From Podarcis muralis (lineage: Eukaryota): DNA of 64,000 nt. Numbering within the stretch: the stretch's first letter is position 1; the number at the start of each line of letters is the position of its first letter. The notes below the pieces were generated by a model, which was not told where the DNA came from, did not search any database, and was given only the letters and a program-made list of their open reading frames with translations. The stretch spans positions 54,622,001 to 54,686,000 of the forward strand of contig NC_135659.1 of the NCBI RefSeq assembly GCF_964188315.1, in the 5' to 3' direction. Positions 1 through 64,000 of this stretch are shown one piece after another. A program made the position numbers and the translations under genes.

Positions 1-797
1 CCTCTAGATTCTAAATATTTAGCAAACAAAACTATGTTTATCCTAGCATTATTAGGGATTAGTGTAACAAAACTGGTTGTTCATTAAACAGGTTCCTGGA
101 GAAACCCGGATATAAAGTGTTGCCTAAAAGGCAAAACATTATTTCTTTAATACTCTAAACAGATGGAGTCCTGGAGTATTTGACTAGGGCCAGAGAGAAT
201 GGTTCTGGAAATGAGCCAAGTCCACCAATTCTCCCATGAGTCACCTGACCAAGTAATGTGCTCTGTTTCTTTGCCATGAAGGCATACGAGGCTGTTCTAC
301 ATATTTATTCTGAGGCTGATCTACCGGTATATATTTATTTTGGCATATCCTACTCGCTATGATGTAGCCATTCTCATTTTAGTAGAAAATGCAAAGGTCA
401 TATGTTTAATCTGTTTAATGGACTCTGTGTTCATTCTATATGTTTCATATGTATTCAGTTCTGCTGTTAGCCACTAATATTAACTAACTTAATAAAGATT
501 CATCAATCCTACTGGGCAACTGCTCTTATTCCTTTCTTAACAGCAACTCTCCTTTTTGTGTCCAGCTTCAAACTGTAAATATATCTAATTTTCATTTATA
601 AAAAGAAAAAGTTATTCCTTCGGAGGTAGTAAGATGCATTAAAATGTGTGGTATGTAGTACACAGCCTCAGCCTTGGTTTTCTGTTTGGTGCCAGGTGAG
701 GACCTTTTTATTTGCCCTGGTCTTTCGTCTTGTTTGTGTTTCATCATGCTGGAATGTTGCCTTCTTTATTGGCAACATATTGTACAGTTTGATATTC

Positions 798-939
798 ACA
801 GAATCGTATACTTGTAGAGCTGGAAGGGACCCTGAGGGTCACCTTGTCCAACCCCCTTTGATGCAGGAATCTTTTGCCCAATGTGGGCCTTGCACCCACA
901 ACTCTGAGATTAAGTCGCATGCTCTACTAGCTGAGCTAT
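798..939 (-). mobile_element. tRNA-Lys-derived SINE with CR1-like 3' tail
   Basis: Minus strand reads TAGCTCAGCTAGTAGAGCATGCGACTTAATCTCAGAGTTGTGGGTGCAAGGCCCACATTGGGC (degenerate tRNA-Lys head). It continues GGTTGGACAAGGTGACCCTCAGGGTCCCTTCCAGCTCTAC...GATTCTG, a CR1-type 3' end. Confidence 0.75.
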
Positions 940-1775
940 CACACTGTCATTGTATATTATTTATTTAATTCTTATGAGCTGCTCTGAGAGCCTTGGCCGA
1001 AGAGCAGCCAACACGCAAACAAATCAAATAAATCAAAAATCCTTCCCATAAAAACAATCTTGACTTTTGCTTGGGACAAAAATACAGCAAACTACCTTGT
1101 TTAGGATCTATCTTGCTTCAGAATCTAGATGCCGTAAGAGAGAAGCTTGTTTTGCTCCCCGACAAGAACAAAGGCCGGCTTGCAAATGCATTGGTAACTT
1201 TCTTAGGAACAAATGTAATTAATATCATACGTTTGCTTAATAGCAAATGCAATCTCCAGCTAAGTCCCCGAGTGGCTAGGTTAACATGCTTTTTATATGT
1301 TTTTCTTATAAAAACTCTTTATAATGTGTTCTATTGTCCCTGAAAGGGCTGGCTCAAGACATTTTGCTGCCTGGGGTAAAAGGCACTCTAGTGCTGTCCA
1401 CTCTATGTAGAGAAGCCAACTGGACCGGCTGTTGAATCTTACTTCAACACTAGCAAAGATCCACTAAAAAAACAAACAAACCACTAACACTAGCAAAGAT
1501 GGCGCACTCCACCACATCCCGTGGGGCTTGCAGGGTAGACCTGCACACCTACCTCTATCATCCAACTTCTCGCTGCCACACCACCACCCACACAGCATGT
1601 GCTACCTGAGGCAGCTGCCTCACTCTGCCTAAGGTCAAATTCTGGTCCCCAGCTACCTTCCTTGTGATCTAATGGTACTCATTTCATTTGTAGCTGCATT
1701 CTTCTAAAAGCTACAGCGAGTCAGAAAATCTCATTCTGGCTTGGGATTTCATTATTTGGATACAGTAATATTTAT

Positions 1776-2004
1776 GAGCCAATGTAGTGTAGTCGAGAGA
1801 GCGTTGCACTAAGACCGGGGAGATCGGGGTTCAAATACGCCCCCCCCCCCCGTGGTATGAAGCTCACTGGGTGCTGACCTTGGGGCCAGTCGCTGCCTAA
1901 CCTGCCTCACAGGGTTGTTGTGAGGATAAAATGAGGGAGGAGAACTATGTACAGCACCTTCAGCTCCTTGGAGGACTGTTGGGATATAAATGTAAAAAAA
2001 ATAA
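1776..2004 (+). mobile_element. tRNA-derived SINE (Squam3/MIR-like body)
   Basis: Degenerate A/B boxes (TGTAGTGTAGTCGAG; GGTTCAAATAC), body CTCACAGGGTTGTTGTGAGGATAAAATG, and an A-rich tail. Confidence 0.65.
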
Positions 2005-5000
2005 TGCATAATAGGAGGGAAGACCTTTCAAAATATTAAAGTATCTTGGAACGTAGAGGACTGGAGTCAGAGAATCAGGCGTGCATTCCCAATTCCCAAT
2101 TCACCCCAGAATTCCAGCATTTAATGGGAGGTTTCTTTGAAAGGGAAAAAAAATGCACCACACCATCCCCATACCATTCAGGGTCAGAGCTGGCTGTGCC
2201 ACTTTGTGGACAAAGGTGCTTTGGTGTTAAGCATAATTCAACACAGCGATTAGGTCCAGGTTGGCAGTTTGCTCACGCATCACCTGACATGTAGATTAAT
2301 CTCTTTTCTGTTTGTAATACATGAAGTAGCCCTACGTGAAACAGTGGCAACGAAAAGGCAGCCTTTTGTAAAAGTTTCCCAGATGTTAATTTTATCAGGA
2401 TTGATGAAAGCCGGTTCTTTGCTTTCTGTGGACACCTGCCCTGCCCTTCACTTATCTTTGACTGTGTTCCACACATCCATATGGAGGAACAGCTGCTGCA
2501 TGGGTAAAGTGTTCCCTGCTAATCACTTTGAAAACCCGACACCTTCCTCTGTGCAGAGGCCAGGGAGGGATGTTTATGAAGAAGTTAAGCTAATGCTCAA
2601 GGCAAATGCAGCCGGCTGGAAGAGTTAGCCTTAAAGCCTGGCAAAAATCACCTTTTGTGTTAAGCTGCAAGTTGAACACCTTATCTTCCCACTCCCTCCC
2701 CCCCCCCCATTTAAATAGTAAGGAAATGAATAGATTATAATCTGTTTAGAAATAAGGTTCTAAGATTTCATCATTATTTCTTTTTTTAAAAAAAACAAAA
2801 CACCTAATTATTTCTAACACCCAAATCTATATACCTGAGAAAAAGCTCTGCATTTGGACAAAGACATGTAGGGCAGCTGCATAAGAGCAATGATGTTGCT
2901 GAGAAAGCCCTGCTTTTGTTCTTACAGCCTGTGTAGTGTCAAACTGCAGTCCTCTGCAGACCTTCAAAGTGCCTGCACGGTGACAAACAGGATTACCACT
3001 GTCCCCTTCATGGGGCACCTGCTGGTTCCACCTGCCATCCACACGTTTGACTTAAGGCAGTGTATGCAAAAAAGCTTGCTTGCAATCAACTTAATATGCA
3101 CAGACCTCTGCACAATCTGTACATGCAAACCCAGAGCTCCCAAACTAAGAGGCTCCTATGAAAACCAAGAAGTAGTACGAGACTCAAATCTTTTAAAGAT
3201 CTGATGAAGCAACCAACAGAAAGAAAGAATCTGAAGCAAATAATGAGGCCTCTGTTTGACATAAGCATAAATTAATCAGAAAGGGAGATGTCAAATGAGG
3301 CAAAAGCACACACAAGTCAGGCAAAAGGATGCAAGATTTCTCAAAGAAGCTAACTTTAAAGGGCTGTGAGAGAGACAATAAAACAGCAGGAGAAATTCAG
3401 AGCTGATAAAGACAAGTGTGGAAGTATATCAAAAGAAAAGCTCAAAAATGGTAAGCAAACGTAAATAATTAATTGCAATTTAATTAGGATGCAATCCCAT
3501 ACTGAAGATTTGACAGCTTTCGACTTTGGCAGAAGCCTCCACCCCTCTTCCCGGAACCTTATCTGGTACAGTATCTCACCTTGGAGCTTCAGGCCCAAAT
3601 GCCAAGTTACCTTCTGCTCCCACAACTGGAGATGCAAGGACACAGCACCCCACACAGGTAAGCAAGTTAAAGAAAAACCCTTGCTGTAATGTATAACCAT
3701 TGCAGCTGCCTCCCATGTCTCCCCCACGCCTTTCATAGTACATAAATACTGTGTCTTGTTTGAACCGTCTTGCCCCAAAACTCTTGCCCGCCCCAAGAGC
3801 AGTGCTCTCTACATAGAGGAGGTACTCATTCTCACACCCAGGTGAACTCTTCATTGGCAAAGGCCAGGCACTCCTTTCCAACTCTGTTGGCAAGGCTATA
3901 AACAAGCATGAGAGGGTCTTGCTCTTCTTTTATACAGAGCAAAAAGGAGAGAAAAAAATAAGTAAATCAAAGGATTTTGCCGAACTTGTTCAAGGAAAAA
4001 GTTTAGTTCTTCAGCACCTTCATTTATAGTGCAAACATGATATATTTTTCCTTCTGCTTAACTTAAATTCAGAAGGCTTATTTAGCTTTGTTGCAGAACA
4101 AGCTTTGGAGTTTTGTGACATGTTAAACAATGTTTTGGCACTGTATTAGCATTTTCTTAAACTAATAAGAGACAAAGGGCTCATGAAAATATAGAGCCTT
4201 TCTCAAACACCATTTAAATTAGATCTAGCTAGTGTGTAAAAAGTGATTTTGTTCCTAGGCTGATGAACAGCAAGTGGTTCAAAATAGCAATTGAAAACAA
4301 GCCAAGCCTTTGAAGTTTCACAGCACTTGAATATCAGGGAAGGGAAAAGGTAAGACAAGAGTTATTATATTAAGACTGTTTGACAGGGAAGGTTTTTGAA
4401 ATCCCTTGATCTTTCTCAGCACATCCAGTTTTCACAGAAAGGTGCAGCCACAAGACATTTTCTTCTAGAACAGTATATGCCACTTGATCACAGAAGAACT
4501 ATCAGACTTTGGAAGAAAATGCATTTTAATACAGGAGAAAATGCTACGGGTTTTGTGCTTTTAAAAAGCACCCAGTATTTTCCTCAACCAAATACAAATA
4601 TGTGCACCACCAAAGACTGCAAAACTTTTGCCATGTAAAACTTCTGCAGGGGGTATTTCACTTCTCTGCTCCCTGCCCCCACAACCAAAAAGTGTTGGAG
4701 ATTATGTACTTGGCTTCATTTTAGTTTCATCACATCTACCATCACAACGTACATAACAGAAAGAGGTTAATGAATGTGTTCAAGAAGGGAGAGGGACAGA
4801 GGCTGAATCTAGAGAGTGAGCTACTCAGGAGCAGAGCCATGCAAAATCGGGTGTGTAGTCAGAAACAAAACCAGGCATGACCCCGTGACAAAAACACACA
4901 CACTTTTTCAGTACTTGCTCTGTCTGGTGTAAGTGGACTGTACATCTGCCCATGGAACAATGCTGAGTGGAACCCCCAGTCTTCCAAATCACAGGCATTC

Positions 5001-8000
5001 AACAGGGCTAAACATCACCCTCCAAATAAAGATGTGCAGAATGTCACTTGGAGGTGGTGCTTGAAACTAGGGTCAGCAGTGCAAAGCTGGGGGCCAAACT
5101 TGGCGGCATGTTAAATGGTTGGTTGAAATTAATGTGCCTAGCTTTCTTATAATTTGTGGCCGAGGGGGATCAGGATTTGGACCCTGTACCAAGGGGCAGT
5201 TAACAGTGTCTGTCAGCCATGTTCCTGGCAAAAATCTTTCTTGCCCCCTGCCCCAAAAGCTGCTATTTGAAGCAGGAGGGAAAGTGCTATTGGCATCAAT
5301 GGAAGTTTCCCTCGTTGTCATGTCTCGTGTCCCTTTCCATCCCCGTACTGATGTCTGCACGTGTACCCGGCAAACATGTAAAGAGAAATACAAGAATGGA
5401 AAAGGACAAAAACAAACTAACATGGAACAAAAGGCAATCGTTTGGGCTCAGCCCAAGAGATTTGGCCCAGATCCCTGCCCTTATCTGTATGCACAGTGGC
5501 ACAGAATTCTCATTACTGGTTGAAGCAGAGAACAGGGCAGTGCATTGCTCTCTTTCAGCCTATGCAAGCAATTCCCAGTAGCCAGCTTCCAGTATTTTTA
5601 AAACATTTCACTGGGATAGTAAAATTCTTGAAGGAGGAAAAATTACGTAGTACAATTCCTGATGAAGCTCAGAAGGGCTACAACAAGTGCTACTTTTCTG
5701 TAATGAAAGTCAAGTCCAAGAGGTCTCAAGTGTAACAGCTACAAGTTGAGCTTCCAGGCTGGATCCACCGTCTTTTAACTGAACCTGCAGAGGCTCAGCT
5801 GCTGAGCACTTGCTTTGCAAGCGTGCCACCCCAAGACCGAGAAAGGCCTCTGTGGGAGAGCAATTCCCAGTCACGGTTAATCATGCTGAGTGAGATGCAC
5901 CGCTGCATCCCAACCACCTGCACTTGTTTAATGGGTACAGTGCCTTCCCTCCCACCCTTCACTCTGTGTGCTTAATTCAAGCTATTGTCAGAATATCCTC
6001 CAGACCTATCAATTTGCCTCTTTGAATGCCAGGGGTTTTTTTTGTGGGGGGTTTTTTGGTTTAATTTTTGCTTTGTCTTATATGCAGCAGCTTTCGGCAT
6101 TTTGAATTAGATATGGAGCTAGAGCAGCCTACAATGCTTTTAAAGCTGTTTGTTGGATGTAAAAAATATGTGGGAACACAAAGTCAAGCACTCATGCACA
6201 TTTCATGCATTCTGTCACTTAAACACCCAACTGAGATTGCAACCTGTGCTTTTTCGATTGCTGAGAAATGTATCTTTTTACGTGGCAAAACACCGAAGGA
6301 CAAGCCATTAGCAGCTCATATATATTCAGTCGTGTCTGGATGTTACACTAAACCACTGTTTAAAAGCAATGTGAATGAGTCTACCTTCCTTCATGGCCCT
6401 CGCCACCTACCAACAGCTAAAAGAAGGAACATATAAGCGCTTGCTTTGCTTTCAGTAAACTATGACTTCCTGCATTGTCAAAACTGAGAATAGTAGTTTA
6501 ACACTAACTATGGTTAGGGTTTTTATAAAAAATCAAGACAGCTTCATAACTCACAATTTGAAGTTGACTTGTTTGAAAACTAAGCGCAGTTAGTGAGAAA
6601 ACATTATTCCTGCTTCAGATAGCACGGGAAGTCACAGTTTACAAGTCACAGTCATGTTCTTGGCTGTATGGGAGGAATAGAGTTGCTCAGGAAGAGAGGA
6701 GGCTGATTCATGCAGTGTTAAACCATAGTCTAATGTTACATCTGAACTTGGTCATTGCCTTCCCATTTTCTGTAAGGCATACATGAGTCTGTCTGCTCCC
6801 CATCCCTCTATCTGCATGTATGTGTGCACACCCATCACTCAAGAGCAGTAGATTAGCACAGAGTTTGACATTTCCAGGCTATTAAGGAAATTCCACTTTT
6901 AATGAGCAAGAACTTCTGTGCGATTCAAGACAATTCTCCTGGACAGAAGCTTACTGTACATATCCATTTATTTTCCTTGGCAAGAGACTGACATTTGCTC
7001 CTGGCACTTGCCTGAGCTGTTCTTTATTTGGCACAATGCAAGGATAACCTACCCGAAAGCAATGAATAGCAGGTAAGTCAGAAAAAGAGGGGAGAAATAA
7101 AAAGAATTCTATTGACAAACCACTTTTCCAGACAAGAACATATACTAAATATGAAAAAAATTTAAAACACAAATGAGGGGTATATCGTGAAAAACAATTA
7201 ACAGTCATGTAAAGAAAAGATACTTTTCTTCTGTAGAAAATAGATGGTAGATAAATATAAAACACACACACATTTGGTCTAACACAATGGGGAAGGGCTA
7301 TTGTTCGACTCTACATTTTGCATACAAAACGTCCCAGATTCAACCCCCTATGTCAAAGCCTTTTCTTCAGGGTGCGGTTGGACAGAAATGAGGACTTGAG
7401 GGGAAACTGTACCATTAGAAAACTAATAATGTGAAGTTTGAAAAAAAGGGGGAAATTAGACATGTGAGGCATAAGTGTTTATTAAGCAGTTAATTGACAT
7501 GAAATGTCAGGGACAGCATGTACCCAAATTGTATCAGGGTAGAATGTGCTCCATTTCCATACTTAAAATAAACTGCCAAAACCAGATTAAAACATCTTCT
7601 TTTGGGCGGGAACCACCTCTTCTTCACCTTCATCTTTTGGCAGGTAACACTTCGTTTTATCCTTGTAGCTACTCTTAAAATATTCCTGTTTTTGCACCTG
7701 TCACCAAACTACGGCAGACTCATAAATGAACAGTCACTATATGGTAGATAAGAACTAGTGGCTCCTATGGAGAAACTGCCATTGATACAGGGTGTAAAGT
7801 ACGCTTTGTGTTCGTTCAGTCTTTGCTTTTTCGGTATGGGGGGGTGTTACAATGGGGAATTGGTGCAGTTGCTTTTAAAAAACCCTCCCAGTATCTCCAA
7901 GCAGAACTGGGAAAGACTTCTGTCTGAAACCCCACCAGGCAGTATCAAGCAGGTGTGGTGGTAGATTGGAAACTACTGGCAGATCTCTGGGTAATTTCCA

Positions 8001-8033
8001 GGAGCTTGGTAAGGGATCCCAACTGTTCTAGTA

Positions 8034-8259
8034 CAGTAGTACCTTGGGTTACAGACGCTTCAGGTTACAGACTCCGCTAACCCAGAAATAGTACCTTGGG
8101 TTAAGAACTTTGCTTCAGCATAAGAACAGAAATCACACGGCGGCGGCGCAGCAGCAGTAGGAGGCCCCATTAGCTAAAGTGGTACCTCAGATTAAGAACA
8201 GTTTCAGGTTAAGAACGGACGTCCAGAACGAATTAAGTTCTTAACCCGAGGTACCACTG
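8034..8259. mobile_element. Tc1/mariner-type MITE (CAGTGGTACCTC TIR family), copy 1
   Basis: TA-CAGTAGTACCTTGGGTT ... AACCCGAGGTACCACTG-TA. Terminal inverted repeats with TA target duplication; near-identical to the copies at 16238 and 59325. Confidence 0.85.
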
Positions 8260-10302
8260 TAATAGCAACACCAAAAATAGGTGGGGCAACCCAGCCAGAT
8301 GGGTGGAGTATAAATAAATAAAATAAAATATCACACACACACAAATCCTAAATTAGGTTGCTGAAACAAAGAAAGCCTGCAAGGAAATATTGGCTAAACA
8401 TATGTTAAAGGGCACTCTGTCCTTAATTCTTAGGGCTTGTCCACACTTCTGCTTGCCCCGTGCCTAGAAAGCATGGGTCTAAGCAAGTTTCCCCTTGCCC
8501 CACTCATTTCCCAAGAAAAACCTGCTCTTTAGCTTTAACTTGGAACAAATGGCAGTCCACGGAAAACCTGTGCCATTTGCTCTGACTGATAACAAAAGAG
8601 CATTTTCTTTCCCAGGGGAAAGCAGTGGGACAAGAGGAAGTGGATAAACCCTTAGCTAAATTTATTTTGCACCTGGCTCAGGTTGGGGGATCTCAAGAGT
8701 TCTAGTACAATAATATGGTAGATCCTGCAAGACTAATGACTACCCTCCCCTGGTGTACAACGTAGATGACTCTGAGCTGGATGAACAGTGGTCTGAGTTG
8801 GTTGGTATAAGGCAGCTTTCCATGTTCTCAATCCCTGAGCTTTCTCCCACCTGCGATGATCAATCAATAGTAAAGAGACCCTTTTAAGCAGAAAGTGCTT
8901 TCATACCAGTAAAGGTCACTTAGCTGCTGTAAGGAATGCTAAGTTTATCACAAATGTGGAAATGGGTATTTTCAGGAAACTGCAGCATTCTTCCAATGCA
9001 CTCGGAATAATTCTACCTCCAGAAAGCTGGACCCAGAACCTTGTACTGAATAGTAATAACTGAAGCATAGTTGAAATATTGGCCAGCCTTAAAAGCCGCC
9101 CAGCTGCCTCTGTAAGGAACAGGTTGTAAAAGCAGCTAAGGAATAACAAGGAGTTCTTATCTGGATTCACCATGTACTCCTCCTTCGGGCATTCTGAACC
9201 AGGAAGCAAACAAGGCTGCAATCTGGCACTGGGAGTGTACCTGCCATTCCAACTCTACTTCCTTCTCCCCCATGCCCAAAGTATCTCTGCTGTTTGAAGT
9301 GGCTCTCAATACCATTTTACAAGCGGTTTTGTCACTGATGACCATACAAACAAGTTCTATTTCCTCAGAACATTTTGCTTTTTCAAATGAGCAATTCAAT
9401 CTGTCTTTAAGAGGCATGCAGACATTCTTTGAGAAGATTAGACACATGCCTATTATGAAGCAAAAGTGGTCCGTTTCCTGGAACTGTGTTAGAAGCCCAA
9501 TCTTGTTTGCAATCTTCTGGTTTCACTGTACTTCTGCTGGCAACTCTCCTCATCCCTCGATTATCAGAATCAGATCTCTTCACTAACTTCCCTGTCTGAG
9601 ATGGCACAATAGCAAGTTCACGGAATGCTGCTTAACAGCAAATAAAACGGCTGGTCCAAGCAAGCTGGGATTCTCTATCCTGGCTGGCACATGTCCTTCC
9701 CAGCCCAGATGGCAGGGACTAAACCCGGATACTTGTTTCACACAAAGCTTGTACTTTCGTATTAACCTGTGTTCCCTCCTCTCTTGCTTTGCTAGCGGGG
9801 AAACATTTCTGATGCAGGATTAGGACTTCACAGGCCACATAGTACAAAACTTATCTAGGGCATCCACTATACTCATTTCTCCACATACATCCTCAGAAAC
9901 CCCTGGGCAACCGTTTATGGATTAAAAGTGGCTTTTCCAACTCAGCTGAGCCTCACAATGTTAGACAGCCTAGGCCCCTGTCGGTTACAAATCCTCCAAG
10001 CTACTGGTTTTTCCAGTTTTACTTCATGTACACATAAACCGCCACTCAGCCTCTGAAACCAGCGGCCTGTAAAAGGCAAAATCAACATTTTAAGTTTCAT
10101 TTATTGCGTGTTCACCACCTGTTCTCCTTATCAGGTTGATTCTTCACTTCACTTTCTCCTAGCACTAATTTCCAGCATTTTCTTTCTATACGTGTTTCCT
10201 CTCTAAACCACTTCTTCATTTCACTGAAGAGATTGAAGGTATGCCATTTCATCTCTGTAGCAACAACTTTGAAAACGTGTGCAAAACGTGTGCGAGCACA
10301 GT

Positions 10303-10303
<1 letters not shown>

Positions 10304-10341
<38 letters not shown>
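10304..10341. repeat. (TG)n microsatellite
   Basis: Uninterrupted TG run seen directly. Confidence 0.95.
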
Positions 10342-10344
<3 letters not shown>

Positions 10345-12810
10345 AAATGCATGCACTACCTTGAGATATTAGCAAACTGGATTTTACAAAGGTCAGAACC
10401 ACCCTTTTCTTGTCTCTACCAGAAGAAATTAGCAAGGGGTCTGTGGTGAATAGGTGCACAAGATGCTGGTCACAGATGCCAACTTGAAGAAAATATTGGG
10501 GGGGGGGTTGCCTCTCCTGACTTCTACCCTCTCTCCACACCACCTTCCTTCACCATGAGGACGCAAGCCTGTAAAAGATGGTGGTGTCCAGCTAGGAGGG
10601 AGGTGGCTATCCAAGGGTGCCAACTTGTGGGAAATAGGGAGGGTTCAGCTCTCCCTAAATATTCTATTGGAGGACCAAAGGGACCAGGGCCTCACAGAGT
10701 TGGCACCTATGTGCTGGGCTGTGTACACTGCACCACCCCACCCCCCACCACCGCCACCCAAACAGCATGCGTTGCTCCTATCCCAATATTCACTCCCAAT
10801 CTCCACAGGTTTAGAACCAGTGTCTGTTGAATATAGCTGGATTCTCCCTTCAGGCATTCACTCTAAAGAAAGGTTAGGAGAAGATGCAGCTATGCACACA
10901 CTTTGGGCCCTGATGCATTCAGATAACATCTGAATAGGGCTTAAGGAAAAATGACCAATTTTTGCTGGAATACACAGGGCAGAAACTGAAAGGAACTGAA
11001 AAGAAAAATCTAAATATGGAGACAAATGGTTCTAAATTTAACTCCATAGTGGTAGGATTACTACAATGTGTTTCAGGGTGGATAATTTTTTTTAAAGTGA
11101 GAAATGGAAGTTACAGCTCTGTGTTGTACAACAAGGGGGCTAGGTGGGACAGGTGGATATATCACAGAATGTATAAGGATCTACTGGTGAAGCAACAATT
11201 ACCGCAGACCAAGCCAACCATTGTTGCACTTGAGCACAACATTTAAGAAACAGGCGAACTTGCACACGTTTGCCAGTTGCTAAGTTGGTCATCTGTATTG
11301 TTCATTCATTGCTACGGGGCTTCAGCTCAAACAATAAAACATTATCCTGGAAAGGACAGTGCCTCATTAATGAGGTAATAATTGCACATATATAAAACAA
11401 AGAAGAGTGCTAATTAGGCTGTTCATGCTATTGTCCATGACACGCCACAACAGAGTGAATTCAGCAAGATCCATTCTCCGTTTTGCTATGGCTCCATACC
11501 TTTTCATTCCTAAGCTCTGAGCGTGGATGCAAATGATAGGCAGATACATTACATAGAGAGCACTTTAAACTGGTGTCTCATGCAGAATGTCCAGTGTTGG
11601 CACATCAGTTATTTGTAACACTTTGCCTTACAGGCTGCTACACACCTCTATGTCTTGCAATAACGTGGTACACAATGGGGACCGCACGTGATGCTCACCC
11701 ACAAGGAGCAGCACTCATGTGCCTGGATTTAAAAGCAGCCACTACATGGCTGCTCTTCATTACAAAGTCAAAGACTTGCAAATTATAAAACATTGCATGT
11801 ATAGCAACGGTGATTGGCAGCCTTTTCAGTTCAGCTTCTTTATGCCAAAACACCTGATCCAAAGACTAGCTGCAGCAGCACTTAAGTGTTAGGAAGGATG
11901 TGCCAGCAATACAAAATCATAAAGCATGAAAGTTACATCAGCACTACAGTACTACTGATTGACATCTATGCAGAAAAATGATGTAAATTAGGGAATACCT
12001 GTATTATTTAAAATAAATTACCAGGGGATTTTCAGTCCCCTGAGGCTCATACCTATTTAGAGTTTGGAAGCTGCAGTGTAGCTTGTCTAAAGAGATTCCT
12101 AAAACTTGAGAACGGCAAGCCAAATCCAGTTGTACAGGATGCTTTGGCAGCCAAAAGCAGCACACACGGTAAAATTGAGTATAGCTCCCAGGACCTCCTG
12201 CTTCTTTTATAAACGAGAATAAGGATTTCCACAGAATGGAATGATTTTAATTGAGGTATATGGACCTGAGTCATCTCAAAAAGCAGAAGAGGGTGGTGCA
12301 GTGTAAATATACAGCGATATACATAGTTCCAAAAGGGAAGTAGCTGGGATTATGGCTTGAAAAATGGCACATTACCTGGAAAATAAATTGCTATCATTTA
12401 TCTTCTGCAGGTTCCAATTGAGCAGCAAATTATGTGAAGGAAGTAAAATGTCAGTTTGTGTAGGAGGAACGTTTACACAGGGCAGAGGGGCTTCTGGAAG
12501 AGAGCTGAGAAGGAGGAAGCAGGTGGGACAAGCAGCCAATCAAAAATGATGACCAGAAAAAAACACAACTCCAACTGAAAGACAAGCCTGGCTATTAGTG
12601 GAAAGGGGTGAACAGGTAAGGGAGCTGATGAAGCATTGCAGGGGCAGAATGAGACTAATAAGCCTGTTGTTTGATGACAATTTTCTACCTTGCTTTCCTC
12701 ACTCTGATATATTCCTAGAACCTTGGGCCACTCAATGAAGATGCACGTTGGAAATTTCAGGACAGCAAAATAAAATACTTATTTGCACAGCAGATAATTA
12801 GAGTATGGTG

Positions 12811-13069
12811 ATGGTGATGGCTGCAATCAGCTTTAAAGGGGTGATTTGATAAATTCATGGAGGATAAGGCTATCCATGGCAAACAGCCATGAAAGCTGTA
12901 TGCTACTTCCATGTCTCTGAATACCCATCACCGAGCAATATGAGTGCAGAGATTGCTCTAGTGCTCGTCTTGCTTGTAAACTTTCCAACAGACACCATCA
13001 CTGAGATAACAGGATGTTGGAGTAGATGGACCTTCAGCCTGATCCAGCAGGGCTCTTCCTAGGTTCTTA
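12811..13069 (+). mobile_element. CR1 LINE 3' end remnant
   Basis: GATAAATTCATGGAGGATAAGGCTATC ... AGTAGATGGACCTTCAGCCTGATCCAGCAGGGCTCTTCCTAGGTTCTTA is typical of squamate CR1 3' UTRs. Confidence 0.7.
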
Positions 13070-14016
13070 GCTCTACAGAAACTGACCTCATGATCAAGAA
13101 TCTGAAGTAGCACTATGTAACAGATCCCCTTCTTTGTTATGTGGGTACTCAACAGCCCAGTAGGGAGCCAGTTATGCCGTCTTGATTTATGCGATAGTTG
13201 CCACCACCTATTTCAGTCTACAGCCTGTCCTGCCACCCCAAACAAGGAGGGATCTGGGGGGTGCCCCATTAACTATTAGATCCTGGGATCCCGGACCGAT
13301 GCACCTTGTGCCTCCAGCCAATCCCCTGCTCCTGGTGTCTCCCAGAGGATAGATTAATGTACTAGTCTATAAGAACTCTGATCCTAAATTCCTTGTAGCA
13401 TTAATTCCAAGCAGTCTGGATGCATGGGGATGACTAGAATCCTGAGGTTGGCAAATGCACACACTTCAGTGGTCAAGTTATGAAACTCTATTAAGAATAG
13501 AAGAAAGAGGGGAGTAGGCAAATGTTCAACAGAATACTATAAACAAAATGAGAGCCTGGTGGCTCAAACCCCTAACTGATCTAACCAGTCAGCACTGTAT
13601 TTCTAGTTGCTTATGAGTAAGCTGCAAGAATGGTCAGCTTCCCAGTGCATAGCAAAATGCTGTGTGGCCCTGATGCAGAAAGGTCACAGGCCCCGAGGTG
13701 GGGAAGCAAGAACAAAGGGAATGATCCTAGAGTACCTTTTAATGGGATTCCTGCCCAATGACCAATCAGACCTCAAGTCACATTTTACAGGTAAATGCGA
13801 GATACTTTGTCAGAGGAAGCTGAGAGGCTGAGGAGTCAGAGTAAGGTGGCAGGCTGAGGAGTCGTTTAGAGTTTAAATTAAGACCCAGATTTTCCCAACT
13901 TTCTGTCAGACAGTTTTAATATTTTTCTTGTGAGATAGCCAGTTGGGTGGGGAGGCTGCAAGGGCTTTGCTCACAGAAACAGAGAAGCAGGAGACCAGTG
14001 CTCCTCTGTCACAATA

Positions 14017-14257
14017 CCGTTGTACCTCGGTTTAAGAACAGTCCGGTTTAAGAACAATTTGGTTTACAAACGCCGCAAAACCGGAAACAGTGTCTTGGTT
14101 TGAGACCTTTACCTCAGTCTAAGAACAGAATCCGAATGGTGGAAGGGCACCGGCAGCAGGAGGCCTCATTAGGGAAAGTGCGCCTCGGTTTAAGAATGGT
14201 TTTGGTTTAAGAATGGACTTCCAGAACGGATTAAGTTCATAAACTGAGGTACCACTG
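14017..14257. mobile_element. Tc1/mariner-type MITE, diverged copy 2
   Basis: TA-CCGTTGTACCTCGGTTT ... AAACTGAGGTACCACTG-TA, with the same internal GGTTTAAGAAC repeats as the other copies. Confidence 0.75.
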
Positions 14258-14766
14258 TACTTACATATTCAAGAGTTTACTCATACAGCATATGGTGAGG
14301 CTAACGGGGGTGGAGTGGGAAATGCAGGTGTTTATCTGAATATCAAATAAATCTAGTAAAGCAAGGACAGTTAGGCATCCTCAGCTAAGTCCAGGCTTCC
14401 GGTAAGAGAAAACACACAGCCATCAGTGTACGGGTGATAACTGTAGCACATAACCAATTACAGTTGCCTTACTAGACCAAGGTTATCAAAGAGTGAGGAG
14501 AAGCTGAAAACTCATTGATGCACAAGATGCACGGTGAAAAGGGCGATATTAAGACTTATAAATGCAGCATCAAATATTTCTCAATATAATTGTCCTATAC
14601 ATCAGCAGGAGCTTTTACCAGTGTTTCCAATACAGAACACTTTTTGTCTCACCTCAATATTTACGATCTACAAAAGCAAGCAAAAACAACCGTTTTTGTT
14701 TCTTTAAAAGAGTCCTCTTAATTCAGAGATATAGGAATTAGTCTAAGGTTTTATCTAGCCTTAGGC

Positions 14767-14896
14767 CAGGGAGGGGAACCTGTGGCCCTTTAAATGTTGT
14801 TCGACTACAGCTCCCGTCGTCCTTGACCACTGGTTTTGCTGCGTGGGGTTGATGGAGTCCAATGAGATCTGAAGAGCCACAAGGGCTCCATCCCTG
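14767..14896. mobile_element. Short hAT-like non-autonomous element
   Basis: CAGGGAGGGGA...TCCATCCCTG termini and an internal GACTACAGCTCCC motif. A related core lies at about 34290-34380. No clear TSD. Confidence 0.5.
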
Positions 14897-16237
14897 GTTT
14901 ACAGAGGCAGCTTCAGACAAGAGTATTTCTCATCCTAACCTGGAAATGTCAGGGTTTGAATCTAGGGTCTGTTGCAAGTTCTACCTCTGAGCTACAGGGA
15001 CATATGTTTTACCCCATTTCTTGCTGCCTATAGCAAAGACATAAAAAGAGTACTTTGCAATACAAAAAGGAATTGGTTGAGGGGTTTGGGGTTTTTTGTT
15101 CCATCATAAACATCTGCCTAAGCATTAGCTGGCAGGCCTGAATCAAATGGGGTGGTGAAAAGGAGCATATGCCCCGCGTGGCAGGTTAGCAAGGAGGAAA
15201 AACTGCTGAGTGGCTATAGAAAGTCCTTCCTCCTTGCCCACCCCAAGAAGAGGAAGGTGAGAAGCTGAAGCAGATGGGACGCAAAGGGGAGAAAGAGGTG
15301 CCTGGTGCCAGTGGCAGACTTTGGGTTTTCAAATTTCAGCAGTGCCCTGTGCCATGCTGAAATTCAGCACATGTGTGCGCACACACACACACACAGCCTC
15401 TTGCCTTCCATTCGAAGTCATTGTTTCAACACTCAGTGCAGGTGAACCAGTCATGCTCGGCTAAATCCACCTCTGCTGCCACTCAAGTCCTGCTAGGGAA
15501 GCTGAACCTGAACTTGGCCAGCAGACCAGGACAAACTCAGAATCAGAGCTTCCCAGCTTGTGTGTGTGTGTTGAGGTTCCACCATACAAAAACAGGGAAG
15601 GGGGGGAGGAGGAAAAAGAGCCTCAAGCAAACCAGCTCCTCCATCCATTGATCACTGCCTATCGGGGTCTTTGCTCACCCCCAATCCCTGCATGCCATTT
15701 CCCATGACAGAGCAACCCACCATTTCTCAGTGTTGCAAAGAGTTGGAGGAGGGCAAGATGCTGCCTTCAAGACTGTCTGGCTGAGGCTGGGGAAGCACCT
15801 GCCTGCCAAGTTGAGGTGTAGGGGGCCCCAGGCAGGCTTCCTTCTTGCTGGGGTGGGCAGCAGTACAGACTTTTGCCCCCTTTGGCAAAATTTGTAGATC
15901 CAACACTGCTAGCTAGAAGTACCGAGCAGCAGCAGCAACTGATCCTAATTACTTTAGGCAAAAAACAGGTATGAGTCTCCTGGAGCCAATAGTCAGGATC
16001 TATATCAGCATAAATTAAATAAAAATACAGCTATTCTGTTCTGCAGCTATTACTGATCCCACTGAGCAAATGAAAAGAGATGAAGGAGTTTCAGCATGCT
16101 CCGTGCTCTCAAAGATGACACTGGGAGAATTGGTCATTTCTAGAAAATGATTTTCTGGTGGGTGGGGTCTGAAAGAGCAACACTTTGATATATGAAAATG
16201 CACTTCATATGTACCCCAGGGGTGGGACATGGAATTA

Positions 16238-16479
16238 CAGTGGTACCTCAGGTTACATACGCTTCAGGTTACATATGCTTCAGGTTACAGACTCCGCTAA
16301 CCCAGAAATATTACCTTGGGTTAAGAAATTTGCTTCAGGATAAGAACAGAAATTGTGCTCCAGCGGCGCAGCAGCAGCGGGAAGCCCCATTAGCTAAAGT
16401 GGTGCTTCAGGTTGAGAACAGTTTCAGGCTAGGACTGGACCTCCGGAACGAATTAAGTACTTAACCTGAGGTACCACTG
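16238..16479. mobile_element. Tc1/mariner-type MITE, copy 3
   Basis: TA-CAGTGGTACCTCAGGTTA ... TAACCTGAGGTACCACTG-TA, perfect 18-bp TIR. Confidence 0.9.
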
Positions 16480-16918
16480 TATACATGATGACTGGAATGA
16501 AATACTAACTCATTTTTTAAATATTATTTCACAACTTACCCAAGTCCCTAACCATGGTCAGGCTTTGTCTGTTCAAGGGCCTTTCCCTTGATGCTGGGCT
16601 TTCATATTGAAAGAGGACAAACACTAAGGATGGAACCCTAATCCCATTTACATGGGAGTAAGTCCTATTGAATTCAATAGGACTTACTTCTAAATAGATA
16701 CACTGTAAGCCTTTAGCAGGCCTTTCACTTTTAGGAGATATAACAACAACAACAAAACCCACATGCGGTATTCTACCAAATTGCTCATTAAGAAGAAAAA
16801 CTGCTTCCAGGCTCCTGAGCAATAAATCCAAAAGCTTTGGGGATATTTGACAAGCTCTTGGTACTTATGCTTATTAATATTAAAATGGGAATTTCTTTAA
16901 AATGCTAATTGAATGAAT

Positions 16919-17007
16919 GCCCCAATCCTATGCACGTTTACTCAAAAGTAAGCCCCACTGAGCTCAGTGGGACTTAGTCCAAAGAAAGTGTGTGCAGCAT
17001 TACAGCT
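16919..17007. repeat. Short quasi-palindromic interspersed repeat (AATCCTATGCACGTTTACTC...AGTAAG...CCCACTGA family)
   Basis: Related copies at about 16620-16710, 61107-61262 (two in tandem) and 62149-62240. Confidence 0.55.
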
Positions 17008-20000
17008 GACATAACTTTATTTTGAATTTCTTAGACTACCTATAATTAGCTACATACTATTTTGTACCTCCTCCTCTGTCAAATGGTTGGCTACAGCCTG
17101 CCCAAAATGCCTAGGGCCAAAGCAGACCAGACGAGATGCAGAAATAGAATCCCAGTTTTATTAAACTTCAGCAAATAGCAGCTGCATGGGAGCCCAATTA
17201 TAATGTCTCAATAAGATGAATGGGCTGAAGGCTTTCCCATCCTTGCTTAACACACACACAAAATAGAGGGTGGTAGTCAACTAACTTTCACACACAGTTG
17301 AGTTCGGTCCATTATATTCAATGAGTCTTTTAGCAGGGAATTTTCCTAATGTTGTCTGACCCCACCCCCATCAGTCACTCCCAAGGCTCTGGACTCTGGT
17401 CCTGGATAAGTTGAGAACTAACATTTAAAGCCTGAAGCCACATTTAATTTCAATCATCACATATCACTCCATGTTCTACCAACCAGGGATGCATAATAAC
17501 TGGCTTTTCAGGAGTTGCTCTTTCGAAACCTAGGCAGCAAACCTGATGCCAATCTCCAGTTTGTCCGAAATGCATCACTTCTAAGGCAGAACTAATTTTG
17601 CTGATATTCTGAAAACCTTCATCGACACTCTACCCTTGAATACATTTATTATTCCTTCCTTCTCTCTCCCCCAGAACACTGCACATTAAAACCAGAAACA
17701 CTGCTCCAGTGAGGGCTGCAGGAGATTATACATTTAAATAAAACATGCACAGAATTAATAATAAAAGTTAAAAATAGAGAAATTAGTCAGCTTGAGTTTG
17801 GCGCTTTTTGAACCTGGCACTTTCTGTTGCTATGCAGGGCAACAGAAAAGGGTGCTGGATTCAGAGAGCGCCCAATTCAAGCAGAGGCTGGGAAGCAAGA
17901 ATCAGGAGCACCCATAAGAGAGCACTTTTGAGTCTCCTTTTTCAAGCTGGCACCTCAACTTTACTTGTGCAGCACCTCAAATCATATGATGCCAGGTGAT
18001 TAACTGGCTGACGTGTTTTTCCCCTAAATGGCCTGGTGGGCATAATTAGGCCCATGAGCCAGAGATCTCCCACTGCTGCTGCAAACTCTTCAGCACCACG
18101 ATTCCATTCTATGAGAAGGGAGGCAGAAAGCACCACCCACACGCCAGCCTCTGAATTCATGAGTGGCAACTAACTGTCACAAGCCCCCACCTTGCTTGCT
18201 CCATCTTTACTCTGGACACCCAGAGGTGTTTTAGCTCACCCCGGGGTGATTTTCCCCCTCAGTCACAAGAGCTGCCTGAAACTGGATTCCAGAAAGGGTT
18301 GTGTTATATACAAGTCTAGACAAGTTTGTGTTTGTGAGGTCTCTTTTCATGGCTGTGCTACATATGCAATGTACTAGTGCGATAAACTGCGTCAAGGTAT
18401 GATACATTAAAATGGTAGCAGTGGGCCTCCTGGAAAGATGAGCAAATGAACAAAGTGAAATAAGCCCCACTGCATCTCGGGGAGGAGGGATGTTTTGTTG
18501 TGTTGCCTTTGGCCGAGTGGGTCATTCAGCTTACTCTTCGTGTAATTGGTTGAGCAAGACTAACTTAAATCCTTTCACAAAGTCTACTCTTGAGTATGAC
18601 TAGAGCCAACCTTCAGTTAAAAGGCAGTTGATTAATCAACTAAACATTATTTAATTGGCTGACAGGCCTAAAGAAGTGTTATTGCCAGGTTCATCTCTAA
18701 CCGTTTGGCCGTGAGAATAATCCTCCTGCTGGAGCAAGTTCCACCAACACCTATGAGATTGACTTCCAGCAGGGATGGGCCACGCGGCATTTTTGAATGC
18801 ATAATCAGCATTCATTCCCTGAGATTCATGCTTGTGAAGAGATGGGGAAGTGCAAAGAACACCTCGGCTTGCCTCCTATAAATATATCATTCAGCCATTT
18901 CACATAGTTGAAGTCACGTGCTTCTCACTCTACCAAAATCTGAAGGAGAAAGAATTGGGGAGAACATTCATCCTCCTCACCTCCAATAAGCACTTAAGAA
19001 CAGAGGCCTATGCCTCCCTTGGACCCCGAGGGAACTGTTGGAGGGTAGGTTTGCTGCTCCTGGTGTTATTTGGGGGAATCAGCCACCTATGGGGTGCTCA
19101 CTTTGCTAATAGGTGGCTCAATAATGGTAACTTCAAATTGCCTGCTTTAGTTTCTTCTCAAGTTCCTTTTCAAGAGTTCCAAAGTAATCAATTTTGTTTG
19201 TATTGTTTAAGTCTTGGGAGCTGCAGGCACAAACAATTATGCACAGCACTGCACCCCCAATAGAACACCATTGTTGCTACATTTTGGCACAGACAAAGGC
19301 TACAATAAAAACATCAAAATGGTATTTCTTGGTCACTTTGAAGAAGGGATTAGAATGAAGAAGAGCCCTACCCACGGCTACGATAGCCGAAATGGAATTC
19401 CTAAGTCCAGAGACCATATGCCACAGAATACGAGTTGCTGAGGGACAATAAGTTGTGAGGGCTCTTGCCTTCAAGTCTTGCTGGTTGGTTTCCAGAAGGC
19501 ATTTGTTTGGTCCCTCAGGGAAAACAGGATGATGGCATTAGATAAATGTTTGGTTTGATCCATAAGGCCACCTTTGTTCTTAACAGAGAAAGAACTGTCA
19601 AGGGTGGAGCTCAGACATATAGTTACACCCACAGCATACATGCAGTACAAGAAGCCATACAAAAATGGAATGAAAGTGCATTCTGGCTGTTGTACCAGCT
19701 TTTTGCAGGTGCAATTTTGGGTGTAACAAGATACAAAAAACAAACAAAAAACCCCCAGAGATAAACCAGTAACAAAATTGCAAGAGAGAAATTGTACTTT
19801 TACAGTTAAATTCAGAAAGCCTTGACATTCCCAGATCTTTAAAAAGCACACACAACACACAAATGCAAGTATATGGCAAGCGTGGTGAACTACCTCACCC
19901 ATTTCAGCCAATGGAATGTAACAATGGTCTGCACAATGACCAGAGATTAAAAAGTATTAATACCCATGCACCTGGCAGCTATTTACGTGCAATTTTCCTC

Positions 20001-21128
20001 TGCTTTGTTTCATTGCCTTTGATTTTTGTTTCCATTGTCTATACTGTTCATATCAGTTTTCATTAAGGAAAAACAGGCATGCACAGGAGAAATTAAAGTC
20101 ACTCTTTGTTGACATACTAGAAAGTTACTGCGATCTGACTCGCAGGCAACCTGCCATGTTACATAGGGGGGGGGGGGAGCAAACACAGTCAGTTTCCCAA
20201 GGTAGATTTCAGTCAGCGGTCAATGGGGGTGGGTGCAGGAAAGGGAGTATACTACAGTGCCAGAAGGTTGGACAGCACTGATCCTCCAGACAAACACTCT
20301 TCTTCAGGTTTGTGAGATGTGTCTTTATCGTTACTCTTTAGTTAAAGAGAAATGAAGGTGGTGGTGGTGCTAGAAGTCCCTAAGGGACAGTTTAGAACTA
20401 GTTAGAACAGATCTGGTTTGATAGCTACTAAAATAATAATCCTGTGGTATCTTAAAGACTAAAACTGATCAAAGTGTAAGCCTATGGCACGCCAAGTGTG
20501 TTCATCCCATAAATGTACCTTTTTTTGCTACAACAGAGGCTACCCTCTGGAATGGGTCACTAAGAGGCACCAACAACAAAAAGAGCACCATGTCCAGCAT
20601 ATAGGAAACATGGAGGATAATGATCCAACAATGAAAATCACTACCCACTACAGTACTGCCCTGGCTTCAGTCTGTTCCAGGAAAACTAGAGATTTCCTCC
20701 ACCTTCCCTGGTGGTGGCTTGAAGTTAGCCTTTCCAGCCCCCATTTAAACATTCCCACCAACGGCCTGCCAGCCCTCCAAGTAGGTTTTGCTCACAGCAA
20801 GCTGTTGTTAGCATACTGGCTAGGTAGTGTACTGGCCCCCACAAGACCCCCTAGGCGAAAAGCAGCCAAGTGCACTTCTGAGGTGTGCCTGCCTTGCTCC
20901 AACCCTTCCTGGGGCTACAGCATTCATTGATGCCGAAGAAACAATGCTCTTCTAGCGTGCCTTTTGCTCCACAAGCATCGCAGACTACTTTGGCGTCGAG
21001 TTTTATTCTAGTCAACACAATTTGATTTGGCTGAAGCCAAGTCTTTTTCCTAAGGCGTTTCAAATTTAGACACACACCCCCTCCTCTGCTCCAGGACATG
21101 AAAGCCCCCTGCTCTTCCCCGCCGGTAC

Positions 21129-21305
21129 CTCTTTGCAGGCGTGCAGCTCCTCTCCCGGAGTAGCGGCGCCTGCCCAAAGCAGCAACAGCAGAGAAAGCAG
21201 CAGAAGCGGCAGGCGCCTCCGCCCGAGCTCGGCACCAGGGAGGCACCGCCAGCACCCAGCTGTATCCGGCCGAGGAGGATGGACACCGCCAGCGGCCCCA
21301 GCCAT
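21129..21305 (-). CDS. ELAPOR1: ELAPOR1 (KIAA1324/EIG121) coding exon 1, signal-peptide exon; remaining exons lie left of the window
   Basis: ATG in ccacgATGG context. MAGAAGG...RRLPLLLLSLLLLLWAGAATPGEELHACKE ends exactly at GAG|GTACCG (phase 0) and matches the human ...LLLWAGT...GPELHACKE exon-1 end. Synteny with CFAP276 supports the call. Confidence 0.93.
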
Positions 21306-21482
21306 CGTGGCGCAGAAGCGGCACCGAGCAGCTTCCCCGCGCGTCTGGATGAGGCGGCCACCGACTCACAGGTGCAGCGGCGGCGGCGGTGGCAAGAGCA
21401 GCAGCAACAGCAAGCAGCGCTCTCAGGCGGAGATGGGATGCGGGAGCCCCGCCCCCTGCCCGCCTCGCGCCGCCCACACCTC

Positions 21483-21495
21483 GCTGCCTAGCAAC
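21483..21495 (+). promoter_or_regulatory. RFX X-box-like motif near ELAPOR1 5' end
   Basis: GCTGCCTAGCAAC, one mismatch from GTTGCCTAGCAAC. Confidence 0.5.
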
Positions 21496-21983
21496 CGCAG
21501 CTGCCTCCGCCGCGCCGGCCTCCGGCTCCCGCGCACCTGAGGCGGCTTGAAAGATGCGCCCGGGGGACAGAGGCCGTTTGCTGCTGGCGCGCGCGTCTTT
21601 CGAAGGGCGCGCTCGCCTCTTGGCGCGCTCGCCGCCGGCGCGTGACAGGCCGCGCGACCATAACAAAACAAAAGCCCGCCTAATTTTGAACAATAGGAAA
21701 CGGCGTAGCCGGAGGGAAAGAGGTTCAAGGGTTAGGGTGCAAGCCTAACGTCGTTGGCCCCCTGGGAGTCAGCCGCGCTGGATTCAGCAGGAGTTGCTTC
21801 TGAGTAGACGAGGGTTAGGCTCGCTCTGGGAACGACTAGGCCGCACCACCTGCTCAAACCACTCCAGGGGGCGAACAGCTTGAATTTGGGCGGGGGGCGA
21901 TTAAGCCCCACCCCACATAATCGATCACATGGCATACACACTATTTGAATGACGACGCACATCAACTCTGCGGGGACCGTTCC

Positions 21984-22444
21984 CAGTGCCGGATTTGCGT
22001 ATAAGCCAAATAAGATATAGTTTAGGGCCCCACTCTCTTGGGAGGGGGGAAATATTTAAAGGGGGGATAACTGGATGTACATTTCCAAAATATAGGATGA
22101 AAAACATTAAATAAGACCTACATACAGCAAGTGTTTCGCGTTGTGTAGGCTTCAATGATGCAAGCAATGGGCCTCCAATCATTTTAAGCTAGAGCTTAAT
22201 AATTATTTCACTATTCATATACAGTACTTCTTAAATGTGTTTCAGTTCAACAATTGCTTTGATTAAATACATATTTTATGTGCAAATGGCTTTAGATACC
22301 TATTAGGTCCATAAATTACCATATAGCATATATTCAACACCAAAAAACAGCAACAATTTGTTGTTGACAAAGGACAGCTGGACATATAAAGGGCCCCATT
22401 ACCTTCAGTAGCTTTGGGCCTCATCAAACCTAAATCTGGCCCTG
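21984..22444. mobile_element. hAT-like non-autonomous DNA element inside the head-to-head promoter interval
   Basis: Imperfect TIRs CAGTGCCGGATTT / AAATCTGGCCCTG, subterminal GGGCCCC motifs at both ends, and an AT-rich interior. No TSD found. Confidence 0.55.
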
Positions 22445-22924
22445 TTCAGCCCCCTCAAATATCTCATTGGATAGGCCGAAGGAACCTCGGGGCCGCCCCG
22501 TGGGAACTATTTGCTGTGAATCACTCGCAAAACACTTCCGCTCTTTAGGCTTAAAAGGACCTGGAATATTATGTTTGTTGTGACAGCTCAGATTTTTCCT
22601 CTTCTTCTGTTTTAACGGGCCTCCCAACCACATTTACAGAACGACTATGCCCACTGATGTGGTTGGTGTAAATGGGGTGCTTTCGGTGTGGGAAGCTTAG
22701 AACTGGGTACCGATCTATTTGCAGCGCAGATGTTTCATGATCTTTTCCTGGTTGGTGGTTTATTCGAGAGCACCACAGAACAGCAACAAACCACCGAAAG
22801 CCAGTTTCAAACAGCAGCGAAACTGAACATTGAAAGACGGGGAGGGGGATTTTGTTTTAAAAATCAGTTTTTCTCTGGAAAGCAGCAAGGAAGAAGCCTG
22901 ACCACTCTGCATTGGAAAAGTATT

Positions 22925-23007
22925 TCATTTTTATTTATTTTTAATAAATCATTTTTATTGGGTTTTACAAATACAAAGTACAAATAAACACAAATTAGGG
23001 GGGGAAA
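22925..23007 (-). mobile_element. Probable L1 3' tail fragment
   Basis: Minus strand reads CCCCCCTAATTTGTGTTTATTTGTACTTTGTATTTGTAAAACCCAATAAAAATGATTTATTAAAAATAAATAAAAATGAAA. Confidence 0.35.
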
Positions 23008-23751
23008 CGTATCTATATTGGAAGAGTATTTCCCATGCAGCTGCTATTTGCCACCAGCGAGGAGGTCCTGTCTCTTGGGTCTCACCAAAAGCCCGTCTTT
23101 TCTAACTCGCCATGCTATTGCACGGCCGCGTGCATCTGTTGCACGAGCGTGCTGCTCGGAATGGCGCGTGTCTTTGCACCAGGCCCTCCCTGATGTCTCT
23201 TCCTTTCTTTTCCCGGGAGGTAGGCGGCCGGGATGTTGTTTTAAATGTTCCTTCCCGCTTTTAGCATACCCACGCGGCTGTTATAAACCGGTTTTCCTCG
23301 CAAACGTTATTAACAGGGAACCCACATGCAAGTCTTTAAATAGGAAAACTACATGTGCAATTAAGAGCGAGATTAACTATTCAGTGCACTTGAACTACCA
23401 GCTATATAAAATCCTAAAAAAACCCAAACCTATTTTTGTAAATAAAATAATAATCCGCCAACGTCTTTTATTTCTGGGGATCGCGGCGTCAAGTCTGGAG
23501 CATCTTCTCTCCTCCCCGCCCCCGCCTCTCCAGATCTCTGTGTTGACTAGTCAGCTAATTACACGTCGCTCTCTCAGAAGACCAATAGCCTTGCGCCCTC
23601 CCATTTGCACCGTCCTCCTTTCCTGCTGCTGTTTATCCCTCCGGGAAAATTCTGACGTTTCCTTCCCTGTGCCGCTTTTTGTGCTACTATTCCCAGCCAT
23701 TAGAGGGCGCCTTAGAGAATGTGCTGCGGGCTCTAAAAGCCCGGGAAGACG

Positions 23752-23764
23752 GTCGCTTAGCAAC
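23752..23764 (+). promoter_or_regulatory. RFX X-box upstream of ciliary gene CFAP276
   Basis: GTCGCTTAGCAAC about 93 bp upstream of the ATG. X-boxes are established promoter elements of ciliary genes. Confidence 0.65.
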
Positions 23765-23856
23765 CGCCGCCGGTTCCTAAACAAACCTGACACGCGGCGA
23801 GAGGGAACCCGCGATCTGCTTTTGCTGCCGCCACTGGATCGCCCATCCTCTGGAGC

Positions 23857-23937
23857 ATGCCAACCACCAGGGACCCCTTTCCATTCCCACACTATGAAAA
23901 TGAAGAGACCTGCACGGGCAGCAACAGATGTACCCAG
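23857..23937 (+). CDS. CFAP276: CFAP276 (C1orf194) coding exon 1
   Basis: MPTTRDPFPFPHYENEETCTGSNRCTQ, then CAG|GTAAGA. The human protein starts MPPTRDPF. This frame is not in the ORF track. Confidence 0.9.
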
Positions 23938-25429
23938 GTAAGAGGGCCACCTATTAAGAATGCCCTCACCCATTTAAAAACATTTTAAAATGCACCCCTT
24001 TACATTTATATTAACAAAGCGCCTAAAGTCATCCTCATGCCACTGAACCTCTTTGGCATTATTGCAACTCTTGCTTCAACCTGACCTCATTGCTCTACTG
24101 TCAGGTGGTAAACGTTATTTGATTGTATTTTTTTTATCCTGCTTTTCAGACAAATATTGCCACCTAAAGAAGCTCAGGTCAATTGTTTGTTTCATTTTTC
24201 AGTAGATTTTATAAGTCTCAAAACAGTTTGACAATAAAACTATTTAAAAGCAGAGGAAAAAACACTAGCAGAGAAGTCTGAACCTGGCAACTAACAGATT
24301 TTATTGCTTTGTTTTTTTGTAAATTGCTTTGAGGTTTTTTACGATCAAGCAGTGTACTAATTTTATGTAACAAACAAATAAATAAAAACTGACGAAAATG
24401 GTAACAGGCATCTCTCCCTAGCAACAGCATTCCATAGACAAGAACACAATGGAAAAGGCCTTTTGTTGTGTTTGATTTTTTTTAAAAGAGACACAAGACT
24501 CAGGCTTACAAACCAAAAAAAAAAAAGGGGGGGGAGATACACAATAGTTTCAAACCAGGCATTTATACGCACATTTGGGCCAGGCCATTCTTCACTTGTG
24601 GTGTTTTTCACAGAAATGCAAAGGAAGGATGCAAAAAGAGCCCATTTATGCTGAAGTTTAACCAAACTATTAACCTGGATTAAAGGGGTTTTGAATGGGA
24701 GGAATGTTATAGTCCTGCTTAACTTTCACTGGGTAGAGGAAACGTCTTATAAAAAATAAAGATTGATTAAAAGGAAACAGAGGGAAAGACAAAGCAAGAG
24801 GGTTAGATATCTTCAGAACACTTGGGAAAGGGGGAGGAAGGGTTATCCAAAACGACAGTAATAGAAGCTGAGCTAGTACATATACTGCAGATCAGGAAAG
24901 ACGTCACAAAATCCAAAATAAGGCCAGAGTGATTAGCAAATGAGAACAAAAACAAAAAAGACAATTTTTTGCAAAACAAATGCAAGCAGACAATGCAAAA
25001 GTAAGGCATTGAGGAGCTAATCACGAAAACCATTAGGACTAACAATAATAAAATGCTTTCAATACACCAGAATCTGGAAAGCAACTAGAGAAGACCCCCG
25101 GGTTTACAGATTTAACTGGCCCTTGGACCTCTCCTCAAGCCACTCCCCTCTCATGGGTCACCCCCTTACTTGGCTCCCTGAGCATTTTCCCCTGATTGCA
25201 GTTTGTCCTGGAACTCTGATAATGCCACTTCCTTGCTTGCATGTGCAAACCAGCCTATCGTAGAAAGGTAAAATGTGCACGTTGCTTTGCCTACTTTTGT
25301 CTCTGCCTCCAGCCACCATTGGCATATGGCCCTCAGAAGGTTGCAGAGAAGGGAATGTGTCCCTTGGGCTAAGAAAGAAGCTTTCCTACTCCTGCCAAGG
25401 AATATTTGTCCTGGTTTACTGGCCGCACT

Positions 25430-25941
25430 TAAAGCATCTTAAAAAGTAGAGACATCACCTTGCCAACAAAGGTCCGTATAGTAAAAGCTATGGTTTTCCC
25501 AGTAGTGATGTATGGAAGTGAGAGCTGGACCACAAAGAAGGCTGATTGCCGAAGAATTGATGCTTTTGAATTATGGTGCTGGAGGAGACTCTTGAGAGTC
25601 CCATGGACTGCAAGAAGATCAAACCTATCCATTCTTAAGGAAATCAGCCCTGAGTGCTCACTGGAAGGACAAATCGTGAAGCTGAGGCTTCGTGAATACT
25701 TTGGCCACCTCATGAGAAGAGAAGACTCCCTGGAAAAGACCCTGATGTTGGGAAAGATGGAGGGCACAAGGAGAAGGGGACGACAGAGGACAAGATGGTT
25801 GGACAGTGTTCTCGAAGCTACCAGCATGAGTTTGACCAAACTGCGGGAGGCAGTGGAAGACAGGAGTGCCTGGCGTGCTCTGGTCCATGGGGTCACAAAG
25901 AGTCAGACACGACTAAACGACTAAACAACAACAACAACAAC
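25430..25941 (+). mobile_element. BovB (RTE) LINE, 5'-truncated 3' end
   Basis: Open frame ...TLPTKVRIVKAMVFPVVMYGSESWT...FGHLMRREDSLEKTLMLGKMEG...HGVTKSQTRLND* is the BovB RT C-terminus. (CAA)n tail; TSD ACTGGCC(G/A)CACT at 25418-25429 and 25942-25953. Confidence 0.95.
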
Positions 25942-26942
25942 ACTGGCCACACTAAGCCAATCTTTGTCTTTGCACAAAAATGCAGGCTCCCAGAGAGGAG
26001 CCTGCAGCCACTTTCTTCTTCCACACTCTTTATTTGCTGCAAAATAAAAAAGGGGGCTGGGAGAAGTGACCCAATGACGCAGGCAGCACTTTCCTTCTTC
26101 TCCACTGTCACTCACCAGGAAATCTATTTTCATGTGGTCATAAATCTACCTCTCTGCACCCTCAGATTAGGATGCACATTACTGGTAGTCCTGGGAACAT
26201 CTAAAAGAACCCCTCTGACCCACCTATTCCACAAATCTACCTTAACCTCAGTTGCGTTTGACCAGCTAGCTCCAGGTGTGAATCAGCAGTGACTTGTATG
26301 TTCCTGGTCAGATTGACTGGAGGGCACATCAACATAAGGAAGCAGCTGACTTTTGAGTGCCAGGTGGCACTTTGGAAGACAGAAGGCAATACTGGAAGAT
26401 GTTGTCACAATGCACTACCCTCAGTTAAGAATGCACATTATCAATACATTCCTTTTCCGGGAAGATAAAGGACTCCATCCATTCCCTTCCAACAACTTGG
26501 GTGAGGGAGCACAGAGAAGCTCCCTACCCCACACATTATGCTCTTTCCAATAATGGAAGAAAGTGTAAGTACATTGCAAGGACAATTGTGGGAACAGAGA
26601 GAATACCAAATTTTACCAAAGGACAGTTCTAAAATCTCAAAGTGCCCCAATATATTTTGGGACTGCTGAAGCCACTAATTTTACACAAGTGCACTTTATG
26701 AAAAAGTACTTTTAAGAGTAACTTGGAGACTCTAGACGATAAGACTACTAGTCTCTACAAATAAATGTGGCCTCAGCAATATATAATTGCCCCTCACTTA
26801 AAACACTTCTCGCCTTTCTCTTTAAACCAGAGACTGCTTCCTGGTGGCCTGCACACAGCAGCAAATCCACAGCACGTGGTCCATCTGCTGCAACCTGTTG
26901 CCATGTCAAGGCTGTCTTGCCAGGCTTCGCTCACTCCTTTTG

Positions 26943-27385
26943 GGGAAGAACAGTAGCTCAGTGGTAGAGATTCTACTGTGATTGATTGACGGAATTTCTA
27001 TACCACTTAATATATTAAAAATATTTCTACCGCTTAGTATATTAAAATATATCTAAGTGGTGTACAAAGGATGGCTGGCTAGCATCCATTGCCACAGCTG
27101 TGTCCCCTTCAGCTGCATTCTCCACCCCCAGTTCCAGGTACAGTAGGTTTGTCGAGTTTCCCAGGGTGAGAATGGAAAAAGCCCCCCCCCCCCCGTTGTT
27201 CCTTCACCCTCTTGCTCTGTCCTACTCCTCCAGCCGCTTTGCATGCAGAGGGTCCCAGGTTTAATTTCCAGACAGAGACACAGACCTCTGCCTAAAACAC
27301 TGAAGACCCTCTGCCAGTCCATGTAGGCAATGCTAAGCTAAATGGACGGAGGGTCTAATTTAATATAATGTAGCTTCCTGTGTTC
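26943..27385 (+). mobile_element. tRNA-derived SINE split by a ~260-bp insert
   Basis: Head GGGGAAGAACAGTAGCTCAGTGGTAGAG (26943-26970). The body resumes GCTTTGCATGCAGAGGGTCCCAGGTTT at 27236. An uninterrupted relative lies at 52044-52236. Confidence 0.55.
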
Positions 27386-27630
27386 CCGTCTCAGAGTATA
27401 GAAGAGAAACGATGTGAGGTGAAAGAACTCATGATGCTGCCTCTTCTGCCAATGTGCTGTCCTCTACTCTGAAAATATGAGAACCAGCAGGTTGGGAGTG
27501 TGTGTGTGTTCATTGATAGGAGGAAGGTCATTTTAGCTACAGGTCAGAAAACAACTCATTTTTAACCTCACGTAAATCATCCCATGGACCCTAATCTAGC
27601 ACAGGCAGTACTGTCAGGCATATCAATTTT

Positions 27631-27722
27631 AGCTTTATAGATTTATATAGCTTTATAGATTTATATAGCTTTATAGATTTATATAGCTTTATAGATTTTA
27701 TTTAGCTTTATAGATTTTATTT
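27631..27722. repeat. 18-bp minisatellite (AGCTTTATAGATTTATAT) x ~5
   Basis: Three perfect units (27631, 27649, 27667) and two degenerate units. Confidence 0.95.
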
Positions 27723-28298
27723 TATACACTCACAGCCATGTTCACTCTTGCATGAAGCTTTATGAATGAGCATGGGTTACTGTTCACCCAGAAAAAATAC
27801 TGATAAGAGTGCTAAAATGCACCGTTACCCAAAATTTGCTGATGGCTGAAGATTAGCAAATGTGGCATCAGTTCCCCAGAACATAGACACAGCTTCCATA
27901 CCAAGAACTTGTGGAAAACAGAAATGTCTAAAACAACGTAGGGCCTGGGTCCAAAAAGCCGTGGGAGAAAGGGGTAAAAGCAGGACCCAATATACAACCT
28001 CTTCTACAGCAGCTTCTATATGCACTTAACAAGAGCTCCAGATGCACATCCCGACTACTTTAGTTGCTCACTGGGTAACTATGAGAGAGAAAGGGGCATA
28101 AGCGGAAGTATGACTTTAGAATTTGAACAATTATACTACTCAATGAGGCACAATGCCTCATTTTGGTTTCAGATTGGTCATTCTGAAATAGCACTGCACA
28201 GGGTTGGCCCACCTAACTTGGCTGGCAGGGTCCATCTCCTCAGGCTGAACAAGTTTGCAATCACTCCTTTAAGTCTCTTACACTTTTTATTGATCCAG

Positions 28299-28415
28299 AA
28301 AACTCCCTACTGTGTGCCTACTCATCTTGCACAGCAACGAGACCCCTGGAATCGACTACATGGAACACCTACGCTAGCAAGCATCAGAAGAGAAATCTGG
28401 TATACAGAACCTGAG
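28299..28415 (+). CDS. CFAP276: CFAP276 coding exon 2
   Basis: ccag|KTPYCVPTHLAQQRDPWNRLHGTPTLASIRREIWYTEPE|gtaaaa, phase 0/0. Matches human PTHLAQQQEPWSRLNSTPT. Confidence 0.95.
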
Positions 28416-28635
28416 GTAAAAATATTCACCTGATGCTACCATCCTTTGCTTGTGTTGCAAGGCTCTTTTTGCTTTGCCCTCAATCGAAATAGGTTGGCTT
28501 TCATGCACTGTCAGCTTTGCTTTTAAATGGGCTACACTTTGACCCCTCAACACCTATAGTTGCACTGTGTACTTAAAGCAGACTTATAAAAACATCAATA
28601 CTGATTTCCCCATCCCTTCTTAAACCCATGGCTAG

Positions 28636-28751
28636 GTTTCCAAAGACAGTCTCGATTTTAACCTCAGTGCTCTGTACAATCACCACAAAGACCTGCTTAA
28701 AGACAAGAGCAAGGTAGTTCTCCATAAGGAGACCCTATTTGATGACCATGG
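28636..28751 (+). CDS. CFAP276: CFAP276 coding exon 3
   Basis: ctag|VSKDSLDFNLSALYNHHKDLLKDKSKVVLHKETLFDDHG|gtaagt, phase 0/2. Matches human DDLDFRLAALYNHH. Confidence 0.93.
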
Positions 28752-29297
28752 GTAAGTGGAATTCATTGTTCTTGTAGAATTAAGCAAACAGCATGACTCT
28801 CCACAGAACTTGCACGAGCCAAAGGTGCAACGTGTAGCTATGAGGCAGGTTGTTTCCGTACTTTACTGAAAACATTTCTTCATCTATGTGCAGATGAGAC
28901 ACACCATTCTCCTGCCACAGTATACAACACAAAAACAGTGCAGGAAGTGCTTCTGCTTTGGCTTGTATTGCATGGGTATCCCATATCTTATCCATCTGCA
29001 CTTGCAATAATAGGCAAGTGCAGACAATGCTGAAGCAAGCAGCTTTGCACTGCACACTGGAAACCCAAGCCAGTGAATATTACCTTGGCAAAATATGGGT
29101 CTCTACTTACTTAGCACTCTATATTGTCTTGGGGTGCTTCTCAGTGAGAGCACATCTAAAGATCTTAAATCACTTTAATGCTTACAGATATATAAAAAAA
29201 ATCATACTCCAATGCAAAAAATATGGAAGTGATGGCCTCTGCCCAGAATTTATTACTTTCTTGCATGTTAATGCATGTTCTCACTCTTGTTTTTGAG

Positions 29298-29431
29298 ACA
29301 ATTGAAGGGTTTAGAGCCTGTGAAGGAACGCACAGCACTTTCGATTCAGCAGCCTACTTCCAAGGGTATATCTGTGAGACATTGGGTCAACCCAGTAAGA
29401 GAGTCAATCCACAACATTGAAGGAGCTATTG
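29298..29431 (+). CDS. CFAP276: CFAP276 coding exon 4
   Basis: tttttgag|...SKGISVRHWVNPVRESIHNIEGAI|gtaagc, phase 2/1. Matches human IRHWINPKKESIHSIQGSI. Confidence 0.92.
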
Positions 29432-30033
29432 GTAAGCACAAGTTGCAGACATTCATTTTACCTCTCCTAAAGAGAGGAGTAAGAACATAAATCCAGTGAC
29501 CAGCTCGTGTTCAGCAAATCTAACTCCTACCTAGATACCCTACTCTCCCAGGTCCTTTTAATTATTTTGAATATCAAGCTTCTTTTATTTACATTATCTA
29601 ATCATTATTCTTCAACCTATCCCTGTGTTAAAAACTAATGCATTCAGAGTAGATATACTTTTAAAATCAGGGCGATGAAAGCTCCTCTACGTTTATATTC
29701 TGCTTGAGAAACCACTGAAATGAATGGTGTGGATCACACTTTAAACTAGACTGGAGAAAAGTCTTCAAAAACATTGTTGGCCACTAATTGATAAGAAATT
29801 TAGAGCTAAGCAGAACACGTGTAGGTTTTGTGCATTCATTTAGATCTCCATTTTTTTCTGTTATGCTGCTTAACATCATCTGGAAACTTTTGAATTGATG
29901 GTTTTCAATTTACCACAAGAAATTAAGAGCCTCCTCTTAAATTGATGTGTGGTAGTATTTAGAGCTCTGATTGGAAAATTTCTCAGTGTATGGAATACTC
30001 AGAAAAAGTTGACTGTGACTTTTGTCTTTTCAG

Positions 30034-30104
30034 AGTCTCATCACACTGCAGCCACTAACAGTGGATACTCACGCAAAGAGAATGGTGGGATCTTCTACCA
30101 CTAA
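30034..30104 (+). CDS. CFAP276: CFAP276 terminal coding exon
   Basis: ttttcag|ESHHTAATNSGYSRKENGGIFYH*. Matches human SPHTAATNGGYSRKKDGGFF. The five exons total 519 nt = 172 aa + stop. ATTAAA at 30204-30209. Confidence 0.95.
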
Positions 30105-30635
30105 GAGTTTTGCATGGCCATGATGCTGCTTCTGTCCTTCCAGCCTGTGTTTACGTGTACCTGAGTTAAGTCTTCAATGTTTGCTTTCATTTTAGGATCC
30201 TTGATTAAACCACCCAGCTTCACTGAATTCTAGTAGCAGCACATCTATACTGTTCCCCAGTACTGTACTTGAGAGGAACAAACTGCTTCTTGCCTATGAG
30301 CAAAGTCCAAGTTATCAGGCCTAGTAAATCCAGAGATTTTGGTTAGGAATTGAATCAGTTAATCTGAAATGAAGTCCTAAAAGGATAGCATTCAGAAACT
30401 ATTACTTTAGGCAGGCAGTGCACTCTCACAATGAAAGATGCAAAGGTTAAACTGCTGTAAAAGCCGTTTCTCTACTAATTCAGGCGGCTAGCTAGTTTCA
30501 CTATGTTTAAAAAGGACACTGCACATATGGACAGGAATGCCCATCTTTATTACTAGTGAGTCTTGATTACTACTGAGTCTTGGCTACGCAAACAAGTCCA
30601 AGAGCTGAACCCTTACAGAATTAAAGCCAATAGTA

Positions 30636-30866
30636 CAGTGGTACCTCGGGTTACGAACTTAATTCGTCCCGGAGGTCCATTCTTAACCCAAAACAGTTCT
30701 TAACCTGAGGTGCGGTTTCACTAATGGGGCCTCCTACTGCCGCCCTGCGACTTCCGCTCACATCCTGGGGCAAAGTTCACAACCAGGAGCATGTACTTCC
30801 AGGTTAGTGGAGCTCATTACCTGAAGTGTTCATAAGGAGGATGGTACATAACCAGAAGTTCCACTG
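30636..30866. mobile_element. Tc1/mariner-type MITE, copy 4 (diverged, inverted)
   Basis: TA-CAGTGGTACCTCGGGTTACGAACTTAATTCG ... TTCCACTG-TA. Confidence 0.75.
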
Positions 30867-31629
30867 TATGTTTAACATTCAAGAAAAAATACACTCAAAT
30901 GAGAACAGGCCAATTATTTCTCAATTTAGCCTAGCAAGCAGTCTCCCTAAGTATGTCTTCCTCCTCTCGACTCCAAAAGCACATGAAAATACTGACAGGT
31001 AGAAGGAATTGTAGATTCCCTTTGTCATTTTGAGAGCTTAAATTTTGAGTCTTAGGGGAGGCCTGCTTTCTGTAATTTTAACCACCAGAGGCCATTTTAA
31101 TTGTTACTGTATTATCAGCCTCCACATGGTGGCAATAACTTGAGAAGCAGCCCTATGACACGGGCACAGCTTGGGAAACATTGCACGACTCCACAGAAGG
31201 AACCACGCAACATGCAAGCATCATGAACTCTTTGAACAGAGCCTGCAAGTGTCCGTTGACAGCACAAGGAAGAGGCTTATGGCACCTTAAGGACTTAAAG
31301 AGCTTTCTTGGACTACAACCCATCTCACCATCAGTCCATTAGATGGAATGAAGTCTGGGCGGGGGGGGGGGGGGAGCATGCCAGAATTAATTGTTCCAAG
31401 TTGTTTTCGCACCGCGAATTTCATTAGCATTTATTGGGAAGGCCTTTTCAGGAAAGCCAGCAGCCTTGTGCGAGGGACGGGGATGGAGAGCGGGAGGCGT
31501 TGTCGCAGCAAAGGAAGACTCCTTTGTTCCTGCCTCAGGCGGAGCTGCTGCGGTTGAGCCGGATCAGAATCGCTCCGATACACATTGGCCAGGAGGAGGG
31601 GGAAGGGAACCCCCCCCCCCGCAGCCTCC

Positions 31630-31960
31630 AGCCTCGTCTATCTGATCAGTTCATCACCTCCGGCTTAAAACGGCCGCCCGCTCGCTTCACCTGCTTCACT
31701 GCACAGCGCCCGAGGGCTTCGCAGGGAGAAGGGTTCTTCTCATCTCAGGCCTGGGAAGGCGGCAACATCCCGGCCCGATCAAATAAGATCAACGTGTAAA
31801 TGAGGGAAAGAGGTGCCGTAGCGCAGGGGCTCCACACGCGCGCCACTCAACCCACGCACACGCCTCACGCAGCGCACGTACCTCCTAGCATCCCCACACA
31901 TACCTTCCGCGCCCCACCACAGCCACACACCACTCGCTCTGCCCCTGGCTACTCTCTGAA
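31630..31960 (-). ncRNA. SCARNA2: scaRNA2 (mgU2-25/61) orthologue, C/D-box small Cajal body RNA
   Basis: Plus strand 31784-31798 TAAGATCAA(c)GTGTA equals U2 nt 22-35 with one bulge; the D' box TTGA at 31782-31779 puts the +5 nucleotide on U2 G25. Plus strand 31639-31646 TATCTGAT equals U2 58-65 (C61). C'-box GTGATGA at 31657-31651; GU-rich 5' segment about 31830-31935; upstream TATA; syntenic position between TMEM167B and CFAP276. Ends are approximate. Confidence 0.92.
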
Positions 31961-31986
31961 GAAGCTCCTCACGCCCCGCCTCCGGC

Positions 31987-31993
31987 TTTTATA
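31987..31993 (-). promoter_or_regulatory. TATA box of scaRNA2
   Basis: TATAAAA on the minus strand about 30 bp upstream of the GU-rich RNA 5' region. Confidence 0.8.
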
Positions 31994-32005
31994 CCCCTGC
32001 CCCGT

Positions 32006-32018
32006 TGCATGATGGGAA
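32006..32018 (-). promoter_or_regulatory. Staf/ZNF143-binding site (SBS) of the scaRNA2 promoter
   Basis: TTCCCATCATGCA fits the YYCCCANNATGC SBS consensus. GC boxes follow at about 32074-32081 and 32092-32100. Confidence 0.7.
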
Positions 32019-35000
32019 CCGCGCAGATCGCGTTCTCGCGGTCCCTGCTGAGTGCCCCGCCTCTTTCGAGTCACCCTCAACTATCAAGAGAGGGGCGGGG
32101 TTTGTGGATTCGCAGACCCTGTTCGCTTATGTTTCCCTGTGGAAGTATCCCCAACCCTGGAGATTCCGGGGTGGAAGTGGGGAAGTTTCCTGAAGGAAAT
32201 CGGGGTGACATTCAGAATTGTGGCGTAATCTGTGGCTGGGCAGCGGCTTGTGTTCCCTCCCAGCCCTCCAAAAAAGCCGTAAAACTTGGAAGCGCTCGGG
32301 CTGCTTACAGAATGATTCCCCCATCGCTTCGCCAGCTGCTGTTACCACCGAGAGCAAAATAACTGACCTTTGTGGGAATAAAGTTATGGTAGACAAGCTA
32401 GCCACCTGCAGATTCGCTGCCCTGCATTTTTGCTGGAGACTCGGGGGCAAACTTTAGAAATCTTTTTCTTCTTCGTCCATTGCCATGCTACCGAGAGGAA
32501 AGCCATGGTCCGGGTTATCCTTGCATCCAAAACCAGCTTGTGATTCGTCTCCCATACAACGCTTGGCTTTGGGCCATGGTTTGTCTGGAGCAAGAAAGCC
32601 CTGTTTTATTTCCAAGCACACACTCTCTCTCTCTTGTTCACTTAGCCATTGTTTGCCTTAGCTGCAAGAACTGGGCTTGCTTTCACTATTACAAGAGATA
32701 CAAACATAATCAGAACAAAAGTCCCATTATGTTATATAAAATTGGTTTCCTAGTAAATTCTAATAATAAATGTACTTGGGCTTGTGGCTGAAGTCTCTGT
32801 AATAACAGTAAAATATATTAGAAGCTACGGCTGTTTTCATATCCATTCCTGCAGAATAACACTTTCCAATTATCCACAACGGGAAATGGAAAAAGACCCA
32901 CTGCATAAAGAGCTGAGGGGCTATAAGTGAACACTTAAATGGTATGCAGTGCAATATTTCATTTGCTATAACTAGAGTTACAATTCTAACTATACTCACT
33001 CTACTAAATTTAGAAGCCCTGGTTTAGTATTATGAGATATTCCAAAACTCTGAAAAGGTTTTCCATATCCTCCTGAAATCTGCCTCCAGGAACACTAAAA
33101 CCCTCCAGAACAAATTTTGAGGGCACACAAAGGGCTGTCAAAGGGGCAAAGAAAGGTAGAGACCATTTTGATCGTGCATGGACATCTTTAGGTATAACTC
33201 ATAGAATTGGGCAGTGCAGTGCTAGCTTTTCAATGGAAGGGCAGATGGAATAACACCAAAATAAAGAACATACAGACGGCCTCCAATGGTGAACCGAGGA
33301 TGGTTTATTTGCCCAATATATTTCTAGCTTGTTGACTCTCTCAGAGGCAGCTTTTACTCTTGTAAAAGCAAACAAACCAGAATATCAAAAATATGTGCTA
33401 TCACCATCAGGAATGCACATTTGAGGTCTCTTCTCAATATTCTTGCATTATTTTAGTAAAAAAAAAAGAGTTTAAAAATAATTTTAAGGTAGTACACATT
33501 AATTGCCTAACACCCTTTACATACTCACCTTCTCCTGCTAACAATTAGTTTCAGCTTAGGACCTGCCCTTTCAATGTATGCTTATGTGTGAAGTTGACAT
33601 TCCACTCCATGCAAGAAATCAGGAGTATAAAGTCAAGCAATAAAAGCTTTTCAAGAGTAATAGAATGGCTCACACAATGATCTTGGTCCACTCTCCCAGC
33701 CTGAACTACATTACAGGGTTCTTGTGGAGAACATGCTTGTCATACTGAGCTCACAGAGGAAGGCTAGAATAAAGATTTGATAAAAGAGATACATAGTGAT
33801 CATACTGATTTTACAAACCACACTATGCAACATGAATGACATGATAGCTTAAGCCACAATACAACTGTTAGTCTTTAAGGTGTTAAAGGCTATTTAACTA
33901 GATGGAATTCAATATGTTGAGCTACAAAAACCAAGATTTTTTTTTTTTAAAGTACAGACATATTTAGGGATGCTCTCACTGCTGTATCAATTCATGCTCC
34001 CTTGAAGTGAACATGTCTTGAATTTCTTGAAAAAAAAATTCATGAGTAAAGATTCCAATAAGCTTTCCTGATATATTGGTTGAAAACTGAACAGAAAATA
34101 CAGGTGCAGCTGAACACTAGAGCACTGTGAAGAAAACAGAAAAACACCATCTATTCCCATTTTTATATAATGTTCTATTTACTTTTTCAGCAGTTCACTA
34201 AACACATGCCTACAGTATAATTGTGCACATAACCTTTTCACACAGTGGCAAAGGCTGCCAATTTCCCTTTACCAAGAGATTTGGGGAAGCTTTAACCCTC
34301 CAGATGTTGTTGAACTACAACTCTAATTATCCCTAGCCATTGCCCATGTTTGCTGGGTTTGATGGGAGTTGCAGTTCAGCCTGGTGTGCCAACACCTAGG
34401 GGTGGAGGGGGTCTTCACCCCCCTCAATATTTGCTGGGAACTTCCCTTGATGTTGGGAAGTTGGAGGAAGCCAACTGCAACACTGTTCAATGGCTAGCTC
34501 CTCCTGAGTGCAAGGGAGGAAGTCATGCCGCTCTGGGCTCCCCCTCAGCCTCCTCCCAACAATGTGATGTCACACACATACATTGTGCATCTGACATCAC
34601 ACACGCATGACACATCAGGCACAAGTTCATTAACATCTGGAGGACAAAATTATTCCAACACCTGTCTTACAGATTCTGCACCTCTTGAAACAGGCTTACT
34701 GGATAGGTGGCTCTTCAATTTATATTTCCCTTTCTTGCATTTTTATGCAAGGAAAATTAGAATCAAAGCAGTATGCTAGGAAAACTATTTTTCCTGTAAC
34801 TTTAACTGCTTGGAAACTCACACAATATTGACAACTCAACAGCATTTTCTGTTAGCAGATCAAAATGATTTTGTACATAGCATGGCTTTGTTCATAAAGT
34901 ATCACACTTTTTTACTAGGGTTAAATTTTGCAAGAGTACCAAAACGTTACATTTTCTTAAGTGCACCAAACAGATCTATTTCAGTTATGCTTTCATCCTT

Positions 35001-35666
35001 ATAAAAATACTTGCAAAACCACAACCCATGGCATCATGACTCCTTTGGCATGGTTTCTCTCAAGTTGGACACACAAAATATATTGGGAAATGTAAATTCT
35101 AATGTAATATTAAACTACTTTTTTTTAAATGTCATGAATTATTATATAGCACCATTAGTATAAAAATACTGTGTTTTCTAAAAGCCTGACAAGCTGAATG
35201 CTGTGTTCAATTCCTACACTTCATGTCCTCTCAGAAGGAAAGAATAGGAGTAAAGGAAGACAGGATATTTCAGATTTGTCCCTGGCACATTTATGGAACA
35301 CTCCCAGCAACAGCAGTCTTTGCTTCTTGGTTAAGATTTTTGGTTGGTGTTGTGATTTACACATCCCCAGAACATGTACGTATTAACTAAACTTGTTATT
35401 ATGGGTTCTCAATCTCTTGTAAAGTTACTTACATTCCTTGGGGAAAACAGAACTAGAAAGCAAATTATCATCTTTACAAGGATTTAAGGCCCAAATCTTT
35501 CCCCCAGTCACTAGATAAATATAGGTATTTGGTTTACATAGCAGAAATCAGAATACTGATTAGCAGGCAAAGAAAAAACTTGCCTTATTTGCAGCACTGC
35601 ATCCTAAACTGCAGCAGAAATGTTTGGATAATAGTACTGTTTTATCACTTAGTAGATATAACTGAT

Positions 35667-36045
35667 ACGCGGGTGGCACTGTGGTCTAAACCACTGAGCC
35701 TCTTGGGCTTGCCCATCAGAAGGTCAGCTGTTAGAATTCCCGCAACGGGGTGAGCTCCTGTTGCTCAGTCCCAGCTCCTGCCAACCTAGCAGTTTGAAAG
35801 CACACCATAAGTGCAAGTAGATAAATAGGTACTGCTCTGGCGGGAAGGTAAACGGTGTTTCCGTGCGCTGCTCTGGTTTCGGTGTTCTGTTTTGCCAGAA
35901 GCGGCTTAGTCATGCTGGCCACATGACCTGGAAAAACTGTTTGTGGACAAACACCGGCTCCCTCAGCCTGTAAAGCGAGATGAGCACCACAAGCCCAGAG
36001 TCGTCTGCGACTGGACTTAACTGTCAGGGGTCCGTTACCTTTTTT
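35667..36045 (+). mobile_element. Sauria SINE, subfamily A
   Basis: CGCGGGTGGCACTGTGGTCTAAACCAC head, GCAAGTAGATAAATAGGTAC core, GTCAGGGGTCCGTTACCTTT tail. Confidence 0.92.
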
Positions 36046-37632
36046 AGATACAATTTTATTTGTTCTGTATTGCATTGAGTCTGCTTTTATACTTATTTTG
36101 AAGTTGAAAACATATTAATTTTAGTATCAGAAAACCACTCTCAAATCAAATACCACTCTAAACAGGAATTGAACATTATGTGAGCACTAAACTAGGTTTT
36201 TGCTTTCTCAGTTCCCTGGAACATGCAGCTGGTAGAATTCATTCATATTCCTTCAGTTCCCACCCATGAAAATAAGAAATAAAATGTCAAGAGGCTATTA
36301 GATACAAAGTATGGGGAAGAAAAATAAGGCAGGTTTATTCACACACATACTTCTGAAATACCCAAAGGCCCAGTTAGGGCTCCAGTGTACTTCTTGCCAA
36401 TTTATAAAAATGTGGTAAGAGACAGTTCCTGTCTGTGATGACATACAAACTTGCCTTTTCAGTTTTATACAAACTATGGATTTAAAAAAAATATGCCCCA
36501 GTCCTGAAGTTACTTGTGAATTTCTCTCCATCAAGTGTTTTCAACATTGAAAACTTAAAATAAAACATGCACTTTTACTGCTTCTACTATAGCTGCTTCT
36601 ACTCTAGATGATGACCTCCTATAATGTAAGGACAAGGTTAAAAGGGAGAACAATTCAAATAAGGACAGTGAAGAAGAAAAAGAACATAAAAGGGTATCAT
36701 TTAAAAAAGGAAGCAAACATAAATCTTTCACCTTTAAACTCTATACACTTTCCAAAATATACAAGTTACGATCTTTAAATGTAATTTAAACATTTTAACA
36801 TCTATTAACTTATGTAACAGCATATGTCCCCATTGCTTTCTCCTACACAGCAACATCCAAAAACTGGGTATGTTTGAATTGTTGTCAATTGTTAATTGTG
36901 TGCTACAGAACTTGCAGCATTTCAGCCATTCTTGGCTGTTTGCAAGAGGTGGTAAGGCTGTTAATTACGGTATGCCAAGGTGGTGCGAATATATCACCAA
37001 ACAGCATTTTATTTCCTTTGTGATTCAGATTGTTTTTTCCTTCAAGGGTAAAAAGTGCATAAACACTTCTTTGAACTGTGCAAAGATTTTACTCTATTAC
37101 TAGCTAGTTTACCATATCCAGTTACTAATTTTTATGATAGCTTTATCCTCCAATCTTAAAAGTGCATTAATAAAAGAAAAAAAGCCAATGAAAGCAAAAT
37201 CCACACCTGTACTTTGCTGTTCATTATTACATTTTTGGGATTTAGAGCAATTCCCTTTAAAACACCAGGAATGCAAATCCTTCCCCCCTCTATACTGTGC
37301 CAGACTCTGGAAACATAATTATTCACTTCCATTTGCCACAAACTTTGATGGTTTTCCTTGTGCAGATTGTAATATTGATTTAAAGAATCTGCACATAAAA
37401 CAATCTTTGTTGATCATTTTCAAGCTTACTAGAAGCACAGAGGATGGTTGCTGTTATAAAAGCCACTCCCTTGGTCTCAAAAAAGGCTTGGTCATGGAAG
37501 AATTTCCCCTTGACATCTGTGCAGGGTTCTGTGTCAGTTCCTCTAAGAGATATTTTGTCCTCTGAAGCAAAAGAGATATGCCTTCTTTAGCATCTTCATT
37601 CAAACAACACTGTCCATCTGAAGTGCTGAGAT

Positions 37633-37715
37633 TCATTTTATAAAGAGGACATAAAAAGCCATTACAATGCAGGATATTGCCACTGCTGCATGGAGTCTAG
37701 TACCAATCACTGCCG
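37633..37715 (-). CDS. TMEM167B: TMEM167B terminal coding exon
   Basis: ttttccag|(A)[26 protein letters not shown], nearly identical to the human kish-B C-terminus. Confidence 0.97.
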
Positions 37716-38483
37716 CTGGAAAACAAAAGAGACATTTACACATTTACAAGTTGTAACAGTATAGAGCACACATTACCTCTTCGAATTTTTGTGAGAATTA
37801 AGCATAAGCACTAGATTGTCTTTATTACCACATAAACTAAAGCAAGGACATCAAACTCAACTATGCTGGAAATCCAAATTCCCCACCAAGTAATTGCCTA
37901 GTGACAATATTAGTAATGGTTAATGGGGATGGGGAGAGATGCAAATTCTGTCTGAACTGAACAGTAAGAAGTTCTACCTCACCGAGTACCATACTTGTTG
38001 CTTACCACTTACTAAGTTCTGTTCTACTGAAGTTAGTATTTTTCTTACAGCAGCCTTAACAATTTTGTTTGCTCTTAAGAAATTAAATGAAGCTGAGAAC
38101 CAAGATTTATTATGCACTTGCCCTGTTGTAACCTAGAGATCCTAGGAACAAGAGGTTCCCCACGTCCCTCAAAAAACCAGCTATCAAAACTCACCATAGA
38201 ACAAATCATCAAACCCCCACTCTCTGAAGCAACCAATCATATAAACAAGCCTGTTGTGATGCATCCCAACTCACAATGCAGACGCTTCCTAAGCTTAACT
38301 CCATTCTACCAACTGTCAGGAACATTTCCTTGAAGGTTTGTTTGTTCGTTTAACATTTTATAGCATGAAATAGGCAAAGAAGTTCCTCCTCTCCTGGCAG
38401 TTTGGGAAGGCTGCCCAGACTTGTTCCCACCCATTTCGCCTTCCCTCCCGGTTGAGCCCTGGGGTTGAGAGCGAGAGGCTTAC

Positions 38484-38615
38484 CTTTGTAGAATACCCCC
38501 CAGACGCCCCTCTTCTCCGAGAGCAGCCAGACTTTCAGCCGAGGCACCTTCCGGAAGTAGGCGCAGGTGCACACGAAGAGCAACCCGAACACCAGCAGCC
38601 CGTCCAGCGAATACA
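38484..38615 (-). CDS. TMEM167B: TMEM167B coding exon 2
   Basis: ttgcag|(V)[43 protein letters not shown]|gtaagc, phase 1/1. Confidence 0.97.
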
Positions 38616-38868
38616 CTGCAAGGGAAGAGAGACAGAGAGGCCGTCTTGAGTCAGGGCCTCCCGACTCTTAAGGGTGGCGGGCAGCGGGGGGGGGGGCGTC
38701 TAGCGAAGAAGCCCCCGGGCCAGCCTCTGGCCCTCGCCCCGAGGGCGACGCCCCGCGCTGGAAGGTGGGGGTGGCAGTTAGTCAGGGAGGAGGAACGAGG
38801 CGCAGGGTCACTTTGCGGGACAGCCCCCGCCCGCTGAGGCAAACCCCCACCCCACACCCCCGTCTCAC

Positions 38869-38878
38869 CGTTAGCCAT
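38869..38878 (-). CDS. TMEM167B: TMEM167B coding exon 1 (ATG GCT AAC G)
   Basis: MAN then |gtgaga. Exons total 10+132+83 = 225 nt = 74 aa + stop, the same length as human TMEM167B. Confidence 0.93.
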
Positions 38879-39232
38879 GACGGAAACCCGCAAGGCCCAG
38901 ACCAGGTCTCGTCACCGCATCGCCCAGAATGAACGAACGGCCAGCGCGGCACCGGAACTTCCAGTGCCGCCAATAGAGCTCCGGCGATGGAGCGCTCTCT
39001 ATGGTTCGCCTCTTCCTAGAAAGGTGGGTGCGCTTGTCGCGGCGCCAAGGCAGCACTAGCAGAAGGACGGCTGGTCGATTTGTTTCGAGAGCGCCGTGGC
39101 TTGTCAGCGGCGGGTCTCGCGACCGGATTTCCTGCTGTCTTGTGTTTTCGTGCTGTCTTTTGTTTGAAAAGGCAGTGCAAAAATCCGGGACTGTGTTGTT
39201 GAAGGGCTGTTTGGCAGCCACACGTCTTACCC

Positions 39233-39285
39233 TTCTCCTTCTTCTTCTTCTTCTTCTTCTTCTTCTTCTTCTTCTTCTTCTTCTT
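39233..39285. repeat. (CTT)n trinucleotide microsatellite
   Basis: Long CTT run immediately upstream of the TMEM167B CpG island. Confidence 0.95.
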
Positions 39286-39497
39286 TTAAAGGGGGGGGGT
39301 AGTATTTTAAACTCGATTTTCTTGTGGGATGCGAACATGTGAATGGGGCGGACTCACCTTTATTCTAGCTTTTTTTTCTTAATCGCCCTGCAGATGATTC
39401 TGTACTAGCAGAAAAATAAACTGCTCAATACTGTTATAATTTTCTTATAGCTAATGCGGGGAGCGACGCTTACAACAACCCTGCCATGCAGTCCAGT

Positions 39498-39805
39498 GGT
39501 AAAGGTAAAGGGACCCCTGACCATTGGGTCCAGTCGTGGCCGACTCTGGGGTTGCGGCGCTCATCTCGCTTTACTGGCCGAGGGAGCCAGCAAACAGCTT
39601 CCAGGTCATGTGGCCAGCATGACTAAGCTGCTTCTGGCGAACCAGAGCAGCACATGGAAACGCCATTTACCTTCCCGCTGGAGCGGTACCTATTTATCTA
39701 CTTGCACTTTGACGTGCTTTCAAACTGCTAGGTTGGCAGGAGCAGGGACCAAACAACGGGAGCTCACCCTGGCACGCGGATTTAGACCACAGTGCCACCC
39801 ACATC
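39498..39805 (-). mobile_element. Sauria SINE, subfamily A, internally deleted
   Basis: GGTAAAGGTAAAGGGACCCCTGACC tail through ACCACAGTGCCACCCAC head; part of the B-box region is missing. Confidence 0.92.
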
Positions 39806-41342
39806 ATAGACGTCATAGACCAGCATAAAAGGGTGGGATACTTAAAAAATATAAAACCACTTAATTAAAAAAATTAAGCAGTGTGTCAGAATAATAAAAA
39901 GTAATTACTAATAAAAAACATAAAATCAGGACACACACAATAATGTCTGGGTAGGCTTGCTGGAATAGAAACATTTTCAGCAGGTGTCTAAAGCAATATA
40001 GTGTGTCAGCTTAAATATCAATGGGTAGGGAGTTCCAAAGATTCAGAGCAATCTCAACCATCCAGTCAGCCCCATTCCCCAAATCCACTGCTTACTTGTA
40101 TGAAGATACAGTGTATTCTTACCATTCTAAAAGAGGTCAATAGGGATCCACATCATTCCAAGATTGACTGATTTTTTTAATGATGTTTTTAACTAGGCAA
40201 GGCTGCTTTCTTATCTTCATGGGGTAGCGTAAAGGGCTCAGAGCATGTGAAACCTTTTCCTCATAGAAGTTCTATGGATAGGGCAAATACTAGTGGGAGA
40301 AAGAAGAGAAGGGATAATGGACACAATGGAGTGCCCAGTCTTATCAATGAGAACTCAGAAGGAAGTCCCGTTGTGAATAAGGTTACAGCCTTACTGTGAC
40401 TTTTGAGTGGGTGTGTATAGGATTGTGCTATAAAATAAAAGATGTGGGTTATACAAGCTGCTTCCCCATCCTCCCTTTATTGAGAATATTATTTGTTGAA
40501 AAGAAACTGGAGGCAGTTCCAGACTTCCAAAGATTCTGGATTCATTTAGGAATCACAATTTTTCATACACTGGTACAGAATCACAAAATGGAGTGTAACA
40601 GAATGTAATCTTCATAAATTGCATGAACAAAAAATTCCTGTACTGGGGTCACGTCCGTAGTGAGTTAATTGGCTGCCACTGTATGGGGGCAGCAGATGGG
40701 CATTGGCAGCAGCACTGGTGAAGCTTCTAGAGATGCTATGGGCATGTCTGCCATGTTCCCACCAATTTGGTATTTTCTACCCGTGTGTGCACCCCTTTCT
40801 CAGCTGAGCTATAGTAGTAATAGCAAATCATCAGACCCAGCAATGTAATAGGTGTTTAGGATTGCTCTGTTAAGATGTTAGCCCAAACAACTTTATCTGA
40901 TTTGTAATAATCTAAAGGGTGCATAATTCAATAATCCATTTTCTGCTGAACCTTGTTGATACCCTAGGAAATGTTTCAGCGTTCCAGACTTGGAAAATGA
41001 CATCCTCTGCTTAATCAGCCAAAGGTTCTTAAAGGAACGTGTCACATGACACCTGTCCCCCCCCTTTTTTTTTTACATCCAACAACACACCCAGGGATTA
41101 GTCTAAGGGCTTTAATAGGTTTTGTGAAGAGCCTGCTAAAAGAAGCAGGGCCCATCCACAATCACATTACCGTCTCCGCTGCCAAGAAAATCAACAGGAG
41201 GACTTGGTTCACAGGTGTTTTTCTAGAAGAAAGTGAAGCCCAGTGCTAAACTGTTCTGGCACAGTAAGTACTTCAGAGACAACGTTCCACAGCTTTAAAG
41301 GAAAGGAAAGTGAGGAGGGAAAAGCTTCCTCCAGTCAGAGCC

Positions 41343-41366
41343 ATGGGGGCCTCCCAGTCAAAACGG
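41343..41366 (+). CDS. FAM107-like gene, proposed coding exon 1 (MGASQSKR)
   Basis: gagccATGG Kozak context and strong CGG|GTGAGT donor, phase 0, compatible with the exon at 45353. Inferred from splice logic, not homology. Confidence 0.6.
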
Positions 41367-41752
41367 GTGAGTAGCTTTCTTGTTGATGGTCTGATAAAGG
41401 GGATGAAGCCTGTGTCTGTCATATCCCTGACATCATGACGAGATCTTCTTGATCAGTCGGTCACATTCTGTTGCGTATACAGTCTTTGAACTAAGTCTAC
41501 ATGACAACAGAAGCATGGCAATACGGCAATCTATAAAGCAATCTCTCGAGAGGCAGAGGTGTTTCTGATGGCTGACAACTGTGGAATATTCTTCTGCTGG
41601 GGGCTCTTGGAAGCTTAACCCTGAGCTTTTCTTAGAAATACTATATGACCTTTTTATTTGGGCTTAATCGTTTCATCTTGACTGCTTCTAAACTGATGAG
41701 TGGATGGGCTTTGTGTAGTCTGAATGAATAATTAACTAAATATAATAATTTA

Positions 41753-42012
41753 CTGTATTTTTCGCTCTATAAGACGCACCAGACCACAAGACGCACCTAG
41801 TTTTTGGAGGAGGAAAACAAGAAAAAAAAATATTCTGAATCTCAGAAGCCAGAACAGCAAGAGGGATCGCTGCGCAGTGAAAGCAGCAATCCCTCTTGCT
41901 GTTCTGGCTTCTGTGATAGCTGCGCAGCCTGCATTCGCTCCATAAGACGCACACACATTCCCCCTTACTTTTTAGGAGGGAAAAAGTGAGTCTTATAGAG
42001 CAAAAAATACGG
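41753..42012. mobile_element. Tc1/mariner (pogo/Tc2-like) MITE with internal palindrome
   Basis: TA-CTGTATTTTTCGCTCTATAAGAC ... GTCTTATAGAGCAAAAAATACGG-TA. Internal 24-bp perfect inverted repeat at 41844-41867 / 41889-41912. Confidence 0.88.
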
Positions 42013-42395
42013 TAAATCTGAAATGAACAATATACTGTAAATTAGACCTCAGGGCTGACCCAAGTCATTTTGCTTCCTGAAGTGAAGGACAAGATGCCAT
42101 CCCCTCTATTCCATGAACAGCAGCCACCCAGCTTGGCCACTGAATCTTCCTTGACTACTGGGGATGGAACAGACACCGTATGGAGTACAGGGCAGTCTGT
42201 ACTCCCTATAGCTGTACCATTTCACTATTCAAGCTTCATTAGGGGCTAAGTACTCCCCCCCACTGGTGTCCTACAGTGTGAGAGCAAAGACATTTTTTTA
42301 AAAAAAAATGTGAGCACCAACAAGGCTGCTTCTACCTCAGAAGCAATTTCTCTTTATATTTCCTCTCCTCCTCTGTCTCCTGTATTTCCCTCTCA

Positions 42396-42460
42396 TGAGT
42401 GCCGCACCCCATAGTCGCCTTTGACTGGACTTAACCGCCCAGGGGTCCTTTACCTTTACC
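42396..42460 (+). mobile_element. Sauria SINE 3' fragment
   Basis: ATGAGTGCCGCACCCCATAGTCG...AGGGGTCCTTTACCTTTACC. Confidence 0.75.
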
Positions 42461-45352
42461 CTCCTCTAGCACTGAACCACACATTTCTCTTACATTTACT
42501 GAAAAGCCAAGATAGGGAATAAACATATTGTTCAATTGTTATGCTACTCACAGAAAGACTAAACCCTCCATTACATCTGGACTATGTAGAGGATGTGGCA
42601 TCTCACACACTAGAAAACGGTGCTGTCATATTTCTCAGAAGTGCAAAAGATGGGAACTGTTGTTCACCCACAGTGCAGATGGACATAGTGTCATACAAAT
42701 GCTTTGTGTTAATCCTCTGGTGACCTCTCTTCAACACAGGGCTGTTATGGTGTAAAAAGTAATTGTGTCAGACCTGTCCTGTTACATACAGGTGAAGAAA
42801 ACCGTTCTTGCCCCCACAAAACAACCTCCTGCAGGGATAAACTCCTAGATTATACTTAATCCTGCTTCTATGTCTAGTCATCATTTTCACTCTTACGTTG
42901 ATCCACTGAACCTATCCCCTTTCCTCTCCACAGCCACCTAACCAAAATCCTAATTGAAAGGGATGAGGTAGATCTGCCAGAAAGGCTACTTTTAGAGATG
43001 GTTTGTTCACACTTCAGCTGAAGAAAGATGAAACTTTGTCTTTCTTAGGGCTCGCTCAAACTGTTGCTTAATTCGGTAGTAAGTTTCCTGTAACTCCATG
43101 AATTCTCCACCATCCATATGACAATCTCCATATCACTGCCTTCCCACACGTTCCCCTCCCTCAACCTGGATTTGCTCATAGGAATGCTCTGAAAAGGAGA
43201 GGGTATGAAAAAATCCAGATCAAGGGAGAGGAAAGTGTGGGAAGGAAAACGTCATATGGACAATGGAGAATTAATGAGGGCACATTATCCACATAAAACA
43301 ACAGTATGGATGAGCTTTTAATTGGCGCAGAGCAAAGCAACACTGATCAACATTTCAAATCTAATAAAAGGGGAGAGATTGGGTCTAAAGGCAGAAGGAA
43401 TACTGATGAAGATGCATTTATGTTCCTGAACTTCATAGGCATGGAGATGATGGTTTTGAGGACAACTTTAAAGCAGCTGAGCTAGTTTTCCAGGGAAAGA
43501 GCCACATCAGGTGAAGGGGAGCAGTACATGCCATTCTTTAAGCATAACTGCTGAAACTTGGCATCTAAGAAATCCTTAACAGGAACGTTTGTCTTTTCCC
43601 CGAATGATGTATTCAATCTGTTGCTGCTGCAGTACATTCCTCTAGCAAATGTGTTGTTTGTCTTTGGAGATTTAAACCTGTAAGGATCAGGCAGGGCCAA
43701 CTCTATGATTATGTGGAGGGAAGCAGCTGTCTCAGGTAGTGAATGCAGCTGCCCCACCCCCATTGCTCCTGAACCTCCCCCCAGCCATTTCTCCCATCCT
43801 CCTGAACTGACACCCTGGCAGTGGCCAGCAGTCTCACCTAGTGATCTCCCAGTGCATATCCTTGACCTAGCAAGCAGGAAGAGAGGCAGCCAGCCCAGGC
43901 TACACACCCCAGAAGGCACTATGTATGTGAATGTATTTCTTGGCACACATGACTGATGCTGAGGCATCCTTTGTCTGAGCAGGCAGCAAATGGGTACCAG
44001 GCAGGGCAGTGACTGAACAGGCAGCAGAAGGTTTTGGAGGACAGAGCATGCTCTGAGCTAGTCTGTTGCCCTCAGTTTCAACGGTGGAGACTGCCTCACC
44101 ACAAGTGTTGAAGTAAGATTTGACTGCCTGTCTGGTCAGCTTCTCTATGGTGGAATATGTGGTGGGGAGATTGTTTGTGTTATCATATCCTTTGCCTCAG
44201 GCAGCAAAATGGATTGGACGGGCCCTGGATATGTGCTAGGGATGTTCTGCTTTGCCCGCAGCTCCATATGATTAGGATGTAGAAGAAATAGATGTTGGTT
44301 TTGTCTGACCTGCTGAAAGTCTATGTGCAGGTACATTAACAGAAGTACTCATTTGCTCCTCTGTAAGACCACGCAGGGGGAAAGTAATGAGGATGCTTGG
44401 GCAGAAGCTCAGAACGCTCTTGTATAATGCCCCCCCCATGTGTTGTTAGTCTCTTCTCAGTGTCCATTAAATGTCTGGGAGTAGGCAGGGTAGGCCTGCT
44501 GGCATCTATGCCATTATAATAGTCTTGCATTGTTTACTTTGGATGAGGCGGCCACAAACCTGAGCCTGACAGATGACAGGCTAATCAGCAGTGGCTTAAA
44601 AGGGAAATCTCATCGGAGATGGAAAACCTAATCTTTCAAAGCTGCACAGATAGACCAAGGGATCCAGAATAGCTTCATCAGGTTGAGATGATCCTGTGTG
44701 AATGATCAGGGCAAAAAGAAGAGTTGGGCAAATTAATGTCATGTGGAAAGTAACATGGGGTTAGGAAAATGCACAGGCATCAGGTGTAAGGCAGCCTATT
44801 AGCACTGTGGATGGTGGAAAAGCTTGATTTGCAAAGGAAGGAAGGTCTGTGGGCAGCAGCTGGGTATTCCAGAGCCAGATGCGAACTGTAGTATCTGGAC
44901 TCCTTTCCTATAGAAGGCAGGCAGGTGATTATGAGGGTTATTCTAATGATTTTGGGTTCAGCTAGAGGGTATGTTATAGTGACTGGCCCAAATATGGTCT
45001 GCATTTTATTCTGTCTGGCTCCTTTCACCTGCTAATTTCACAGCACTTTAGTAACATTGGCAAAGAGCTTTATTTTTTCACAGAGACCTTGGTATAAAAC
45101 CTTCATGCATTAGCCAGTGAAAGAGCTGGAGATCTAGCACCAGGCACTGGAGTGTTTCAGCTGTTCGCCTCCACTTGTATATTTGTAAACAAACTGCAAT
45201 ATTATAAAATGTCATAAGCCTCCCATGATCTCCTTTCAAAGGAAACCAAACCAGGGTGAGCACTATACCCCTGGGACGCAAGTGTGGTAAAAGAAGAAGT
45301 GCAAGCATTTGTTGATCCATTGCTTTTTGAAATGCTGCCTTTTCTGTTCCAG

Positions 45353-45389
45353 GGTGAATGCAGAACTCAGAAGAGCAGTCTGAACCCAG
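45353..45389 (+). CDS. FAM107-like gene, proposed coding exon 2 (GECRTQKSSLNP)
   Basis: Strong acceptor ttttctgttccag and donor CAG|GTAAGA; 37 nt, phase 0/1, in frame with the next exon. Confidence 0.65.
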
Positions 45390-46395
45390 GTAAGAGTATT
45401 TTACAGCATGGTGGGGGTACCCTCTTCAATCCAAGGGCTACATTCTCTTATGCGGGGAGTGCTTGCCAGTGGTGGGTGTGGCCAAAGATAAAAGTGGGCA
45501 GTGCAGTGCATGTGGCGTTTACCTTTATACATGGGTGGGGGCCAGCTGTCTGTCCTACAGTCCTAAGCAAAAAGCAGGGGAAGTGGTTATAAATATGGGG
45601 AGAAACTATGCAAGCATTTCGACCTGGGGGGTGGAAAAATGGGGGTTGTATTCCTCTTACTCACTGAATGTATTAATTGGCCATAGCAGCAAAAGTCTGT
45701 TGTATGATGCATAGGATGGCATCTATTCAGCCTGTGACTATTGGAACTTGCTCCAAGTACTCTTTTGGGGTCTAAAGGGTTTTTGCATATGATCAAAATA
45801 AGTGTGCCCCTTTATTTAGCTTCTTGTTGTTGAAAGCTCTGTGCTGGGGGGGGGGGGGTAAAGTGCCTTGTTAGAGGTAGGGAATGCTGGATGATTCTCT
45901 TCCAGGTCCTTGCCAGTATTGCATGTGTTCATTCCATTCTGTCCAGCTTTTCCATCACCTTGTGAAACTTTTTAAAAACCCACATAAAATTTCCTATTTT
46001 AAATGTCATTCACATGATCATTTTTTAATGGAGATATAAACAGTTTATCAAGGTTTTCATGGTTAAATAATGATATAAATGTGCTCCGGAGTGGTGAAAA
46101 AAGAGGTAGCAACCATAGATTTCAGGTACTGAGATGTTCAGTGGTGGAATTTGTGGTTTCGCCACATGGGGGTGCATTTGTATAATAATAATCTGTGTGG
46201 AAGACTTAACAAAACAGAAGTCTTGATGGAGCATCTGTGACTGACCTGATGTGTCATTTGCATTACAATGCCAACCCTGTCTTAAAGGATCTCAGAAATG
46301 GAAGTGCATTCAAGCCCACACTTCAACTGCATGTGAATTGCCTTGTTCTCAACCAAGTCATTCAGTAAGCCCCAAGTATTGAGGAAGATCTACAC

Positions 46396-46648
46396 CATGG
46401 GTAGGCAAACTAAGGCCCACAGGCCGAATCCAGCCCAATCGCCTTCTCAATCCGGCCCGCAGACGGTCCGGGAATCAGCATGTTTTTACATGAGTAGAAT
46501 GTGTCCTTTTATTTAAAATGCATCTCTGGGTTATGTGTGGGACATAGGAATTCGTTCATTTTTCCCCCTTCAAAATAATAGCCTGGCCCACCACATGGTC
46601 CGAGGGACGGTGGACCAGCCCACGACTGAAAAAGGTTGCTGACCCCTG
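46396..46648. mobile_element. hAT non-autonomous DNA transposon
   Basis: Perfect 8-bp TSD ATCTACAC (46388-46395, 46649-46656); termini CATGGGTAGGCAAAC / GGTTGCTGACCCCTG. Confidence 0.88.
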
Positions 46649-47086
46649 ATCTACACTATGATAGGCCTATCCAAGCCATTTCATTAACATGTAGAGATCT
46701 TTCCACAGCTGACTACTGGAATAGTTAGGGGACAACATGGTTTAAGAAAACAGCAACGGGGAAGACCAACCTAGCCCCACCCATGGACCAGAGAGGGAGC
46801 AGCTTCAGGGAGTTATGATGCTGGGGGTCAGACTCCCCCATCTTCAGTGGGTAAGGCCAGGGATTCAGAGGGGAAGAGAAAATGACTCTCTGTGGGGAGA
46901 GTGCTGTTGACATTAGGTCCCACTTTACACCAGTCTGGAACCCTTAAAGAAGAGCAGGTTAAAAATACTTTCAACAAATTGATGCTGAACAGCTTTGTAG
47001 TCAATTTACAGTATGAAAGCAGAGAGGAAATTTTGTAATGAATTTTCTGAAGGCTTCAAAACTGTTGTTATGCCATTATGTTCCAG

Positions 47087-47234
47087 AAGGAGACACCAGA
47101 AGCTTTGAGCATGGCACCTACCAGGCATCTGAAAGCCACAGGAGCCTCATTGAGCCTAAGAAACTGCCAAACCCAGTGAGGGAGTCCAAGCACCATCGGG
47201 AGTTGCACCGGGAACTGATTTTCACTCAAAGGAG
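47087..47234 (+). CDS. FAM107-like exon 3
   Basis: ttccag|EGDTRSF...SLIEPKKLPNPVRESKHHRELHRELIFTQR|gtgaga, phase 1/2. Matches the FAM107 motif [25 protein letters not shown]. Confidence 0.92.
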
Positions 47235-47581
47235 GTGAGAGTGTCTTTAATCCAGGAATTGCAGTAGTTTAGGCACTAAAGCTTTGAACAGAGAACATAC
47301 CATGCATTGGCCCCTGAGGTGTACCACAAAATGGTGCCTCCCTGGCCAGGGAAGAAAAGTTGAGTGAAGATCTGCATTGGGAACAAGGCAGGGAATCAAA
47401 TCAATCTTACATGACTGTTGGCGTGAGAATCCAAGGCTGCCAGAGGGCAGGGGCTGCTCTGAATCATACCAGGGTGGTGCAGAACCCAGGAGATCCCAGA
47501 GGGTTGTAATATGTCCTCTTTTTCCAGGACGCTTCCTCTTTTTCATGGGTAGAGTCGTCATAGCGATCCATAGTTATAAGT

Positions 47582-47942
47582 AAAGGTAAAGGGACCCCTG
47601 ACCATTAGGTCCAGTCGCGGACGACTCTTGAGGTTGCGCGCTCATCTCGCTCTATAGGCCGAGGGAGCCGGCGTTTGTCCACAGACAGCATCCAGGTCAT
47701 GTGGCCAGCATGACTAAGCCGCTTCTGGCGAACTAGAGCAGCACACGGAAACACCATTTACCTTCCCACCAGAGCAGTACCTATTTATCTACTTGCACTT
47801 GACATGCTTTCAAACTGCTAGGTTGGCAGGAGCTGGGACCGAACAACGGGAGCTCACCCCGTTGCGGGGATTCAAACTGCCGACCTTCCGATCAGCAAGC
47901 CCTAGGCTCTGTGGTTTAGACCACAGTGCCACCCACGTCCCT
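47582..47942 (-). mobile_element. Sauria SINE, subfamily A, full length
   Basis: Complete head to tail; 12-bp TSD ATAGTTATAAGT (47570-47581, 47943-47954). Confidence 0.95.
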
Positions 47943-48274
47943 ATAGTTATAAGTGGAAGTCTGCAAATGTGTCCTCTTTTTTGCTCTTCAAAATATGGCA
48001 ACCCTAAGAGGACAGCCCCCGCCATTTCCTCCCTAGCGGTGGATGGAGACCAGTAATGCCTCCTACTTGCAAAGAGGCGGCATTGGGAAGGGGCTGCTGA
48101 GGAGGAGGCAGATCTAGCCTCCAAGGAGCATGCCATAGCCATCGCTGCTACTGCAGGAGCAGGAGCAGCAGCAAGTGATGTATTCCTTGGAGGCCTAATT
48201 GGCAGTCCTTCTGGATCCTGCTGCCCAAGGTGGTGGCCGCACCTTGTCTCATGAGTGGCCAGCCCTGTGTTTAA

Positions 48275-48400
48275 AGCACATTTAAGGCATGTGACTTCCC
48301 CCATAGAATCCTGGGAGCTGTAGTTTAAGAGTGCTGGAAGGTGTAGCTCTGTGATGGATAAACTACAGCTCCTATTATTCTTTTGGAGGGGGTGCTGCAA
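48275..48400. repeat. Short interspersed repeat with ACTACAGTTCCCAGGA core
   Basis: Related copies at about 49220-49270 and 56405-56525. Confidence 0.5.
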
Positions 48401-48890
48401 AATCAGGGGAAATGATCCTGCAGGGATCCACAAACCAAGACACAAAACACCAAGTGTAAATAAAATAAGTAGCACAATCTCTGTTGGGTGTGGGCCCATG
48501 GGATCTCTCTCAAAAGCACCTAAATCTAGCGTCCAGTATGGCAACTCGGGTGTCCACTGAGCCAAATAAGAAAGGGATTTTTGCCCAATACACAGGAGAG
48601 AAACCACATTGGGACCCCCAATCGACTTGATTGGGCACTGGAGGAGGAGGGATTGGAAAATAACAGTCCAATTCTTACGGAGCCCATATTTAGTTCTTCA
48701 TAGGTCTTATAAGTTAAGCATGTGCCCAAATATAATACAGTTAACTTATTTTGTCAGGAGAACCCTGGGTTATCATGGAATCTGGTGAAAGTCAATGGGA
48801 TGAAGAAGGGGGGAGTAGAATAACAGGCATTGTAGAAGAGAAGAAAGGCTCATAAACGTCTGCTTCTGTGCTGTGTTGTCCTTTCTGTAG

Positions 48891-49035
48891 GGGGATCCTT
48901 CCAGAACACAAGCCCGAGCTTCAGAGAGTTCTAGAAGCCAGAAGAATCAAGCAGCTGAAGCAGCAGGAAGAAACCCAAAAGCCCTTGACAGATCTGGAGG
49001 AAGAGCTGAGAAAACGACAGCAGAAGCTTGACCAG
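48891..49035 (+). CDS. FAM107-like exon 4 (coiled-coil core)
   Basis: ctttctgtag|GILPEHKPELQRVLEARRIKQLKQQEETQKPLTDLEEELRKRQQKLDQ|gtcttt, phase 2/0. Matches FAM107 KPELQRVLE...EQELLRRQQRLNQ. Confidence 0.93.
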
Positions 49036-49550
49036 GTCTTTATCATCTGTTCCCCAGTTAGCTTTTCTGGATGTATCACAACATCAAGTTTGTCTTATAA
49101 CTACCTCCATCCTACGGTGATCAGTCCATATTATTAATCCCTCTCACACACCCAGCTCATCAAGCCTTATTTGTCTTCCTAGCAAAAACAGCATCTAATC
49201 ACAAAGAATCCATTTTACCCCCACAGAGCTACAATTCCCAGCACCCTTAAACTACAGTTCCCAGGATTATTAGAGGGTGTAGTATCTACATTGTATAGTA
49301 CCCTTCTCCCTTGTGGCAGCCTTCCCCTCAGGTGTGACCAGCATCTCCTCTCTCAGTTCCTTCTCCATCGTTCATCTTCAGAAATAAAGATAGTCAGTTC
49401 TCCTTCCAGGCCCAAACACACACACAGTTTTGATATTACGCAGACCCTGTCCTCCAAGCACCTCTTCCCTTCTGGTAAGCAGATATTGCTGTGTTTTTAC
49501 TGTTTCAAAAACATACCAAATCAGTTTTAATCAGAAGTGACAATGGGACA

Positions 49551-50245
49551 CAAAGGTGGAGAGCAAGTATAGTACCCACTAGGAAGAAAGGCAGTGTAAA
49601 ACGTTCAAATATGCTGAACTGGCTGGTCTGACAAACAGGATAAGAAAAAACAAAGATAAAGAATACAAGGAGGAATGGACAATGTTTACTGAATATTTTA
49701 AGAACCAATATAAGCAAAAACATAGCTTAGCAGGTCTCGAGTAAATCCAGCAGAGTTGAAATATAGTATTTAATAGGTAACAAATTAGATGATTAAAAAG
49801 TTGCGGATTAAGCGGAGTAATAGAAAAGCAAAGGAACCAGGAAAAGGGTGGAAGGGAAGTCATAAAGGTAAAGGTAAAGGTACCCCTGCCCATACGGGCC
49901 AGTCTTGACAGACTCTAGGGTTGTGCGCCCATCTCACTCAAGAGGCCGGGGGCCAGCGCTGTCCGGAGACACTTCTGGGTCACGTGGCCAGCGTGACATC
50001 GCTGCTCTGGCGAGCCAGAGCTGCACACAGAAACACCGTTTACCTTCTCGCTAGTAAGCGGTCCCTATTTATCTACTTGCACCCGGTGGTGCTTTCGAAC
50101 TGCTAGGTTGGCAGGCGCTGGGACCGAGCAACGGAAGCGCACCCCGCCGCGGGGATTCGAACCACTGACCTTTCGATAGGCAAGCCCTAGGCGCTGAGGC
50201 TTTTACCCACAGCGCCACCCGCGTCCCTCAAGGGAAGTCATATGA

Positions 50246-50284
<39 letters not shown>

Positions 50285-50350
50285 GTAAGTGGGACAGGGG
50301 GAGGGGAGTTAAATATGCTGTTTTTGAAAATGCAAAAAAAATATGAAAAA
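49551..50350 (+). mobile_element. 5'-truncated L1 (ORF2 C-terminus plus 3' UTR) carrying a nested Sauria SINE
   Basis: Translates QRWRASIVPTR../..KYAELAGLTNRI...KEEWTMFTEY...LAGLE* (stop 49742-49744), resembling squamate L1 ORF2 ends. A-rich tail; 18-bp TSD AGAAGTGACAATGGGACA (49533-49550, 50351-50368). Confidence 0.75.
49865..50229 (-). mobile_element. Sauria SINE, subfamily B, full length
   Basis: GGTACCCCTGCCCATACGGGCC-type tail; 13-bp TSD AAGGGAAGTCATA (49852-49864, 50230-50242). Confidence 0.95.
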
Positions 50351-50371
50351 AGAAGTGACAATGGGACAAAA

Positions 50372-50416
<45 letters not shown>
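50253..50416. repeat. Two (TG)n microsatellites
   Basis: Runs at about 50253-50282 and 50375-50416. Confidence 0.95.
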
Positions 50417-50419
<3 letters not shown>

Positions 50420-50635
50420 CCATGGGCAGCAATGCCTCCCTCAAGCATTTTCAGTCCTATCAAAATTGTTGCTAAAGCCAATGTCAATGAAGCTCAGGAG
50501 TGAGTGTACGACTTTCATTTAATCAAACAGTAGGGGCGTTGGGTTTTGCAATAGGTTGCAGCCTCATGTTTGTGCAGAATTGTCTCTCTGGCTAGAACTA
50601 ATGAAAAGGTGTTAAACATTTCCCCTCCTTTACAG

Positions 50636-50752
50636 TATGAAAGGGAGCTGGTCTTGAAGGGCGAGCAAGATGGCCGGCCTGAGTTCATCCTCGTCAAAGA
50701 GAGCCTGAGGAAGATAAAGCTGTCTACAGAAACGGACATCAGGCAGACATGA
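50636..50752 (+). CDS. FAM107-like terminal coding exon
   Basis: cctcctttacag|YERELVLKGEQDGRPEFILVKESLRKIKLSTETDIRQT*. Matches FAM107 PEFIKVRENLRRI. The five-exon model totals 471 nt = 156 aa + stop. Confidence 0.92.
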   Translation, partial: YERELVLKGEQDGRPEFILVKESLRKIKLSTETDIRQT

Positions 50753-52043
50753 GAGCCAGGTGACCGCAAGTGCAGTTTCTATCCGAATGGCTCCTTGATG
50801 GAAGATCACACGGAGGAATCCTAAGATGCACCGCAGCCTCCCTTTGCTGGCCTGCAGAGCCCCTGCTCAGGTTAACTTCAGGCACTGGGCAGCAGGAGAA
50901 AGTCGGAAGCAAGGACTAGCCTCGTGGTGGCTTTGGGTGGAGGCTGGCTGTCATTCAGCCATGACAGTTAAGGAAACATGGAGACGAAAGGGCAGATTGG
51001 AATCTGCAGTGGAGGCGGTGACTTGGCATGGCTGCCTTTTTAGTTTTTTTTGGGGGGGGGAGGGTTGTTTGTTGTTTGTTTTGCTACTCAGTAATGCATC
51101 ATTACAAAGAAAATACTCTTCTTCTTTTCTTTTTTGCATTCCAAGCCTTACTAGGCTCCCATCTGACCAAGGCCTCTCTTTTCTCTTTGTAAAAATGTTG
51201 ATAATGCTCTTACCTGATAGCTCCAGTGTCAAATTTTCTATGCTTAGATTGAGATATAACCCACCATTAAAGCTAACTTTGGCATGGAGAAACGTGAATG
51301 GTCTAGTGGGGAGATGCATGTTTGCAACTGTATTAGGCTCATGGATCTATAATATACGCCAGATAATGTTTTCTGCTGGCCTCAATTTCCTACCTATAGA
51401 ATTAAGGGAACGATTTCAAGTGTCTCACAGGTCACCATCCAGGAGAAAAGCATTAAGGACGGTGAGATACTCAAGTAGAGGCACAAATAACAGGCGGATG
51501 AACTTGGGATGGTTTGAGATGGTGGGAAAGGGTTGGGAAGCTTCCTTAGCCTGGCAAAGAGTTAAAAACGCAAGCTTAGCCTGGCAAAGAATAAAAAATG
51601 CAGGTGTGGAGGCAGGACTGGTTGTTTATCTTATCTGGAAGTACTGGTAAGAACCACAGCAAAATTGCTAGCAGGAGGTGAGTTACAGTTCATGATGCTA
51701 TTTGACCTGTTCATCTGGAGACGCTGCCATCAGTTGGTTTCAGCATATGTTACCCTTATTGCTCTCCTTATTATTCATCATTTATATAGATCTCTCTTCG
51801 AGACAGGCTGCCCATGCGCCCTTTCACACTCCTCTCTTTGAAGGCATCCTCTGTTGGGTGGGCTGGCCAGTCCAAGCCCAGTTTGAAGACAAAGCAGGGA
51901 AAGAAGGGAGAGGAGGGCGTTAGTCAACAGCCCCCAGGAAGCAGACTGAACAGGCATACACAGGCCACCTGGCCACAGCCTTCCTCATTATGGTGGGGTG
52001 CATTGTATTTCTATTTAAATGATAGGAATTATTTATATATCTA

Positions 52044-52236
52044 CATAGGAAGCTGCCTTATGCTGAGTCAGGCCATGAGTCCCTCTACCCAGTCTTGTCT
52101 ACATTTACTGGCATCAACTCTCCAAGATTCCCAACAGAGAATCTTTACCAGGCCTACCTGGAGAGATGTCAAGGATTGGACCTTGGACCTTCTGCATGCA
52201 AAGCAGATGCTCTACCACTAAGCTAAGGTCCTTCCC
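52044..52236 (-). mobile_element. tRNA-derived SINE, same family as 26943-27385
   Basis: Minus-strand head GGGAAGGACCTTAGCTTAGTGGTAGAGCATCTGCTTTGCATGCAGAAGGTCCAAGG; tail AAGGCAGCTTCCTATG. Confidence 0.7.
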
Positions 52237-54119
52237 AAAAGGGAATGCAAATTAACACATGACAAATTTCATCCACTTTGGCAATGTGTAAATGACCACC
52301 ATACTTCTCGATGAGCTCAAAAAAACAACAACCATCTGTCCAAGGATCCAATATCTGGGGTGGGGCAAAGGGTATGCTCATGTATAGGAGGCACAGTGAA
52401 CACCTATATTACACTTAAATCATGTACAGTGAGGTCACACACACACACACGGGTGGGGAGAAGAGAGATTTCCCAGCTTTAGTTGTGGAAATAACCAAAG
52501 GAAGTGCCTGTCCTGAAGCAGAGCAGATGTGTTAGCCAACCTTAGCCCCACAGAACCATAATGAGTGGTGGGCTTCAGTGGTTATCTGAATGGGCAGGAA
52601 TGTGGGCCAAAGAGCCGATGTTGCCTTGCCCAGTGCTTCTTTCCTCATCTTAAGTATATTCTGCAGCTGGTATTGTTTGGTGATTTTATTATTTTTTTAA
52701 AAAACCATGTAACGGTCTGGATATGTAGTATACATACATGAAGTATATGTAAATCCTCTTTTTCTCAGTGCAGACTCAGCCTTAGGTTATTCCTTTTCTA
52801 GGGCATTAAAATACACTAACAAGCAGATTCGTTGGGATTCACTTTTAATAGGGTAGCTGCAGTTTATGCCGTGGCAGCTGAAACTGGAGTGCCCCTTCCT
52901 TGAAGCTGATAGCTTTCGTTTTGTTGAAGCTAAATTCAAACACCACAGAAAACCAATCTGGTGAACTTAAATGCTTTTGAGTTGTTGGCTCTCCAGTACC
53001 TTAAAAGGAAAACAAACCAGCCTCTCAGAAATCTTTGCATTCATTAAATATGCTCTTTCAACCCTCCCATAGTACTACGGGAAGAAACCTGATGTTCCCA
53101 ATGGGTAGTCAGCCTCAGACCTGTGTCCCACATCCAGTGGTGCCATCAAGGCAGGATTTGGGGACAGATGTCCAGGGCCTTATTTCAGCATAATGAGCAG
53201 GAAGCAGGAGAGGAAACATGAAGGATTTGTGGGAAGACATAAGGTTTAAGAATGGCATTTTCTTCTGGTGATTTCAGGCAACATTTGTTTTCTTTTCCTT
53301 CATTACATTTCTATACCGCCCGTCCTCTGAGGATCACAGGGCGGTTGACAATATAAAAGCACATAGCACATACCCTAGTAACATAGAAAAGCAATAAATC
53401 CACCCTCACACACTTTAAAAAGCCATCAATTGTTTAATTAGCCAAAAGCTTGGGTTTTTGCCTGGCACCTAATTTAACACTAGCAATTTAACAGATTTGA
53501 GAGCTCAGGTGGAAACTATTGCAAATAAAGCAGTAGTGTCAAAGAGCAGAGCTTGACATTATACTCTGTGTGAAGACAAACAATTTTGTATATGCTGATC
53601 ATTTCGTTTAAGAATCACTTCACATGAGGCATCCTGAAAACAATGCTATTTAATAAAAACATATATAAAATTATATATTCAAATCCATTATAGATACTAA
53701 CATCTCCATCTAAAAGGCCTGTTTTATGCATGTTTATGGCCAGTGATTCATCGCACTTCAAAAAATAAAATCAAAATTCTGCCACGAGAAAAGCAGTTGT
53801 CATTGGGTTTGCACATCGTGGCACACTCCACACCACTGAGTGCGTATGTGCCCCTGGCCACACCCAGGAATGCCAATACCCACTTTCTGCAGTCTTGGGT
53901 TTCCAAAATTAGGTTGATCTGATACCTTCTAGCTTGGCCCCACCCTTTAACTCTTCTTGAAAACAAAAGGAAGTCACCACAGATCGTTAAAAGCAACAAG
54001 AAAACAACTCCTTTTTTTAAAAAAAAAGAAAGACACCCAGCCTGTTACAGATCATAGTGCTTTGGCCAGCCTATGCAATAGCAGCAACTTAATACTCTTT
54101 GGTTGGTCCTTGACAAGAG

Positions 54120-55241
54120 ATGGAACCTGCTCAGATGGTGACTGGATCATCGATGACTGAAACCTGGAGCGGAGATTTTGAGTCATCAGCTATAGACAAT
54201 TATGGTGACCTGGTGAATTATGACATTTGCCCCCTGCAAGAACTGCCATTTGCCTATATCTTTATCCCCACTGTCTACTACATTACTTTCCTCATTGGTT
54301 TCTTCGGGAACCTCTTTGTGATCCTGTTGATGGCACGAAAGGAAGGCCGGAAGAGGCTCGTGGACACCTTTGTCCTCAACCTGGCCGTGGCTGACCTGGT
54401 CTTCGTATGCACCCTGCCTTTCTGGGCTGTATCAAAAGCCCTCGGTTACTGGTGCTTTGGCGAGGGGCTATGCAAGTTGAGTAGCTACGCCATCACTGTG
54501 AACCGTTGCTCTAGCATCTTGTTCCTGATGGGCATGAGTGTGGAACGCTTCCTCGTGATGACCAAGCAGTGGGATTCCAGAACCATCAGCACCAAGAAGA
54601 GCATAGCTGTGAGCTGTGGTTGCATCTGGGTGTTCTCCCTTCTGCTGGGGATGCCATCTCTATTCTACAGAAAGTTGAACCCGGTGGATGACAAGTATTT
54701 GTGCCATGACATGCCCTCCCCCACCTTCAGCTTGATTATGCTCTTCTTGACCTTCCTCCTGCCTTTGGGAGTAATCTTGTTCTGCTACTGCTCTATCTTC
54801 TCCAAGCTTCGGAGCCATGTCCACCTAGGCAAGAGGAGAAACAATGCCCTCAAGATCATCTTTGCCATCGTTGGAGCATTCATCTGTTCTTGGCTGCCCT
54901 TCAACGTGTTAAAGCCATTCTTCGTCTTCACCATGGCCCAGGACATCCATCTCTCCTGCTCAAAAATGATGGCTCTCACGTGGGGGCTGACCATCAGTGC
55001 TTGCCTGGCATTCGCAAACAGCTGTGTTAACCCTATCATCTATGTCTTTATGGATCAGCAATTCCGACAGCAGGCCCTGAAGCATTTCCCTGCTTTCTGC
55101 AGCAAAAGGGGAAATGTGCAAAGTTCAGCCCTGTCCTTTTCATCCACAGACACGAGCCTCCTATTTGCCAGCAGGAAGAAGCCCACACCAGCAACATCAG
55201 CTCGGGTAGGAGACCCAGAGAGCAAAGGGGTAGGTTTGTAA
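54120..55241 (+). CDS. GPR25: GPR25 / GPR25-like class A GPCR (GPR15/apelin-receptor subfamily), single coding exon
   Basis: 373-aa ORF with 7 hydrophobic segments; RLVDTFVLNLAVADL, TLPFW, LCKLSSY, GMSVERF, PSLFYR, SWLPFN, LAFANSCVNPIIY. Colinear with recalled human GPR25 (RLVDTFVLHLAAADL, WGLTIATCLAF). The true start could be Met1, Met6 or Met12. Orthology versus close paralogy is not resolved. Confidence 0.85.
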   Translation: MEPAQMVTGSSMTETWSGDFESSAIDNYGDLVNYDICPLQELPFAYIFIPTVYYITFLIGFFGNLFVILLMARKEGRKRLVDTFVLNLAVADLVFVCTLPFWAVSKALGYWCFGEGLCKLSSYAITVNRCSSILFLMGMSVERFLVMTKQWDSRTISTKKSIAVSCGCIWVFSLLLGMPSLFYRKLNPVDDKYLCHDMPSPTFSLIMLFLTFLLPLGVILFCYCSIFSKLRSHVHLGKRRNNALKIIFAIVGAFICSWLPFNVLKPFFVFTMAQDIHLSCSKMMALTWGLTISACLAFANSCVNPIIYVFMDQQFRQQALKHFPAFCSKRGNVQSSALSFSSTDTSLLFASRKKPTPATSARVGDPESKGVGL

Positions 55242-55834
55242 GCCTCCAAGAGTGGTATAATGTTGGCTGGAATGCTGTGAAAAGCCAGCAAGATTTCTGG
55301 GCTATCCTAGTTGGGGAAAGGAGCGCAAGGAGATGAGTTAGAAGCCTGTACTAAGTATGCCAAAGGAATGTGTATAAAGATTCTGACCATTTGATGTAAA
55401 TCACAGTAATATCAAGGAGGTAGAATTCAGTTATCCAAACATGTATATCAAATGCATAAAATCAACTCCCGATTATGTAAATTGCCCACCAATTGCTACT
55501 GCACAATAAGCAGGCAGATTTAACCTATGTAAGACTTCATAAAATGATTTCAGCTGTCTAAAATGGTGGTATTATAGATTTAAATAGTTGCAATTACAGT
55601 AATATATGCTGGTGAAAAGTGAATGCTTTTAGCTGTATGTACAGTTGCTTGCCATCTGCTTATCTCCCCATATCTAGATTTCATGTAGCTTTTACTAGTT
55701 TGATGAACAGCTGTTGATCCTTGGTTGAAAATATGCTTAAATGAATAGAGAAGGAAGATGAAAAAAGTTGTTGTGTAATTCTATAGCAAATATTCTTTGA
55801 AGCAATAATGTGAAAAACCACCTGCCAAAAAAGC

Positions 55835-55840
55835 AATAAA
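55835..55840 (+). terminator. Probable polyadenylation signal of the GPCR gene
   Basis: AATAAA about 600 nt after the stop codon, followed by a T-rich downstream element. Confidence 0.6.
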
Positions 55841-56685
55841 CATTGTATGTTTAACTAAACAATAACTATGCATTTTATTTTATTTTATTTTATTTGTCCT
55901 CTTACCATGATGAAGCTGTTCCAATTTTGTTTTTCAAACAGTTTTGTTTCCCTGAAGTCTGGGTTTCTTACAGTAAGCTTCCTTAATTTTGTTTAAAAAA
56001 TATATAACTCTGCAAATTTGTGTGACCTTGTTCCTTAACCAAAAGCAGGAAAACTCTTCACACAACAATAAATTCAAGACTACCTTTCACATAATTCAAG
56101 TCTATGGCTGAGAGCAGCTAAGTCATGAAATGTTGAAGGTGTCAACTAAAAGGAAAATGGGGTGGGGTAGGGTAGGGTAGGGTGGGGAGACTGGCCAGCT
56201 TGAAGCTGTAACGCAAGGGTGAGTGTTTTTGAGGTTGAGGACAATATTACCACAGTGGACAGCTGCTGGGGGTCACATTTCAAGGCTAGTCCCACATGCA
56301 ATTACACGTTCTTCACACATAATACACACACACCTATTTCCTATTGAAACAGGGGCACATATTTAATTCTTAAGCTATATACCTTTAATGTACCTTTAAG
56401 GTATATTCAAAGCTCCCCCCACCTGAAGAATCCTGGGAACTGTAGTTAAAGGGTGCTGGGAATTATAGCTCTGTGTGGGGTAAACTACAGTTCTCAGGAC
56501 TCTTTGAGGGGATGTGCTTGAAATGTATTTAATATTCTTGTTGATATTCATCACCATATACACAAGCATCTCAATGTGATGTACAATTAAAACAGCAAAA
56601 AGTGTTTTTAAAGCACCACAGATATATTTAAGAAACAATACAGTACAAAATAGGCACTCATGCCAGAGACCCATTCATCTAACTG

Positions 56686-57320
56686 GAAAAGCCTATCAGA
56701 CAAAATGGTCTTCAGTTGTTTCCGGAAAGTGCAGAGAATAGGTGCCTGACATATCTCATACTATTCTGAAGAACAGAGGCAGCTGCACCAAATTTGCTGC
56801 TTCCAGTTACCGTGGAACAGACCTCTGACATCTTTTGAACCTGCAGAAGCTGTGCCGCAGACCTCACGGTGACTTACTGGGTATATAAGGGATAATAAGG
56901 TGGTCTCTGAGGGACGCGGGTGGCACTGTGGGTTAAAGCCTCAGCGTCTAGGACTTGCCGATCGAAAGGTCGGCGGTTCGAATCCCCGTGGCGGGGTGCG
57001 CTCCCGTCGTTCGGTCCCAGCGCCTGCCAACCTAGCAATTTGAAAGCAGCCCCGGGTGCAAGTAGATAAATAGGGACCGCTTACCAGCGGGAAGGTAAAC
57101 GGCGTTCCGTGTGCTGCGCTGGCTCGCCAGATGCAGCTTGTCACGCTGGCCACGTGACCCGGAAGTGTCTGCGGACAGCGCTGGCCCCCGGCCTATAGAG
57201 TGAGATGAGCGCACAACCCTAGAGTCTGGCAAGACTGGCCCGTACGGGCAGGGGTACCTTTACCTTTTAAGGTGGTCTCTCAGGTTGCCTGGTCCTGAGC
57301 TGTACAGGCCTTATATGAGA
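56686..57320 (-). mobile_element. Degraded L2-like LINE fragment interrupted by a Sauria SINE
   Basis: AAAAGCCT...GGTCTTCAG...GCAGACCTCA...GTGGTCTCTCAGGT...CCTGAG pattern resembling squamate L2 3' regions. A similar remnant lies at about 39940-40050. Confidence 0.4.
56909..57267 (+). mobile_element. Sauria SINE, subfamily B, full length
   Basis: GAGGGACGCGGGTGGC head with GGTTCGAATCC B box; 13-bp TSD TAAGGTGGTCTCT (56896-56908, 57268-57280). Confidence 0.95.
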
Positions 57321-58229
57321 TAACTCATTTCATGTTATGGTGTAACTCCACTCACGTTACGCTATCCCTTTTCCTAACAGACTTTAAAAACAAAACAAGT
57401 TTTGTAAATATAAGGGGGGGGAAAGCTCTTCAACTCTGGCACAATTCCCAGCAGCTTTAACAAACTGCAGTTACCAGGATTCTTGGGTGGCAGATATGCT
57501 TTAAATGTGCTGTGCGGCTGCAGCCAGGCTTAAGAAAACACACAGCAAGTTTCTATTGCCAAAAAAGAAAAAGAAATGACTGGGTTGGGGTGTGGGAGAA
57601 ATGCCGCTTCTTAGACCTGCACTGACTAATTACGAAACACAGTCTTTCACAGAGACTTTGATTTTATTTTTTTTAACAGGTTCATCATAAGGTTTGCTGA
57701 AACTTAGGTTCTTAGCATTTAGCTCTGAGGCTAAATGCACTTAGAGAAAAGAATTAGCCCAAATCACTACTTGTTGAATGCAGTGCAATGATCCGTCGAA
57801 AATCTATTACTGTATGCAACAATCAATTTCAGCTTCGTTGTTTGCAAAATAAAGCTGCATTGCTAAGCATGCTTACTTGAAAGTTACGGAAACTTACTTC
57901 AGAGCAGGTATGTTCAGGATAGTAACATTAATATAAAATATTTTCCCTTAAGAAACCTAAAGCACACCTTCCCCCACTCAAACAAACAAAAACCCACGCA
58001 CTTTTCAACCTCTGTGGCTTTTCTGGTAGCGATGATCCCACTACAACATCCAAGAGAATATACGCTCGAAGACCCTCTTTTGTTTTTTCTGTAACAAACA
58101 CGGCCACCCGCCTTAAATTTAGGAGCAGCACAGATCTTTAACGGGACGGCGAAGGGGGAAACCCAAAAAAAGAATTAGAAAACACTTAAATATGGATAGG
58201 GTTTTGTTTGTTTTTTTTAAAAAGAATCG

Positions 58230-58500
58230 AACAATTTCGAGGAGAAAAGCCCTGGCCGCTTATCACCATGGCACGTTTTTCTGTTCTCCGTGCCTCCTGA
58301 AGGACAAAACAGCACTTGGAGCAAAAACCTCTCTCTGTAAAACTGCGCGTCGAAAGGCTCCGCGGGGATGAAGCCGCTGCGCCTCCGCCGCCCAGCTAGC
58401 GCGCAGCAGCGTGGGCGCTTTGATATACCGGACAGGAAAGATCCTGGGGGAAAAGAATGGAGATGCTGCTTCTGCGCGGGGACATGTCCTGCCTTCAAAA
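58230..58500. promoter_or_regulatory. Orphan CpG-rich patch, putative promoter or enhancer
   Basis: Local cluster of CGCG and GCGC motifs with no recognisable coding exon. Confidence 0.45.
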
Positions 58501-59324
58501 TCTCAAAGCCCAGGGGGCAGATCCACAACACCATACTTTTAGAACCAGTGTTTGTTTTCTTTTTAAAAAAAATGTTTAGGGGGTACTCTCATTTTGACTC
58601 AAGAAAATCAGCATTTTATAGTTCAAATCGGGGGAAATAAATATAGTAAATGAACAAAAGTACAAAGATTCACAAAATGTCTAAGGCGCGTCCCCCCAGA
58701 AAAAGCACTGTTTAGAACACATTCAAGGCTTAGTTCACCAGCAATTTCTCAGAAAGAGATTTTTTTTTTTTTTAAGAAGATATGACCAGGGCCTCTGAAT
58801 AAACAAAGCTCCTGAGATACTGCCGCCCTGGCTGAAGCCTAATTTATTATCTTCTGATTTTGAGCAACTGCAAGAACAGGCAGCATTATTCCATGAGATG
58901 CCAAGGTATGAATGAGCCCAGCCTCAAGTTTCGGAAGTTTGCTAAAATAGTAATAATGATATTGATCTAAAACTTGCATCCTGCTCCCCCCCCCCCCAAA
59001 AAAAAGAGAAATTCTAAGCTTCTTGCAATAAAATAAAACCCCACAAAATACATTGACAGCCATCAGAAAATATCAGCATCGTAAGAAGAGAAATCCAAAA
59101 TTGACAAAACAAACAACTCAACACCCAGGAAAAACCAAGCGAAGGCAAAGAGAAAGGAAAACAATTCTAACATATTCATAATACGTGGAGAAATGCTTTC
59201 CAGCTGAAGGCCTTCCTAAAAACTCAGATTTGGGCCAAATCCCTAAACCCAAAAAACATCAAGGCTTGGTGAATTTAAATAGGAAGCAGACTCCATGGGC
59301 TGTGCCATCATAGAGAAGGCACTA

Positions 59325-59550
59325 CAGTGGTACCTCAGGTTAAGAATTTAATTCATTCTGGAGGTCCGTTCTTAACCTGAAACTGTTCTTAACCTGAAGC
59401 ACCACTTTAGCTAATAGGGCCTCCCGCCGCCACTGCGCCACCAGAGCACAATTTCTGTTCTCATCCTGAAGCAAAGTTCTTAACCCGAGGTACTATTTCT
59501 GGGTTAGCGGAGTCTCTAACCTGAAGCGTCTGTAACCCGAGGTACCACTG
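59325..59550. mobile_element. Tc1/mariner-type MITE, copy 5 (inverted relative to copy 1)
   Basis: TA-CAGTGGTACCTCAGGTTA ... TAACCCGAGGTACCACTG-TA. Confidence 0.9.
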
Positions 59551-62500
59551 TATTTGTAACTGCTTGCTGGCCCCTTAGACAGCCACTCTCTGCCCCCTCT
59601 GTGTTATCAGCTTTGCTGCCCTCCACACATTAGGGGTTGGACTTCTGCAGCAGGGGGCTTCTATACTCATGTTAGTAAATCATGCAGGAATCCCACATGA
59701 GCAGAGAAAAGGTCCTGACGCAGAAGTTGGGCCCCAGTGCAGGATGTCATGGTGATGTGACAGAGACCGGGAGCAGGGCCATCTTTAGCAGATGCAGAGG
59801 CTTGGGAGGGGAGCTGCGCACCCGCCAGCCATACAGTTGGTGGGGCGCAGCTGGCGGGCATGCAGGGAAAGGGGAGGCTGCCGGCAAAGCCGCACAGCTC
59901 CTCCACTCGCTAGGGCGCCCCTGAGAGGCCAGCGCCCTGGCACAATGAACCACTAAGACCAATGGGAAAGACGGCTCTGGGCAGGGCTGGCACAACACCT
60001 TTTCCTGCCTGAAGCAAAAGACAGGGTGGCACCCACTTTGCGTTCTGCGCACAGAAGGTAACCAGACTGCCAGCTGAATCTTATGCCAACACTGGTGATA
60101 GGGCAGCATCTCCCACCACACCTGAGAGTAGCAGGCTAATTTAGATGAAATTAGGATTACTTTAGGAAAAAAAATAGGATAGGCTATGTGGCACATGCCA
60201 CTCTGTCCTCCAACGTCGTCCTACCACTGCTCCTTGCCCTGCAGCACCTGAACCATCTCACCCTGCCCAATGGTAGAGCTGGCCTGTGAATAGGTTTAGA
60301 ATTGTACTTGGAACAGGCAGAAAGAAACCAAGAAATACGTCTAAAATGAATCAACACGGACCACAAAAAAAATTATTTGGCAGTTATCCTGTATTTGGAT
60401 TACCTCATCAGGTTTACAATTCTGCAGTTTCTCAGTTCTAAAAGCGCAACATTCATTCATGTTAGCGATATACCAGCAGCATCAAATGACAGACGGTCCT
60501 CCAAAGGACTTGTCTACTGAGTATTCCCCTTGATTTGCTTACGCAAAACTTATGTGGAGTTTAGATTACATCTGGTCTTTATTTGGCATTTGTTCTGATT
60601 TGTTTGCTGGGAGGTTGTATTTGTGTGGCAGTTATACATCTTCCCATTAATCATTCATTCATCTGACATTTCTCAGTGGGTTTCCCTGTTGCTTTCCTAA
60701 CTGCAAAAAACCCATTGCTGTTTTTTTAAGTGGGTTTGAGGTGCTGGGACAAGAACACCTTAATCCTACAAACCTACATTTGCACTTGATTCCCTCCCAC
60801 AAAATACTGACCAATTTGGAGGTGACCAGAAAATATAAAACAGCCATGGATATATAATATATAACATATAAGCACCCAGGGATGGTGCCTTGAGCTGAAA
60901 CTGCTCATAACCCTGTTTTCTCATGAGAGCATTATGTGCTGAGGTGGGATGTATTGCGGTCACAGTGAGCTGCAAATAACTGCACAGGTTCCCCCCCATC
61001 CACCACAGCTTTAGGCGACAGGTTGCACACCCAGCGGGAAAAACAAGCATTTGGTCTGATTGGGTGCAGCGTATTTGTGGGCTCAGAATGGTCAGAAATA
61101 TGCAACCATCATCCTATGCAAGTCTGTTCAGAAGTAATTCCCACTGAATTGAAATGAACTTTCTCTTAATTCAGTGTGTTGATTGCAGCAGCCTTACAGC
61201 CCAATCCAATGTATGTTTACCCAGGGGTAATGCCTACTGTGCTACTCCTAGGTGAGCATGCAACACTTTACTAGACATGTCTCAAATTGCTGTTTTGATC
61301 AGTACTTGCTAAAGACCTCTGTGTGGTCCCTGCACCTTGCATAGTCTTTCTACAATGAGTAAGCTTTTAAACAACACACACAAAAGTGGGGCTTCCTTCT
61401 GAATTGCATTGTGTGTTTAGGATGGCAGCTTTAAAGTCCAGTGCTAGGCATGTTTACTCAGAAGTAATTCTCTCTTGTTCAAACATCACAGTTTTAATAT
61501 GTTGTGGGTCTGTAATGCATAACTGCTAAAATCTTAACCTGAAGCGGATTGTAAGATTCGTGTCTGACAAAACCCAGGTTTTCAGAATTATGCTGGCTGG
61601 TAACCTAGGATCTCTGTGTGTATTCTTTCAGAAAGAAGAACATGTGATGTTGAAGTAGCAGCTAACAAACAGGCACCCTGCAGTACCACAAGCATTAGGG
61701 TGTCCCCTAGTGGCACCATGAGAAAGACTCAGATTCTGATGCAGTGTGCATGTGGAGAGGGAAGGGATGTGATCTGTGCCCATTGTTTTGCAATTATGTA
61801 GATTCTAGCGTTATCCCCCACTATTCTACATGGGAATCATGGAACCAGTTTTGATGCCACAGGGAATCTGGCACATAATATACACAATGCAAAAACATGC
61901 CAAGTTTTTTAAAGGGTCAATCCGCATGCACAGAGACTGCTGGTATGTTATAACAGCTGAAAATGCATTTACCTGCATTATTGCAATAGCATACTGGAGA
62001 CCCTTGCCTAGAGGTATCCTGAGCAGTGTCAACTCTTTCTATGCATGTATGGAGGGCTCTCTTTCACTCTGCTGTGGAATGAGAATGTGAAAAGGGATTT
62101 TGGATCTCAAACTGGAAGTTTCAGCAGAACCCAGAAAAAATAATTCAGGGCTGCAATCCTAAACACACTTACGAGGGAGTAAACCCCAAGTGAACATAAT
62201 AGGAACTTTATTCTGAGTAAACATATGCACAGGATTGTGCTATAAACCAGATGAAACTAATCTAGATTGGAATCAAATGATTCTTCCCATTTTAACATGG
62301 ATAGTGTGGGTGGGAAAAATTCTTCTTCACAAGAACAGTATAATTCAGGGTCATCTACTGAAACTGATTGGCACTAAGTCAGGGCAAGCAAAAGGAAGAA
62401 CTTCATTGCACATAATTTATTGCTGCATGATATATAATTCATTGCCACAGATATAACTACAGTACTGCCATTACCATAGATTAGTTTTAAGGGTTTAGAC

Positions 62501-63529
62501 AAATTATTTGAGAACAAGAATTTTATTTTTTTACTAATAGTTATTATCAATAGCAGCAAAAAAAATGGAGCCTCCCTAATCAGACCTAGTATATCTTTGT
62601 TTGCTGCACATATCATGCATCTCCATCATGCCTTCCATATGAGCTCCTCGGGGGCATCTGGCTAGAGACAGCTAAAAAACTGGGTGGAGTCAGCAACCTT
62701 TGTGCTGATCCAATTTAAAATAAAATTCAATATTTCCAACCAATTCTTAATGTTCTCAGTCTGGTGCAGCTGAGTAGGGTATCATTCTTTTGATGCTTAC
62801 TTCCTTTTCAGTGCTAAAACAGTAAGCCAATGCAAGATGTGGCTATGTGCCAAATACTGAAATATTTCAAGATTATAGCTGTTCTAAGGCAGTTAACAAT
62901 ATACAATTTTATCAATAGTCAATTCAAATTACAGTCAATAAGAATGGTACAATGCTATTCAACAGCAACCAACAAAAAACTCCAGCAGCAGCATATATAT
63001 GGTAAAACCTTCAATTAAAAGCCACAGAAAGCAAATGAGTTTTTAAAACTTTCTTAAAAGCTTGAACTGATGGAGCCAGTCATACATGTATTGAAAGGAC
63101 TCCGCCCCCCCCCCCCCCCCGAAGAATACGACCTCCACAGAGTTTGCCAGCCCAGAGATTTTATGTCCCAAGAAATGAAGAAAGCATGGTGATTGCTTTT
63201 AGTGATAGGAGTGGAAAGATGAAACTAGAGTGGGCACAGTCTAGAGAACTGCACGACTAAAAGCCCAGTGGGTACATGACTCCCATTCTCTCCCCTACCC
63301 CACAACAAAGAGCAACTCCTCACATTTCATTTGGGGATTTTTTTTTTTTGGAAGGTGAGTTTGCAGTATGCAGGCAATTAAGAGTTACACATCCCACAAT
63401 GGTCTATTGATGTTTGTTTTTAATTTCTTTTTGCTTTTAACTGGTTTTTTAACTTTTTGTGATTTTATTGCTTGGTTTTATGTTTTTATATTGTTGTAAA
63501 CTGCTGTGGTGTATTTTTATGATACAGTG

Positions 63530-63530
<1 letters not shown>

Positions 63531-63602
<72 letters not shown>
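63531..63602. repeat. Compound (CA)n(TA)n microsatellite
   Basis: Seen directly. Confidence 0.95.
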
Positions 63603-63605
<3 letters not shown>

Positions 63606-64000
63606 CAAATAAATATGGCAAAGAAGTCTCCTGCTTCCCATAGAGATGGGAGCTTTTACAGGTTGGAGTTGTCTTGGAGTGGAAAGCACTAGAGACTTAT
63701 GGTGCCTATCTGCAGACGTGCAGGTTGATCAGCCATAGGAGTGCAGAAGGCATTGCACAGCCAGGCAGTGCTAATCCTAAAGGCACAAAAGTCCCATGTC
63801 TTAAGGACTCAAACAAGTCATCCTTCTCTCTAAATAGGGTTTGCAATAAAAAATTAAAAACATTAGCAGATGCACCCAACGGGCTGCCTAGCAAATGCTG
63901 AAAATCACCAGCTGTGTGTATTGGCTTTTTCTCATAACCACCATGTGTCAAAGTTGTTGAGAGAATGGGCCTTAACTCTATGATTCTGCAGTTCTAACTG

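Follow-up and report, generated by a model that had tools for sequence, protein, structure and literature searches.

A lizard gene of a FAM107 clade distinct from FAM107A and FAM107B, located beside TMEM167B

The FAM107-family gene described here lies in a stretch of 64,000 nucleotides of the Podarcis muralis genome (contig NC_135659.1, positions 54,622,001 to 54,686,000), hereafter the window, to which all coordinates refer. Very probably it is an orthologue, in the lizard, of a third and ancient FAM107 (DUF1151) clade, termed FAM107C here. On this reading the gene, which is intact and transcribed, originated before the jawed vertebrates alive today diverged, has stood head-to-head with TMEM167B ever since and was lost in mammals; a role in actin organization is suggested by what is known of the family, and a myristoylated N-terminus by the conserved first exon. 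An earlier reading of the sequence alone had noticed a FAM107-family gene at this place, which is confirmed, and had interpreted it as a third ancient paralogue, which is largely supported.

Research on stress resilience, neural progenitors and cancer has treated FAM107A/DRR1 and FAM107B as a family of two genes. A literature search returned no description of a third FAM107 paralogue and none of FAM107 ohnologs or of a loss in mammals. The gene has already been modelled by NCBI and Ensembl, and in many genomes it carries the automatic names FAM107B-like or FAM107A.

Gene model, conservation and transcription

Base-by-base reading of the window yielded five coding exons on the + strand with 156 codons, in which all introns are of the GT..AG type and the phases match (Table 1). 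Exons 1 to 3 add up to 24 + 37 + 148 = 209 nucleotides, and the two leftover bases pair with one base of exon 4. A direct junction of exon 1 to position 47087 was rejected, being out of phase; the 37-nt exon 2 restores the phase, and its peptide agrees with the models of Zootoca, Salvator and Pogona. Pfam DUF1151 (PF06625) was found in exon 3 (E 3.7e-10, 40.3 bits, profile positions 2-31) and, adjoining this profile span, in exon 4 (E 7e-12, 45.8 bits, positions 34-81), each above the gathering cut-off of 25 bits. An HMM of the clade scored exons 3, 4 and 5 of the window at 70, 81 and 48 bits, respectively; exon 5 is too short on its own for Pfam. The domain is divided over three coding exons in clade C, as in the FAM107A and FAM107B genes. 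The sequence-only reading had described three domain exons with canonical splice sites and consistent phases in a model of 156 amino acids, and both the exons and the length proved correct, with two short 5' coding exons preceding the domain. All three peptides quoted in it were found in + strand open reading frames where it had placed them.

Table 1. Coordinates of FAM107C and its neighbours in the window
Feature	Position	Strand	Description
TMEM167B	37636-38616	-	coding exons about 38485-38616 and 37636-37725; Pfam DUF1242, E 2.8e-11 (38485-38616)
FAM107C coding exon 1	41343-41366	+	8 codons, MGASQSKR; donor GTGAGT; N-myristoylation-type motif (G2, S6), then basic residues
FAM107C alternative long 5' exon or retained intron 1	44950-45389	+	X1 contig colinear with the genome
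FAM107C coding exon 2	45353-45389	+	37 nt; GECRTQKSSLNP plus 1 base; AG acceptor, GT donor
FAM107C coding exon 3	47087-47234	+	148 nt; N-terminal part of the FAM107 domain (LIEPKKLPNPVRESKHHRELHRELIFTQR)
FAM107C coding exon 4	48891-49035	+	145 nt; central helical part, presumed coiled coil (KPELQRVLE...RKRQQKLDQ)
FAM107C coding exon 5	50636-50752	+	117 nt including TGA; YERELVLKGEQDGRPEFILVKESLRKIKLSTETDIRQT and stop; AG acceptor in phase 0
GPR25	54120-55241	+	single-exon GPCR, downstream neighbour; Pfam 7tm_1, E 1e-57

FAM107C is intact and transcribed in this lizard. A spliced contig of 2807 nt from run X1, the sole well-covered transcript, spans 44950-45385, 47083-47232, 48889-49032 and 50633-50900 with GT..AG at each joint; it documents correct splicing of the last three introns and extends the 3' UTR to at least 50900. 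Its first two joints recur in run X22, where a small number of raw reads cross them (45389>47087 in 2 reads). The contig is unbroken over 44950-45385, including the acceptor at 45352, and carries 1654 further letters upstream. Since it contains intron 1 sequence and leaves the acceptor of exon 2 unused, the isoform beginning with MG is not the form seen in that sample; the RNA data were compared with a single 6-kb stretch, and the junction of exons 1 and 2 (41366>45353), which falls beyond it, is predicted from the sequence. An in-frame ATG at 45332, in a context identical in Zootoca, would yield a protein of 155 amino acids that begins MLPFLFQ+GEC and has no MG start. Deep read piles at 46343-46740, 47537-48332 and 49726-50322 were rejected as exons and assigned to interspersed repeats.

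A decaying or non-functional copy might be suspected from the bulk RNA, as expression was near nil in three runs (X21-X23, 1-2 junction reads), and from the intron 1 sequence kept in the assembled transcript. Such decay is very unlikely in the light of the open 156-codon frame, the intact splice sites and the correct splicing of the last three introns. Conservation speaks against it as well: the coding exons are 97-100% identical to those of Zootoca, compared with 85-95% in the flanking DNA, dN/dS is 0.20 (a value based on only 7 substitutions), and 13 alignment columns are invariant in 20 species ranging from skate to bird. Exon 1 is identical in Zootoca at 24/24 nucleotides, the exon 5 peptide is the same there, and the exon 4 peptide matches proteins of Podarcis muralis and Zootoca at 100% identity. 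Annotated orthologues with the same N-terminus are present in Zootoca, Salvator, Pogona, Hemicordylus and Eublepharis, with an overall identity of 82-85%.

Phylogenetic position and origin

For the trees, annotated orthologues (Zootoca P0004 and others) stood in for the window protein, and comparisons with the window were made separately for each exon; the query of the word search was the open frame of 93 codons in which exon 4 naturally lies (region 12-60). In the maximum-likelihood tree obtained with IQ-TREE, clade C (support 99/97) lies outside both FAM107A (93/88) and FAM107B (92/97), so that the gene falls into neither of the clades within which a relocated copy would have been expected. 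Clade C comprises sharks, skates, rays, coelacanth, ray-finned fishes (sturgeon, gar, bowfin, teleosts), salamanders, turtles, crocodilians, birds and squamates, and the branching inside it broadly follows the species tree. As cartilaginous fishes are included, the split is older than the last common ancestor of living jawed vertebrates. Exon-wise identity amounts to 57, 53 and 50% with amniote FAM107A and to 48, 55 and 46% with amniote FAM107B, in keeping with the earlier impression that the gene is about equally distant from both. FAM107A is present in Paroedura, Sceloporus and Podarcis muralis, whose protein P0070 groups with bird and mammal FAM107A; FAM107B is present in Anolis carolinensis, Vipera and Varanus and groups with that of turtle, bird and mammal. 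Of the separate A and B loci that the sequence-only reading had wanted confirmed in this assembly, A is represented by this Podarcis muralis protein and B by genes of other squamates.

A fourth gnathostome clade, D (97/96), is formed by long branches and includes Latimeria H3AUT6, Engystomops GDO81_003775, a gar protein named FAM107B-like and a Megalops protein named FAM107A. No mammal and no sauropsid occurs among its named rows (4/8), which makes it, like C, a FAM107 lineage without a mammal among the named members. Unlike C, its Megalops representative is flanked by a 5'-nucleotidase-family gene and a GlcNAc 2-epimerase-family gene. The proposal of a third paralogue consequently holds as regards a separate ancient clade, which is one of at least four and not of three. 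Outgroup sequences from Lingula and a crab place the root outside all gnathostome FAM107 clades.

Several other origins of the lizard gene were weighed. The NCBI name FAM107B-like implies a FAM107B duplicate specific to sauropsids or tetrapods, and clade C is indeed sister to clade B in the careful tree, with weak support (81/87). This origin is highly improbable: the cartilaginous fishes, coelacanth, sturgeon, gar, bowfin and teleosts within the clade give it the age of jawed vertebrates, the linkage to TMEM167B exists already in skate, and forcing sauropsid C and amniote FAM107B into a single clade costs 57.5 lnL and is rejected by the AU test (p 8.9e-5). That a FAM107A or FAM107B orthologue was merely relocated in lizards would agree with Ensembl/UniProt, where the Podarcis muralis models are called member A and the Salvator model FAM107B; it is exceedingly improbable given the distinct FAM107A of Podarcis muralis, the distinct FAM107B of Anolis, Vipera and Varanus and an exon-wise identity to either gene of just 46-57%. 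It is also conceivable, if rather unlikely, that the third clade is real and stems from an old small-scale duplication instead of the two vertebrate genome duplications, or that the clades C and D are artificial, a product of fast evolution. Support for how A, B, C, D and the cyclostome genes are related to one another is weak (54-81), and the D rows are long branches, which would suit such a scenario. Against it stand the four gnathostome clades set off from the invertebrate outgroups and the A/B/C splits, which are older than the common ancestor of today's jawed vertebrates, as would be expected if they date from 1R/2R. In addition, human 1p13.3 and 3p21-p14 have GNAI/GNAT and CELSR paralogues in common, which would speak against a small-scale event.

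The origin of clade C by whole-genome duplication, as surmised by the sequence-only reading, would fit this timing, judged from the sequences: the clade spans cartilaginous and bony vertebrates, and the invertebrate genes branch outside all clades.

The TMEM167B-GPR25 locus and the absence from mammals

TMEM167B and GPR25 had been named as the neighbours of the gene, and both were verified by their Pfam domains; the best matches of the window GPR25 are all named GPR25, with 96% identity to those of Podarcis lilfordi and Zootoca vivipara. TMEM167B lies head-to-head with, and upstream of, FAM107C in lizards (the window and Zootoca), rhea, milkfish and skate, and GPR25 lies downstream in Zootoca and rhea as in the window. 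The synteny evidence is microsynteny within 10 kb, a distance at which the gar and turtle clade C loci showed no neighbours.

No mammalian protein was found in clade C by the word search or by an exhaustive search of predicted proteins. In platypus, TMEM167B and GPR25 are still adjacent, and neither tBLASTN nor an HMM scan detected a DUF1151 gene or a recognisable remnant between them; the clade HMM reached at most 4.9 bits in this interval, compared with up to 10.6 bits in shuffled sequence, whereas single exons of six non-mammals scored 35-82 bits. Two kinds of tBLASTN match were dismissed as chance-level, namely EHRPESQ matches, which fell on either strand and out of order, and a match of 34 amino acids (L007, 11901-11996; E 0.72). 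The absence from mammals put forward by the sequence-only reading is thereby upheld by the composition of clade C and the empty platypus interval, and the search for remnants that it had suggested near these neighbours gave chance-level matches only. The result covers predicted proteins, one monotreme interval and 10 kb on each side of one rodent GPR25.

Genes that most vertebrates have retained and mammals have lost are common, so FAM107C is a useful result for annotation and evolution and no surprise. The names FAM107B-like, FAM107A and FAM107B isoform X2 mislabel it, and a separate symbol would avert false orthology calls. In zebrafish the clade C gene is annotated as a form of fam107b. Experiments on fam107b or FAM107A in zebrafish, chicken or lizard may target a gene that has no mammalian counterpart, or that gene may compensate for them.

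Predicted protein and proposed function

DRR1 is a small helical protein with a coiled-coil region and, within the FAM107 family, the only one for which binding and bundling of F-actin are known; Fam107B has been termed 'the paralog' of DRR1 (PMC6321462). By analogy, FAM107C may act as DRR1/FAM107A does: small and helical, probably dimeric via a coiled coil, it would use its two ends to bind and bundle F-actin. The MG-x-S-x-x-K-R/K pattern encoded by the first exon probably renders the main isoform N-myristoylated and basic, and the myristate and basic residues would tether it to the inner face of the membrane. A second isoform with an internal start would be free of this anchor. If so, FAM107C could serve as a natural system in which to compare a minimal actin bundler with and without its membrane anchor.

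FAM107C shares with FAM107A (DRR1/TU3A) the DUF1151 domain, the helical architecture and about 50-57% identity per exon. It differs in forming a separate clade at another locus (that of human FAM107A being 3p14), in coexisting with a true FAM107A in squamates and in having no mammalian member. With FAM107B (HITS) it has the domain, the size class and the weak sister relation in common; the rejected union, the FAM107B copy that squamates possess on their own and the N-terminus, which begins with the MG motif in none of 56 clade B rows, set the two apart. A wider reading, offered tentatively, is that four FAM107 ohnologues (A-D) were present at the origin of jawed vertebrates and that C is a membrane-anchored actin bundler of the myristoyl-plus-basic type with an unanchored second isoform, kept as a bidirectional pair with TMEM167B for >450 million years. 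Its loss in mammals might then have been clean and have preceded the split of monotremes and therians, with the TMEM167B-GPR25 synteny left intact, as indicated by one monotreme interval. If true, studies of DRR1 and FAM107B in human and mouse would cover only half of the ancestral family repertoire.

The 156-aa product is predicted to consist of a disordered N-terminal third and four helices. In an AlphaFold2 model of the Salvator orthologue (156 aa, with 20 clade members), helices at residues 57-72, 78-99, 104-131 and 134-144 follow a disordered segment (1-40), a set of extended helices with a helix pLDDT of 71-93 and a pTM of 0.25. This describes a small, mostly helical protein with a long central helix, as expected of a FAM107 member. 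No related structure was found among solved structures (best E 0.09).

MGASQSKR fits the N-myristoylation pattern M-G-{EDRKHPFYW}-x-x-[STAGCN]-{P}. The MG motif is N-terminal in 17/94 clade C rows and internal in 8 over-extended models, and a 24-nt ATG-GGN exon followed by GTGAGT or GTAAGT occupies the equivalent position in lizard, rhea, gar and skate. Some FAM107A isoforms of teleosts and of a frog likewise begin with a first exon of the MG type, which is hence no special feature of clade C.

FAM107C gene model and FAM107 domain

The FAM107C gene is composed of five coding exons, with GT..AG read directly from the bases at every intron. The exon phases close only with the short exon 2, giving a total of 156 codons. 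The canonical splice sites, consistent phases and 156-aa model proposed in the sequence-only reading are thus borne out, and the three peptides quoted there are present in + strand ORFs. The FAM107 domain is also encoded, as had been claimed: in the Pfam profile DUF1151/PF06625, positions 2-31 are matched by exon 3 (E 3.7e-10) and positions 34-81 by exon 4 (E 7e-12), in both cases above the curated cut-off, and these matches far exceed chance.

Features of the FAM107C locus, in window positions
Feature	Positions	Strand	Description
Coding exon 1	41343-41366	+	MGASQSKR, donor GTGAGT
Coding exon 2	45353-45389	+	37 nt
Coding exon 3	47087-47234	+	148 nt
Coding exon 4	48891-49035	+	145 nt
Coding exon 5	50636-50752	+	117 nt including TGA
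Alternative donor	49036-49056		In frame, 21 nt past exon 4 (VFIICSP then GTTAGC)
Microsatellites	50239-50423		Two (CA)n/(TG)n, intron 4
Trinucleotide repeat	38871-39342		Poly-Arg on one strand, poly-Leu on the other
GC-rich island	20001-22000		GC 0.55, upstream of the TMEM167B region
Overlapping ORFs	25429-25924	both	+ strand product ends ...RTRWLDSVLEATSMSLTKLREAVEDRSAWRALVHGVTKSQTRLND
Interspersed repeat	35667-36045, 39498-39790, 47579-47944, 49868-50228, 56910-57267	both	~360 nt, five copies

The equivalent of the alternative donor is used by the NCBI Zootoca model (163 aa); the transcript contig of the window uses the 49035 donor. One Ensembl model of Podarcis muralis (P0002) apparently extends into the microsatellites, giving a false last exon.

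Position of FAM107C within the FAM107 family

An ortholog search was started from the natural open frame that contains exon 4. The exon 4 peptide is 100% identical to Podarcis muralis and Zootoca vivipara proteins. An alignment of the returned full-length orthologues fed a word search and an exhaustive profile search. The whole architecture, including MGxSQSKRGEY, is common to Zootoca, Salvator, Pogona, Hemicordylus and Eublepharis models. The window and the Zootoca locus are colinear, with coding exons 97-100% and non-coding DNA 85-95% identical, and dN/dS is 0.20 (4 synonymous and 3 non-synonymous changes in all); this comparison points to a lacertid other than Zootoca as the source of the window.

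Trees were built with FastTree (235 family members) and with IQ-TREE (85 chosen rows, one quick and one careful run, the latter under LG+C20+F+G4 PMSF). The careful run resolved four gnathostome clades (UFBoot/SH-aLRT support): A, or FAM107A (93/88); B, or FAM107B (92/97), with a lamprey/hagfish pair nested within; C (99/97), which includes the gene of the window and confirms that it stands apart from FAM107A and FAM107B; and D, a fourth lineage with long branches (97/96). The Lingula and crab genes fall at the root, outside every one of these clades. Clade C comprises skates, rays, sharks, coelacanth, sturgeon, paddlefish, gar, bowfin and teleosts among fishes, and salamanders, turtles, crocodilians, birds and squamates among tetrapods; its inner branching broadly matches the species tree. 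Cartilaginous fishes belong to C, and A and B fall outside that clade, so A, B and C had already separated before the last common ancestor of living jawed vertebrates, a timing that fits a 1R/2R origin of FAM107C.

A union of FAM107C with amniote FAM107B was rejected by the AU test: forcing sauropsid C with amniote B costs 57.5 lnL (p 8.9e-5). The expected separate A copy was found in Podarcis muralis itself, as well as in Paroedura and Sceloporus; the B copy was shown in other squamates (Anolis carolinensis, Vipera, Varanus).

No description of a third paralogue was found in the literature searched, which calls Fam107B 'the paralog' of DRR1, the actin-bundling FAM107A product. FAM107C adds a new member clade, so far unnamed, to a known family. 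The sources label its proteins 'member A', 'FAM107B' or 'FAM107B-like'; annotation of the gene thus exists already, under inconsistent names, and it has long been modelled by genome pipelines under misleading ones. FAM107C is a sound result in both evolution and annotation.

The four nameable clade D rows (coelacanth, a frog, gar and a teleost; P0249, P0250, P0233, P0226) include no mammal or sauropsid. In Megalops (tarpon; L009 10001-12253), the clade D gene lies between 5'-nucleotidase-family and GlcNAc 2-epimerase-family genes.

Locus order and absence from mammals

TMEM167B (-), FAM107C (+) and GPR25 (+) follow one another in the window and in Zootoca. In rhea the order is ELAPOR1, TMEM167B, FAM107C, a 357-aa GPCR (GPR25 by position) and a CUPID-domain, INAVA-like gene, and in milkfish and the skate Amblyraja TMEM167 (-) lies immediately upstream of FAM107C (+). 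This pairing in skate, milkfish, rhea and lizards makes the head-to-head pair as old as clade C. The starts of TMEM167B and FAM107C are separated by a GC-rich stretch, the presumed bidirectional promoter, which contains the trinucleotide repeat. By analogy with the rhea locus, the GC-rich island could be the ELAPOR1 start on the - strand. The + strand product of the overlapping ORFs resembles a retrotransposon ORF2 tail.

Word and exhaustive profile searches and the trees placed no mammal and no frog in clade C, and platypus FAM107 proteins fall in clades A and B only. In platypus, TMEM167B is followed by the GPR25 model, with no DUF1151 gene between. There, tBLASTN with 19 family proteins gave chance-level matches only, and the six-frame translation scored no more than 4.9 bits against a clade-C HMM, versus up to 10.6 bits in shuffles. 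The identical scan recovered three exons of 35-82 bits each, with agreeing boundaries, in the window, rhea, gar, turtle, milkfish and skate. One rodent GPR25 locus carries no FAM107C trace within 10 kb. The proposed absence from mammals is supported, with no remnant above shuffles in the platypus interval. Because a monotreme keeps the TMEM167B-GPR25 order without FAM107C, the gene was lost in the mammalian line before the flanking order broke; in human, TMEM167B (1p13.3) and GPR25 (1q32.1) lie apart, and their separation would be a later event.

The 476-aa platypus GPR25 model (L007 10001-24712) has probably been extended too far: ~100 extra N-terminal residues come from exons lying as much as 13 kb upstream, one of which has a chance-level match (E 0.72) to FAM107C exon 3.

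Transcripts, N-terminal motif and proposed mechanism

RNA reads and contigs were aligned to window positions 44950-50900. A contig from RNA run X1 (2807 nt, depth 26.6) lies on 44950-45385, 47083-47232, 48889-49032 and 50633-50900, and GT..AG at each joint indicates that the last three introns are spliced out as predicted. FAM107C expression is near nil in three bulk RNA runs; raw reads of one of them, X22, support the first two joints (2 reads and 1 read). At the exon 2 acceptor the contig stays colinear with genomic sequence, and a further 1654 letters precede its aligned part, so this transcript either keeps intron 1 or has a long alternative 5' exon. Translation from an in-frame ATG at 45332, whose context is unchanged in Zootoca, would yield a 155-aa isoform lacking the MG start.

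The exon 1-exon 2 junction lies outside the aligned stretch and therefore rests on comparative evidence. The window, Zootoca, rhea, gar and skate all have, at an equivalent position, a 24-nt exon of the form ATG-GGN...(K/R) with GTGAGT or GTAAGT after it, and MG-x-[STFL]-[QH]-[STGA]-[KHR] is found at the start of many clade-C proteins or inside over-extended models of them. The first-exon motif matches a PROSITE-type N-myristoylation pattern, with basic residues next to it, suggesting a putative lipidation site. Some FAM107A isoforms, from one frog and from teleosts, also have an MG-type start, which is seen in 0/56 FAM107B rows; it is thus probably ancestral to the family rather than peculiar to C.

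No relative was found among solved structures. AlphaFold2, run on the Salvator orthologue with 20 clade members, predicts helices at 57-72, 78-99, 104-131 and 134-144 and disorder in residues 1-40. By analogy with DRR1, FAM107C may bind and bundle F-actin; the main isoform would be membrane-tied through myristate and basic residues, and the alternative isoform would be free of membranes.

Deep intronic read piles correspond to interspersed repeats. The ~360-nt repeat copies, 72-83% like those at the Zootoca locus, show very deep RNA-seq and contig coverage, unrelated to FAM107C exons.
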